Shown piece after piece: positions 1 to 64,000 of a stretch of DNA of 64,000 nt. The notes beneath the pieces are model-generated. The model was not told the origin of the DNA, ran no database searches, and was given only the letters and a program-made list of their open reading frames with translations. Numbering within the stretch: position 1 is the first letter of the stretch; the number at the start of each line of letters is the position of its first letter. The translations under genes and the position numbers were made by a program. Source of the DNA: Marsupella aquatica (Eukaryota > Plantae > Marchantiophyta); the NCBI GenBank assembly GCA_973895155.1, contig OZ316897.1, forward strand, positions 13,019,375-13,083,374, in the 5' to 3' direction.

Positions 1-373
1 AGAGTTCAATCCTAATGTCACTGTTCACTCGCTGCGCTCAGTAGACACTGTACTTTGAATCCAGTAGCAATCAGTCAGAGCTTGAGATTTGTGACATTTT
101 GTACGTTACGGTTTTTCCATCCGGTATGGGCTTTTTGGAGATGAGGAAAGGCAGGTTTCAGCTGGGTTTTTCCAGAGAGATTGTTTTCCCATAAACCCTG
201 TTGGACATCAGGGGTTGTGATCTGTAGCTTGGAGAACAAAACATAAGACACTTTGACACATTCGTAAATCATACGTAGTATCTGTGGAGGAGTGCAAACA
301 TTGCGCTCACATCCATTGATTGATTCATTGTAAAAGACTGAATGCTCTATCCAGAGTCAGTCGCGCATACTGC

Positions 374-1878
374 TTAAGTGCAGGCACTCCTGCCCTTCAA
401 ACGAGTTTGAAAAGAGCCAGGCGCGCCATAGGAAGCTCGAACACGTGTTGGGCAACAGACTGCCTTACACCCGCGCCACTTTACGGTAAGGAGTAAAGAG
501 CTAAAAACAAGCCCTACGATAAGAACGAAAGTGAAAGTGGGAAGACGTCGAGACCAGAACACAGAAGGGAAACACTTCACAAGGGAAACACTTCACAGGG
601 GTCATAATCTTCTTCGCAACGAATGTCTCACAAATACTCTTAATGAGACTTACGCGTCCAACTCTATCGTGTCCTGTGGTGGGGAGCAATGATATAGGAG
701 ACGTATCGACGATGAAAAAGCCGGTCGTTTTGAGCTGCTCAACTTCCACTACATTCCCCTGGCTGTTACATTTATCTTCCAATGTGAACTACGATAACTT
801 GAATTCGATCACACATATCCTGAATCGTACATAGTTAGAGAAACAAAACTTTTGATATAGAGACAAAAACCAACAGCGCCATCACACTCATAACTTTTAA
901 ATACTCTGTTTCCATTTTTACATTGAATATATCTACAATGCGTGGCTGGGTGCAAAACCTTTGTCTTCATCCTTTCCAAGCTCTGTGTATCATAACGGGC
1001 GGTATTGCCCCTCGTGACAAAACAAGTCTCTTGAGACCTGTGGGCCTTCGCGAGTATTCTTTCTGACCAAATCTCACCTCTCACATCAACTCGTGATTAC
1101 CCTCTCAAATCGGTGGCCGACTCGGACCATCACCTTCAAAAATTGCCATTCACGGTCTTTTCTCAATCCAGGGAGACAGAGGCGTTGAATTTTGTGAAGA
1201 AAAATGGATCGATGCTGAATCAGCTTCGCGGGCGAAGACGGGAAGGTCTCCCATCCCCACGTTTTTCTACTGCTGCAGTGAAAGCACTGTCCCGCTCCTC
1301 TAATCCGAAGTTACCAACGTACCTTTGTCCGATGCTAAGAGAAACTGAGAAACATATCCGACCAAATGAGGTCCATGAAGAACTAAAACACTGCAAAAAG
1401 TATTGCACCCAAAACATCAAAATATGAAAAGAGATAGAGCTTACGACGTATGTTTCTCGTTAATATGTTCCACCTATTCCAAATGTTGACGATTTCCCTC
1501 ACTCTTAGATTCCATGAGGCACTCATTTCTTCTTGTGGTAGGTGCCTTGAGGGTCTCCATCTCTTCTCTCGTCTCTTCTGCAAGTGCACCATCACCTTTC
1601 AAACAATCGTGCAACATGTCGCCAAGCATTGAGCTAGTGTGGGGAGTCCCATAGAAGAACATCCCTTTCATATTTGAAAAGAGAGCATGAGCATGCTGTG
1701 CACGAGGCTTTCCTGTAGCTCAGATAAACTTGGTCCGCAAGCAAACAGAATTCTTTCAAGGCCAAACCTCCAGGCAGTGCCCCACGAGTACCACTGGACA
1801 TCCTCCCTCTCCTGGATTAACCTAGACCCCAGCCACCAGATTCTCTCCTGTTAGATGCATGTCCATCCTCCCAGACTC
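374..1878 (-). pseudogene. Decayed alpha/beta-hydrolase (SERAC1/DUF676-like) gene, copy 1, 5' part lost; possible trypsin-like C-terminal remnant
   Basis: Minus-strand fragments read PVVLVGHCL(G)GL (~1760-1800, frameshifted) and GMFFYGTPH (ORF 1474-1671). 1290-1878 is clearly homologous to 11060-11670. Homology stops at ~1878. Confidence 0.65.
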
Positions 1879-3042
1879 TGACCAATACATTCTTAACGAA
1901 GAAAACTCCCTACAGTCATCTCCACTCCTTATACTACCAGGCATTCAATATTTGTCATAGGGGTGAGCAGTTGGTGTTAGGGCCTTCTTGTGATATGGTC
2001 ACTATTCTTCCTAGTCAGAGGTATGCAGTTGGTGTTAGGGACTCTAATCAAATGCTTGTGCTTCACCCTCCTCTGCAGTTCAGTTCACTAGAGAACTATT
2101 GGCCCTCCAGGTTGCCAATAGATAGGTTTTATGTTTTTTTCCTAGCTTTGGGGTGGTAAGCTATTGCATGGCTTTTTGGCCTTTTTGGTTGCCTCTGCTT
2201 GATCAAGTCTTTCACCTGGGGCTGTGTCTCCCAATTTGGAGCCCCTTGTTGTTTGATTCGGTTAGGTGCCTCTTGTTTTGTTTTACTGTTTGAGACATAT
2301 TACATTAGGGTGGCTTTACAAGATCTTGGGGGTAATTTGAAAGTTTTCTTCCCAAACCTAATCTATGGGCCATGCATTCAACATCCTAAAGATAGTGTCC
2401 AGGGGCCAAGAGGGAGTTTGGAATTGTGTTATAGCCCTCAATGTGTTGTAAAGGGAACTCTAGCAAATGGTTTATTTGTTAGAATACAAGTTGGGAGCCG
2501 GTCCATGTAAAAGTCAGAGAGTTCATTGGCTAGTGCCCTTCTTGTTCTAACAAGACAATATATGTTGAAGGGCATGTGGGTCCACATTTAATTTTCAAGA
2601 CTCAAAATAGGAATGCCACATGAAGAGAAGTCCAAGGGAGGTGGGCCGGGGGGGGGGGGGGGGGGTTCCTCATTTGTTTTCTTCCTATCCATCATGCTCT
2701 CATTTCTTTTCTTCAGACCCATCATGCACGAATACTTATAGGGTTTTTTATTGAGTTTAATAAAAGACTTTGAATTTGTGGAAGAACATTAGGGACATTT
2801 AGTTCAATTTTGAAGATTCTAATAATTAGAGTGTTTTTTAAACAGAATATAAAAATCTTTAAAGAATATTCCAAAAAATTAGGATAATTTTTTTACTGTA
2901 AACAACTTATTTATTGATATTCTATGGTGCTTATTACTCCAAAATTTGATCCCTAATATGGGACCCCTCTTGGAGTGAGGCCCCACACAGGTGATCTAAA
3001 ATGTGTGACAGAAAATGTGTGACACGTAAGAGGGAAAAAGTC

Positions 3043-3140
3043 GGTCCCGCTTCATTTAAAGTAGGATCCGCATAGGTTAGGTTGAAAGGTCCCACTTCAT
3101 TTAAAGTAGGGATCCGCATAGGTTAGGTTGAAAGTGTCCC
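3043..3140. repeat. Tandem duplication, ~46-bp unit
   Basis: ggtccc(g/a)cttcatttaaagtagg(g)atccgcataggttaggttgaaa occurs twice, followed by a degenerate third copy. Confidence 0.85.
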
Positions 3141-5084
3141 CACTCTTTCCACGTAGGATCCTCACAATTTACGTTGAAAGTGCTCCTACCCGTCGAAACT
3201 GCCCCCGCATGAAGTGTTTGGGTTGCCTGGATCATGAAGAGACCAAAACAATTGAAAGTGCCCCAAAGTCGTGAGGAAACCCTCATACCGTGAGAGTACC
3301 CTCACACGATCCCGAGAATAAAAGAAAAGAGCAGTGGGCCCTACGTTGGATTTCCGTGTATTATAACCTTTGCACCGACGAGATGTCATTGGGCACCAAG
3401 TTTCCAGTTTGGATTTGATACGGAAACTCCGGACCGTCCGGCATCCAACGGGATTTCCCGGCGACCGTCTTCTTGGCAAAGGTGACTTCCGATTGACTTC
3501 AGATGCAGAACCCCCTTTCTGGTTTTTAAAAAGCAGATATGAATTTATGAAATTGGAACAACTTCTCTCCACCTAAGGTGCTTACCTTATGACTGTGATA
3601 CTGGATGGGCAAAGGTGCGAACTGGCTCCCCGGAAGAAACTTTCTTTGCCTTCCACCTAAGCTGCGCAAGAAGAACCCGAAGCCAATCCCAGGGAACAGT
3701 AAAGCTTCATAGGGTCTTTCTATCCAGGTGCAGGTAGTACACATCTTCACAGACATGTCTATTTCACCAAGTTTCTCTCCGAGAAATATTTTTTGTTTAT
3801 TTTATTCCATCGGACCCTTTCCCCCCTTTGGGCCTCCATTCGCAATGCGAATAAAGCGGGAGAGGAGAAAGAAGCTTTCTTCTCTGGAATTCACTTTTCA
3901 AACGCTACGAGAAAGAAGTTTTCTTCTCTGGAATTCACTTTGGAATTCACTTTTCAAATGCTACGTCGTTTCAGGCAAAAATTAAGTAATGACCTAGTGG
4001 ACTACCTACAGGAGGGGGCAGGAACCTTACCTTTCCCGTGAATTATGGAGTGATTTGACTTTTTTAGAGTTAAGGGCCGAAACCCCTTTGAGTGGTCAAA
4101 AGGGGCCCGAAAAGTCACAACACCTCACCGATCGCCAGACGGCCAGAATGACAGAATCTCTCGCGCGAATTCCTATACCATGGAAGGTAGGATTTGGAAA
4201 GTATACTTCTGTACATTAGGTCGGTTTGCAAGGCAAAAGAAAGTACACTTGACCGTGACCTCTGGTTCTTCCGGGTGGTTGCCTTTTTGGGCCTCCCTTT
4301 CTGTATTGTATTCTGGCTTTTTGATTGGATTTCATTGAGTTTTTTTAGAGGAAAAAAAAAAAAGTACATTTCTGTACACTTGGATCACACGGGAGAGTTT
4401 ATTATTATCTACATCTATAATATGCAATGCTGCCAAAAAATACTTTAGTCTACTTACAAAATTGAAAATGAAGGGAATCAAACTAAACCGGCAAATTATT
4501 TTTAAGTTTTTTATGTACTCTTGGATTGATTCACCAAGAGTGTCAAATGATATACTTCTCTTTATAATATAATACACAGTATGAGGTATTTCTTATGTAC
4601 ATTCTTATGTGACATCATCTAAAATGTTTCTTTCTCTTTTATTAATAAGTTACACACATCTCAACTATAAACTTTTGGGGCATGTCAAATTTTTTGGATT
4701 TTTCATAGAATATGATTATAAGGTACATCTACAAACAATAATTGTCACTGAGGGACAATTGGGGTCGTAGTATAACTGTTACTGTCCCAGAGTATATGAA
4801 TACCCTGGAGACTTGAAGCCACAAGGAAGGGAGAGGGTCGGTTTTCAAAGATAAAAGAGAAAAGCCACAAGGAGGGAGAGGGGAGAGGTTGGTTTCTAAA
4901 GATAAAGGGACAAAAAGAAGTAAAATAAATTTGAGTACATGGAAAAAACTGCAAAGCAAGAAAAGGATAGAGGGGATAATATTTTTGCCAGCCAAGAGCT
5001 TTCCCATGATGGAAAACTTATAGTTTTTTGTGCATAAAAATACTTATTTATCAAAATCTTGAAAAATGGAACATTAAAACAAAA

Positions 5085-6080
5085 AGTGTTTCCCTCCTCC
5101 ACATCGGTGTCTTGCCTCAACATTTCTGTCTTGCTTCTGCCTTGACATTTTCACTCTCTTCAACATTCTTGCCTGGCCTTCACATCTTCCTTTGCCTCTA
5201 CATCCTTGCCTCGCCTCAAATTCTTGGGCATTGGGCTATCACACAATAAGGGATCCCATCCATTTATGGGATCATCTGTTTACAGTCGCAAGATTCGGCC
5301 CGGTTCAACCTCAACCATTGGATGGAAAAGAAGTTTTTTGTGGCCCTTAATCTGCAAAACTCCATTAATAGGTCTGGATACTATCTCCTCTAACTCCCTT
5401 TCAGTATGTTGGGTTTCTCCCACTTTGCCTTTTGTGTCTGTCTTTTTGCTTTTATTTCATTTAATTTATTTCTGAACATTGCCTTAATTTCTCCGTAATT
5501 ATTTGTCTTTTGCATTGCTTTGACATTGCTTTGACCTCGCTTGACATCTTTGCCTCTCCTCGACATCTTGCCCTTGCCTCAACATCTTCGCATCTCCTCG
5601 ACATCTTACCCTCTCCTCAACATCTTTGTCTCTCCTTGACATCCTTGACATCTGGCCCTTGCCTCGACATCTTGCCCTCATCTAAACATTTTTGCCTCGC
5701 CTTGACATCTTTCTCTCCCCTTGACATCTTGCTCTTGCCTGGATATCTTTGCCTCTCCTCGACATCTGGCCCTCCCCTGAACATCTTTGCATCTCCTTGA
5801 AATCTTTCTCTCGCCTTAACATCTTTGCATCTCCTTGACATCTTAGTATGTCCTCAACATCTTACCCTCTCCTCAAAAATTTTGTCTCTCCTCGACATCT
5901 TGCCCTTGCCTCAACATTTTGTCCTCATCTCAAAATTTTGTCCTCAAAATGTTGCATTCACCTCGACATCCAGCCTTCACTTGGAATCTTGCCCTTACCT
6001 CAACATCTTGCCTTCACCTAGAAATTTTGCCCTCATTCAAAATCTTGTCCTCACCTCAACATCTTGACCTCACTCAACAA
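5085..6080. repeat. Degenerate ~18-20-bp minisatellite (ctcgacatcttgcc family)
   Basis: Dozens of ctc(g/a)acatctt units at 5085-5225 and 5510-6080. The same family occurs in reverse complement at ~59960-60470. Confidence 0.85.
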
Positions 6081-6159
6081 CTTTCTAGTTTATATATAAT
6101 ATATATTTATCTCACACAAGGCAGGACAAATCCGTTCGAAAGAAACACTCTGCGTTCTC

Positions 6160-7085
6160 TCCCGTCCGCACTCAGTCTTTGAGAGCGCCCGTTCTCTTCA
6201 AAGGCATCGCTCTCTCCTTCTCGCACTGAGTCTTTTGAGAGCGCTAGTTCTATTCCAAGCTAGGCGCAGCGCTCTCTGCGCCTCGCACTGAGTCTTTGAA
6301 AGCGCTCGTTCTATTCCAAGGCAGCTGAGGCACCAGCAGTTGCCACTGACACCACAAGTGTACTTGGCAGCTCAAGTCCTCACACGACAGCTTCGTCACA
6401 TCAGGTGTTCCGTCGACTCTCGTCTCTTATTTCTAATTTCACTTTTAATTATGATCTATCTTTTTATCATCTCTGATGTCAGATGGATGGGCACCATATA
6501 TACAAGTTCTGCATTTTCACTTCTTGTAAGCCAAATCTCCGCGCTTCCAGCACAAAGCCGGAGGATCATCCTATATTCGACACAGTGTGCGCTCACATGC
6601 TTGGTCTTGATTTCACAATCACGTAGAGAAGAAACTTGATCCATTTCAGGCCATCCATGCCAGATGATATGTAAGTCTTCGAGTTACCTCTCGTTGTTGC
6701 ATTGTTGCAGTACTCCATATAGTAACAACAAGCTACCTGCTGCAGCGACCGTAACACCGGTTGACTGCATGTGCTCTCACCTTGCTTCTCGCACTCAGTC
6801 TTTGGGAGCGCTCGCTTGATTCGACGCTAGGAAACCACCAGTTGCCAATGACACCGCAAGTGTACTTGGCAGCTTAATTCCTCACACGGCGGCTTCGTCA
6901 CATCAGGTGTTCCGCAGACTCTCGTCTCTTATTTCAAGCTAACCTCTCGTTTAGGATGGTCGTGCTTTAGCAATCTCTGTTGCCAGATAAGTCCTTCCTT
7001 TAGCTTCGAATGGAATTAAAGAATACAGCAGAGTCGACCAGCCTGTAAGATCCTTAGTTTCTTCGCTCGCATTATGACAATTTTA
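6160..7085. repeat. Dispersed repeat family, copy A (internally duplicated)
   Basis: 6335-6435 matches 6835-6935, and 6560-7080 matches 18060-18648 (e.g. gaatacagcagagtcgaccagcctg...cttcgctcgcattatga). Confidence 0.85.
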
Positions 7086-7319
7086 ATTTTGGCCACAATT
7101 TTAATTTGTCCAAGTGCAATTGCCGTGCTTGGGGAGCTTTGTCGATTTGTTTGCATTTCCATCAAAATGGTGCGCCTCTCTTGAATGGATCCACTTGCAC
7201 CTATTGCTGAACAGTGCATAGACCCCCAAACCGTAAACGACACGGGCGGATCGAGAGTAGAAAAGCCGAGTCCTTCTTACATTTTGATCAGAGCATGTTG
7301 CAGAAATTTGCTCATATTC

Positions 7320-7585
7320 GAGTCTAATGCCGTAGTTTCTTTTCGAGTCTATGATGGAATCATCTGCTCTTCGACTGTATGGCTACAGTTAAGTGCTCTT
7401 CGGTCTATGCTGCACAGTTATGTGCTCTTTTAGTCTGTGTAGCACAATTTTGCTCTTCGAGTCTATACTGCAGTAATCTACTCGAAGAGTGTATGCTGCA
7501 GTTGTCTGCTCTTCGAGACTATGCTGCAGAAAATTTCTATTCGAGTCTAAGCTGCAGCAATTTTCTCTTGCAGTCTAAGTATGCC
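7320..7585. repeat. Degenerate tandem array (ctcttcgagtctatgctgca-like)
   Basis: About 9 units of ~27-30 bp. The reverse complement resembles the tgtagcaatagagcccgaaag units at 17600-17980. Confidence 0.7.
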
Positions 7586-9848
7586 TTGACAACCTTCTCT
7601 CCAGGACACCTGCCCTCAGGGGCGCGCTAGCCCCTTCTACCCGCCCTTCGACGCAGCCTGGCCTTTCGGCGGCTTCCCTTGGAGTTTGGACCAAAGTTTG
7701 CACATGTCACTGCTGGACAAGTATCACGGCGCTGTATGTTGATAGTAGCTTGCATGTAAACATTCCTGGTGTTCTTTCATCTTTCATCTTTCATCTTAGC
7801 CGGTTTGTATTGGGCTCAGCTTCTACTTGACTTGAATCTGGGACTCCCGTCCTTTGTTTGTTTTGCGGAATTCGGAACCTCAAATTCCGATTTGAGGCTC
7901 CGAATTCCGATTTGAGGTTCGAAATTCGGGTCCAGCTGGATCATATATTTCGCAGACCTTGTAGACGTTCGGAGAGCAAAGCCACCGCTCTCAGCTCTTC
8001 CCCTCACTTGCTTAAATAATTTCTGACGCGGTGTCTGGACTTTATATCCAGTTGATTATTGGCATCATTCATTCTGGTTGTCATTGACTACCGTGATGCT
8101 AGGACAGCTAGTACCGCAAAGATCTCTTTTCATTGTTTCCTTCGATGTGGTTCCGTTCTTCAAGAATAACGTCCAAAACGCTTACGTAAAGGCCACCAAT
8201 TCGTTTCGGAGACGACATCTCTTTGCTGACGGGGGCTGGAATGTTGGATCGTTTACGACGTGAAGTTGCTTGGCGCGGGCGGGCCTTAGATCTGGGTCCT
8301 GTAAGAGGTCCCCAGTTGGACGAGCAAGGAAACGTTGGAGGGCAGGGTTCTGTAGCTGCTGCTTCTGTGGGAGTTCGCTCCAGATTTAATTCTTCAGGTC
8401 TAAATAGACCTTTCGAAAAGACCCTGAGGAAGAACTTGGTTAATTCAAGCTCAAATTAGGATTGGGGTCGACAAACGAACAAGAAGTTCTACTGTGCACT
8501 AGCTGCACGTGCACATACAATGTACTAAAGTGCCACACAATCTTAAGAGAAACCCTCTTTAAAGCTCGATCAAAAGCTTTCTCTTGTGTGATGGCCGGAA
8601 TCTTTCGTTGCAGTCACGTAATTGGCACGGAATGGGGCATTCTGCGTGTAGGATTATTTTATTTGTTTGTAATGCGTTAGAGTTCGTGGCTTACTTACGC
8701 ATTTCTAAGTTAGGACTGTTGGAGAGTCGTCAGGCTGGCAGGAATACAAGTCTTAATTGATTTCACACTCTCGATCAAATTCAATTTTGTACGTAGAGTT
8801 CGGTTTGAACGCTGAACGTTGGCATTACTTTGCTGCTGTAGCTGGGCGCTCTGGAAGAACAAACTCATGCGACATCCTGCACACCTGCAAGGGCTGTATC
8901 CGACAACAGAATTGATATTTTGGCTCAACCATCTATCCTAAGTTTGTTAGCTCCCTTGGTTTGTCAAAATTCGGGAGCATTATAGGAGGAATCTGATACA
9001 TTTAGGCCTGTAGGACGACACAGTTCTGTTTAATCTCGTTTTTCCTTTCTCTTTGAAAGAAACAGGGGACAGTCCTGCTCTTTATTCCACAAGGAGTGAG
9101 ACGAGAACCTCACTCCGGAAGGAAAAAACAATTCAAAATAATCTCAAAGAGCGTCCTATTCCAAAGGATTCAATGACATATCGCAATTAAAAACCCAATG
9201 CCAACCAGGGAAATCTGCACGGCATCTACTTCTGAGCGAAAGGAGGTGCGACAGTCCTATCACAGAGTTTGGTTAGTTCCGGTGTCGAACAGTGAGAAAC
9301 CAATATTTATGGAAATCAATCACCAGTATGAAGGAAACATGTACTCAATAAAATCGACTGGCTGTAAGGCTCATGGCAACAGGATATCTAATTCGGGTAA
9401 ATCTCTCAGGATCAGTAGAGTACAGTTGTACTCAGGTCTGTCGATATAGTTCCAGTCCCCTTTGTTAATTCAGAGTTCATGGCTTCATTCAGTGCGACGA
9501 CGCAAGCCACTGCTAGTGAAGTAATCTGAGTTTTACTTAACTCTTCTCTTGAGAAGAATGGTTTCATCTGAGTGGATCATTAAAAAACAAACATGTATGC
9601 AGGTGAAGGAGAAGCATCAGGCTAATGTGATGGTAATGCAGGGTTTGGTTGAATATTTGTTATTCAAGTTGATGCTTTTGGTGGGCAGCCTCTAGCAGTC
9701 GGAAGCATCTCAGTCAAGCGAGTTTCGAAGATATCGCAAACGTATGTGAGACTGAAATATCCTGCGACATTTAATATTTGTGCTGACTGGGTTGAATTTT
9801 TTTATGTTGTCAGGTAAAACAGACTCCTACGGCCAGCAGTACGTGGAC

Positions 9849-10085
9849 ATGGATCCTAACGTTTTGAATATACTGCTCAATATCCTGTCCGACTGTATCT
9901 TTGAGGGCTTCAAGCTGGTCTTGACATGGGTTATTGCGAACTACATTATGATGTGGTTCGCAATAATTAGACAGTTATTTGGTCCCGTATTAGACAGGCA
10001 AGGACCTCAAGCGCAGCCAAGAGAGGCTCAAGAGCAGCCAGGAGAGGTTCAAGAGCAGCCAGGAGAGCAAGTAGGAGAGCCTTAA
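9849..10085 (+). CDS. Putative small orphan protein with a hydrophobic segment and a Q/E/P-repeat tail
   Basis: MDPNVLNILL...LVLTWVIANYIMMWFAII...(QEQPGE)n. Preceded by a good acceptor (tttatgttgtcag, ~9813) and candidate upstream exons ~9474-9520 and ~9604-9741 with GT-AG boundaries. Confidence 0.4.
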   Translation: MDPNVLNILLNILSDCIFEGFKLVLTWVIANYIMMWFAIIRQLFGPVLDRQGPQAQPREAQEQPGEVQEQPGEQVGEP

Positions 10086-10149
10086 AAGTATACCCAAGAA
10101 GAATCTGGACCAATTTAATACACCAAACCAGAAACTAAGCTGAAACATT

Positions 10150-11870
10150 GACTGTTCAATGATTACCTTCATTTTGGAAATTGGACTCCTTGCTCCATGG
10201 CTAGTCTGCTGACATACAAGAGGGCCGGCCAAGGTGAATCAAATCTTCAAAGGTAGATGTGTCCTTTTTGTTAATATATGAAAGTTAGGGATCTCATCGT
10301 GTATGTAATTTCTTCATCAACAAGTATGTTTTCAAGCTTACAATGGGCCTTGGTAGACGGTACCAATGGACATGGATTTTACAAACTTCTCGATATATTG
10401 AGATCTAACTGCCTGCTGAGTTCCAAGGAAATTCAAATGGTTGAAACAAATAGGAGGCCTGAATTCTCCCTCGTAATAAAAGAATAGACATTGATTAAAA
10501 CTGAAGTTCATGTAATCGATCGGCAACTTCAAATTAAGCCGGTCGGGAAAATTATTAATCCTCAATGTAGCGATCAGAAGTAGATCTTCTAACGCCACCT
10601 CCGCATCACGTCTCTCATCGTTCCCAGTCAGGGACCACAATTCATAATCAACAGCAAATAGCAAGGCTAGGTCATGCGCATTGGTTCGGCGCTGAAACGT
10701 AGTCCAGAACTGCGGATGAATTTACTTGAGCCTATCGCCCTCTCTTCAACGATAAGGGATGATATCCCCAATTTATCGACGACAGCAACGCGTTCGGTCA
10801 AAGCAATAATTTCCACTCTCCTTCTCGAGGTGAATCTTGCAGTCCTTCCCACTTGAATTCAGATTTTTCATGTTCAATCTTTCCACGGCAGCCAGAGTTC
10901 GCCGTGTTTGTTGGAACAGCCGTTTCATGTTTTTTTTTCCAGAGAGATTGTTCCATAAACCCTGTTGGACATCAGTGATCATCATCTTCTTTGCAAAGAA
11001 TGTATATCAACTACTCTTAATGAGCCTTGCGCGTATAACTCTTTCGTCTCATATGCTGGGTCCCACTCCTCTAATCCGAAGTTACCAACATACCTCTGTC
11101 CGATGATGCTAAGAGAAACCGAGAAACAGATCCGACCAACATTAGGTCAAGCATAATAGAGAACTCAAGCAGTGCAAAAATACTGCACGCCAAACATCAA
11201 AAAATAAAACCAGATATTGCTTACCCGTATGTTTCTCGTGATTCGCCTAATCTTCCAAATGTTGACGATTTCCCCTCACTCTTTAATTCCATGAGACACT
11301 CATTTCTTCTTGTGGTAGATGTCTTGAGAGTCTCCATCTCTTCTCTCGTCTCTTCTGCGAGTGCATCCACACCTTTAAACAATCGTGCAACATGTTGCCA
11401 GCATTTGGCCAGTGTGGGAAGTCCCACAGAAGAACATCCCTTTCAGATTTGAAAAGAAAGCATGAGCACGTCGTGCACGAGGCTTTCATGTATTTGTCTG
11501 ACAAACTTTGTCCGCAAATTAACAAACAGAGTTCTTTCAAGACCAAACCTCCTAGGCAATTCCCCACGAGAACCACTGGACACCCTGCCTCTCCTAGACA
11601 ACCTCAACCCGAGTGAGGTCAGCCACCAGATTCTCTTCTGTTAAGTACATGTCCATATACCCTCCCAGGCTCCATAATTTTTGTGGCAAAAGAGCCATAC
11701 GATACTGAAAATGCGAACTTTGGGGAACATTCAGAGTTCTCTTGTCATCCACGTTGTAGCGTAAAGCTCTTCGCAATGCTGTATTTCAAGGCCGTGAAAG
11801 AAAACGACTTCTAGTTCTGGATTTTCCGCTCTAGAAAGTTGGTAGGCAAGATACACAATGGCGTTGAGCT
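10150..11870 (-). pseudogene. Decayed alpha/beta-hydrolase (SERAC1/DUF676-like, as at the N-terminus of liverwort HNL-type NLRs), copy 2
   Basis: Motifs in the expected order: LEVVFFHGL (11731-11949), CPVVLVGNCLGGLVLKELC (11283-11576), then the G.P/H region. Candidate donor ETY/gtaag at ~11225. Many frameshifts and stops. Confidence 0.7.
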
Positions 11871-13699
11871 GCAGAATACACAAGTGAACACTAGTCTGCC
11901 GGTCAAGATAGTTTATCCAACAAATAGTGAACAGCAACTTCTGTAGCACCTTAGAGAAACCCTACTGGCTGGCGAAAGCTTCCAATCCTATCCAAAACCT
12001 GTCTACATAGCATATGGGTGCATAACTGTGACAGGATGATCTGTCTTCTCTTCTGATCGACTGCTATCTGTCGTTAGAGTTTCTTCGGTTACTTATTTCT
12101 CATGTAAAATGCAGCGGGTGATTGTCTGCACTCCTCGTGTCATTTCTTAAGAGTTTCCGGTTTTACTTTACTCATGTAAACTGCCGCGGGTGTAAGTCGT
12201 TGAACTCACCACGTGTCTGTGTTTTAAGAGTTCTTTGTTTTCCGTTGTAAGGAGTTCACGTTCAATTCTCTGTATTTGAATTGTCTCGTTTATCCGCGGG
12301 GATGTGAGGTATTAAGGTTCATCTCTCCCTCCCTCTGGGGTATTGATCTGAGTTCATTTCTTAAGCTTTCTGTTCGATTCTCTTCACGGAGAATACGGGG
12401 AAAATAAAGAGGACAATCTGTACACCATCTATTCTCGATGTGTAGTCTCAGTCAATTGATGTGTGTAAAATTGTTATGTTCGCTCTATTGAGAACGATCA
12501 CAATAACCTACCAATTTGAGGTTGGCCACAAAACATTGAGGACTCGGAGGAAGTGTGGGGCTTGCTGTGAACTGTTGATTTCACCCGATCGTGAATAATG
12601 ATCAAGAAAAAGACAGGAAAGCTCATAAACACAAACATGAATATGCAATCATTTATTGTTGACATAGACAGAGACATTGTATTTCGCTCTCAGGCGCTTG
12701 TGGAAACATTCTCTTGAGGATGTTCTCCGAACAAAACAAGAGCCGATAGTTGTCCTGCTCGCTCAGGTCAAAACAACGACAAGCTCTTACCCGCAGATCA
12801 CGAACATAGTGACACATGGCGAAACTAAACTCATTTACACTCTGCCGCAACCTGACACAACAAATACTGCAATCCTCAACTCTAAACGTTCATTTATACT
12901 TATTCGAACGACCACTCGAGCAGTTGAGCAGAGACCCAGAACAGAGGATCTGTTCACACGAACACTCACTAATTGGGTACCATGATGCACCTGAAGCTCG
13001 CCGACCGAAGAGGATCTCCAGCGGAAATCACAAACAATTTGTTATTGACAGTAGTGCCCTCCCGTTAGTACGTCCTGTGATCAAATCGCCACTTCTGTGG
13101 CGGACCATCTCGGACGAGCATTCCAATATGATTACTTCGATGAGAAGCAGCGTCTGGGATCCGGGAACTCCCGTCTTGGATTGGAAGAACCCGCCTTCAG
13201 TGTGGGTTACTCTCCGGCTGCTAGTACTGTACGTACTCCGCAGGAACCTTCATGAAACTAAAGCTCATCCTTGCAATTGAATCGAATCTGATCAAGATTC
13301 TCAACCCTCGATCAGTCGCACTGAAGCGGAAAATAATGTAAATCATGGCACGAACTCGAAGTGCATTTCCCGCGCGGGGGACTGTTTCCTTCGCGAAACT
13401 ACTCTTTAATCTTTTTCTTCCCCTTTGCAAAACTGAAGAGTTCAAGTTGAAGGCTGCTCAAACTTGAGCACAACGGCAATCTCTTGAAGGTTCGGAGCAG
13501 CATGGTATAAAACACCGTATCTGAAAATGTGAGCGATAGATTCGAAGGGGCTGTGGAGAGTCCCTTTTTGACTAAGGGCTGACTTTTCTTCGTGAGCCTC
13601 TCCATGATTACGGGTACACGTTTTGTGAGTCTTGTATCCAGCATTTAAATAGTCAACTTGGTGGACCGATTCAACGCGATGGAGTCATGAAATGGTGCT

Positions 13700-14075
13700 A
13701 TATTAAATCTTTCAACGGCAGCCGAAGTTCCCCGTGTGAAACTAAAGCCAGTGTGCGTTGAAACTTAGTCTGTGGGTGTACTCGATTATATACAGCACGA
13801 TCATCATGCCAAAATTATAGCCTTCTGCTCATTCTGCTCGAGCCTTCAATCATGCTTGGCATTGCTCGCTGCGCTGAGTAGACGCTGAGTATGCGCTCAG
13901 TAGACTCTGAGTAGACTCTGAATTCAGAATCCATGAACCACAGCTTGAGATTTGTGACTTGTTTGGTGTTACAGTTTTTCTACCCGGTATTGGCCATCAT
14001 TTCATTAGGAAATGCAGGTTTCAAGTGGGTTTTCCGGAAAGATTGTTTTCCCATAAAACCTGTTGGACATCTATT
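13700..14075 (-). repeat. Third partial copy of the segment shared with 1-210 and 10875-10975
   Basis: cataaa(a/c)cctgttggacatc (minus strand CPTGFM) at ~190, ~10955 and ~14052. 13866-14070 aligns with 29-210, and 13706-13736 with 10876-10906. Confidence 0.75.
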
Positions 14076-14411
14076 GTCATTCGCTCCCGCATTCGCTTCT
14101 CTGCAAACAAATGTATAGGAACTACTCTTTTGTGTCACAATTATAGTGAACAAACGATAAATGTTGCGGGTCCTGGAGTTGACACCATCGATCCAGGGAC
14201 TCATTAACCGCAGTTTGAGTGAACTTTACCCTTCACCGTGTTTCGCGGCTTCGGTACACTCAATAATATGATAATATAAAGGCTGGAATGTCATCGGAAC
14301 TTTTAAAGCGAAGCTAAACAGAGAGAACCGAGATTTTGCGGGTTGCAAACCGGATTGCCTTCCAAATTTGCAAGTTCGCTTTGCTTCGAGTGGCATCAAA
14401 GCTAGCGAGTC

Positions 14412-14447
14412 AAGAGAAGAGAAGAGAAGAGAAGAGAAGAGAAGAGA
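14412..14447. repeat. (AGAAG)n microsatellite
   Basis: Direct reading. Confidence 0.95.
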
Positions 14448-14750
14448 ATGTGCCCTGTGTTTTTTTGAGTAAGCAAGCAGCAGAAGGCAACATTCCCCGA
14501 CTTGTACATTTCATGCATATCGAGGCGAGATGATAAGCATTAACATCGTTCTGTTTCCCGTCTGTTTCATGGTTTGTCTGTATGCAATTCTTGCAACTCG
14601 CGCTGCTTTGCCCGCTTGTGTCGCGCTGAGTCTTCCTGTCAAAAGCAAAACAGTGCAAATGCTTCTGCATAATACATTTGAGCTTCGACTTGCTATCCAC
14701 TATGCAAAGATTCGTATCATTGTTTCTTTCACATGCATTTTGATAAGCTT

Positions 14751-15050
14751 TTGCATTGTTGTGCAGTGTGTCCAACCAATACTGCAGGTTTAGGGTTTAT
14801 AGCTACTATATCATAGATAGTGTCAGATCATCATGCCATTTTCCCAAATCTTTCCCAAATCATTGGGATGTTTCGCATTCCAATTTTAGATACCTAGGAG
14901 TTGCATTGTTGTGCAGTGTGTCCAACCAATACTGCAGGTTTAGGGTTTATAGCTACTATATCATAGATAGTATCAGATCATCATGCCATTTTCCCAAATC
15001 TTTCCCAAATCATTGGGATGTTTCACATTCCAATTTTAGATACCTAGGAG
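14751..15050. repeat. Near-perfect 150-bp tandem duplication
   Basis: 14751-14900 and 14901-15050 differ at only about two positions. Confidence 0.95.
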
Positions 15051-16073
15051 TTGGTCCAGAAGCAGGTTTTGTTTAAGGGGTGGGGGAGTATCACACTTCT
15101 ACCTCACAAGAAAAGCTCTAAAGGAGTGTTGCCGACAAAGTCATTGGACAAGCTATTACTTCAAGCCAGATGCCATCAAATTGTGATCTTTTCATACCCT
15201 GGTACAGGCCTCCCAATTTGTTAATAGTATTACAATACTGATACTATAGTACAAACTGCGTTGAAGGTTTCTGTGTGCTGTGTGCGTTAGTAGTGTATAC
15301 CTACTATACTAACCCTATTATAAACCTTGAATCATTAAAAAATATAGAAAATATTCTTCTTTGAATGATTTGCATGGTTGTTTGCAATGTCGGGTTCCCC
15401 AAAAAAGCCATCCTTCTCTCATGGGAGATTATGAGGAAAAAACAAGTCATGTATTTCCTAATGTTACGCCCCATCTTGGCATTTTCCAAGTCCCCATCAA
15501 GTTCAGAAACTATATTCTATTGAAGCTCTAGAAGTGTTCTATGTATTAATACTAATCTATTTTACAATCAGAATGGGGATAGTCCTGAACCTCAATGATT
15601 TCTGAGGACTCTGGGTCTGTCTTATGACCCATTGCTTCGGCCTCTCCACTGCAACTAATCTTCCCATTGGGCCCCAATTTCAAACTGAAACCGAACTACC
15701 ATCCAACCATCTTTATTAGTGCAATAATAAATAAATTTTAAATTTTGGGCCAAACACTAAAATAATTATGGGGCCTTAGTTTGTGAAACTTCAAAAGAGT
15801 TTTGTGAAACCAAAAGCAGGATGGACCACCATGTTGGGCAGAGTGCTCCCATGGACCACCAAATGTCCACGGGAATTTGGGGGCCTTGATTGATAATTAT
15901 GAGTCCTAAATATGTTTTCACTTGCGGGTGCAAGGCAACTAGAGAAGGAGACATGGAAAAACACAAGCCCAAATATTTCATGTTGATACAATGAACATTA
16001 ATCTAATCAAATTCAAATTCACCCCTCCTCATTTAAGATGAAGAACTCAACCAAATGGCCAAAACTTCATTAA

Positions 16074-16490
16074 TTTATAAATACCACATTTATTTAACTT
16101 CATTGTATTCATAAATATTTAAATTTATAAATATCACATTTATTTAACTTCATTGTATTCATAAATATTTAAATTTATAAATATCACATTAATACAAATT
16201 AAAACTCAAATCTGAAAATGTGTTTGGTGGGGGTCTCAAAGACCAACCTTGTCGCCCATGGGGCCTTTAAATTTGAGTTTTGTCACATAGTGTTTACAAA
16301 TATTATAAGCATGGCAAACACTCATAGGATATATTGTTTTTTTTTAAGTACAAAATTGTAACAGAAGAAAACTTGAGCAAATAGGTGACTGTGCATGCCA
16401 AACTTTGTCTACACATGTATGGGATGGGGCAAATCTGAGCAAATAGGTGACTGTCATGCCAAACTGTGTCTCCACATGTATGGGATGGGG
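16074..16490. repeat. Two local tandem duplications (50-bp AT-rich unit at 16074-16190; ~62-bp unit at 16374-16490)
   Basis: Direct reading of the repeated units. Confidence 0.85.
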
Positions 16491-16984
16491 CAGCAAGAAA
16501 AAGTATGTATGGCACTTCCAGAGACGAGTTTAATTATGCCTAGGCATGGCCTGAGTACATGGAATGGATGCATGGAAGATTGCTTTATCCAATGATTAGG
16601 CCTTGACATTATCATGGATACATGCACATATCCTTTTATTTACAACACTTGATCAGGGTATCTGACGGTGAGAAATATATACATATTTTTGTGTATGTAT
16701 ACAACATCCAGGCATTCATGCAATCACACACGAGTGTTCACTATTGTCCCACTCGAACCTAAATGCTCACACACAAAAATGATTTGGATGCTCATGATTT
16801 GGATGCTGCATTTAGGAAAATCTAACGGTTGAGGATTTACAGGTTGATGTGTTATTCACAAAATTTATAGATGTACCAAGGTCTCTAACTCGACCAGTAA
16901 ACAAATGCAAATTAGCGTGTGCGAAGTCCTTAAGATTAGGTTATTTAAATACTAGAGGGAGACATCCTGATCGAGTATTGGTGC

Positions 16985-17078
16985 TAGGTCATGCATATGG
17001 GAGATCTCTAGGGTAGGTCATGCGGGGAGATTTACCATAGACATGACCACCTTAGAGATTTCCCAAATGCATGACCTA
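16985..17078. repeat. Inverted repeat/fold-back (~37-bp arms)
   Basis: Left arm taggtcatgcatatgggagatctctagggtaggtcatg; reverse complement of the right arm taggtcatgcatttgggaaatctctaaggtggtcatg. Confidence 0.85.
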
Positions 17079-17219
17079 TCCTAGAGATTGTAGGGGTTAG
17101 AGTCTAGAGTCTCTTCACTCTAGACCCTGGGTCCTTGAGTAGACTTCCTTCGCACTTTTATAGGACAAGCTTGACTATGAATGTTAACAGGAATGATGAC
17201 TCATGGTTGTTTCCTTGTT

Positions 17220-18650
17220 GGGGCCCTAGTCACAATCTAGAGACTTCACTCTAGCAGCCTAGGCCCCAAATCTAGCTTGTGTTCACAATTTATTAATCAG
17301 ATTGCATCTTTATTGTAGCAATAGAGCTTGAAAACCCATGAGGCTTCATTCTAAAAACCTAGACCCCAAGTCTAGTTGTAGCTAGAGCTTTTATAAAACC
17401 CATGAGGCTTCATTCTAGAAACCTAAACCCCAAGTCTAGTTGTAGCTAGAACTTTAAAACTCATGAGGTTTTCGCGATGTATTAATAATAGAAGCATAAG
17501 CCTCAAGTCTAGCTTTAGTGGTAGCTACAGCTCGAAAACCCATGAGGCTTTAATAAAAGACTAAGTCCCAAGTCTAGCTTGTTCGCGATGTATTAAAGAG
17601 ATTGCATCTCTAGTGTAGCAATAGAGCCCGAAAGCCGACGAATTGCCATTTCTATGGTATAATAGAGCCCGAAAGCCGACGAATTGCCATTTCTACTGTA
17701 GCAGTAGGAGCCCAGATCTCAACTAGAGCACGAATGCTGACGAATTCCAAATTCATTGTAGCAATAGAGCCCGAAAGCCGACGAATTGCCATTTCTACTG
17801 TAGAAGTAGGAGGCCCGCATTTCAACTAGAGCACGAATGCTGAAGAAATGCATCTCTAATGTAGCAGTAGGAAGCCGAAGAGAATTGCACATTTCCACTG
17901 TAGCAGTAGGAGGGTTTAGGAGATTCCACTCTAGCAGTAGAAGTAGGAGGAATGCCTATAATGTCCCGCATACAGACTCGATACGCATTTGGGAGAGCTC
18001 GTTTGGTTCGAAGGCGACACTGATGGGCACCGTATGAGTTCTGCAATTTCACTTCCAGAGGATGATCCTATGTTCGACCACACTGCGCACTCGCGTGCTC
18101 ATTTAGTCTCGATTTCATAATCTTAGAGAATAAATTCGATCCATTTCAGGCGGAGTTGTGTGAGTGCTCAAGTTACGTGTCGTTGTTGCTGTTGGATGCT
18201 GCAGGAGCGTAACGCCGGTTGACTGACTGCCTGTGCTCTCTCCTTCTTCACTCAGTCCTTGGGGGAGCGCTTGTTTGATTCGAAGGCAGCTAAGGCGCCA
18301 GAAGTTGGCACTGAAGCCGCAAGTGGACTTGGCAGCTTAATTCCTCACACGGCAGTTTCGTCAAATCAGGTGTTCCGCCAACTCTCGCCTGTTATTTCAA
18401 GCTAACATCACTTTTAGTATGGTCGTGCTTCAGCAATCTCTGTTGCCAGACGAGTCCTTCTATTAGCTTTGAATGGATTGAACATAGTACAGCAGAGTTG
18501 ACCAGCCTCTAAGATTCTTCGTTTTAGTATCGTCGTCATTTTCCAATCTCTGTTGCCAGATTAGTCGTTAAGCGTCGAATGGATTGAAAGAATACAGCAG
18601 AGTCGACCAGCCTGCAAAATCCTTAGTTCCTTCGCTCGCATTATGAGCAG
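17220..18650. repeat. Composite tandem-repeat array followed by copy B of the dispersed repeat
   Basis: Repeated aaacccatgaggcttcattcta...cccaagtctag and gagcccgaaagccgacgaattgccatttcta units. 18060-18648 is homologous to 6560-7080. Confidence 0.85.
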
Positions 18651-18689
18651 TTATAATTTTTTTATCTTTTTGGAATTTTTGAAGAAAAC

Positions 18690-18986
18690 TGTTTTACTAA
18701 TCTCTTCGATGAATGAGAAAGGGAGGCGGGGGCCTCACATAAATACACGCCAGAGATACAGATGGATACTGATCCATCTAGCGGTAGAATACAGTGACCT
18801 AAAGATCAACGGTAAAGCAAACAACGTACCAAGCACGTTGATACAAATCATCAATATAGACTTGCTGAAATCAAGCCGTGATATCCGGGAGGTGGACACC
18901 GCAATACAGTCGGTTACAATCATTCTTTACACTTAGAAGCGCAGCACACTTTGCTTTGAGTGTCTAAGCGAAAGTGATTGTCAACA
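18690..18986 (-). repeat. 3' LTR of the copia element (~297 bp)
   Basis: The minus-strand PPT agcgagggaggg directly precedes TGTTGACA at 18986. The LTR ends in ...TAAAACA at 18690 (TGTT/AACA inverted termini). No second copy was seen in the window. Confidence 0.75.
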
Positions 18987-19153
18987 CCCTCCCTCGCTCT
19001 AAGTGTAGAGGCGAACACAAGTACCGCTTGGAGAAGATCGAATGGATTCTGAAGGTGACAAAATTACGTGGTCCACATGGGTGTACACAGGGATGTCGTT
19101 GATGATCACAAGCCTGATAGGAATCATACGTATGGTGGATAGGAATCATACGT

Positions 19154-19654
19154 ATGGTGGATCGTAAATTGGTTCAGCTTCAGAAAGAGCTGGCAGAGAA
19201 AACTGGCCGTGCTGGCTGTGATGTTCGATCAGATAAGAACAAACAAATGCTGTATCCAGTGACTGATGAAATAGTAATAGATCAAATTCTCAGAAGGTTG
19301 AGAAAGCAGGTAGGTCCATCAGAGCTGTGGACATACAGACTGATCAATAGAGCTTGGCATGAAGCAATAAAGCATACACCAGAGTGGACGGCCTTCGAAT
19401 GGGTGCACCGAGAAGTATCGTATGGCAAATGTGAAACCAGACAGCAACAAATTCGAGAGTACTAGTTCAATCTTAGAGATATTTGAGAGGAGATTGAAAA
19501 CCAAGAAATATCCGTATTGAGGAGCTTAAGAGATCGCGCGTCTGAAATCGTAAGGACTAGACAGAAGAGAGATGTTGGTACTCAATGTGATTTAGTATCG
19601 GGAATGCAGCTCAAGTCCAGAATTCCAATAGCAGATCGATGTCGTTCGAAGTGA
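19154..19654 (+). pseudogene. Antisense F-box-like ORF between copia RNase H and the PPT
   Basis: YPVTDEIVIDQILRRL...LWTYRLINRAWHEAI resembles the F-box consensus. The frame continues through TAG (19463) and TGA (19484) to a stop at 19654. Confidence 0.5.
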
Positions 19655-21681
19655 GGTCGGGATAAAGCCTTGGTGAGTACATCTGCAGGTTGTAGATCTG
19701 TTGGTATGTACGTAAGGTGTAATTCCCCCTCAAGGACGCGTTCCCGAACAAAGTGATGATGGACTTCGATATGCTTGGTGCGAGCATGAAAAACCGGATT
19801 TCGTGCAAGCTTGATGGCACCTTCATTGTCGCAGTGAAGAGTTGGTCGAGATGAAGGAAGGACATCAAGAATGTGAGGGTCCTTGCAGTTCAGTGTGACT
19901 TCAATATCAGGAATGAGTTTTAGTTCAAGGAGCAGACGGCGGATGTATACAGCTTCTTGTGCACCCGAGGATAAAGCCATATACTCAGATTCGGTAGAAG
20001 ATTTACTGACGGTGGCTTGTCGCTTGCTGTTCCAAGAAATAGGGCTGTCACCAAGAGTGAGTAGATAAGCCCCTACAGATCGGCGAGTCGTAGGGCATGT
20101 AGCCCAATCAGCATCGGTGTAAGCAGAGAGAGTGAGTGGAGCATGGCGTCTGTAAAAAATGCCATAATGAAGGGTGTGACAAAGATATTTGAAGATGTGC
20201 TTGGTGGCCTGCATGTGGTCCTCATGTGGATCTTGCATGAATTGGCTAACAAGGCTTACAGCAAAAGATATATCTGGGCGAGTGTTGGTAAGGTATATGA
20301 GTTTCCCGACCATATGGCAGTACAAATGAGCATCAACGGGAGGACTGGTGGAATCAGCCGATAGAACTGTGCCTGTTGGTAAGGGAGTAAGGGCTGGAGT
20401 GCAAGAGTCCATATGAAATTCTTGAAGAATTTCGTCACAGTAGCTGCGTTGATGCATTTTGATGCCCATAGAGGAAGAAACAAATTCTATGCCTAAATAT
20501 TTCTGAATATTGCCAAGATCCTTCATGCTAAAGTGTTGACGAAGTTCAGTTTTGTGTGAGCTAATAAGGGTGTCTTTGCTTCCGGTGAGAAAGAAGTCGT
20601 CAACATGAGTGAGGAGTACAGTGATGTCTGATCCATCTAGAAAGTAATAAAGATTGTTATCAAGCAAGCTGCGAATCCAACCAAGCTTTGTTAACAATGC
20701 ATGTAAAGTGTCATACCAAGCTTTGGAGGATTGTCGGAGGCTAAAGAGAATTGTTGAGATGACATACAAGATGCTCTTTGCCTGCAATGCGATCATGTCC
20801 AGGAGGCTGATGCATATAAATATCTTCATAGACTTTGCTGTTGAGAAAAGCCGTGTCCACATCCATGTGAGTAATTTTCCAGCCACGAGAAGCACATATG
20901 GCAGTGACAGTTTGTAGAGTTGCCCATTTGACCACTGGTGCAAAAGTCTCAAAGTAGTCAATACCATGTTGTTGGTAATTGCCTTTGGCGACGAGGTGAG
21001 CTTTGAGACGTGCATGGGTGGAAGAGATAGGTTTCTTCTTGAAAACCCACATAGATGGAATTGCATGTTTGCCCGGGGGTAACTCCATAAGCGTCCAAGT
21101 GTTGGTCTTACGAATGGAGTCCAACTCTTCGTCTATAGCCTCAGCCCAGCCGGGGTGAGTGAGCGCTTGATGAAGAGAAATATTGTCAGTGATAGTTGGA
21201 TCAGAAGTTTCAATAGCACAAGCCGAGAATTCCAAAGGAGGAGGTTGAGCATAGAATCCAAGAAGCTTAGAATTATGTGAGCGGATTCTGCTGGAGCGTC
21301 GAGGTTCAAAGGGAGCTGGGGGTAGATCGAACAACAGGAATATGTTCAGGCGGGGCAGCATTATCCTGTAGAGTGAAATTGGGATCGGGATTATTATCAT
21401 CTGCAGGTCCAATGTCAGTATCGGGAGTAGGTTCAGCCAGACCAATTGAATCAAAGGGTGATAAGTCCTGGGCAAAGTCAATGGAAGTGGGGTCAGGACC
21501 AGCAACTGCTGAAATGCCCAGTTCAGACTCATCAAAATGGACATCCCGACTAATAATAATCTTGCGTCTAAGGGGTGAATAACAACGATCTAACCCTTGG
21601 TGTTTTCATCATAACCAACAAATATGGCTTTAAGGGATTTTGGTTTGAGTTTAGATCGTAAGGGAGCAGGGATGTGAATTT
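19582..21681 (-). pseudogene. Copia pol, RT-RNase H portion (frameshifted)
   Basis: ORFs 20741-21544 and 19582-21066 carry RT and RNase H motifs in different frames. Confidence 0.95.
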
Positions 21682-22973
21682 CCCTGGTTCCTCACTCTTA
21701 CTATATTAAGTGAACCCCCTTGAGAACAGACACCCCTCGTGTACCCCTTCTTAATATTTTTGTTCACAAAAAACAATCCCTTGTTAATGTAAAAACATTA
21801 TTTTTTCCTATAAAAATTTATCCTTTTGTAAATTATAACAGAGTTTTTCAAGGAATTAAGAAAACCCTTGAATTTTTAAAAATTGTAAATATCATACTGA
21901 AACATAAAAGATTCTATTTTGCATAGGGGAATATTATGTTACGCTGATGTTCACGGTATATATTTTATATAGATCATAACAAAATTAGTACTAAAGATTT
22001 ATAGTTCTTCCTAGAGTATATGACTATAACTCAGGCAACTTGTAGACCTCATAGAGATAAACTGAACTAGTACAAATGCATTATTATGCTATGCTATATC
22101 CTTGGAGGAATAATTGCATATATACTACTTATGTAAACTCCAATTGCTAAATTATTCTATCTTGACTAAGAATGGTATGACATCAACCATTAACACCAAA
22201 TGATAAGTAGAGTTTTTGGCAACTTCTTTCATGCAACTTGACACATCAAACCACACATTAATCATACATATTCTAGACACAAAGTACTAATAATACAAAA
22301 AATGACTACTGAAAATTGTGGAGAGTAATACCATCAAATTTCCTTTGGCTGAAATTGTTACTTCGACATGGTGGGTAATTTTCCTGCCATCTTTGCAATC
22401 AAACAACTGTGAGCACCGGGTACCCCCCCCAACCCAATGATCAAGGGAGTACACCACCCCACACACAAACACACCTGGCCTCATACCTGGCCATTTGATT
22501 CAAGGGAATTCAAAAGTAATCTTGTTTGTCTATGTGGGATTGATTCATGGGTCCCCATCAATCCCAGAACCCCAAACGAGTTGGGCCCCAAAATCCTGGC
22601 CCAACATTTACTTAACTCCCAACTTAACACATGCGGGTAAACAAGTCTACCATGCAAACCCATGAAACCAAACTTGCCTTAAGAGGATAAATAATTAAAT
22701 GTCTGATTTACTATATGGACATGTGTGCCAATGAAGTGATGACATGTGTGCCAACCATATAGTGACACGTGTCCTTGGCATTTTAGGTACCCTTGCATAA
22801 GATTAATGTGACATGTATTTGATAAGAGCCTTATTACTAATACTGTGATGAATGTATATACATGGATGTTGCCTACTTTAAAAAATATTATAAAAATTAG
22901 TTTGCATTACATTAAAAATACCCTTGCGTTGTTCGCACGTCCTCCTTGCATTAGTAATGCTGAGGGCCCAGGG
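21682..22973. mobile_element. Non-autonomous TIR DNA transposon (1.29 kb) with an 8-bp TSD, inserted in copia integrase
   Basis: TIRs ccctggttcctcactcttacta and (rc) ccctgggccctcagcattacta. Flanks gtgaattt (21674-21681) and gtgaatat (22974-22981). Removing it restores copia GCSVYIH-IPAPLRSKL. Confidence 0.85.
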
Positions 22974-23956
22974 GTGAATATATACTGAACAGCCAATGAC
23001 TCGAAAGTGACTGACATCAGGTTTGGTGCCATGGAGATCTTGAAAAGGGGTCGTTTTGTAGAGCGATCTAGTGGAACAGCGATTCAAAATGTAAGTAGCC
23101 GTTCGAACCATCTCTTCCCAGAGGGGAGCCAAAAGTTGAGCCCCAAAGCAAAGGCTGCGAGCTGCTTCAATTAAAGTGCAATTTTTGCGCTCAGAGACCG
23201 AGTCAGAGACACCATTCTGGTGTGGTGTGTAGGCAGCCGTGAGTTGTCAAAAAATTCCATTGGTGGAACAGAATTCTTGAAAATCCCGGGAAATGTATTC
23301 CCCACCTCGATCAGTTCGTAGACATCCAACCTTATAGCCATATTGACTAGTGACAGAAGCACAAAAAATCTTGAAAGTAGCAAGCACTTCTGATTTGAAA
23401 CGAAGAAAGAACGTCCACGTATATCGTGTGAAGTCGTCTGTGAAAGTCAGGACATAGCGAGAACCTTGCAAGGAAGGAACACGTGCTGGTCCCCAGACGT
23501 CAGAGTGAACCAGTGCAAAGGGCCTGGTTGTCTGAGTTCGAGAGTGCTTCGGAATTCTTTCACGTGTTTGCTTGGCAACAATGCAAGTGCTGCATATGGT
23601 GCTGACTGGAGAAAGATGAGGTATGCCATTGACTAACTGGCTGGAGCTCATGTGCGATAATTTCTGGAAATGAATATGGCCAAGCTCGGTGGCCAAGCCG
23701 TTTGTGCCAATGTATCGTGTCAGATGAAGAACAAGTGGCAACGTGACATTCATAACCTATAGGGAAGGAGAGATCATGTGGAAGCTTGGGTGGAGGCTTT
23801 CGAACTAGTGTACATAGACGAGTTACAGGATTGTGAGTTCCATGCTGCAAACTTGACGTTTGTCATCTAACACCATACACTGTGAGGAATCAAAGCATAT
23901 AGTGTGTCCTAGATCAGCAAGGTTGCCAACGGAAAGTAGGCTACGTCGGGCACTCG
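22974..23956 (-). pseudogene. Copia GAG-pre-integrase and integrase core (frameshifted)
   Basis: ORFs 23560-23850, 23247-23753 and 22878-23132 carry HHCC and DDE integrase motifs. Confidence 0.92.
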
Positions 23957-24716
23957 CACTACAACACTATCGGCCGGTTTTGCGAAGACAATCTCATCAC
24001 AACTAACAAGCCCCTGATTTTCATAATTCTGGCCATTGCAAACATACGCGCATCACACCACCTTCGCACTTTGCGAACCTAATAACTTCGCACGCGGACC
24101 ATCGCAACGGCATCGCAACACCATGGCAAACTGCAAAGCTGAGAGGTTCGCAAGATTCAATACTTGTGCGATCCATTATACGTCGCATAAGGTTCGCAAA
24201 TACACACGCACACATCCCGCGCGAGCGTCGATATTTGAGAAGGATTTACCATCGCATCATATTTGCGAAAGATACTGGTTCAATTGTTTTGATGGGGATT
24301 GTATGACAAAGAGCGATACCGGTGATTTCAGAAGTTTGTGAACAGTTTTGATTAGGAAAGTGCGATCCTAGAAGTATCACAAAAACCCGACATATTTGGA
24401 TCTGAAGTTCTGAAGTTAATTGACTAAAAAAGTGCGACGCCTTGGGGTTTATATTGTGCGATGGGAATGAGTTCTTAAAGGGTTCGCAAAATTATGATCA
24501 CAGAGGATTCAATACATTATTTGCGAGGGGTTTTCCTTGGGACCCAATGTGGAAGGCAAAATTGTTGTTTTATAAAATGGAAAAGCATGAACAAAATGAT
24601 AGGGCTTCAAAGAACCCTATACATGGACAAGAGGGGGGAAATATCTGATGCTAGGTCCGCCCTTCTAAACCTATGCTGCCTCTTCCTACCCTAAGCTCCA
24701 GCATGACAAGTCACTC

Positions 24717-26792
24717 TCATGCATGTATCTCTACAAAATAACTAGAATGGGCTCTTGCGGCTCCTCTTGGTTGGCTTCTTGGCTGGCTTCTTGCCCTTAT
24801 CCTTCCGGGGATCCTGTTGGTGACGGGTGCGTGATGGCCATCGGTGCTCCTGCTCCTGCTGCTCCTCTGGCTCCTCCTGCACCTCTTGCTCCTCCTCCTC
24901 ATCCTCAGGGTCCTCCTCCTCCCCCTGGTCATCAACGTGTGCTGATGACACACGACTACCACCACTACCACGGTGGGAAGAACCTACCTCATGACTACTC
25001 CCCCCCGAGCACCACTAGTACCAGGAGTAGCCCCCTCATCGTCATCACTACTGCTCACATCGGCACCCGAACCCTCAGGCTCATCCGAATCCTGCATCCA
25101 TTACATATCATTAGTTTCCGCAAGACATAAAGGGCCACTCACAATGTTTGCATGCTAATCATATGGTTCACACTTAGACACTTACAGTAGCCAACTCGGC
25201 ATCTACCATCGCAAAGAGGTACTTTTGTCCATGCTCTATCGCCACCTCAATATGCTTTTTTGATATCTTCCTTTTGTACCTTCGATACTGCCATGCATAA
25301 AACCAATTAAAATTGGTTAAATTTGCCCTTAAGCATACCCTATAGCCACAAGTGATGCCTAAATCCTCAACTACTAAACACGGCCCAAAAAAAATTTAAA
25401 AATTCAAATTTACGAACCTATAAGCATGGCAACTTGCGAACCACATTTTTTGCGAAGGCGTTGCGATGGAGTTTGCGATGCGCATTTGTTCGCAAAGGCA
25501 TCGGAAAATTGAAATGGAAAAAGTCCATGATAGACTTTGTGAGGGGTTTGCGAACAAATGCGCATTGCAACACCTTCGCAAACTGTGTTCCCGAGAGTTT
25601 TTAAAAATTTGCCAAAATTTCTAAGTGTCAGAGTTGCCCTAAACTAGTAACCAAGCAAGCATGCACAACAACAAGAATATTCGGGGATGTCATTCACTTG
25701 CATTGCACAACTCTGAAAGGAATAGAGAGGTTAGGGAGGAGCAAGAGGCACTCACAAAGTGTGACTTGAGGCCGGGGAGCCTGCCTTGACCCAACTTGTG
25801 GACTGGATTGGGGGTGGATTTCACTCGTTTGGCTGCATCTGTGAAACGCTTGGGTGGCTTTCCCTCCTGGTCGGCCACCTTCTGCATCTCAGCTACCTTC
25901 TACTCAAGTGGCTTCAGGTCGTGGTCAGGGGGGAGCTTCCCGGCCTCCTTTGCTTTCAAGGCTCGATCTAGATTTCCCTTCCACTCTTCCAACTCGTGAG
26001 CTGCCTTAATTTGCACCTCAATCTTGTAAAACAAATTCCAGATGTCCTCGGTGAAGTGGAGGGGTCTGCGCAAGTTCCTGTATGATCTCAAGTCTTTCAG
26101 GTGGGCTCTAATCTTCATCCTGTCATGGTATCGCATTTGAGACATAGAATTTGAAATCTTATCTGCCAACCATTGCTCATCTTTGTTAGGCCCATTGCAA
26201 AATGCATCCTTGATTTGGTTGATGACCCTCTTTCGCTCTGCCTTCTCAATCTTCCCCCACTGCATGCCTCGTGAGAAATTGCTTGTGATAATCTGCTTGA
26301 TAGTGCTCTTAGCCCCTGCATACGCTAGCTCAGTTGGAGTCCCACTCGTCTCCAAGGCAATGAATGGAAGTTTTTTCTTGCTTCCTCTTTCTCACGTTGC
26401 TCCTCCCTCTGTTTTCGAATTGAATCTCTCTCCTCTCTTCTCTTCTGCTTCTCTAGGGCTTGAGGAGAGGCAACTCCCGACTTAGTTCTTTCCTCTCTCT
26501 TCCTTTTTTTCTCTCTAGCCTTCTCTTCAGCTGCGGCCCTCTCCTCCCCCTCTCTAGTAGCTTGTCCTGCTACAATCCCAGTTTGCAAAACCTGTCCAAG
26601 AATGGCACTCAAAGAGGCAAGCCCGGCTGGAGAATTGAGATTCACTTCTCCCAATTGTGCAGCACTGAGATGTTGGGCCACTAAGTCTGCCCAGGCATTC
26701 TTCTCTTTCTCTGGAGTTCCCCCATTGCCACTACCACTACCACTACCACCTTGCCCTCCACTCCCCTCACCGGTAGCCATAGCTCCTCGCAT
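24717..26792 (-). pseudogene. CACTA TnpA/Ptta-like (Transposase_24-like) accessory gene, spliced and disrupted
   Basis: ORFs 26325-26792, 25900-26355 and 25690-25887 join through a frameshift and a stop. Motifs QWGKIEKAERKRV, RRPLHFTEDIW and HKLGQG. Donor gtgagt at ~25755 and an acidic/basic terminal exon near 24.7-25.1 kb. Confidence 0.6.
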
Positions 26793-27109
26793 AGCTCCCC
26801 TCTCTCACAGTCTCCCTCATACTGTCGCGCGCGCCCCGGCCCTTCTCGTCTCGCTCAAAAACTGAAATGAGCCCGAATGTGAGCTCCCGCCGATGTTTAC
26901 GCCATTCAAAAACGGGTTTGTGATGACATACGCATGGGAAACTGCGAAGCCCGCGCCCTTGCAAATAGTCTCGCAACTTCGCAAGGCCATCGCAACCCGC
27001 AGAAGACCCAAAAAATCGTTCTCGGCCTCTGTTTTTGCGAAGTAAGTGCGAAGGCCGTAGGTTCGCAAAAAGATTCTCTAACTTGTGAAATAATTTGCGA
27101 GGCAGGTCT

Positions 27110-28195
27110 TATCGGTTTAGGGTTGGAAAACACTTTGGGGTGTCAAACGGCTATTAAGGTTTGTCAAACAACATTTAAGGTATGTTAAGTGCCCATAAGT
27201 TAACATGGAAGGGGTGTCAATGGATGTTTGGGTTGTAAGGATAACTAGAATATAAGTTAACAAAAGTTTGGGTTTAATTAAAGGTTAGGTTTATATTTGG
27301 TTTTAATCTAGGAGTATTTGGTTTAATTAAGGGGGTTAAAACTTGGGTTAGGTTGGAATAAAAGGGTTGGGTTTAAATTAATGGGTTTGGCTTAGGGTTC
27401 AAGGTAGAGGTTTGCATTAGGTTGTGGGTAATTACAGGGGTTGGGTTTGGTTTTAGTTGAGGGGTTGAATTGTGGTTGTTTTTTAAAGGGATTGGGTTTG
27501 GTTTTTAGTTGGGGGGTTTAATTGTGGTTTTTTTAAAGGGGTTGGGTTTCTAATGTAAGTGTTTGGGTTGGGGTGTAACATGATATAGGGTTGGATTTGG
27601 TTCTAATTGAGGGGGTACAATTTTTGCTTAAGTTTTAAAAAAGGGCCTCAATTTAGGGGTTAGGGTGAAGTTTAGAATAACTATAGGGGTGGGGGTTGGC
27701 CTATATAGGTAAAGTAAGGTGTAGATAGGGTAAGAGTTTTATATGTAATTGGGGGATTTGGGTTGGGTTTAGGGTAAAGGTTTGAATTTTTAATGAGGGA
27801 TTTGGGTATTGGTTAGGAGAAGGGTAAGGGTTTAGGGTGCTTGAGGGATTTGGGTTAGGTTTTAATGAAGGGTTTCATTTCATTGGTTTGGGTTTGTAGG
27901 GGTTTGGGTTTAGGGTAAAGGTTTGAATTTTTAATGAGGGATTTGGGTATTGGTTAGGATAAGGGTAAGGGTTTAGGGTGATTGAGGGATTTGGGTTAGG
28001 TTTTAATGAAGGGTTTCATTTCATGGTTTTGGTTTAGGGTAGGGGTTTGGGTTTAGGGTAAAGGTTTGAATTTTTAATGAGGGATTTGGGTATTGGTTAG
28101 GGTGAGGGTAAGGGTTTAGGGTGATTGAGGGATTTGGGTTAGGTTTTAATGAAGGTTTCATTTCATGGTTTGGGTTTAGGGTAGGGTTTGGGTTA
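27110..28195 (+). repeat. Telomere-like (TTTAGGG-related) degenerate array inside the CACTA element
   Basis: G/T-rich strand with many tttaggg/tttggg units. 27765-28195 is three copies of a ~142-bp higher-order unit. Confidence 0.85.
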
Positions 28196-28632
28196 CTTAT
28201 ATTTCTTTCTCTATCTCATTAACATGGAGTGGAAAACTCTTTGGCGTTGTAGGGCACTTCCCCATGTTTTTTAAAGTTTTGGCTAATGCATGATAATGCC
28301 TTGCGAGAGCCCGGGCATCTGAAAGGTATAACATTTTCTCATGCATTTCTAGTCATTGCTGTAAATATGGAGGGTTACAATCTATCATCCTTTTTTTCTG
28401 GTTCACCATAAGGCATGGCTTAATTCATTGTATATTGGCAGATTTTCCCCTCCTTCTTCCAGATTTGGTTCATGAAATTTGAGCCACAAGATCCGTCAAG
28501 GCATTGCTAAGCCCGGGTCTCATAAAGGTATTTTTCTGTCAATTCTTTTTAATATGTTTAGGTAGGGATTAATATCAATGATGGTTTTGGTGAAGTTTTT
28601 ACTAATCGCCTTCCAATTGCTATACTTGTCAG

Positions 28633-31600
28633 ATGTCTTCATCCTCTACAACTTCCACCACATCAGATTCCTCTTCCGATGAAGAAAGTCATCCTCCTCC
28701 TCAGCCTGAACCAACCGTACGTCGACCTAGTGGTCCACCACGCCAACTTTGTGGTTGTAAAAAATGTGTGGGGATGGTTGTCCAAAAGTCATATGTATGT
28801 GCGGAGCACATTGCTCGATATGGCCAACATCGAGGTCTTACACCGGGAGCTTCTTCATCCCGTATGGTGAGTTGTAAACTTACTGTGATTTCCATTTTAT
28901 TTTGTAAATCTTGCTAGGTAGCATAAAATAAAATTTGGGAGGTTCATCACACTCACTTGGTTCCATTTCTTCCTATAGGTATCCAGTAGGCCTACACCCA
29001 CTACACCAACACCCTATGTTCCCTCACAAGGAGTTCTAGATGCTATAGGCTCGGCACTTTCACAAGCTTTTCGTTTAGTGGCAGCAGGGCAAGGTAGTGT
29101 TGGGACAATTCAAGGTGACGGTATTGTTACAAGAGGGAAAAAAAGTCAAAAAGACAGCCTAGAGGGGAAGTGGATCATCAGTACACTTGTAGGGTTGATG
29201 GTAGATGGGGCCCTTGTACCTTCACAGGGAAGTGTGTTCCTATCATAAAGGATTGGAATCCGGAATGCCTTGGTTTGCCATGTGATATAACCTATGGTGA
29301 GGAGATAGAAGTTTGGGGAAGACGTTGGGTTGTCAAGAGTTCGACCCTAGGGGAGAGGCATGGGTATGGGATTTTCTCTTGTTAGGACATTATTGTGGAT
29401 GATGTGGGTGGAAAAGGGGCACCTCGGACAGATTATGAGGTCATGCAAGACCAAGAGTCAGCCATGGATGACTTCACAACAGATTGGTTTGGTGTAGACA
29501 TTGGTGGTGAAGGAGGTGTCCCACCCAATAAAGGAGATCCTCCACCAAATGTTGCACATGATCCAAGGCCTCAACGTACACCTGAAGGACAAAAACAATG
29601 GGAAGAAGTTGAGGCACATGCTAGAACACCTATTTATGGGGGTGCTCGTTTGAATAGACTATCTGCCATCTTGGCATTGATGAATCTTCAGGGAAAACAC
29701 AAGGCAAGCAATGCGCTACTATCGACTTTGTTTGCAATTTGCCATGATCTCTTGTTACCCATTGAAAATGTGTTGCCAGGAACTTGGAAGGAGGCAAAGA
29801 GGGTTCTATCATCCATTGGCATGGAATACCATATCATTCATGCTTGTGTGAATGACTGCATTCTCTATCATGAGACCAATGCCGGCGCAATTGAGTGTCC
29901 AATTTGTCAAGAGCCTCGATATGAAACCAACATGTTGACCTCAAAGGTGCCTAGAAAAGCTGTTCATTGGTTTCCTATTATTCCTTGATTGTTGCACATG
30001 TACCGATGTTCTGACTTGGCAGAATTGATGGTATGGCATAAGATACATCGATCAGAGGCCGGTGTCATGCGGTTGCCAGTTGATTCCCCTGCTCACAAGC
30101 ATGTGGAGTCACAATGGCCAGAGTTTGCACGTGACCCTCGTCATGTGAGGTTGGGGTTGGCATCAGATGGGGTGAGCCCACACTCTCTTGGAAGGAAAGG
30201 ACGCCCTACTTCGGTTTGGCCGGTGGTTGTTATGAATTACAACCTTCCCCCATGGTTGTCCATGAAAAAGGGATTCTTATTGCTATCATTGATTATCCCA
30301 GGTCCATCTCAGGTAAAAAATATGGACACCTACTTGGCGCTCTTGGTTGGGGAACTCCATAAATTATGGGGGGGTGTATGGGCATATGATGGTCGGACAA
30401 CTACAGGAGGGTTACCACGTGTCTTCCAATTGAAGGGAATCATTATGTGGACCATGCATAACTATCCAGGTGAGTGGTATGGATTTGTATTTTTTTCATG
30501 TATTGGAGATCAAGTTTGTTTGGAAGGAAGTCCCTCTTTAATTCTAGAATGTACATACATGAACTTTTCAATTCCTTTGACTCTAATTGAGAATGTTATT
30601 TTGTGAGCAGGGTTTGGGTTTGTTTCTGGGTTCCAAACTCAAGGGTACAAGGCATGCTCCACTTGTGGTCCAAGCCTTCACGATATGGCCAAGTACTCAA
30701 AATGGCTGCACAAGATAATCTACCTTGGTCATACCAAGTTTCTTCCACTTGGGCATCACATGAGGTCTGACCCCCTTTTGTTTTCAGACTTTGACATGAT
30801 CAATGGTGATGAGCGTGAGATACCTGACCGCACAACATTTTTGTATTGGAAATCCATAGCTGATAGGGTGGCAGACCCTGAAGATGCCATGGGATTTTAT
30901 GGTAGTGGATTGACAAGGTGGAGTATACTGGCCACGTACTTTGCCCTATTGGCTTGAGTTGAAGATTCATCACTTGTTAGACCCCATGCATATAGAGGGA
31001 AATGTTGGGAAGGCTTTGATCAAGCACTTTTATGGGGAAAAGAACATTAATTTTAGGGAGGCATGCCAGGATCTAGAACGACATCCAGATGTATGGATAA
31101 CAGTTGATGAATCCATAGAAATGGAACATCGTCCTTCAGCTCCATGGGTTTTGAGTGTTGGTGAAAGAAGAGAGTTTCGACAATGCATAGGGCAGATGCG
31201 GTTTCCTACAAGCTATGGTGCCAATCTACGTAAGGCCTTTGGGATGGAGGAAAGTCATAAATGGCCAATGTACCTCAAGACACATGACTATCATCGTTTA
31301 CTACAACATATACTTCATGTGGCAATCATAGGTTTGGGGAGTGAAGAAGTGCAAGACGCCCTTTGGTCACTGGGCACTTTGTTGAGATGGATATGCTCAA
31401 AGGAAATATATGAAGAAGAGATACCACGGATGGAGGTATTGGCAGCAGAGGTGGTATGCAAGTTGGAGAAGGCCCTCCCTCCTTCTTTCTTTGATTGTCA
31501 GGTGCATCTTCTCGTTCATCTTGTGAGGGAGGTTGCCATTGCCGGTCCGGTGCATTGTAGGTGGATGTATTGGCTGGAAAGGTATATGGCCGTGTTAAAG

Positions 31601-31986
31601 GCTTATGTACGGAACCATATACGAGTGGAGGGGAGCATGGCAACTGGATACTTGGCAGCTGAGAGTATGTTTTATTGTAGTAACATCTTAGCTACCATTG
31701 ATCCTAGTTGTCCACGCACTTGGATGGAAGAGAGGGAAGTGGAGGAGGACCGTTTAATAGGTGCAAAAAAAACACGCTTACTAACCGCAGTGGAGTTGAC
31801 ACAGGTTAGTACTTTCATGTTGAGTAACAACAATGTGATGGAAGATTGGAGAGAGTTTTATGAGGATGCAAAGAGGGAGAGTCGTCGCCCAAGGATCTTT
31901 CCAAAGTTCCTTGAGTATATGAAGGAGAAAGTACTTCAGTTGGATGCTATGGTGGCCCAAGGTGAGAATGTATCACATTTTCCAGA
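28633..31986 (+). pseudogene. CACTA TnpD (Tnp2/Transposase_21 plus DUF4218) transposase, disrupted and truncated
   Basis: N-terminal CGCKKC...H. Motifs IHACVNDCILY, RLGLASDG, YNLPPW, LDPMHIEGNV, LKTHDYH and GPVHCRWMY. Introns ~28867-28978 and ~30470-30610. Stops at 29383 and 29986, frameshifts at ~29140 and ~30940, and MHDYP reads MHNYP. Confidence 0.93.
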
Positions 31987-32593
31987 CTCGGGGGTCTCAC
32001 TATATGGAGGACCCCCCCATCACCTGCGACGTTTTCATGCCTAGACCCCCATACTTATTAAGTTGAATTTTTTTTTTCCTCCCTCTTTCTTTCTTCTAAG
32101 AGTCTAAAATCCAAATTGTATTGCCCCTATAATTTGTGAAGTAAAGTGTCACATATCAATATAAAATGCCTAGAAAGAAAAGATAAGTCTATGTCAGTAC
32201 CTTGTGAAGTCGTATGTCAGACATGGCACGCCCTGCAACAGTTCTTGCACCTTTGTCGACCTTAAACTTTGATCATTTCAATGCATCATTTATATTGTGT
32301 ACCTAAAAGGTCATCCCAATATAAACCTTACGTGCATAAGTGGGATGGCCTTTAAGGTCACAACATAAATAATCCATTCCACCCATTGATCACCAATCCC
32401 ATGCTCCATCCATACTCCATTTAAAACTTATGTTGAGAGATGTAACATGTGACGGAGGGGAATTGAACCCCTAATTGAGAAAGGATCTCAAGTTGCCAAT
32501 CCGTCACCCCCTATCCTATCCCACTACACCCACTAATATTAACAAAATAAAACATATATACAGACTCTCAAAAACTAAACAGTAACATGATAT

Positions 32594-35500
32594 TCATACC
32601 ATTGTTTGAAGATACTGATCCAAAGCACGTCTATCTATTGGATCCAACACATAGATACGATCCATAACCCCTTCTTTCATGGTTAAACTAACACTAGCAA
32701 TGACCATTTCAATATCCATCCATTTCAAATCAGTGGTATCATATCTGAATTCACTTTTGCTCTTACCAATAGGACTATACCAATTTAACAACAGTTCACA
32801 AATGTTACCTGATTGCCCTGCAAGTGGAGTTGGCCTATCCATCAAATCAATTGGTGACCAACAATTGCCCCACCTACTGCCATACTTCTGTCTCATTTGG
32901 ACAATCCGACCCAACCAAAAATATTTCTTACCTGCTGAGATTGCCTCCACCACAACCTTATTCTTTCCTCCCTTTCTTTTTCCAGATCTAGTACTTGGAG
33001 CAGGACTATCATCAGACTCAAATGCAATTGCACAATCAGTGCCAACATCAACAAAACATGAGTTAGGATTGACTTCTTGCACTTTTCTCTTGCCAGTACT
33101 ATAGTATAGCACTTGTTTCACCCTTGTCAGCCTATCTTTTGACAAATGCGGATTTCCTACCAACTGGCTTACCAGAGTGGATTTGTAAATCACCTTGCCT
33201 TCATAAGTAACAGTAGGCACTACCTTGGTACGATTCTGTACATTAGTTATAGCATGGACAACTGATCCAAACACATGCCGAACTTCATGACCTAATGTCT
33301 CAAGCTCATCTGAGGGGTCTACATCAAACTGTATATCATCTCTGTGTACATCATCTGAATGCATCTCAGGAACAACAATGGGATCTGGTTCTGTTAACCA
33401 TGCATCTATTCTATTCAGATCATCCTCAGGATCTTCCAATTCATGAAAATCTCCAGTTGGGCGAGGACCTATGTCTGGTGGTTGGTGCTCTACTTGCTCC
33501 TCAGAATCATTGCAAACAATTGCTTCCTTCAGAACCACCTCTAGTGGCCAGGTCTCACTTTCCACAACCCAAGGACATGTCCACCATCTCTTTCTAGCTG
33601 TTGGTAAGGAACTTCGTGGAGACATCTGCAATTGATGCATAAGATCCTTAGCAGCAACAAAACCTTCTTTAAGGGCTGCAACCACTAATTCATTAGTCTC
33701 AATGAGAGAATAGTCAAGTAGATTTGGTGCTTCCTCCCCTTCCCCTATAGGATGAATCTTCCCCCATACATGATCTTGTTTCTTATGTGAACGACCTATC
33801 TTCAAGCCTTCTGGTCCATATTCTAGGGCAGCAAGCCGGTTCAGTCCAACAGCACTATCCAACAGAGAGCCAAAATCATAATTCCGCTCATGGCCACTCA
33901 TGCCTCCTACCTTGCTGAAGAAAATCTCACAACAATCTGAACCTAGCAAGTGGAAGGGAACACCTAGATGTGGGAACTTATCTCGAAAGGCACAAATTAA
34001 CAGCACAATGAAATGACATGACATGTTAACATCATGAAAAGCCTGAATAGACATCATGTCTTTCTCAGTGTGTGCTGCAAAGTTCCCACCCACTGAATGG
34101 TCACCAAACCTCAACCACAATCTCCACAAACGTAGAAAGAATGAAACCTTGGATGCTAACACAATACGGGACCTCAAATCATGAACTGGAGAAAAGAAAA
34201 TATCTAAGTAATCTGCACAAATCTCCAAGTACAACTGAGTTCCTAAACTTCGTTCATGTTGTACATCTCTCCTCTCATACATATCTTTCAGACATTGCTG
34301 CACTCTTCTTGCTGCTATTCGTTGTGGACCTGCCCAATTCTGCCGGTCAGTCCTATTCACATCATCCCAAGCCATGCCATGTTCATGAATTGGATAATGA
34401 TTGTAGACATTAGCTACATAAGATAAAGATGCATGTTGATCTCCTAGCACCAGTAAAGAAGACACTCTGTCTAAGGGGTTTATCATCTTTTTCCCATTAT
34501 GAGGTTGGTCTTGGTCACCAAAGCCATACAAATCTCCATTTGGTAGAATTGAAACAGAGTATGTCCACCCTTCCCACCCAACTCCGTACCTTGGGTATGA
34601 TCCATTCTGCCCTCTGTAATCTTCCAGCATCAGCTTTCGGCGACGTGCATCACCATCACTAGCATGTCCAAGCAAAGGGCCTACCATAGCTCTACAATAT
34701 TCATCCCAAAAAGCCTTTAACTGGACCCAATGCTCTCGTACCCAAGAAGCTGTGAACTTATTACAAGTTGGAAGTGCACACACAGCCAATTTAGGTAAGG
34801 ACTCATGCAGAGGATTCACAATCACAACTCGGGCATACATGCACTTGGGGCATTGTTCAAATGTACTTACAATTTTATCATACCCCTCATCACCTTCACC
34901 AACTAGAATTTCCAAACCATAGGAGCATACATGCTGCTCTGAAGGTCCGCAGAAACCAATGAGAGTATCATACTTTGCCTCCCACCTGAAACACAGACAT
35001 GCAATTTTTCAATATCACAGCAATTCCAGCCAAGTGCTACTTGTAAAGTCATTAAAAAAACAATTGGAAAAATGTCCAGTTCCAATTACCTAGGGCGTTC
35101 TTTGATCCTTGTTTCATCCTCAGCAAAGATAACAGGCACATCCCCCTCAATGCCCAATGAGTGCTTTGCAGCAAACAACACTCTAGCAATCTCCTGAAAG
35201 GTTTCCTTCCGTAACCCGGTTCGAAAAGGTGTGAGTTTTGCTCTATCACGTTTTAGGGTCACAAGGCTAGGGGCTGTCAAGTTTTGTGCAAAACAATGAG
35301 CAACTTGACGGCCCCCAAATTGGAACATAGCCTGAGCAATAGCTCGAGTCCTATTACTGTAACGATTACCTTTTGGCTTCCTGCCTAAATTGCGAGCTAC
35401 ATCCTTCAAGAAATCCCACAAACCCTCCTTACCACCAAATGCACCATTCCTGTGTCCATTCAAAATACTCCTAAGAAACAATCTCAAATCCTTCCTGTTT

Positions 35501-37170
35501 GCTGCAACTCCTAACAACTCCTCTAGTTTTCGTTTCCTGGTGCTCAAGGCACATACTTTCTGAGCCTGCAAAGCTAACAACCAACGCTCTTTTCGTCGCA
35601 CAGAGTTCAGGTTGTGCACTTGATCTCTTAACTCTGTGTTGGTCAAATAATCCAAACGTATACCACCAGCAGTGGTTCGGCTCCCTCTGTGGACTACTGC
35701 TTCCGCTTCCCTGTGCACCCGTCCACGAAAATCATCTTCTAGTGTTATAGAATCACATTCACTACAAGTTAGATTTTCAAATCCTCCTCCATTCTGTGAT
35801 AACCTCAAGCAATCCTTGTGTCTAAAACAGCTTGCTATACTCACAACACTCTCTCTACTTGGATGGAAAACATCCAAGCAACAACTTGGCTCACAATGCC
35901 ATGTAATTCCCCCAGACTGATCATCTAAAATGCCAGAAATATCATAAGATATACCCTTCCATAACAGTCGAGGCACACCTCTCTCTACCCATAATCCCCA
36001 GCAAAGCAAACTCAGACCAAGATCAACAGATTCACACACACCTGAACCTGAACCTGAACTGCTGCCTGTCCGGGACCCATCATCTTTAAAGAACTTCAAA
36101 ATCCCGCTCTGACCAGGATGTAGGTCCCTAGAATCAGTCCTCTTTGGCCTGCCCCTCTTCCCAGACCTCAAGGCAAGCATTTTTGTGTCATGCCTAGTCT
36201 CCAATGCATCCAAGTGATCTCGACTCACTAAGTGTGTCCTCAAATTGGGCTCCAAGGTAAGCTTCTTGGGGCACAAGTCAGTGTGAAGCATTCCACAGAC
36301 AGTACAGCGAACCTTAAACAGGAAAGACCTGTTTACATACTCAGGAGTACTGGGATCAGGAACAATAGAGAATAGTTTGCCATCATCCCCAAGCTCAGCA
36401 TTCAATCGCTGAACTATCTCAACACCTACTTTGATGGCGTCTGCATGATCATATTCTGGCTTCTCAGAGATGTCTGCTACCTGAACCAAAGTAGAAGGAA
36501 TGCCCCTTCTCCGACAATAGTTATCCTTGTGCTTATTGAAGACCAAGTGTTTGGTCTTAAAATTACTAAAGCAATTGGAGATGGATTTAGGGTTCTGAGA
36601 GTTGTCTGCATTGCCATAAGTTTCCCTACATTCAAGACACTCCAGATGCCCTCGAACATCTGTCCCCTCATCCCAGGTACGAATTCTCCAATTGTGATCA
36701 CCATAACCCTTCTTATGTACCCATTTCTCTAACCTCATCCACTCATCTTTCCATAGCTTTGATGGGACATCTCCCATCAATTGTGACTCAAAAGAAGCCC
36801 TTACAGGGGAGGGTGCTAGTGCTGTTGGCCTCAGTTGTGGTGTCTCAGTATTTGGACCCAATGATGCAGGAGTGCAAGGATGACAGGGTACTGGTGGGAT
36901 CCTCCCACCATCTCCAAGTTCTTGTTGTACAACAATAACTCTTCCATCCAGCTCAGACAGATCAATTAATTTCTCATGTACAAGTTTCACTCGACCAGGA
37001 AGTCTCTCATCCCAAAAATCGAAGTCAAAGTCTAGAGTAGAGGCAATACGAGCCCTAAAATCATGTAGGGTGTGTCCTTCTTTGAATGACAAAACACAGA
37101 TTGGTAAATCAGCCTTGTCATCCCCAACTTTGCGTATTAATTTAACAGAGTTGGGTTTAGGGGCTGCCAT
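32594..37170 (-). CDS. Intact two-exon ~1490-aa DDE transposase (P-element-like) with N-terminal C2H2 fingers
   Basis: Exons 37170-35090 and 34985-32594. The 104-bp GT-AG intron (35089-34986) joins in frame as AEDETRIKERPR/WEAKYDTLIGFCG. Downstream motifs GHASDGD, DQPHNGKKM (DxxH), DRQN and GSDCCEIFFS. Fingers CLEC..H..H and CTVC..H..H. Confidence 0.8.
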
Positions 37171-37669
37171 TGCAATACAAATCTAGAACATGCATAGCAC
37201 CATTGCTTTTGGAGTCGATAACAGAAAGACCTGCACAAATACATTTGAAATACACACAAGGGAAACACATTAGGATCTTCAAGAGATGCAATGACAACAT
37301 ACACATTCTCATGTCAGTAATGTACATAATGTCAGCATACATTTAACAATAGAAGTGCTAATAGGCCAAAACACTTTATAATGCAATCCATCATACATGC
37401 AAATGTATTCAGTGAAAATCATGATATACCGTTAAAGTTGGATAAAATATCTTTAGAAAAAATATCCTTTTTGCCTGGTTTTCTAACAATTCCCGAGGTT
37501 TAGTGCTTTTGCTCATCAAAATGCAGCACTATTAGTGACCGTAATTATGACAAAATGTCAACACTAATAAAATTGGGTACTACCACCCATGATGCAGCTT
37601 AAGTATATGCCTTGCTCATACCCCACTAAGACGTTGAAACCTAAGTAATAGGTTTGTTCATTATTCAGA

Positions 37670-38329
37670 TCACTGGAGCCATGAAATGTGGTCCCTGATT
37701 GGAGTCTTCAGGTGTGGATCAATAGGATGACGGGGGCAATAAAACATCTGTCGCTGTTGTCCATGTGCTTCATGTTCCCAGATGTCCCTATCATGAGCAA
37801 ACCCTTTGCTTTTGATCATCTGGAGACAATCTGTAAGCCACGCATTTGGACATCGTAAACATTGTACCATGTTCTTGACCATCTGACCCTCAAGACTCTG
37901 ATAACATGTCACACATGTATGCAGTGGGCAGGACTTTGCAGCAGCTACCAAACACCCAAAGCAATAAAATCGTACACAAAAATGATCAGAGCATTTTCGC
38001 ACAATTGTAGGTGACGGTCCCACAGTGCGGCACCCATAACACATGGCCTGGTCCTGGTTACAATTTGGGCAAAACCATGGCTTCCCTCCATGATGGAGGG
38101 GAAGGACTACACAGGGGCAAGAGTCATTAGGGGCTTCATCTCCAACCACATAATGAAATTGCCTGTGACATGGCCCATCACAAATTACCAACTTCCCACC
38201 ATGCTCACAAATTGCACAAACATGAGGGCTGGTTTGTAGAATCTCTTGCTCAGAGAACAAGGGAATACACAATACCTCTTCTAAAGAGGACTGTGTTGCT
38301 TTCTTTATGTTTGAAGTCCTTGTCGGCAT
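37670..38329 (-). CDS. EDM2-like composite PHD-finger protein (~219 aa), transposon cargo
   Basis: CAICEHGGKLVICDGPCHRQFH...WFCPNC...CYGC...CVRFYC...CPLHTC..C...QCLRCPNAW..CL...FYCPRHPIDPHLKTPIRDHI matches the EDM2/NSD-type PHD cluster. ATG at 38329 follows a ttcag acceptor. Confidence 0.8.
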   Translation of the reverse strand: MPTRTSNIKKATQSSLEEVLCIPLFSEQEILQTSPHVCAICEHGGKLVICDGPCHRQFHYVVGDEAPNDSCPCVVLPLHHGGKPWFCPNCNQDQAMCYGCRTVGPSPTIVRKCSDHFCVRFYCFGCLVAAAKSCPLHTCVTCYQSLEGQMVKNMVQCLRCPNAWLTDCLQMIKSKGFAHDRDIWEHEAHGQQRQMFYCPRHPIDPHLKTPIRDHISWLQ

Positions 38330-38671
38330 GGTTACAACTGAAATCATCACAAAGCACATCACATATGAGAGGGACATGTATGATACTGGGCAATCCATAG
38401 AACTTGGAGAAATCCACATTTGAAGTAGTTACAAACCTGCTCCAATGATCTGCAAACCTCCCTCCCAGATGAAGTCAACTACACAGTGCAGCCTGGACAC
38501 CCACCAACCAAGACATACATAAATACAATGCCAGCTTGCGAAACTTTGCCACATAATGGGAATGAAAATTATTCTCATATATCATGGATGGTACAATTGC
38601 AGCCTTGCAAACAAAGGCCTAGTCATCCCGGACCTCAAGTCATGAACAACGCATCCATGTACTATCAGGGA

Positions 38672-39070
38672 CTACAATGTCAAGCATCCATGGGCTGTAA
38701 CCTTAGCTTGACCTGGAATACTATCTGGGGCTACAATATCAAGCTCAGTTATATGTGGAATACTATCTAGGACTACAATGTCAAGCGTGTCCGGGATGAC
38801 AATCTTGCGTAAAAGACACTCATTTTGAGGCCAAATGGTTGGCCTTATACAAGAGCACCTCCAGTGACTTGTGACAACTTTGCCATGCTTTCCCATGTAT
38901 GTCCTAGTAACAAGTCTTCCACGCATTTTCAAGCAGAAGCAATGGAACCATTCAAAATTGCCATCACCAACCCTGCACTTCACACAAGATTCGCACCAGC
39001 AGCATTCATCTGGATGCTGCAAAAGGAGCTTCTCATAATTCGCTTCTAATGTAATGCCCAATTTAGCCAT
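38672..39070 (-). CDS. Second, divergent PHD-like (ING-type) ORF or pseudo-exon
   Basis: CCWCESC..C.....EWFHCFC...HWRCSC. Confidence 0.45.
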   Translation of the reverse strand: MAKLGITLEANYEKLLLQHPDECCWCESCVKCRVGDGNFEWFHCFCLKMRGRLVTRTYMGKHGKVVTSHWRCSCIRPTIWPQNECLLRKIVIPDTLDIVVLDSIPHITELDIVAPDSIPGQAKVTAHGCLTL

Positions 39071-41599
39071 GGCACTATTTCTTTTACTCGGTGAATGGCC
39101 AGGCGATCAGACGTGCAATGACAGGCAACTTACAATTCACTAGGTACAGTATGTGCTCTAGCAAAATGCTTCACCGCAAGTGCTGGTGCTCACAGTTGCA
39201 AGCACTGATTGCTTTTGCAACCTGTGAACAAAATTAAAACCACCAGTTCAATAAGTTTCAAATGCTGCAAGCGCTGAAGACAACCAATTGGCCATGATGC
39301 ATGTTACGACAGCAATAAACAAATAATTGGGCTCAACAGACCTGAATAGCTAACCTGAATAGCTAACCTGAATAGGATCATGGACCTCTCATAGCTATGG
39401 TGTCCTTCCTACATTACACATTGGTCTAATTTATGCAGTGTTTCACTATGATTGTGTTCCATAGAAGAGCATCCAATCTGGCTGACCATTGGAGGAAGCT
39501 TGGGCTGGGTCATAGCTACAGCAATTACTCCTCTGCAAATGCTATTTGTTGGTAACACATGTTTACTCATCAGTAGACGAATGAAGCATCTGAGGTTTTT
39601 GAAACTTGTGCTCTGATGAGGGAGTGAGTGACGTGGGAGCCATGATAATCATAGATTCAGTGCAAAAGCAAAATCCATGCTCAAAGGCAAACGTGGCAAA
39701 ATTGGGTATATGTTCTTCACTGCCAAAGCTTCTGTTTGCGCAGCAAAATCCACGAAAGGAATGAAGGAACAAGGGGGAACTCCAGACTCAAGAGCCTCAA
39801 TTGCTGCATTGTGGAAACGTGTTGCGTGGGAGAAGTCGTTGGCTTGTAGAAGAAGTAAAAGTGTGCTGGTGAAGGATTTTGTGGTCGGGGTGCATCATAA
39901 GGTTGACACAGAGAAGAGAGAGGTGTGGAGAGGCGAGGAGAGGAGCAGAAAAGTAGGAAAGGCCGTGTAAGGCAGTCGATAAAAAGCGAGTTAGGTTTGG
40001 AGTGTCCTCTCGACAGCAAAGGATTTCGTGTGTGCTGAATTTGTTGCTGGTCCAAATTCCAGGAGCCAGTCAGTAACGGAATAGTGGAATTTTGGGAATA
40101 GCAGATGCTCATCAGTCGCAGCATCTGCGTATGTTTTGTCATCTGGGGAGAATTCAATGAGGTTTGTGGTTTTGGGGAAGGCTGCTGTGAAGAGTTTGTG
40201 TTCGTGTGGAGGGATTGGTGGCAAATTTTGATTGGTGCAGGGCAGAAGTAGCAAGAGATGGGAGAGTGACAGGATGTGGAGATCGGTTGGCCGTAACCAA
40301 GGCAGCGCCAATGACGACGAGGAGCGTGAAGAGGCAAAGGCGGAGGAAGATGAGGAGGTAGAAGAACCAGACCACCAAATAGAGAATTTACTACATCAAA
40401 GACACTACAGAGATGAGCGCATCAATGGGCTACAACATATTCAAGTGCGGATCCCTTTTTTGCAATCAACTCACGGAAATAGAGGATTTACACTTACTTT
40501 CCCCACCACAAATCATTCTTGGAAGTGTCTTCCTTGACAACACGTTTGTCCTTCGGAGATCGGCCAGTTTTCGCCCCGGAAAGCGTGGCAAGAGCCCCTG
40601 TCCAGGTGATGTACAAACTCTTCTCGTGCTTCAGAGCCTGTTCGTAAAGCGCTGCAAAGAGAAACGGCAAAAACTTTAGTCATTATAATTGAATCAGAAC
40701 ATGGGAATAGACAGAGACAGCTTCCAAACGCTCAACTAAATCTTGAAGCAACAACCATGACGATCGCGACCCGTATGCGGCGAATGGACACAACTATGCT
40801 AGGACAGGACACAACGAGAGGGCACCGATCACCGTATCTAGAGAGCTGATTTATTCGTCTCCTACAAATCATAAGTCGCACAGTAGAGTTTCTACGCATC
40901 TTAACGTAGGAACGAAGGTAAAAGGTAGTTTTTTTACCAGGCATCCTTGGAAATGAAAGCAACTTTTGAACTATCGACATGATGTGACAGAGTACAAGAA
41001 AGGCCTTCAGTGCATGTGAAACAGAAATGCTAGAACTACTCATGAGTTCACATGAAACACAATTCCCCGGTCTAACTACTTTCAAATCTCGATGGGCAAA
41101 TCTAATGCATATGACTTGCGCAAGCAATGTCTATGGAACACATCGGCTACGACCGCTACCAGATAAGGTGTGCCATGCGTGGTACATATGGGCTTCAAAC
41201 AGTAGCAAGCAAGCATGATTGAGCGTCAAACAATAGCAAGCAAGCAAGCACGATCGTCAAAGCAGGAAGCGCCCACCTCCTGGTTGAGCAACACAGCAAT
41301 GCTGGCAGCAGCCCTGGCAATCATGTTTGAGCAAGCAACAATGCAACACTCTCGCTCCCGTTTCAGCAAGCTAGTAGCTCCCGTTTCAGCAAGGTAGCAG
41401 CTTCCGTTTCAACAAGCAGCAACGCCACACTCCCGGCACCCACCTCTTGTTTGAGCAGCTGCAACGCAGCACTTGCAACAGCCACACTCCCGCCCGCACT
41501 CCCTGTTTGAGCAACAACACAGCAGTCACATAAACTTTCCTATCATTTCAGCAACAGGAACGTAGCACACTCCCTCAACCAAGACAATAGCGCACCTAT

Positions 41600-42175
41600 A
41601 CACTCCAACCTTGCAGCGCAACACTCTCGCCTAATCCTTCACTCCCGGGTTCACTCCAAGCAGCAGTGCAACCGAGAAGTCTCGCTCTCCCCTTTACTCT
41701 AAGCAGCAGTGCAGCTGAGAAGTCTCGCTCTCCCCTTCACTCTAAGCAGCAGTGCAGCTGAGAAGTCTCGCTCTCCCCTTCACTCTAAGCAGCAGCGCAG
41801 CCAAGAACGACCTTGATCCTTCACTCCCAAGTAGCAGCGCGCAGTCGAGAACTCTGGGTTGATCCTTCACTTCAAGCAGCAACAGCAGCAATGCAGCCGA
41901 GAGCGCAACACTCTCGCTCTCCTCTTCACTCCAAGGCGCAGCCAACAACTCTCGCTCGATCCTTCGCTCTAAGCAGCAGTGCAGCCAATAAATGTTGCTT
42001 GATCCTTCACTCCAAGCAGCCGTAGCAGCAGCGCAGGCGAGACCACAACACTCTCGCTCGATCCTTCTTCACTCATAGCCGAGAGCACAACACTCTCGCT
42101 TGATCCTTCTTCACTCGCATCCGAGGTCACAACACTCTCTCTCGATCCTTCTTTGCTCCAAGCAGCAGCACACTC
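41600..42175. repeat. 43-bp tandem array and degenerate derivatives near the right end of the TIR element
   Basis: aagcagcagtgcagctgagaagtctcgctctccccttcactct three times (41658-41786), then diverged copies. Confidence 0.85.
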
Positions 42176-42721
42176 GTTTAGACCCCCGTTTACACCATTT
42201 GCTGCAAGGTACAAACAAAAGAGTCTCTCATCCCAAACAGCGGGTGGGGCCAAAGGGATATTGGAGGGAAATGACACGGGAGGAGACTAACAAGGGCGGC
42301 CAATTGAGGGAAACTAGACATGTTAAATGGAACAATTTCAAACTTAATCCCACTCAAACCCTAAACGTGAGTCCCCAAAAAACCAGACCCACTTAAATCA
42401 TTCTCAAATTAGAATCCATGTTAAAATAAACATGACTTAGGAAAATATATTGAGAATGTTATGTGTGCCATGTGTACCAATGATATAGTGACACGTGTAA
42501 TTTACATAGTCCGACACAAAGACCCCCTAACTTCCTTGTATGCCTTCCATCTACATAGTCAAAAATATTAATATCCCTATTATTCTTACAAGTTGTCCAA
42601 CATATAAAATTGACCCTATTGTTCTTACACAAATCTTCTTAAGTCTTCCGAGAAACCCAATTAACGGACCCTATACTTAGTCGCACGTGATATGAGATTT
42701 TCGCGAAGTGAGACCCCCGAG

Positions 42722-43050
42722 CATTGAGGAAAGACACCTTCTTTGTCTTCTTTGCCTGTTTTTTGTGACCAGGCACCTTTTTCCTGCTAATGTGCTGTTG
42801 CTTTTCCCTTCCCTGCAAGAACATCAGGCATGACAATGAATTAGGGAATATAACAACAGCAAATGGCATAGAACAGGAAAGAACACAGACTTGAGCCTCA
42901 CCTTAATTTCCGAGAAGCGTTTCTCATATGCCTTCAGACGAGTTTCATGTGTAGGTTCTCCTCCTTCTCCTTCCTGTTCCTCTGCAAATGTACTCTCTTC
43001 TGTACGCCGCCTTCGTACATTTGCAGAGGCGTACTCTCTTCTGTTGCCAG
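42722..43050 (-). pseudogene. Two-exon gene fragment, possibly the distal part of the 51.3-53.6 kb gene
   Basis: EEQEGEGGEPTHETRLKAYEKRFSEIK, then a GT-AG intron at 42901-42813, then GREKQQHISRKKVPGHKKQAKK, cut by the TIR. Confidence 0.4.
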
Positions 43051-46000
43051 AGGTGGATGTATTACGTTTGGAATGGGAGGATAAGGGACCACCAGAGCTG
43101 GACGTACAAATTCAAGGATGTGTTGTGAGGAGAGTACCAGTGGATGGTGGTTCCAGCGTCAACCTCATGACTCAGCAAACTGCATTTAATCTTGGATTTA
43201 CTAAGTTTGAACCAACACCCAAGATCCTGCGCATGGCGGACCAATCTCGAGTTGTTCCCGCGGGAAAATTAAGTAAGGTAGATACTCTGATTGCTGGTGT
43301 TCCATTTACTTTGGAATATGTGATAATAAGTCCAGAGGTACCTTCCAGCTTTCCAGTCTTGTTAGGCCGCCCCTGGTTGTATAAAGCCCAAGTGCAGGTA
43401 AATTGGAAAGCTCAAGAGATGTCTTTTGGTAAACCCAAGGTGGTGGTGAGTTGGGCTACTGAGGATCATAAGGGCGAGACGCAAACTGACGACGGGTATA
43501 CGTCAGACTTTTCGGATTCCAACCTGATTCTGGAGCCATTGGAGTTTGAGTTGGAGGAGGTACACTATTTGGAGGTTTACCTATCTGATCCAGTTGTGGA
43601 GACTGGATTAGCTTCTGAGGACCCTTTTTGACAATTTCCACCGGAAGGGGAGAAAGCAAACTTACAAGGAGTCGGCCATGATACAGGGAAACAATTCTCA
43701 GATCAGCAAATGCATGGCGTATCCTCCGGTAATGGAAAACACCCTCCCTCTCCGGAAATCAGTGAGTCTGATGTTGGTAATTTGGAGCTTAGGCCAGCAG
43801 GCCTAACGGATGGTATAGTGGACCCTAAGGCTTGTCAAAAAGTTGAGATTGAACCTGGCAAGTTCCTTAATATAGGAAAGCATATCCAGGGTGAGTTGCG
43901 GGACTTGTACATTAAGTTGTTGACCCAGTACAAGGATGTTTTTGCATGGAGTCATTCAGATTTGAAGGGCATCCACCCTCATCTGGGAGAGCATCGGATA
44001 GACTTGATGGAAGGGGCAGTGCCAGTCCGTCAAAGGCAGTACCGTTTGAACCCCAAGTACTCTGTCCTTGTGAAGGAGGAGCTGGATAAGTTGACTGCTG
44101 CTGGTTTCATCTACCCCGTCTTGAGTAGTGAATGGGTATCCCCCATTGTCATTGTACCCAAGAAGGCGGGACCTGATGGAAAGACAAAAATCCGCGTGTG
44201 TCAGGACTATCGGAAATTGAATGCAGCCACCAGGAAGGACCATTATCCCTTACCCTTCATAGATCTAGTGCTTGATCAGGTCGCATTGCATGAGTTGTAT
44301 ACTTTTCTGGACGGATACTCTGGGTACAACCAGGTTTCCATTCGAAAGGAGGATCGGGACAAGACCACGTTCACAACAGATTGGGGTACATATGCGTATG
44401 CAATGATGCCATTTGGGTTGTGTAATGCCCCAGGCACTTTTCAGCATATCATGATGATTATTTTTCAGGAGTACCTTCGGCACTTCATGGAGATCTTCAT
44501 CGATGATTTCTGTGTGTATGGATCGGCGGCTGACCATTTAATGCACCTCGATAAGACTTTCCAGAAGTGTCGGGAAGCTCAATTGTGCTTACACCCCGAG
44601 AAGTGCTTCATCGGAATGCAGGAAGGTATCTTGCTCGGCCATGTCATTTCTCAGCGTGGCATAGAGGTGGACAAAGAAAAGGTCCGGGTGATCGTGGAAC
44701 TTCAACCTCCGACGGATTTGAAGCAACTCCGTGCCTTCTTAGGGCATGTCGGGTATTATCGCAGATTCATTCATAAACATGCTGATATTGCTATGCCTCT
44801 GACCAAATTGCTCAAACAAAATGAACCTTATGTTTGGAATGAAGAAAGACAGCAAGCTTTTCAAACACTAAAGGACCGCCTTGTGACTGCGCCCATTCTC
44901 TCCCCACCAGATTGGAGTAGGAAGTTTCATGTTTTCATTGACTCATCTGCCTTCTGCATCGGAGCTAACTTGAGTCAAAAGGATGACGACAATAGGGATC
45001 ATCCCATTTATTATGCCAGTAGGCAGATGAGTGTTGCTGAGAAAAACTATACAGTTACCGAAAGAGAAGCCTTAGCCATTGTTTTTGCCTGCAAAAAGTT
45101 TCGTCATTATCTTCTTGGATATCAGATCATCTTTCACACGGACCATCATTCTTTGAAATACCTGGTTAATCAAGTTGACCTGTCGGGGAGGGTGGCTAGA
45201 TGGGTCCTCCTGCTTCAGGAATTTGATTACGAGGTGCAAGTCCGTCCAGGGAAACACCATGAGAATGCCGACTTCTTGTCTAGACTTCCAGGTACAGAGA
45301 ATGACCACAACCTGTCTGACGACTTTCCGGATGAGCACCTTTGGCACATTGAAGGCGAGTCCTCAAAATATTTTGATATTGTGAAGATGTTGCTGTATGG
45401 GGTCTTTCCAGAAGGACTTAATGCATAGGAGAGGGCTGTTTTTGCACATAAGGTAGGACCTTATACAATTATCAAAGGCACCTTATTTAAGCAAGGCCCT
45501 GATCAAAGGTTACGGCGTTGCCTTGAGATGAGAGAAATTCCACAGGTAATTGCAGCCTTACATTCTGGTGAGACAGGCGGACACTATGCAGTTACCACCA
45601 CTATTAAGAAAATTCAAGATGCCGGATATTGGTGGCCCACAATGCACAAGGACACCTACAATTTTATTAAAACCTGTGATCCATGCCAACGAGTAGGCAA
45701 ACCCACTGCATCTTCTAAATGGCCACTCACTCCCATCCTTCCTTTGGCCCCCTTTGAGAAATGGGGTATTGATTTTGTAGGCCCAATTTCACCAGCCGCT
45801 AGGAAAAGTCGTAGCAAATACATTATTCTGGCCACTGATTATGCCACCAAATGGGTGGAGGCTAAAGCCACTCGCAAGAATGATGCTACAACAGCGGCTG
45901 CTTTTCTCTTTGAGCATATTATTACTCGGTTCGGGTGTCCTTTGGAGTTGGTCAGCGATAGGGGTCTACATTTTCTTAACTCAACTATTGAGTTAATTAC

Positions 46001-46640
46001 TGACATATATCTTATCAAGCATCGCAAAACTACTCCTTACAACCCCCGAGCTAATGGCTTAACGGAGAGAGCTAATGGCATTATGGGCAAGATTCTGAAT
46101 AAGATGGTGGAATCTCACAAGACTGACTGGGATGTAAAATTGCACTCTGCGCTTTGGGCTTACCGTACTGCTGAAAAGATTACCACCCTTAGAACCCCAT
46201 TTTATTTAACTTATGGGGTTGATAGTATTATCCCTATTGAGTTTTCCATTCCTACTGAGCGCTTACTTATTCCTGAGAGATTCACCCCTGAAGCAAGTAT
46301 CGAGAGTCGGTTTGTTGATATTATGAAATTAGAAGAAAATAGACTTTTAGCCTTAGAACATACTGCTGTAGTCCAAGCAAACCGGAAACACTCTTATGAT
46401 AAAAAGCTTAAACAGGTTAAGCTAGCTAATAATGATTTAGTGTTAGTTTTTGATTCCCGCTACATGCTTTTTCTGGGTAAATTACATACCCATTGGATCG
46501 GCCCTTATCGAATTGAGAACATATGGCCTAATGGTTTTGTATCCTTAACCACTTTAGATGGATCCCCCTTAGACACTAGAATTAATGGCTTTAGATTAAA
46601 GCCCTATCACTTCTATTCCGCGCATGAGGACATGTCGTAG
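43050..46640 (+). pseudogene. Gypsy pol in one frame with two nonsense codons
   Basis: PR VDGGSSVNL; RT LDGYSGYNQ, MPFGLCNAP, FIDDF; RH EREALA, TDHHSL, ADFLSR; INT H..GGH..C..C, WGIDFVGP, SDRG, NGLTER, GPY. Stops at 43629 and 45426. No chromodomain. Confidence 0.95.
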
Positions 46641-47142
46641 TTTGAGTGGAGGGCTGGGATAGGTATATTTTATATCTGTAAGAAATACTAGTATGGAAGG
46701 GCTTAGAATAGTAGATTAAAAGATTATGTTTGGAAAATTTTTTTAAAAAAAAATTTGAGACGCTTTCTGAAGCGTCCAGCATTGTGGACTGATTTCGCGA
46801 AGCGGGACCGATGGGACGCTTTCTGAGGCGTCCGCTCCACGACCAGTAGACGACGCTTTCTGAAGCGTCCAGGAGATGCACTTCGGAGGCGTCAACTTGC
46901 TGACTCAGGATTTCCGTCCGGATTTGGGCCGCTTTCTGAAGCGTCCAGCACAAGTTGAAATTTTGGAATGATCTCAAGTACGGCGAGGGATTGTGACGTC
47001 TAATGGGTCGAAGAAGAGAAACGACGAGTGGTTTTTGAAACCAAGTTTAGTAGCGCTCATTACCGATGATTGATATAGAGGAGGTGGCGACCCTGATTGA
47101 GGGAAGAGTGGAGCTGCGCCAGAAGAGATTGCTGATTGAGCG

Positions 47143-49568
47143 ATGGCAGAATCGGAGCTAGAAGTCACTGCGCGTCCGATAGTTGTTGTGATTCCATTAG
47201 GAATAGATGATCGAAGGCGACTACGAGAGGATTTGACGACTATGGGCTTGAAGAATCTCCTAAAATTTCCTTGGAGTATTTGTGAATTCAGCTTGATCGA
47301 TCGGGGCGAATGGGACGGAGAGGAAGGACCGGAGATACGCGCGAGGCCAAGCAATTGGAATGAGGAGCTCATCTCATCAGTTTATTTGACTCCAAGCGTA
47401 GGCGAAGGATTACAAAAAGTAGAAGGCGAACCTAGGGCTTACGTTGAATCTCTGTTTTATCCGGGAACATTCAAGAGGCGGAATGGCTGGGTGGCGGCAG
47501 ATTGCATAGAAGCGCGATTGCAGCATTTATTTCGGTTCCTCTCCCCTATTTTTCATCCTGAGAGTCAAACGCGTATTACCTTGTCGTTTGCGGCCACTGT
47601 GATTTTTCTGTGGAACAGAGGAAGACCATCAATTGGACTCAAATCCTACATAGAGTGATCCATGCGCAGGTGAAGAATTTTCGAAGTCGAGTCAGAGCAA
47701 GGAAGCTGAGGAAGGTGCAAATGACACCCTACTTCGCGCATATTTATTACAAGAAGCGATGCCTGTTACCGACAGAGAAAAGGATTTATCGAAATTTGAG
47801 GACTAAGGTGCGAATGGACGTGAGTTGTCGATCGGATGAGCCACTCAACAATCCTCAGGATACTCTGATTGCATTGTGTACTTTATTAGACTGCGAAGAG
47901 GCTGAGTTGTTACCAAATGTCCGAAATTTGGTTGAAGCACATGAGCAGGCCACTCAAATTCCAGAGGAGGACACTCCTACAGTTGACGAGGAGCTAGCTG
48001 ACCGACTTTCGCATGATATTGAAGTCGAATTGATGCACGAGGCCCAGCTCAGTTCACAATGTGGGAGTCCCATCCCTCTGCGTAACCCGGAAGAAGCTAT
48101 TCAGGAACCAGAGACAGCTGCGGAATCACCAGGTGAAGGTTCAGTTTTACCTTCTTTTGCAGAAAATGTAGTTTTGAATGAGTTACCAAGTTTATCCCTA
48201 TCTCTAGCTGCAGAAGGACCGGACGCTTTGGCTTCATTACAGGATTACCAATCGGATGAATACTCCAATGGGAGTCCACAGCCACCCTTACAGGATGTCC
48301 TTGGTTTTCCCCAAGACATTCAACCTTTAGGAATACCAGGTTTTGATGTTTCAAGAAGTGATGGTGAGAATGCAATTGTAGAGATTGATGATGAGGAGGA
48401 TGTCTCCTTTTTGCGAAGATCTGAACGAGATGATTCAAGTCAGCAGGAAGGTAGTAGTATGGTGGCGGTACCATTGGACATTTCGGAAGACTTAGCTGAG
48501 AGATTAAGTCAAATCTCCCGGTTACCCACAATACCAATGGGCTATGATAGTTCGGAACAGAGTCCTGGGGCATCACCTCAGCACATATCAGCTCCAAACG
48601 ATTTTGAGAGATATGCTTCTCTGGACGCGCCACTTACAGCTTCTCCACCTCGAGCCCGAGATGAGTATCCAGTTACTTATAGGCGTCGACCATGGAAAAG
48701 GTTACGGAAAGCTTGAGATTCGGTGGAATTACATGCTGCTACAGATTTTGTGGAGGCTCAGATTGAGGTACAAGAGCAGTATGAGCAGGAACCATATAAC
48801 GATTCGGAGCAGGTAGCTGCCTACTCAGAGGAGTTACGGCTAGAAAACGAACCACCCAGTGCAGGTCGAGGAGATAGGGCAATTCCAGAGCTAGTACAGC
48901 CTACTATTGCACCTTTGTCTCCTGAGACTTCACCTTGTCCTCCTGCTAAGGAATCTGTGATTCCTTCCAATACTCCAGGGGTTATTTTTCGATGGATAGG
49001 TGCGCCAAGTGATGGCAGTGAGGATGAGGCAGATCCTCGAATTATTCGAATTCCACCAAAATTAGGGAGATCGGTTGAGTTACCACCTCCTATTCCTATC
49101 CCCAATCTTACTTCTATTAATTCTTGGACCAAGAGAGACTACCATATGGCTTTCAGGCATTTGGAAGTAGAGAGTATCAGACAGCAACAACAGGTTTTGC
49201 CAGGATTATGTCCTCCAGGCATTCGTACTTTGATTCCTACGTATAAATTTCCTAAAGTTGTTCCACCTATAGATAAGGACAGGAGACATAAATTCTCTGA
49301 GTATGAAATATGGTGTTGGGTGTATACCCTTCGAAGAACCCTTTGTCCTTTTCCTCCTATACCTCCAGAACATCCATGGCCTTATCGTTACTATGTCTGG
49401 GTTGCTCATGACGGATATGCAATTCAGTATAAGTATGAGAAGGATCTGCTTAAACTCAGAGAACAGCTACAGAGACTCCAACTACATTCCTCTTCTCGCA
49501 CTCAAGGCTCCCACGCTATCAGAGGACTTGCTCGATTGCCTCTACTCGACCCTTGGCCTCCAATGTAA
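47143..49568 (+). pseudogene. Extra 3' ORF of the gypsy element (~800 aa if repaired), function unknown
   Basis: ORFs 47143-47658, 47610-48716 and 48723-49568 join through one frameshift (~47620) and one in-frame TGA (48714). Lies between two identical PPT-like motifs. Confidence 0.7.
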
Positions 49569-49669
49569 TTTTACAACTCCACATCATTAAAGAGCCACTT
49601 CAGAAGTGCCTGATCAAATATATTATTTCACTTCTTGTGCGGACACAGCAAATTTTGAGTGGAGGGCTA

Positions 49670-51300
49670 TGTGGAAAGGAGACTTTTGCTGAAACACGAC
49701 CATAAGAGAAAAATCTGAATCGTTTCAAACTTTTTGAGCAAAAACGACGCTTTCTGATGCGTCTACTTTCCATTTGGCGGTTAACTCATTTAGTCTAACT
49801 AAGGACGCTTTCTGAAGCGTCCCCAGTTACAAAGCCAATAAACCTCAAGACAGTTGAGGCGTCCATGGTTGCTGCCAACCAGATGCGACCCCCTTAACCA
49901 CGACGCTTTTTGAGCCGTCCTTCACCGATACCACGGAACAGAAGATGCTTCGTGAAACGTCTATTCGAACCAGACACCGGACGCTTTAAGACGCTTTCTG
50001 AAGCGTCCGCTAACCCCAAAGTCCGATGAGACGCTTTCTGAAGCGTCCACATGAGAAGTGACACCTTGTGAAGCGTCCAACCATGTTCGAAGACAAAGCA
50101 GAATCGACGCTTTCTGAAGCGTCCGCCAAGACAGACTTCGCCGCTTTTTGAAGCGTCCCACCTGAAGGCCGGAAGACGGACGCCGCGACCAAACCTCAAA
50201 ATTTAGCCGACGCTTTCTGAAGCGTCCACAAAAGTCCTTTGTGGGTTTGGACGCTTTCTGAAGCGTCCACTATCTTCCCGACACTTAGAAATATTTCTGA
50301 TTTCCGCACTTTTATAACACCGTGCCACTTTCATCGATTTATTTGAGGCACTTAGAGACCTCAGAGAAGTCTGAAACTTTACCAGCATAGAGATTATATG
50401 TAGTAGAGTACTCTAGAAAAGTCTCAGCTCATTCCGACTTTTAGTTTAGAAGTTAAAATTAGATTAACACCACTGTTTATTAGTTTTACCGGAAAGCACC
50501 GACGCTCTACAAAGCGTCCACTAAGTCTCCAATGTATTTCTTTATTTCTTTTAGGATTGTCTTTTAGATATATGAGGTTTGAAAAGTCATGCCTTTTCAG
50601 TTAAGGGAACCTTTACTTATAAAACCTCATGTTTTTTCCATTCGGAAGAGGGGGGACAATTCCAATCAGACTTCTGTTAGTTTCCCTCCTTCCATTTTAA
50701 CAAGAAAAGTCTTGTATGGAAGTAAAACTTATGTTTGAATTTATGAATTCAAGAAATTTCTTGATACTTGAATTCAGTTACAAACTTCTGTGACTTACAT
50801 TGAATTCACTGCTAGGCTTGCTTGAAGGGTCAAGATTCGCTAGCTAATTCAAGAGTTGTTGTTTGATATGTGAGAAGTAAAGTTTGGTTCTCAGAGTATT
50901 CAGTACCGTTACTTTGTTTATGGAATATGATTTAGTGTTTGACGGAATTGCGTATCGCTGATGTCAAACTATGTTGCCGGCATCTTAAGTCATATCATTA
51001 CATTTGTAACCAGAGCAATACTTGTTTAGCAAATTGGAAATTCCTTATCATGCAATTTTATTTAGTCAGGAGAGAAATTAGTGAGTTATGCGACTTGTTT
51101 TATGTCTATTCTAAGACCATAGTCCTTTTTGAAGGAGTGGCAATAGCTAATCAGAGTTTTCAGACCATAATTGACTCTCTCTTGACTCATAAGACAGAAG
51201 TTTATTTTACTTTGGTGTTTTGTTTATTTGATCTTTTAGTGAGAAACAAGAAATCTATGTGCTGAGAGCTTTAGATTACTCAGAGAGATAAATTCATTCA
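49670..51300 (+). repeat. 3' LTR of the gypsy element (~1.63 kb)
   Basis: TGTGGAAAG directly follows the PPT. The end is either ...TTCA at 51300 or ctttccaaa at ~51312; the exact boundary is uncertain. Confidence 0.7.
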
Positions 51301-53480
51301 ATTCTTTCCAAATCTGTTCTTAAAGGGATCGTATTCCGAGTCTTTATGTAAAAAGTGTTCCTTTTTGTTCTTTTGGCTATACGACACTTGGCTGTCTTGT
51401 TGTGAAGATACTTGTTGTGAAGCTTCTTGTTGGGCCCCATCTTCTGAGGGCCCATCTCCTGGGACACCATCATCCTCGGGCCCGTCTTCTGTGGCCCCAT
51501 CTTCTTCATCCCCATCTTCTGTCTCCCCATCATCCTCTGCCTTGTCATCTTGGGCCCCATCATCTTGGGCCCCATCTTCTGTCTCCCCATCTTCTATGGC
51601 AGGATCATACTCTGCCTTGTCATCTTGGGCCCCATCTTCTGTCTCCCCATCAGAATTTTCCTTGTCTTTTGTGGCCCCATCATCATCATCCTCTCCAACC
51701 TGTTCTTGCGAAGCATGCTCACTAGTGGCATCCTCTGCCCCATCTTCTGTGGCCCCATCAATGTCTTTCCTGTCTCCACCCCTTTTAGCTTCATCATTTG
51801 TGTTGTCATTTGTCTGGAACGCGTGACAAACATCTTCAGCAGAACATAAACCAAAAGCACAAGTAGAACATAAACCAGAAGCAGAACATAAACCAGAAGA
51901 CATGCCTAGTATGAATGGCATAGGGAAACACATCATACAAAATTGCGATAGGATAGGAGGTCTTGGAATAAAGGCAAAGACAATGTGAGGTACATGGAGA
52001 GTGTTGTTGATGTTTTTGCGCTTTTTCTGAGTTGGTTCATGGCTGTTTGGTACACGCCTTCTCTTCCGTGTAGACGATCTGTCAGGACCTACAGCTTTTT
52101 CCTGCACACAAGTAGAAAGAGTCGCATTCCATAATACAAAGGAAAGAACATGAATTTGCTTGGAACATCAATGTCCTTAATAGATAGCATATGAATGTGC
52201 CTAACCTGGCTTTCGATGGAGGTGTTCCTTCCCGGTGTGGCCTTGGTCCTAGACCTCAAGCCCTGTCTCTGTCCTTGTGTTTCAGAATTCTTAGCAGGCT
52301 TCTTACATGGGGCCTTAGCCTTAGCCTTACCCTTCGCTCTAGTGTTCGGAGGTGGGTCCTTCTCAACAAGGACACGCTTCTTAAATACAATGTTGTCAGC
52401 GTCCAAATCAGAGCGGGAAAGATCCAGTTGGGGCATCCCATCGTCACTGCTCCATTCGGCCACATCTTCTGGAAGCATTGCCTATGACAATCATGCATTT
52501 CATATGTCAAACATCACTACCGCATTAATATAGCAATACAACATAAAGTAAAATTCACATACCCTTCTCGACAAAACATAACTACATTTCACGTACCCGG
52601 TACCGACAGAACATAAACTACAATGAATTTACCTCATACCGACAGAACATCAACTACATTGCACATATATACCTGGCACCGACAGAACATAAACTACAAT
52701 GAACTTACCTCATAGCGACAGAACATGAACTACATATATATTGCACATACCCTAGCTCGCATCTCCTCTGGATCAATTTGGCGTCTATGATTTTTCCAGA
52801 AATCTTCAACGTTTGATTTCACAACGTTGAGCAAGCTGGTGAAGCGTTTAGATTTCCTCCATGCATTGTACCGCTCTGTGGCCTTACTCAGAACCCATGT
52901 TGTCTCATCCTCATCCCCTTCATGAGCTAACTTGAGGTTATTCGCCCATCGTAGCAACCACGACATTCGCTGTCGCTTGAGTTTCCACACTCGTGCAGGG
53001 TAGGAACCCGAAGTTGACTCTTTGTTGTGAATCGTGGCTGCCGTACTCAGTGGATTCCTTTAGGCACACACAAACCAAAGCATTCTCTGAATAGCAAAAC
53101 ATAAACCAGGAGTAATGAAATCAATCCATACCAGAACATGAACTAGTACTCGTGTGTGGATTGAACGCAAAATGATCGAACCTCTACCGTGCTGCCGTTT
53201 TGGGACGACCAACCGGACACGGTTCTGGATTCATGCGATGTACTGATCGCATGTGATCCAGAAAAGCCTGCTTCTTCACGAAGTGTTGACATGAGTCATC
53301 CGTCAGGATTTTGCAAAGAAAACCTGACCCTAATGTTCTTCTGTGGGTTGGATTTTTAGCTCGCATCCAATGTTCGTTCATCTTGGCTATTGGGAACTTC
53401 TCCCATTCTGACTCCGGTGGAACAGGAGGCTTCCCCTTCCTAGGCCCTACAGCACATTGCCGAGATGGCGCCATTCCCTG
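51298..53480 (-). CDS. Unknown multi-exon gene: C2H2 finger, GRPK (AT-hook-like) motif, basic NLS-like patches and an acidic DGETEDGAQDD repeat; 3' end apparently interrupted by the gypsy LTR
   Basis: FLCKILTDDSCQHFVKKQAFLDHMRSVH...GRPK (53184-53558). Further exon-like ORFs at 52750-53060, 52205-52480 and 51298-52100 with plausible GT/AG boundaries. Exon model not fully resolved. Confidence 0.5.
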
Positions 53481-55849
53481 CATGACAGTACCAGAGCAAC
53501 GTTGAGTAGAACATAAACTGTGAATTTGAAGCAAGGGTTGGGAGCGACATTGAAACAATCCATTTAATTGGTAATACCAGAGACTCAGTACTCATATGAC
53601 ATGCAGCAGCGATCAACTGAATGAGTTGCTTACTTGAGCAGGATGTCCGAGTGAATTGTCGGGCTTGAGTTTCGAAACCGCGCGAAGGCAAAATGTGATA
53701 GAACCTAAACAATGACACAGTATTTGCAAATGAGGAAAAAACCGTTTGTAAAGCCTTAAACCCCCCACAATGCAGACGTAGATTGCAAGGTGCTGAAACA
53801 TCCAATGCTTGCAATGATGATCTCGTTCAAAGCAGTGGAATCACAATCCTGACGTCGTGTGCAGGCGAAGCGCACTTGAGTGGTCTGGCAGGGTTTCGAC
53901 AGCAGTCGACTATCGAGACGGGGCAGGGGAGGGGAGGGGAGACGGTTCGTGCTCCCGCCCGATTTCGAAACGGACGGACGACGGACGGAATGGCAGTTGT
54001 GGCGGTCGAAATCAAAATGGTATAACATAAACCGAAGTCGCGTCGGGGAACGGGCAGGCTGCATTGGATTTCGTGACGGGCAGGGTACGGGGTGCCGCTA
54101 AACTTGGAGCGCATTAACGCAGCGTAGATTTAACGCAGGGTGAAATAGGGGTTCCCAAGTCCCCAGATTGGCCAAGGTCAGATACTCATGATTAGAATCT
54201 GAGTTCGCTGTAGGAGTCAAGTTACATGTGCCCCTTAGGGGGAGCAGAATCTGGGGTTTGCCTCCAAAGTTAGCGGGTTGGAGACTCATGCCACTATTTT
54301 AAACCCGGGTGGGTTTAAAATAGGTCTGGATGGTGAGGCCTTCTTGTCTCCTAAATTGTACATCAAAATATGATATATACCATGTATGACACCCTAGGAC
54401 ACCCCTGCATACCGTGATAAGCCACATTTTGATGTGTGATTACCAGCAGGGTACCTTTAGCCGATAATTGGCAGCGCAGCGCAGACTTTACCACAGGTAT
54501 TGTAAAGAGGGGTATTGTAAAGAGGTCTACCTCTTCTTACAATCTGCGTAATGATATTAAAATGGTTCTGCTATATGGCCAAGCCATTGTTACATGGTCT
54601 AGCCACCTGCGGTGAGATAGCGCATTTTTTAATTTGAGTTCTTTAAGTTCTGATTATCCCTAAGTATAGGAACTCGTGCATCATCCAGGGCGTCATATGG
54701 GGAGATACTCGCGAAGAATGTGACAACAAAATGTGTGATAAACAGAAAGAAATGATCTGAGAATAGATGAGACAGGAGAACTACGATGAAATAGAAAATT
54801 GAAGAGCCCGACATTGAAGAGCTGATGGCAACACAGACTTTGGTACTAGTCCAGAGGTTATTAAAGCATCAGTATTTACTAGTAGATGTGAAAGGATCAA
54901 AGTAGTGACATTGCGTAGATACTTGCTGACAGCTGCTGTTACTGTAGCTAGGAAAGATCTAATCATAACTGGCAAAATCTCTTCGCACTTGGGATAATAG
55001 TCAACACAACACCATTTGGTATCTGGGACGTCAACGGATTTAATTGGATATTGCTGGCTCCTTGTTAGTATATCTCAAATCGGGTGTCAATTAATTCGCA
55101 ACAGCCGTCGCAAGTGTCAAACAAGGCCATATGTACCCATCTTCTCCCGATCCAACCTGGTGATCTCTCAAGCTGGTTGTACGTAGTAGACAGATTCCAA
55201 CTTAGATCTCACCTGACGCATGAATTGACTGTAAATCGACTACAAACTGTAATTTCTCCTCCAACAAGCAAGCACATTGAAGCTAGTCGGCGTGAAGAAA
55301 AGATTTTCTTCCTTAACTTGGCAACAGATCGTTACTCAAAAGAATATACAATCACCATAAATGAGCACGGAATCTAGAATCATCATCCGTTATATTACAT
55401 GGAATTACTATCTGAATTTTCTCCTCAAACAAGTGCAAGTACATTCAAGCTAGTCTGCATGAAGAACAGATTTTACTCCTAGTACACTCTGCAACACAGA
55501 TCATCTCTCATTTCAAAAGAATATACAATCGCCATAGGATGATGAGCACTGAACCTAAAATCATCATCCGTTATATTGCATACAAAATTACACTACTCTA
55601 ATTTCTGTCCCAGGAAGCAAGCAAGAGGGCAGTTTTCGTCCAAGTCTACTCATTATAGGTAGCTCCAGATGATACTACAAATTTTGAACAAAATTATCAT
55701 CATTAACTTGGAATCTCTAGGGTCAACAGCTTTCAAAATGTTTCAAAAATAAATGGTGTCATCTGGAATTGACAATGAGCTCAGGTCAAAGTTGACCAAA
55801 ATGAGAATTTGCCCTGTATCTGTTGGGCCAATCATACAAGACTTAAATC

Positions 55850-56053
55850 TTAAGTGGTGGGGTTGATTGCTGCGTTGGGATTGGCACTATCGTACTTGCC
55901 GAATGGGAAATGAATCATCTCTAGTATACTTCTACTGGGCCCTTTCTTCCTCTTCGGCCTTGATGCCCCGCCACACGCACCAAATAGCCCCCTCTTCTTG
56001 GGACGTTCACCTTCTCCTTCAACTCCTGTAGGCGCCGACTTACTGTTGCCCAT
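55850..56053 (-). CDS. Putative 67-aa N-myristoylated basic microprotein
   Basis: ATG-initiated MGNSKS (Gly2, Ser6), with basic clusters RPKKRG and RPKRKKG and a lone Cys. Confidence 0.4.
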   Translation of the reverse strand: MGNSKSAPTGVEGEGERPKKRGLFGACGGASRPKRKKGPSRSILEMIHFPFGKYDSANPNAAINPTT

Positions 56054-59000
56054 AACTCCTCACAGAGCTGAGTATGCCTAATGGTGTATTGTGTGTTCTA
56101 CCCTTAGGCAGAAAATTTGTACTTTATTTTTGTGTGGTATGTCCTCAAGCAAGAGAACACTACTTTCTGCTTTTATTCTTCCTTTGGGCCCTTATGTGCA
56201 AGAATTTGAAGCCCTGATCTCAGAAGTCATTTTGGAAGATCCTTGAAAATTAAGAAGGCATGTCCCAGTAGTTCAATTTCATAAGAATATGTACCAATCA
56301 TCAAAATCAATGTGTACCTCAATATACCATCAATAGTAGCATATTGGAAGAAGCTTTGCCTATCGTTTTCGATTGCTTTGCGATAAAAATATTGCGCAAA
56401 TGAATCAGATTCTTAAGTGGTGTGAATTTCCAAGATTCTTGCGTAAGAGTATTCCTCCTGAGAAATCTAATCAGTCATGTAAGAAAGGCAGAATTAGAGG
56501 GAATAGTTAGCACCGATTTGTCAAGAAAGCCCCACAGCATATGTTTGTCCCTTACAACCCCATCACACGAATTACTTGATGCTACTAAGATTTCTGGATC
56601 TGAATCCACTACTCGGACAATTCTCAAGAGTCTCTCCAATAGATACGGCGTCGTGAACGTCAGGGCCTGAGCGGCTTCCACCAGCTGGTAAATCCGAAAA
56701 CATTCACGGAATCGTTCTTCCATCATAAACTCTTCTTCCATATGAGCGCTCCCATTAAGACTTTCAGCTTTCTGGGCTATAACTGTAAGTTTGAGAAATT
56801 TTAAGTTTTCTCGCCTTTGAAAATTTGAAACGGATATCCTTACAATGGAAGGGCATTCTCATCGGAAGCAAAGAAAATTTATTGAGAAGCCTAATGAAGT
56901 AACTAGAAAACTCTCTAGATCACTCAGAAACTTGTAAAAGACCATAATTATTAATAATTCTGTGTATGAAAAGAACGATAGAGGGAAAGGAAGAATTATT
57001 CGATTTCCAATTGCTGCGATTGAGGCATCTTAGGGAAATGGCAGCTTATGCATGAACGAATCTGTAAGTTGGGGGAGATATATAAGACGAGAAAATCATC
57101 CGCACCTCAACAATGGCGAATGTTCAGAAGATATCACCACCTGAGTGCAAAATGATTATCCGACGAAAGCAAGCGTCTCTCGGTCGAGACTCCTCCTTCA
57201 TCCATCATATTGATGGATTCGAATATTTATACTTCACAGCACAACGCTCTACAGCTGACTGCGATTATCTACAATTCTTGCGGGTTGCTCGATCACTGGA
57301 TCCATAATATCGACGAGCGCGTAATCCCATTCAATTAGAGTATATGGATAATTGATGTGTCACAGGGGCTAAAGAGGTGTGGCTGTTGGTCCCAAAGGAC
57401 ATCCAATCCGAGGAGGACATATCTCCGTCCATCTCCGTCCATCTCCGTCCATCCGGAAGTTTGTTTTGTAGTTTTGGGGATGGGCCCTAATATGGGCCAC
57501 AGAGTATTCTCGGAAGTATTGTACATCATGTTTCTGAAATATTGTATATTGTATTCATTGTCAAAACATGTGTCACAAACTGTAGTGTTGAGCCTATTAG
57601 TTTGACCACAAACCTTTGGCATTGTATACCATATTTTCTGAAGTATTGTACATTGTATTGTAATAACAAGAATGTCACAAACTGGAATGTTCAGCCTTTT
57701 AGTGTGACCACATCACCACAAACTTTTGGTTGCTGGCCTGTTTTACACCTTGATCTTACATCTTACGCAATCTATTCTGAAGGGCTAGTTTGTAAGATGG
57801 GTTATTCATATAAAACAAATGACTTCCCTGCTCCAGATAGGGTTGGCTTGACTTTCCCTCGTGCATCTCGGAAACTATATAATAAAAATTCTTTAACTTT
57901 TTGCAAGTCTCTTGAGTGTCTACGGCTATGGTATGATGCTGCTGGACATAGCATGGACCATATGTCAACGCAGATACGGGGACTCCAGCGCTAAAAATAA
58001 GGGTCTTGTCTACTATAAAGGAGACCTCGAAAGAGACATATCACTTTGTGTCATTCTAAACAAACAAGTTTTACTCAATAGCCCAAATACAGGTTGCCCA
58101 AATACAGTGAGTATGCACCCATTCCCAAACCCCAGATTCTCATGCCTATCCCTACTCCCAAGCACATTCTAAATATAAAAAAATTCTACTATCAAGCAAC
58201 TTATGATTTCACACCTTAACATCTTTTCTCATCTTAACACTTTTTCTGGCTTAAGTGAGATTTTTTCTGGCTTAAGTGAGATGTCAAGATGATGCAGAAA
58301 TTTTTCAAGGTGGGGCACTTGCCAAGAATTCAGATGTCGTTGCAGAAAAGCTATTTGTGCGTAAAAAAAGAATTTGCATGAAGATGTCGTCAAATAAAAT
58401 GTGAAAATGTGAAAAAGATATCATTGTGCAAATGATGTTGATACGGAAAAGATGTTGCATAAGAGATGTTATGGAGAAAGTTATTGAGGAAAAGAAGTGT
58501 CATGGAGGCAAGGTGAAGATCTATGCGAGACATGTGACACCAACTTTGAGGTCCAAGTAGGGTCATGCAACACTTTTTTCCTCCCCTTGATCCATTCCCC
58601 TTCTCTCCACCCCCTCCCCACCAGTGGGCAAGAGCAAGGTGCAAGGGAAAATAAATGGGAACAGGGTGCAGGCAAAGAGATGGATGGACTGTAGGTCCAC
58701 CGTGTTATTAATGTTCCTTTTCCCCATAGTCCTTCTGTTCATTCCACTCCCACCCCTCCCACTTTCCCTCCTCAAGAAAGAAAACTACCACCTAAAAGGG
58801 GTGCAACGTATTGTCAATGTGGATGTTTTTGGCCAACCAAAAAAATTGTGGGCAAAAAAGACAGTGTCAAGTGCCAATTGGTTGCAAGGAAAACCAATCC
58901 CACAAGGAAGGCAAAAAGCAAAAAAGAAAATTCTATGAAAAAAACAAAATGTCGAGTGATGCAAATAAAATAAAATGGGAGACAAAGATAATTTTATTAA

Positions 59001-59489
59001 GTAAAGTTTAAATGTCTGTTTAAATGAAGACTAAAAAGAAACCGAGAAAAGAAACATTGTGCAAAGGTTGAATCACCATGCCACAACAATCTACCTTCAC
59101 TCACAAATGGAAAAAGAAACATCCACCTCACCTTAGAAACAAGGAAAGGTGGGAGGAGGGCAAGGGTTCAAATTGGCCCCATAAATCTGACCAAAAACCT
59201 AACAGAAAACATAAAACTTGAACGCCACCCCTATTGCTCCAACACTAATAAAAATAGGAAAACAAAACAAGTAAATATATAAATAAACCCTAAACTAATC
59301 AAAATACATCACTTCTCTCCATTATAAACCTCCCACCAAAGCTTGTATGTCTACTCTATAGTAACGTAGCATGTAGGTATAGGTGTATCATATGACATAT
59401 ATTATTGTATGCTATAGTTTGCACATACACCACATCCAGTAGTAGTCTACGGTACATAGCTCCCCTCCCAAGACAATAGGCCTTCTTTG

Positions 59490-59648
59490 CAGGTATTTGC
59501 TTGATGGGACCCCAATATGAAAAGTTTTACTTGATAGGATCCCTGAGTGATCAAGACAGTTGATTGACCTTGAATCAATGCACCTAGAACTTTAGGGGTC
59601 CTATCAAGTTAACCTTTTCATTTTGGGGTCACATCAAGCAAATACCTG
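59490..59648. mobile_element. Mutator-like MITE (159 bp) with ~55-bp TIRs and a 9-bp TSD
   Basis: caggtatttgcttgatg.gacccca..atgaaaag.tt.acttgataggA.ccct on both arms. Flanks ccttctttg (59481-59489) and ccttccttg (59649-59657). Confidence 0.85.
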
Positions 59649-59959
59649 CCTTCCTTGGGCACCCCAATGCACACAATCCAATGGTGACAAAAAAAGTTCT
59701 AGAATATTTTTGATGATTGGCTAGATCTTATTCTCTGCAGTTAAGTTTGTAAGGAGACTAATGTTGTTCTTGGTGGGGCCACACATTATAGAAGTAGATA
59801 TATGCCCTGCACAATATGCAAAAAGTAATTTAAAAACAATATAATTTCTATGTGGTAACCTTTGACCAGCACTGAAAAGCTAGAAAGGCTAGGTGGAGAA
59901 CCAAAATCATCTATTATCAGATTATAGCCTACTAGCCCGATGTCTCTCTGTAAGTTGCA

Positions 59960-60470
59960 CAAAAGGTGTTAAGGTGAGAAAAGATATCAAGCTGAAGAAA
60001 AGATGTTGAGATGAAACAAGATTGTGATGAGAGAAAAAGAGTTGCGGTCAGGAAAAAAACTTGAGAAAAGATGTTGAGAGTGAAAAAAGATGTCGTTGAG
60101 AGAAAAAGATGTTGAGGTGAAGGAAAGGAGTCGAGAAAAGATGTTGAGATGAAAATAGATGTTGAGGAAAAATAAAATGGCAAAGTGAGAAAAAAAGTAA
60201 AGATGAGGAAACGATGTTAAGGGTGAGGAGAAGATGTCATGTTGAGAAAAAGACATCAAGGTGAGGAAAGATTTCAATGAGAGAAAGATATGTCCATGAG
60301 AGGAAATATGTTGAGGTTGAGAAAAAATGTCATGGTCCGATAAAGATGTCAATGTGGAAAAACATGTCAAGGCAAGATAAAGATCATATATGTTAAGGAA
60401 TGATAAATAATTATGTCAAGATTAGAAAAAGGTGTGAAGGCGAGAAAAGATGTTAAGGCGAGGAAAAAAC
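59960..60470. repeat. Degenerate aagatgttgag minisatellite, reverse complement of the 5.1-6.1 kb array
   Basis: Direct reading. More decayed units occur at ~58200-58500. Confidence 0.8.
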
Positions 60471-61174
60471 ATATAAACTTTGCAATGTAGTTGTTTGAGA
60501 CATGTTATGTGTGATACTGACCATGTAGCAATTGTCATTGTTTTCAATAATCCATGTTGTTGCACATAGAAATTGGAGACTCAAGATAGCGGCCACCACA
60601 TCATAGAATCTTGAGACAACCAAGTGATAGGAACAAATGTGTTGTTTTTAGTTTTAAATTTTTAGAGAAATAAATTTATTTATATTCAATAGTTTTACAA
60701 AAAATTTAAAGTTTCTTTTCAATTGTTTAAATTTCAATAATTGAAATGTAAATGAATTTAATAAAAAAAAATCTTGGGCAGGTGATTGCAGGCTAAAGAG
60801 CAGCTTGGGTAGACATTTGATTTAGATGGAGTGTATGGATAGATCTGATCATATAAAAAACAATATTCTGATGAAGGGTTATGATTGGTTCATGCTATTT
60901 AGTCTTGCTTGGTAAACCGTCCACACGAAACATAAATCACTTTTGGCATATTCATTTCGATTTTCCAGGTTTTCAATTTTTCACTTAAAACAGCATGCCA
61001 AATTTGAATGACAACCACTGCATTTGTTTTTGCACAACCTTGTATTATAACTTTTGATGACTTCGGGGTCTGAGGAGATGGTCATGAAATATACAACCTA
61101 TAGTTTCACTCTGCAGAGTAGGTCACAATAGGTCATGACAGCTAAACTTCAATGGGAAAATATAGTGTGTGAAG

Positions 61175-61580
61175 TGAGACCATATGCACAAATTACTAAG
61201 AAATAATCTTGCTATGTGGCAATCTGTGCTCAACAGAGAATACATTTAATTTCACTCTACAAAGTAAGACATGAAAGATAGACTTCAATTGCAAATTATA
61301 GGATATATGCCATACCATATGCAAAAATGAATAAAAAATAATCTTGCTATTTGGCCATCTGTGCTCGGTAGAGTAAAGCTAGAAAGGTTAGCTGGTCTCC
61401 CCTTGACTAGAAAGAGTGACCCTATGGTTTCACCCAGCTTAGTAGGCCATGAAAGATGGACTTATTCACAAATTAAAGTGTAGACGTCCGACCATATGCA
61501 AAAACTAATACGAAATAATCTTGCTTGGTGGCAATCATTGCTCAGCAGGGAAAAGCTAGAAAGGTTTGCTGGTGTCCCAG
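61175..61580. repeat. Three diverged tandem copies (ccatatgca...aaataatcttgct)
   Basis: Units start at ~61179, ~61315 and ~61491. Confidence 0.75.
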
Positions 61581-62599
61581 TTATTATTATTAAGAGTGAC
61601 CAACATAGACTGGAGTTCAAGTGGAATGCAATCCCAACACTCATTGTGGAGAACTTCGTTTTGTGCATCTCAGTTATGATCTTCAGTCTGAAAGTGGCCA
61701 ATTTATGAACGAGGGGCTTGCCAACCTAGGGGTTTTGGAGACAGCTTAATTAGGCTTTGGTATCATCAATCTATGCCAGAGCCCATTTTCTCTTAACTGT
61801 GGCAATCCTACCAGCAACTAAAATGTGGATGGCAAAAAGTTTGGCTCCACAGTCCTGTAACGACTGATCATCCTACCATGTGTTCAACCACAGTATTTCT
61901 AAAGCAATCCCACAACTGCAACCATGACTGAACCACGCATGACTTGTAAAATGTCCCATTCTCGTTGGATGCGACAGGTTTTGCACTGTCTTCAGACCCT
62001 TAAAAACACGAAAATACTAATCCCAAGATAGATCTAAAATGTCTGTTGAACCGAAACACCAGCAAGACAACCACAATTGTGTCACCTTGCGTTTCAGTGC
62101 AAAATAGACCGAAAATCTTTGAAGCAGTACTGGTGTTTGTCGGACCACTTACACTTGGAACTCTATGTATGCAGGAATGCAAACACCAGATTTCTGTTGT
62201 AAAGTTCGCACATCCCTTGATGTTTAACCTAACATGTGATGTTTAACCTAACATGTCAAATGAAGATCAAACCCAAATATCCATTGATTGGTATTGGTTT
62301 CACTCGACCTCTGAACCCTGAATGTCTTGATGCAGTCATCTTAAGAGGTAGATGTTAAAGCTGTCAGCCCCTACTTTGAAAGAACACTAAGCTCTGCAGC
62401 AGGATATCAAGTTCGTTCAATCCTCTCCAGACTTCTTCCCTCTCACACAAGTAATCAGGAAATAAGTAAGGTATCCTACAGTTGCACAAGTTATTTGATC
62501 GGAAGTGATTGCTCTCCATCATCACTTCAATCACCTTTATAAAATTGAGAGATGGATTCAGCAACTCACGAGCAGAGCAGATAGAAGTAAAGCCTCATC

Positions 62600-62870
62600 A
62601 ATCCGCTAGTCAGAATGATTGCAATGATCATTCTCATTGCAATCATTCTCACGAAGTGATAGAGCCGTAATTTTGCCACATGAAGCTCCGAGCTGAGAAA
62701 CATTCGAGAATGTAGACAAACACGCACGCAACAGGAACTCCGCTAGTCCGACACGATTGCAATGGGCAGGATTCTCAAGAAGTGATTATTAGAACCCTAA
62801 AGTTTCCACACGAAGCTCCCAGCTGAGAAACATTGGGAGAATATAGGTCAAAACGCATGCAACAGGAACA
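62600..62870. repeat. ~137-bp diverged tandem duplication
   Basis: ccgctagtc...gattgcaatg...gaagctcc.agctgagaaacatt...gcaacaggaac occurs twice. Confidence 0.8.
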
Positions 62871-63402
62871 CAGACAGACAGAGGATAGAAGCTCTTCCCC
62901 GCGAGCATCAGTTATTAAATAGCACACAATCATATCTCATCTCTGACATTTGGATGGCACAATCTATCTATCAATCGAGAAGTTATATCTTCATTTGCAA
63001 GCTGGCCGACCATCTTATCCAACGTTCCCCAAACTTCCAATGACTCCCAACTCCTCGAAGAACTCTTCTCGCAACGGACCCACCTCGACAGACCGAGAAG
63101 AAGACACTCAATGTAATTCCCCCACAAACCGCTGCTTCTGCGGTTAAGTAAGCAGCCAAGCAAGTGTCCCACTGCCACTCTTTTATCTCGCTGGCAATTC
63201 TCAGCCCCTCCCCATAAACGTTACTGGAGCGAAACCCTAATCCCTCAATTAAGTCTCAACCCATCTTCCAAGAGGTAAACCAGTCCTCAGAACATCCAAA
63301 ATGAAGAAGAATGCGATTTTCCGATTCCAACGAAAGACATTGCAGCACCGAAGCTCTTCCCACAATGAGGAAAGCAAGAGACAGGCACTACCACTACTTC
63401 TA

Positions 63403-63696
63403 CTACTCGTCGTCAATGTTGTAGGTGGGTTTGGCGTCCTTGCCCCAGCCGACGTTCTTAATCGAGGCGAGGTAATTGCGCACAACAGGCCTGCACTTCT
63501 GGTAGTGGTTGACGCCCTCCCTCCGGTAGCAGGCCTTCACTCTGTCGCGCAGCTCCTTGGCGACCTCGATGGCCACGAGCTTCTCCCTCACGATGTACTC
63601 TCGCTGCTCCAGCATAGCCACGGGATCTGCGTAGGGATGCGCGGGGTCGAAGTCATCGGGCGGCGACTCGTCGAATTTCTGCCCCTTGTACACCAT
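63403..63696 (-). CDS. NDUFB10: NADH dehydrogenase (ubiquinone) 1 beta subcomplex subunit 10 (PDSW)
   Basis: PPDDFDPAHPYADPVAMLEQREYIVREK...LRDRVKACYRREGVNHYQKCR..V..YL...GWGKD is the characteristic plant NDUFB10 sequence. Single exon, ATG to stop intact. Confidence 0.95.
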   Translation of the reverse strand: MVYKGQKFDESPPDDFDPAHPYADPVAMLEQREYIVREKLVAIEVAKELRDRVKACYRREGVNHYQKCRPVVRNYLASIKNVGWGKDAKPTYNIDDE

Positions 63697-64000
63697 TCTT
63701 CCTTGCCTTCCTCAATTCCGCTCGATCTTCACTCGATCCAATTTCGTTCCTCGGTACCTTCTCTTCCCTTGCTCAATCTTCACTCGATCAAATTTCGTTC
63801 CTCGGTTCCTTCTCTTCCCTTCGCTTCGCTTCGCATTCACCCACCAAACGACTGACTTCAGAGATCCTGAAGGTCACGAAATGGATCTGCCTTTATGGAA
63901 ACAATTCGGAGAGAATTGAATGATGAAACGAGACCTCTTGATGCTCTGAGCTGAGAATCTTTCAAGGTTTTTCTTTTGGACACTGATTTCTTTTATACTA

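Follow-up and report, generated by a model that had tools for sequence, protein, structure and literature searches.

The element, its ends and its flanks

A 10.7-kb element from Marsupella aquatica was delimited at positions 31987-42721 of the window (the whole 64-kb stretch of DNA that was analysed). It carries a two-exon transposase gene and, upstream of it, a gene for a small PHD protein, both on the minus strand. The element is flanked by a CACTA transposase at one end and, at the opposite end, by a gypsy pol that is truncated 5'. The features at its ends are as follows.

31987..32001, plus strand: terminal inverted repeat, 3' end, CTCGGGGGTCTCACT, lying beyond the transposase stop codon; the TIRs of the relative L001 begin identically
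32019..32030, plus strand: subterminal inverted motif, ATCACCTGCGAC
41650..42153, no strand assigned: tandem-repeat arrays with units of 42-43 bp, within the 5' subterminal region (Tandem Repeats Finder; direct-repeat family D4)
42680..42691, minus strand: subterminal inverted motif, reading ATCACGTGCGAC on that strand
42707..42721, minus strand: terminal inverted repeat, 5' end

The initial annotation had proposed perfect 15-bp terminal inverted repeats (TIRs) that start with CTCGG rather than CA. The two arms were complementary at 15/15 positions and begin with CTCGG, and they were the only TIR matches in the 64-kb window even when 2 mismatches were allowed (0.07 expected). The two subterminal motifs lie at near-equal distances from their ends and match in inverted orientation at 11/12 positions; the motif at 32019-32030 is a candidate transposase binding site.

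The ends common to relatives of the element read C(T/C)C-GGGG-TCACT, plus a subterminal motif. L001 is 6.1 kb long, with a 26-bp TIR starting CTCGGGGG and a perfect 8-bp target-site duplication (TSD, 8/8), and encodes the transposase alone in a single intron-free ORF of 1498 aa. Two other relatives, L026 and a 1.3-kb element inside the window at 21682-22973, each have a TSD matching at 7/8 positions, and the TSDs of relatives are 8 bp long and non-TTAA. The sequence GTG(C/A)GA(A/C)C is kept in the ends of L001 and of the 1.3-kb relative, and the ends of L026 align at the position of the subterminal motif with a more divergent sequence.

An 8-bp TSD was sought at the flanks of the 10.7-kb element and was absent: the flanks, tttccaga and cattgagg, are identical at 3/8 positions. 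A TSD of 7-8 bp, as had been predicted, is thus present in the relatives and missing from this copy. No LTR pair in the LTR pair search spanned the element, so the adjoining gypsy is simply truncated. Because the flanks are unrelated and no duplication is present, the copy must, after insertion, either have recombined with another copy or have lost flanking sequence in a deletion that begins precisely where its 5' terminus lies; in either case it has been rearranged since it inserted. The implied partner flanks would be gypsy gag with CATTGAGG after it, and the remaining part of the CACTA transposase with TTTCCAGA before it.

The transposase gene

35090..37170, minus strand: transposase exon 1 (694 aa; ATG ORF at 35086-37170), from the N-terminal domain through the first catalytic Asp
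35116..35118, minus strand: predicted codon of the first catalytic Asp (D685, AEDET motif); invariant in the family alignments
34986..35089, minus strand: intron, 104 bp, GT..AG, with donor GTAATT and pyrimidine-rich acceptor TTTCAG
32594..34985, minus strand: second transposase exon (796 aa and a stop codon; the ORF at 32594-34915 extends in frame to 34984)
34655..34657, minus strand: predicted codon of the second catalytic Asp (D110 of exon 2, SDGD motif); the column is invariant or nearly so
33926..33928, minus strand: predicted codon of the catalytic Glu (E353 of exon 2, GSDCCEIFFS motif); invariant in alignments of 42 and 58 sequences

Two ORFs had been proposed to splice through the 104-bp intron into a protein of ~1490 aa, and the predicted product proved colinear with the intron-free L001. 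In the alignment with the L001 ORF, residues 18-692 of exon 1 correspond to its residues 19-713 and exon 2 residues 1-792 to residues 716-1494, with no residues lost or gained at the joint (694 + 796 = 1490 aa). Uninterrupted homologues cross this joint reading AEDETRIKPRVRW. If the intron is retained, its donor GTAA supplies an in-frame stop codon. Such retention would give a 694-aa protein with DNA-binding parts only, which could, by analogy with the 66-kDa P-element product in flies, act as a repressor.

Exon 1 encodes an N-terminal domain, two Cx2C...Hx5H fingers, an AT-hook, a Cys cluster, a coiled coil and a P-type helix-turn-helix (HTH), and is 34% identical to residues 13-595 of P0015. 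The remainder of the RNase H fold, a helical insertion domain, a linker and a C-terminal barrel are encoded by exon 2. Pfam at E<=1 returned no family in either exon, including THAP, PF21787, PF21788, PF21789 and PF05699; this agrees with the earlier description of a protein that has no THAP domain and instead two C2H2 fingers and a Cys cluster. The motifs AEDET, SDGD, DQDxxHxxKK and GSDCCExFFS were all present at family-invariant columns, as expected from the series DE / SDG / DxxH-xxK / xDxxExxFS on which the initial annotation had based its P-element/THAP9-type reading. Over its 1490 codons the reading frame contains no stop or frameshift, and all residues that are invariant in the family are present. 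Exon 2 keeps 52/53 family-conserved columns, and residues C454, C469, C472, D685, E686 and T687 of exon 1 are intact; Gln85 is replaced by His at a column that is 91% conserved.

The PHD gene and the condition of the copy

37670..38329, minus strand: stand-alone PHD-cassette gene of EDM2/NSD type (219 aa from Met31 of the ORF), upstream of the transposase on the same strand

Pfam searches of both transposase exons and four upstream ORFs gave weak NSD-PHD matches only, with the PHD ORF scoring 25.8 bits for PF23004 and 24.8 bits for PF23011, both just under the cut-off of 27. The PHD protein, predicted to consist solely of a triple PHD cassette, aligned to the PHD1-PHD2-variant PHD block of NSD2 (residues 650-793, E 3.5e-5), and its nearest Atlas clusters were streptophyte NSD-like PHD proteins. 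Co-oriented PHD ORFs had been described upstream of the transposase; this one was upheld, and the second, at 38672-39070 (132 aa), was not a PHD protein (hhalign probability 0.1%).

Six stand-alone homologues of the PHD protein were found (213-304 aa, 43-82% identity). Their N- and C-termini are the same as those of the PHD protein (ending DHISWL), they begin and stop alike, and conserve all Cys and His residues. As the whole stand-alone family shares its start, stop and Cys/His residues, selection appears to act on a complete small gene and not on a fragment. At residue 195 the protein has Leu (CTT) where 6/6 homologues have His, and every invariant Cys is retained; judged from the sequence, one zinc ligand has probably been lost in this copy.

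These observations bear on whether the element can still move. It may be structurally complete but immobile, a relic inactivated or silenced so recently that stops have yet to appear, with the flanks and the PHD damage as the first signs of decay; we give this somewhat less than even odds. The lack of a TSD between unrelated flanks, the His195Leu change in the PHD protein and the Gln85His change in the transposase are what such a history would leave. Against it, the transposase frame is open throughout, nearly all of the conserved exon-2 columns and the listed exon-1 residues are intact, the two TIRs do not differ and the subterminal motifs survive, and excision is possible despite the missing TSD.

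The PHD gene, together with the 4.3 kb upstream of it, may also be passive cargo, a captured host fragment or filler, rather than an accessory gene. We consider this unlikely, though with appreciable weight. PHD sequence was found in 0/75 related metagenome loci from other organisms, a domain scan of the long transposase homologues found no PHD domain, and L001 has the transposase alone. The cargo region (37171-42706) had no relatives among the 75 related loci by tblastx and tblastn and no second copy in the window by blastn and tblastn. The His-to-Leu change in this copy also fits a gene without a role in the element. The stand-alone family, with its conserved ends and Cys/His residues at 43-82% identity, argues the other way and favours a functional gene.

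Fold and superfamily membership

The reference for the P superfamily was the Drosophila P-element transposase structure (PDB 6P5A) with Pfam families PF12017 and PF21787-9. The AF2 model of exon 2 (pLDDT 83.4) superposed on 6p5a with Z 22.1 and rmsd 3.6 A over 307 residues. This was the sole chain with Z>=8 among 48,161 PDB representatives, all others reaching <=6.9, and in Foldseek it was the only match below 0.1 (E 2.8e-4). The alignment covers residues 240-569 of the 6p5a chain, a stretch that contains the GBD, in P transposase the GTP-binding helical insertion domain between beta5 and alpha4; the residues with which P transposase contacts GTP include K385, D444 and D528, among others (PMC7776569). 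The full-length homologue P0006 gave a Foldseek E of 3.9e-11 (TM 0.72) and Z 22.5 over 411/442 residues, starting at chain residue 131 and running across the HTH, RNase H and insertion domains. Its Z values for other recombinases were 9.9 for Transib, 8.6 for RAG1 and 8.4 for Hermes. In these models, the P-type HTH, the split RNase H domain with its D-D-E residues and the insertion domain superpose on Drosophila P transposase. Structure prediction and Foldseek thus returned an RNase H-like DDE core with P transposase as its best match, in line with the superfamily first read from the motifs.

Sequence comparison detected the relationship mainly at the HTH. The full-length family profile A2 had as its top PDB match residues 62-247 of 6p5a, the HTH region (E 0.0017), and exon 1 aligns to the P-type HTH region of homologues. 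PF12017 was matched by 2/42 family members, and the decayed member P0062 passes PF21787 (33 bits, cut-off 24.6). The nearest ESM-Atlas clusters carry TNP-like RNaseH_N, GBD and RNaseH_C families (score 0.95). No P-transposase match was obtained by phmmer or profile search against the PDB with exon 1, exon 2, A1 or the core-only alignment A7, and similarity to P transposase in the catalytic core was undetectable at the sequence level.

It is very improbable that the element belongs to hAT or Kolobok, to which an 8-bp TSD or a THAP link could point, and resembles P only through a shared plan of RNase H fold and insertion domain. No Pfam P model matches the window protein and its N-terminal fingers are BED-like, as in hAT. 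However, Hermes reached only Z 6.8-8.4 across the exon-2 model and P0006, as against 22 for P; the hAT dimerisation domain is absent (no PF05699 match); and the HTH region matches P transposase by profile and PF12017. The Kolobok TSD is TTAA, and the 8-bp TSDs of the relatives are not. More improbable still is a domesticated, transposase-derived host gene that is no longer a mobile element: the long, well-conserved open frame would suit one, but the TIRs and subterminal motifs are kept, the element sits among other TEs, and its family runs to thousands of members, many fragmentary, with relatives that have TSDs.

The C-terminal barrel

32615..33064, minus strand: predicted BAH-like beta-barrel at the transposase C-terminus (exon-2 residues 641-790; pLDDT about 90)

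The barrel matched best to DNMT1 BAH1 (Z 6.9 over 81 aa, rmsd 2.6) and the BAH domain of EBS (Z 6.8). Next, at Z 4.5-6.5, came about a dozen further BAH domains together with domains of the chromo-barrel, Tudor and PWWP types. The BAH alignments span 75-103 residues at middling scores (Z 5-6.9), and Pfam gave no match for the barrel. The BAH-like assignment of the modelled C-terminus is a fold-level lead only.

Discussion

The locus is best explained as a full-length copy of a cut-and-paste DNA transposon from a P-superfamily lineage that lacks THAP (probability about 0.85). The best named matches point to a liverwort-like bryophyte as host. The absence of THAP is compatible with P-superfamily membership, since THAP is a DNA-binding module and not the catalytic definition of the superfamily. 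The transposase family comprises >5,000 representative proteins, many of them fragmentary, with members in liverworts, ferns, moss and peat samples, and cnidarians. That the lineage is distinct and possibly undescribed, as the initial annotation supposed, fits the lack of THAP and of Pfam detection, and no published report of it was found in the literature open to search.

Under this explanation, the N-terminal zinc fingers and HTH would bind the subterminal motifs, and a transposase multimer would pair both ends of the element. The DDE site would then excise it and join its 3'-terminal G ends to the target with an 8-bp stagger. The PHD protein and the BAH-like barrel may read histone marks, either to steer insertion or to counter silencing. 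The fullest version, a land-plant P transposon that is still autonomous and whose PHD protein and fused BAH-like domain choose its landing site or shield it from silencing, we hold to be doubtful.

P elements are a textbook system, and to our knowledge land plants are regarded as all but devoid of them. The present lineage is invisible to the Pfam models used in plant P surveys, yet it has thousands of members. The earlier statement that the superfamily is not usually reported for land plants is in keeping with two such studies: P-type MITEs were found only in Chlamydomonas among 21 green-lineage species examined (PMC9641971), and in a survey of 1007 plant genomes, screening for P by Pfam models revealed no active P clusters (PMC12973397). 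A copy whose frame is open and whose ends are defined is a specific candidate from which a new transposon tool for plants might be made. The lineage also allows a test of whether the P mechanism, with its GTP cofactor and long staggered cuts, is ancestral, and the PHD gene and BAH-like tail suggest, in a form open to testing, that a DNA transposase may be connected with the reading of histone marks.

Comparison with known systems

The liverwort transposase shares with Drosophila P and THAP9 the order of coiled coil, HTH and split RNase H domain with D-D-E and a large helical insertion domain. As in Drosophila P, the transposase gene is split by an intron and target duplications, here in the relatives, are 8 bp; because the element begins with C, its transferred strand ends in G, also as in P. 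Unlike Drosophila P and THAP9, it has two Cx2C...Hx5H fingers, an AT-hook and a Cys cluster in place of THAP. It is twice as long as Drosophila P transposase, at 1490 aa, with about 46 extra residues between the first two catalytic Asp, and its C-terminus is modelled as a BAH-like barrel, whereas the C-terminal domain of P is acidic. The TIRs, at 15-26 bp and starting CTCGG, differ from those of P (31 bp, starting CATG), and the host is a land plant. The P-type MITEs and elements of Chlamydomonas bear the same superfamily label within Viridiplantae, but are algal (PMC9641971).

Like the liverwort element, members of the hAT superfamily (Hermes, Ac) have BED-like N-terminal fingers and an RNase H fold that contains an insertion domain, and their TSD is 8 bp long, as in the relatives described here. 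They differ in the low Hermes scores given above, in the C-terminal dimerisation domain that the liverwort transposase lacks, and in its P-type HTH. The 219-aa cargo protein resembles plant EDM2 and animal NSD proteins in its match to the PHD1-PHD2-variant PHD block of NSD2; unlike them, it is the cassette only, with no catalytic or other domains, is encoded by a transposon and carries the His-to-Leu change. Chromoviral integrases carry C-terminal chromodomains, and by analogy the liverwort transposase may likewise be a mobile-element recombinase that ends in a beta-barrel of the histone-reader type, although it is a DNA transposase and its barrel is predicted to be BAH-like and not a chromodomain.

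Reading frames and domains of the transposase

The observation at 31987-42721 was confirmed as an apparently intact, possibly autonomous and active element, and its assignment to the P superfamily is supported. Its terminal inverted repeats (TIRs, 31987-32001 and 42707-42721) were complementary at 15/15 positions, and when the 64-kb window was searched for the 15-mer with up to 2 mismatches, the two arms were the only matches (0.07 expected by chance). The transposase is encoded by two frames on the minus strand.

Transposase reading frames and predicted domains
37170-35089, minus strand: exon 1, ATG ORF, 694 aa
34984-32597, minus strand, stop at 32594: exon 2 frame, 796 aa
Exon 1, about 85 aa: N-terminal domain
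Exon 1, residues 178-214 and 289-319: two Cx2C...Hx5H fingers
Exon 1, residues 337-344: AT-hook
Exon 1, C454, C469 and C472: family-invariant residues of a Cys cluster
Exon 1, between Cys cluster and HTH: coiled coil
Exon 1, residues about 579-641: P-type HTH
Exon 1, D685: immediately before the intron
Exon 2, D110 and E353: flank a helical insertion domain
Exon 2, residues 641-790, after a disordered linker: confident beta-barrel (predicted model)

The 104 bases between the exons begin with GTAATT and end with a pyrimidine run and CAG. L001, a peat metagenome contig carrying a related element, has one uninterrupted, intron-free ORF of 1498 aa. When the exons were compared with it separately, residues 18-692 of exon 1 corresponded to 19-713 of L001 and residues 1-792 of exon 2 to 716-1494, a colinear alignment in which the splice joint neither loses nor gains sequence. 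Several database homologues also continue uninterrupted across the junction, reading AEDETRIKPRVRW. The predicted spliced product is 1490 aa, a model backed by the colinearity with L001. The perfect 15-bp TIRs, the 104-bp intron joining two ORFs into a protein of ~1490 aa, and the two C2H2 fingers with a Cys cluster, all proposed in the initial annotation, were upheld. The frame is fully open: 52 of the 53 columns conserved in exon 2 are kept, as is every invariant residue of exon 1. What this locus contributes, judged from its sequence, is a copy with a fully open and conserved transposase frame. The splice donor GTAA (35086-35089) places an in-frame TAA directly after codon 694, so that translation of a transcript keeping the intron would stop after the DNA-binding half.

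Fold and superfamily placement

No Pfam match was obtained for either exon at E<=1, which leaves neither a THAP domain (its absence had been noted initially) nor any of the TNP-like P models, and PDB sequence searches with single exons gave no match. The AlphaFold model of exon 2 (pLDDT 83.4) was compared by structure, using Foldseek and VIA-align. The single significant Foldseek match was 6P5A, the Drosophila P-element transposase strand-transfer complex (E 2.8e-4; all others >0.1). VIA-align gave Z 22.1 and rmsd 3.6 A over 307 residues (model 1-391, chain 240-569), and in the unbiased comparison with 48,161 PDB representatives 6P5A was the only chain at Z>=8. The model of the full-length homologue P0006 (pLDDT 78), which also spans the first catalytic strand and the HTH preceding it, matched 6P5A with Foldseek E 3.9e-11 and TM 0.72, and at Z 22.5 with 411/442 residues aligned (model 176-681, chain 131-569). 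Other transposases scored Z 9.9 (Transib), 8.9 (ISCth4), 8.6 (RAG1) and 8.4 (Hermes).

A word search returned 65 homologue matches, including the liverworts Riccia sorocarpa and R. fluitans, the fern Adiantum, a sea spider and a jellyfish-type gene set. With a profile search the family extended to 5,283 representatives (E<=1e-3), of which 868 also passed E<=1e-30. In alignments of 42 and 58 sequences the D of EDET, SDGD, DQDxxHxxKK and the E of GSDCCExxFS were invariant. Four independent, weaker sequence links agree with P-superfamily placement: the top PDB match of the 42-sequence profile was 6p5a (E 0.0017, HTH region), PF12017 was matched by 2 of the 42 alignment members, PF21787 was passed by the decayed member P0062 of Nymphon striatum, and the nearest ESM-Atlas clusters carried the three TNP-like families (score 0.95, a lead only). 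Because the fold matches and these four links concur, P-superfamily membership of the modelled transposase is well supported, and the original P-element/THAP9-type assignment stands. Readings as hAT or Kolobok were not supported. Residues 1061-1179 of P0062 are annotated in one protein with a YqaJ/viral alkaline exonuclease domain, which may be a gene-model fusion or different cargo.

The C-terminal barrel resembled DNMT1 BAH1 bound to H4K20me3 (Z 6.9, 81 aa, rmsd 2.6) and the EBS BAH domain (Z 6.8). Further neighbours were the BAH domains of MTA1, DIM2, ORC1, ZMET2, AIPP3, TNRC18, ASI1 and Sir3, as well as chromo-barrels, Tudor and PWWP domains. Each Z is middling, but nearly all neighbours are histone readers, and this consistency suggests a BAH-like reader as a fold-level lead.

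Ends, relatives and target-site duplications

Relatives also bear the 15-bp TIR. The L001 element (6,096 bp at 192-6287, from a peatland) is apparently intact, with perfect 26-bp TIRs starting CTCGGGGGGGTCACT, a perfect 8-bp duplication (GTTTTCAT) and no PHD gene. On L026, a coral-associated metagenome contig, a 7.5-kb relative (966-8468) has G-run TIRs, ends CCCCGGGGGG...TACTCC and a 7/8 duplication; its transposase frame is split into several ORFs. A non-coding 1.3-kb relative in the window (21682-22973; ends CCCTGG..CCTCACT) matches at 7/8 positions in its 8-bp duplication (GTGAATTT/GTGAATAT) and also carries the subterminal GTGCGA motif. Because its TIR is only 10/15 identical to that of the putatively autonomous copy, it may be mobilised by another subfamily. 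The 7-8-bp duplication expected initially was thus found in these relatives, whereas the eight bases outside the TIRs of the window copy (TTTCCAGA and CATTGAGG) match at only 3/8.

Alignment of all eight ends placed a conserved subterminal motif 30-50 bp inside, GTG(C/A)GA(A/C)C followed by AGGGT (L026 aligns there with more divergent sequence), and 6 of 10 GACCCCC motifs in the window cluster near both element ends. By analogy with the internal transposase-binding sites of the P element (PMC7776569), both motifs are plausible candidate binding sites.

Subterminal and flanking features
32019-32030 and 42680-42691: second inverted pair, formed by the subterminal motif
29395-31986, plus strand: CACTA transposase fragment, left flank (Transposase_21 29989-30603; DUF4218 within 30941-32041)
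42891-46637, plus strand: gypsy pol, right flank (weak protease match in first ORF, then RT, RNase H, integrase)

The CACTA fragment stops abruptly at the 3' TIR. The gypsy pol starts 170 bp from the 5' TIR, without gag and 5' LTR, and no LTR pair spanning the region was found. With a CACTA transposase on one side and a truncated gypsy pol on the other, the flanks, by their sequence, did not originally form a single target site. Most simply, the lost duplication would reflect either recombination of two copies with each other or a deletion whose start coincides with the 5' end of the element. Transposon activity is known to cause both, and lacking the duplication is not in itself enough to immobilise a copy. 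Elsewhere in the window, a copia-type integrase fragment (gag_pre-integrs and rve) lies at 23247-23753 on the minus strand.

The PHD gene and upstream region

An ORF for a predicted triple PHD cassette lies on the transposase strand, 500 bases upstream of the transposase ATG.

38329-37670, minus strand: PHD-cassette gene, start at Met31 of the ORF, 219 aa

The cassette aligns with NSD2 residues 650-793 (E 3.5e-5), NSD-type Pfam models score just below their cut-offs, and in the Atlas the closest clusters consist of NSD-like PHD proteins from streptophytes. Six homologues (213-304 aa, 43-82% identity) share a basic N-terminus, on which the start at Met31 is based, together with all Cys/His and a C-terminal DHISWL. 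This conservation of termini and Cys/His shows, at the sequence level, a stand-alone gene and not a fragment. At one column that is His in 6/6 homologues the window gene has Leu (CTT), a change that has probably cost it a zinc ligand. Of the upstream PHD ORFs first described, this one stood; a 132-aa ORF further upstream was rejected as PHD. The remaining 4.3 kb upstream had no relatives among 75 related loci or within the window, only 42-43-bp tandem arrays (41650-42153, in the 5' subterminal region), and no PHD was found in related elements from other organisms.

Comparison with known systems

Among 21 green-lineage species examined, P-type MITEs were reported in Chlamydomonas only (PMC9641971). 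A survey published in 2025 screened 1007 plant genomes with Pfam models, P included, and the active clusters that it recovered all belonged to seven other superfamilies (PMC12973397); the lack of P clusters is expected, because Pfam does not detect this lineage. No paper describing the lineage was found in the literature searched. These results support a land-plant lineage of the P superfamily that is THAP-less, zinc-finger and BAH-like, and PHD-carrying. The hAT transposase Hermes (Z 8.4 against P0006) falls far behind 6P5A. The fold is shared with Drosophila P; the window protein lacks THAP. The predicted intron-retained product is reminiscent of the repressor that the fly P element makes through intron retention. 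In the P-element complex the terminal G of the transferred strand contacts GTP, and since the first base of the window element is C, its transferred strand would also end in G.
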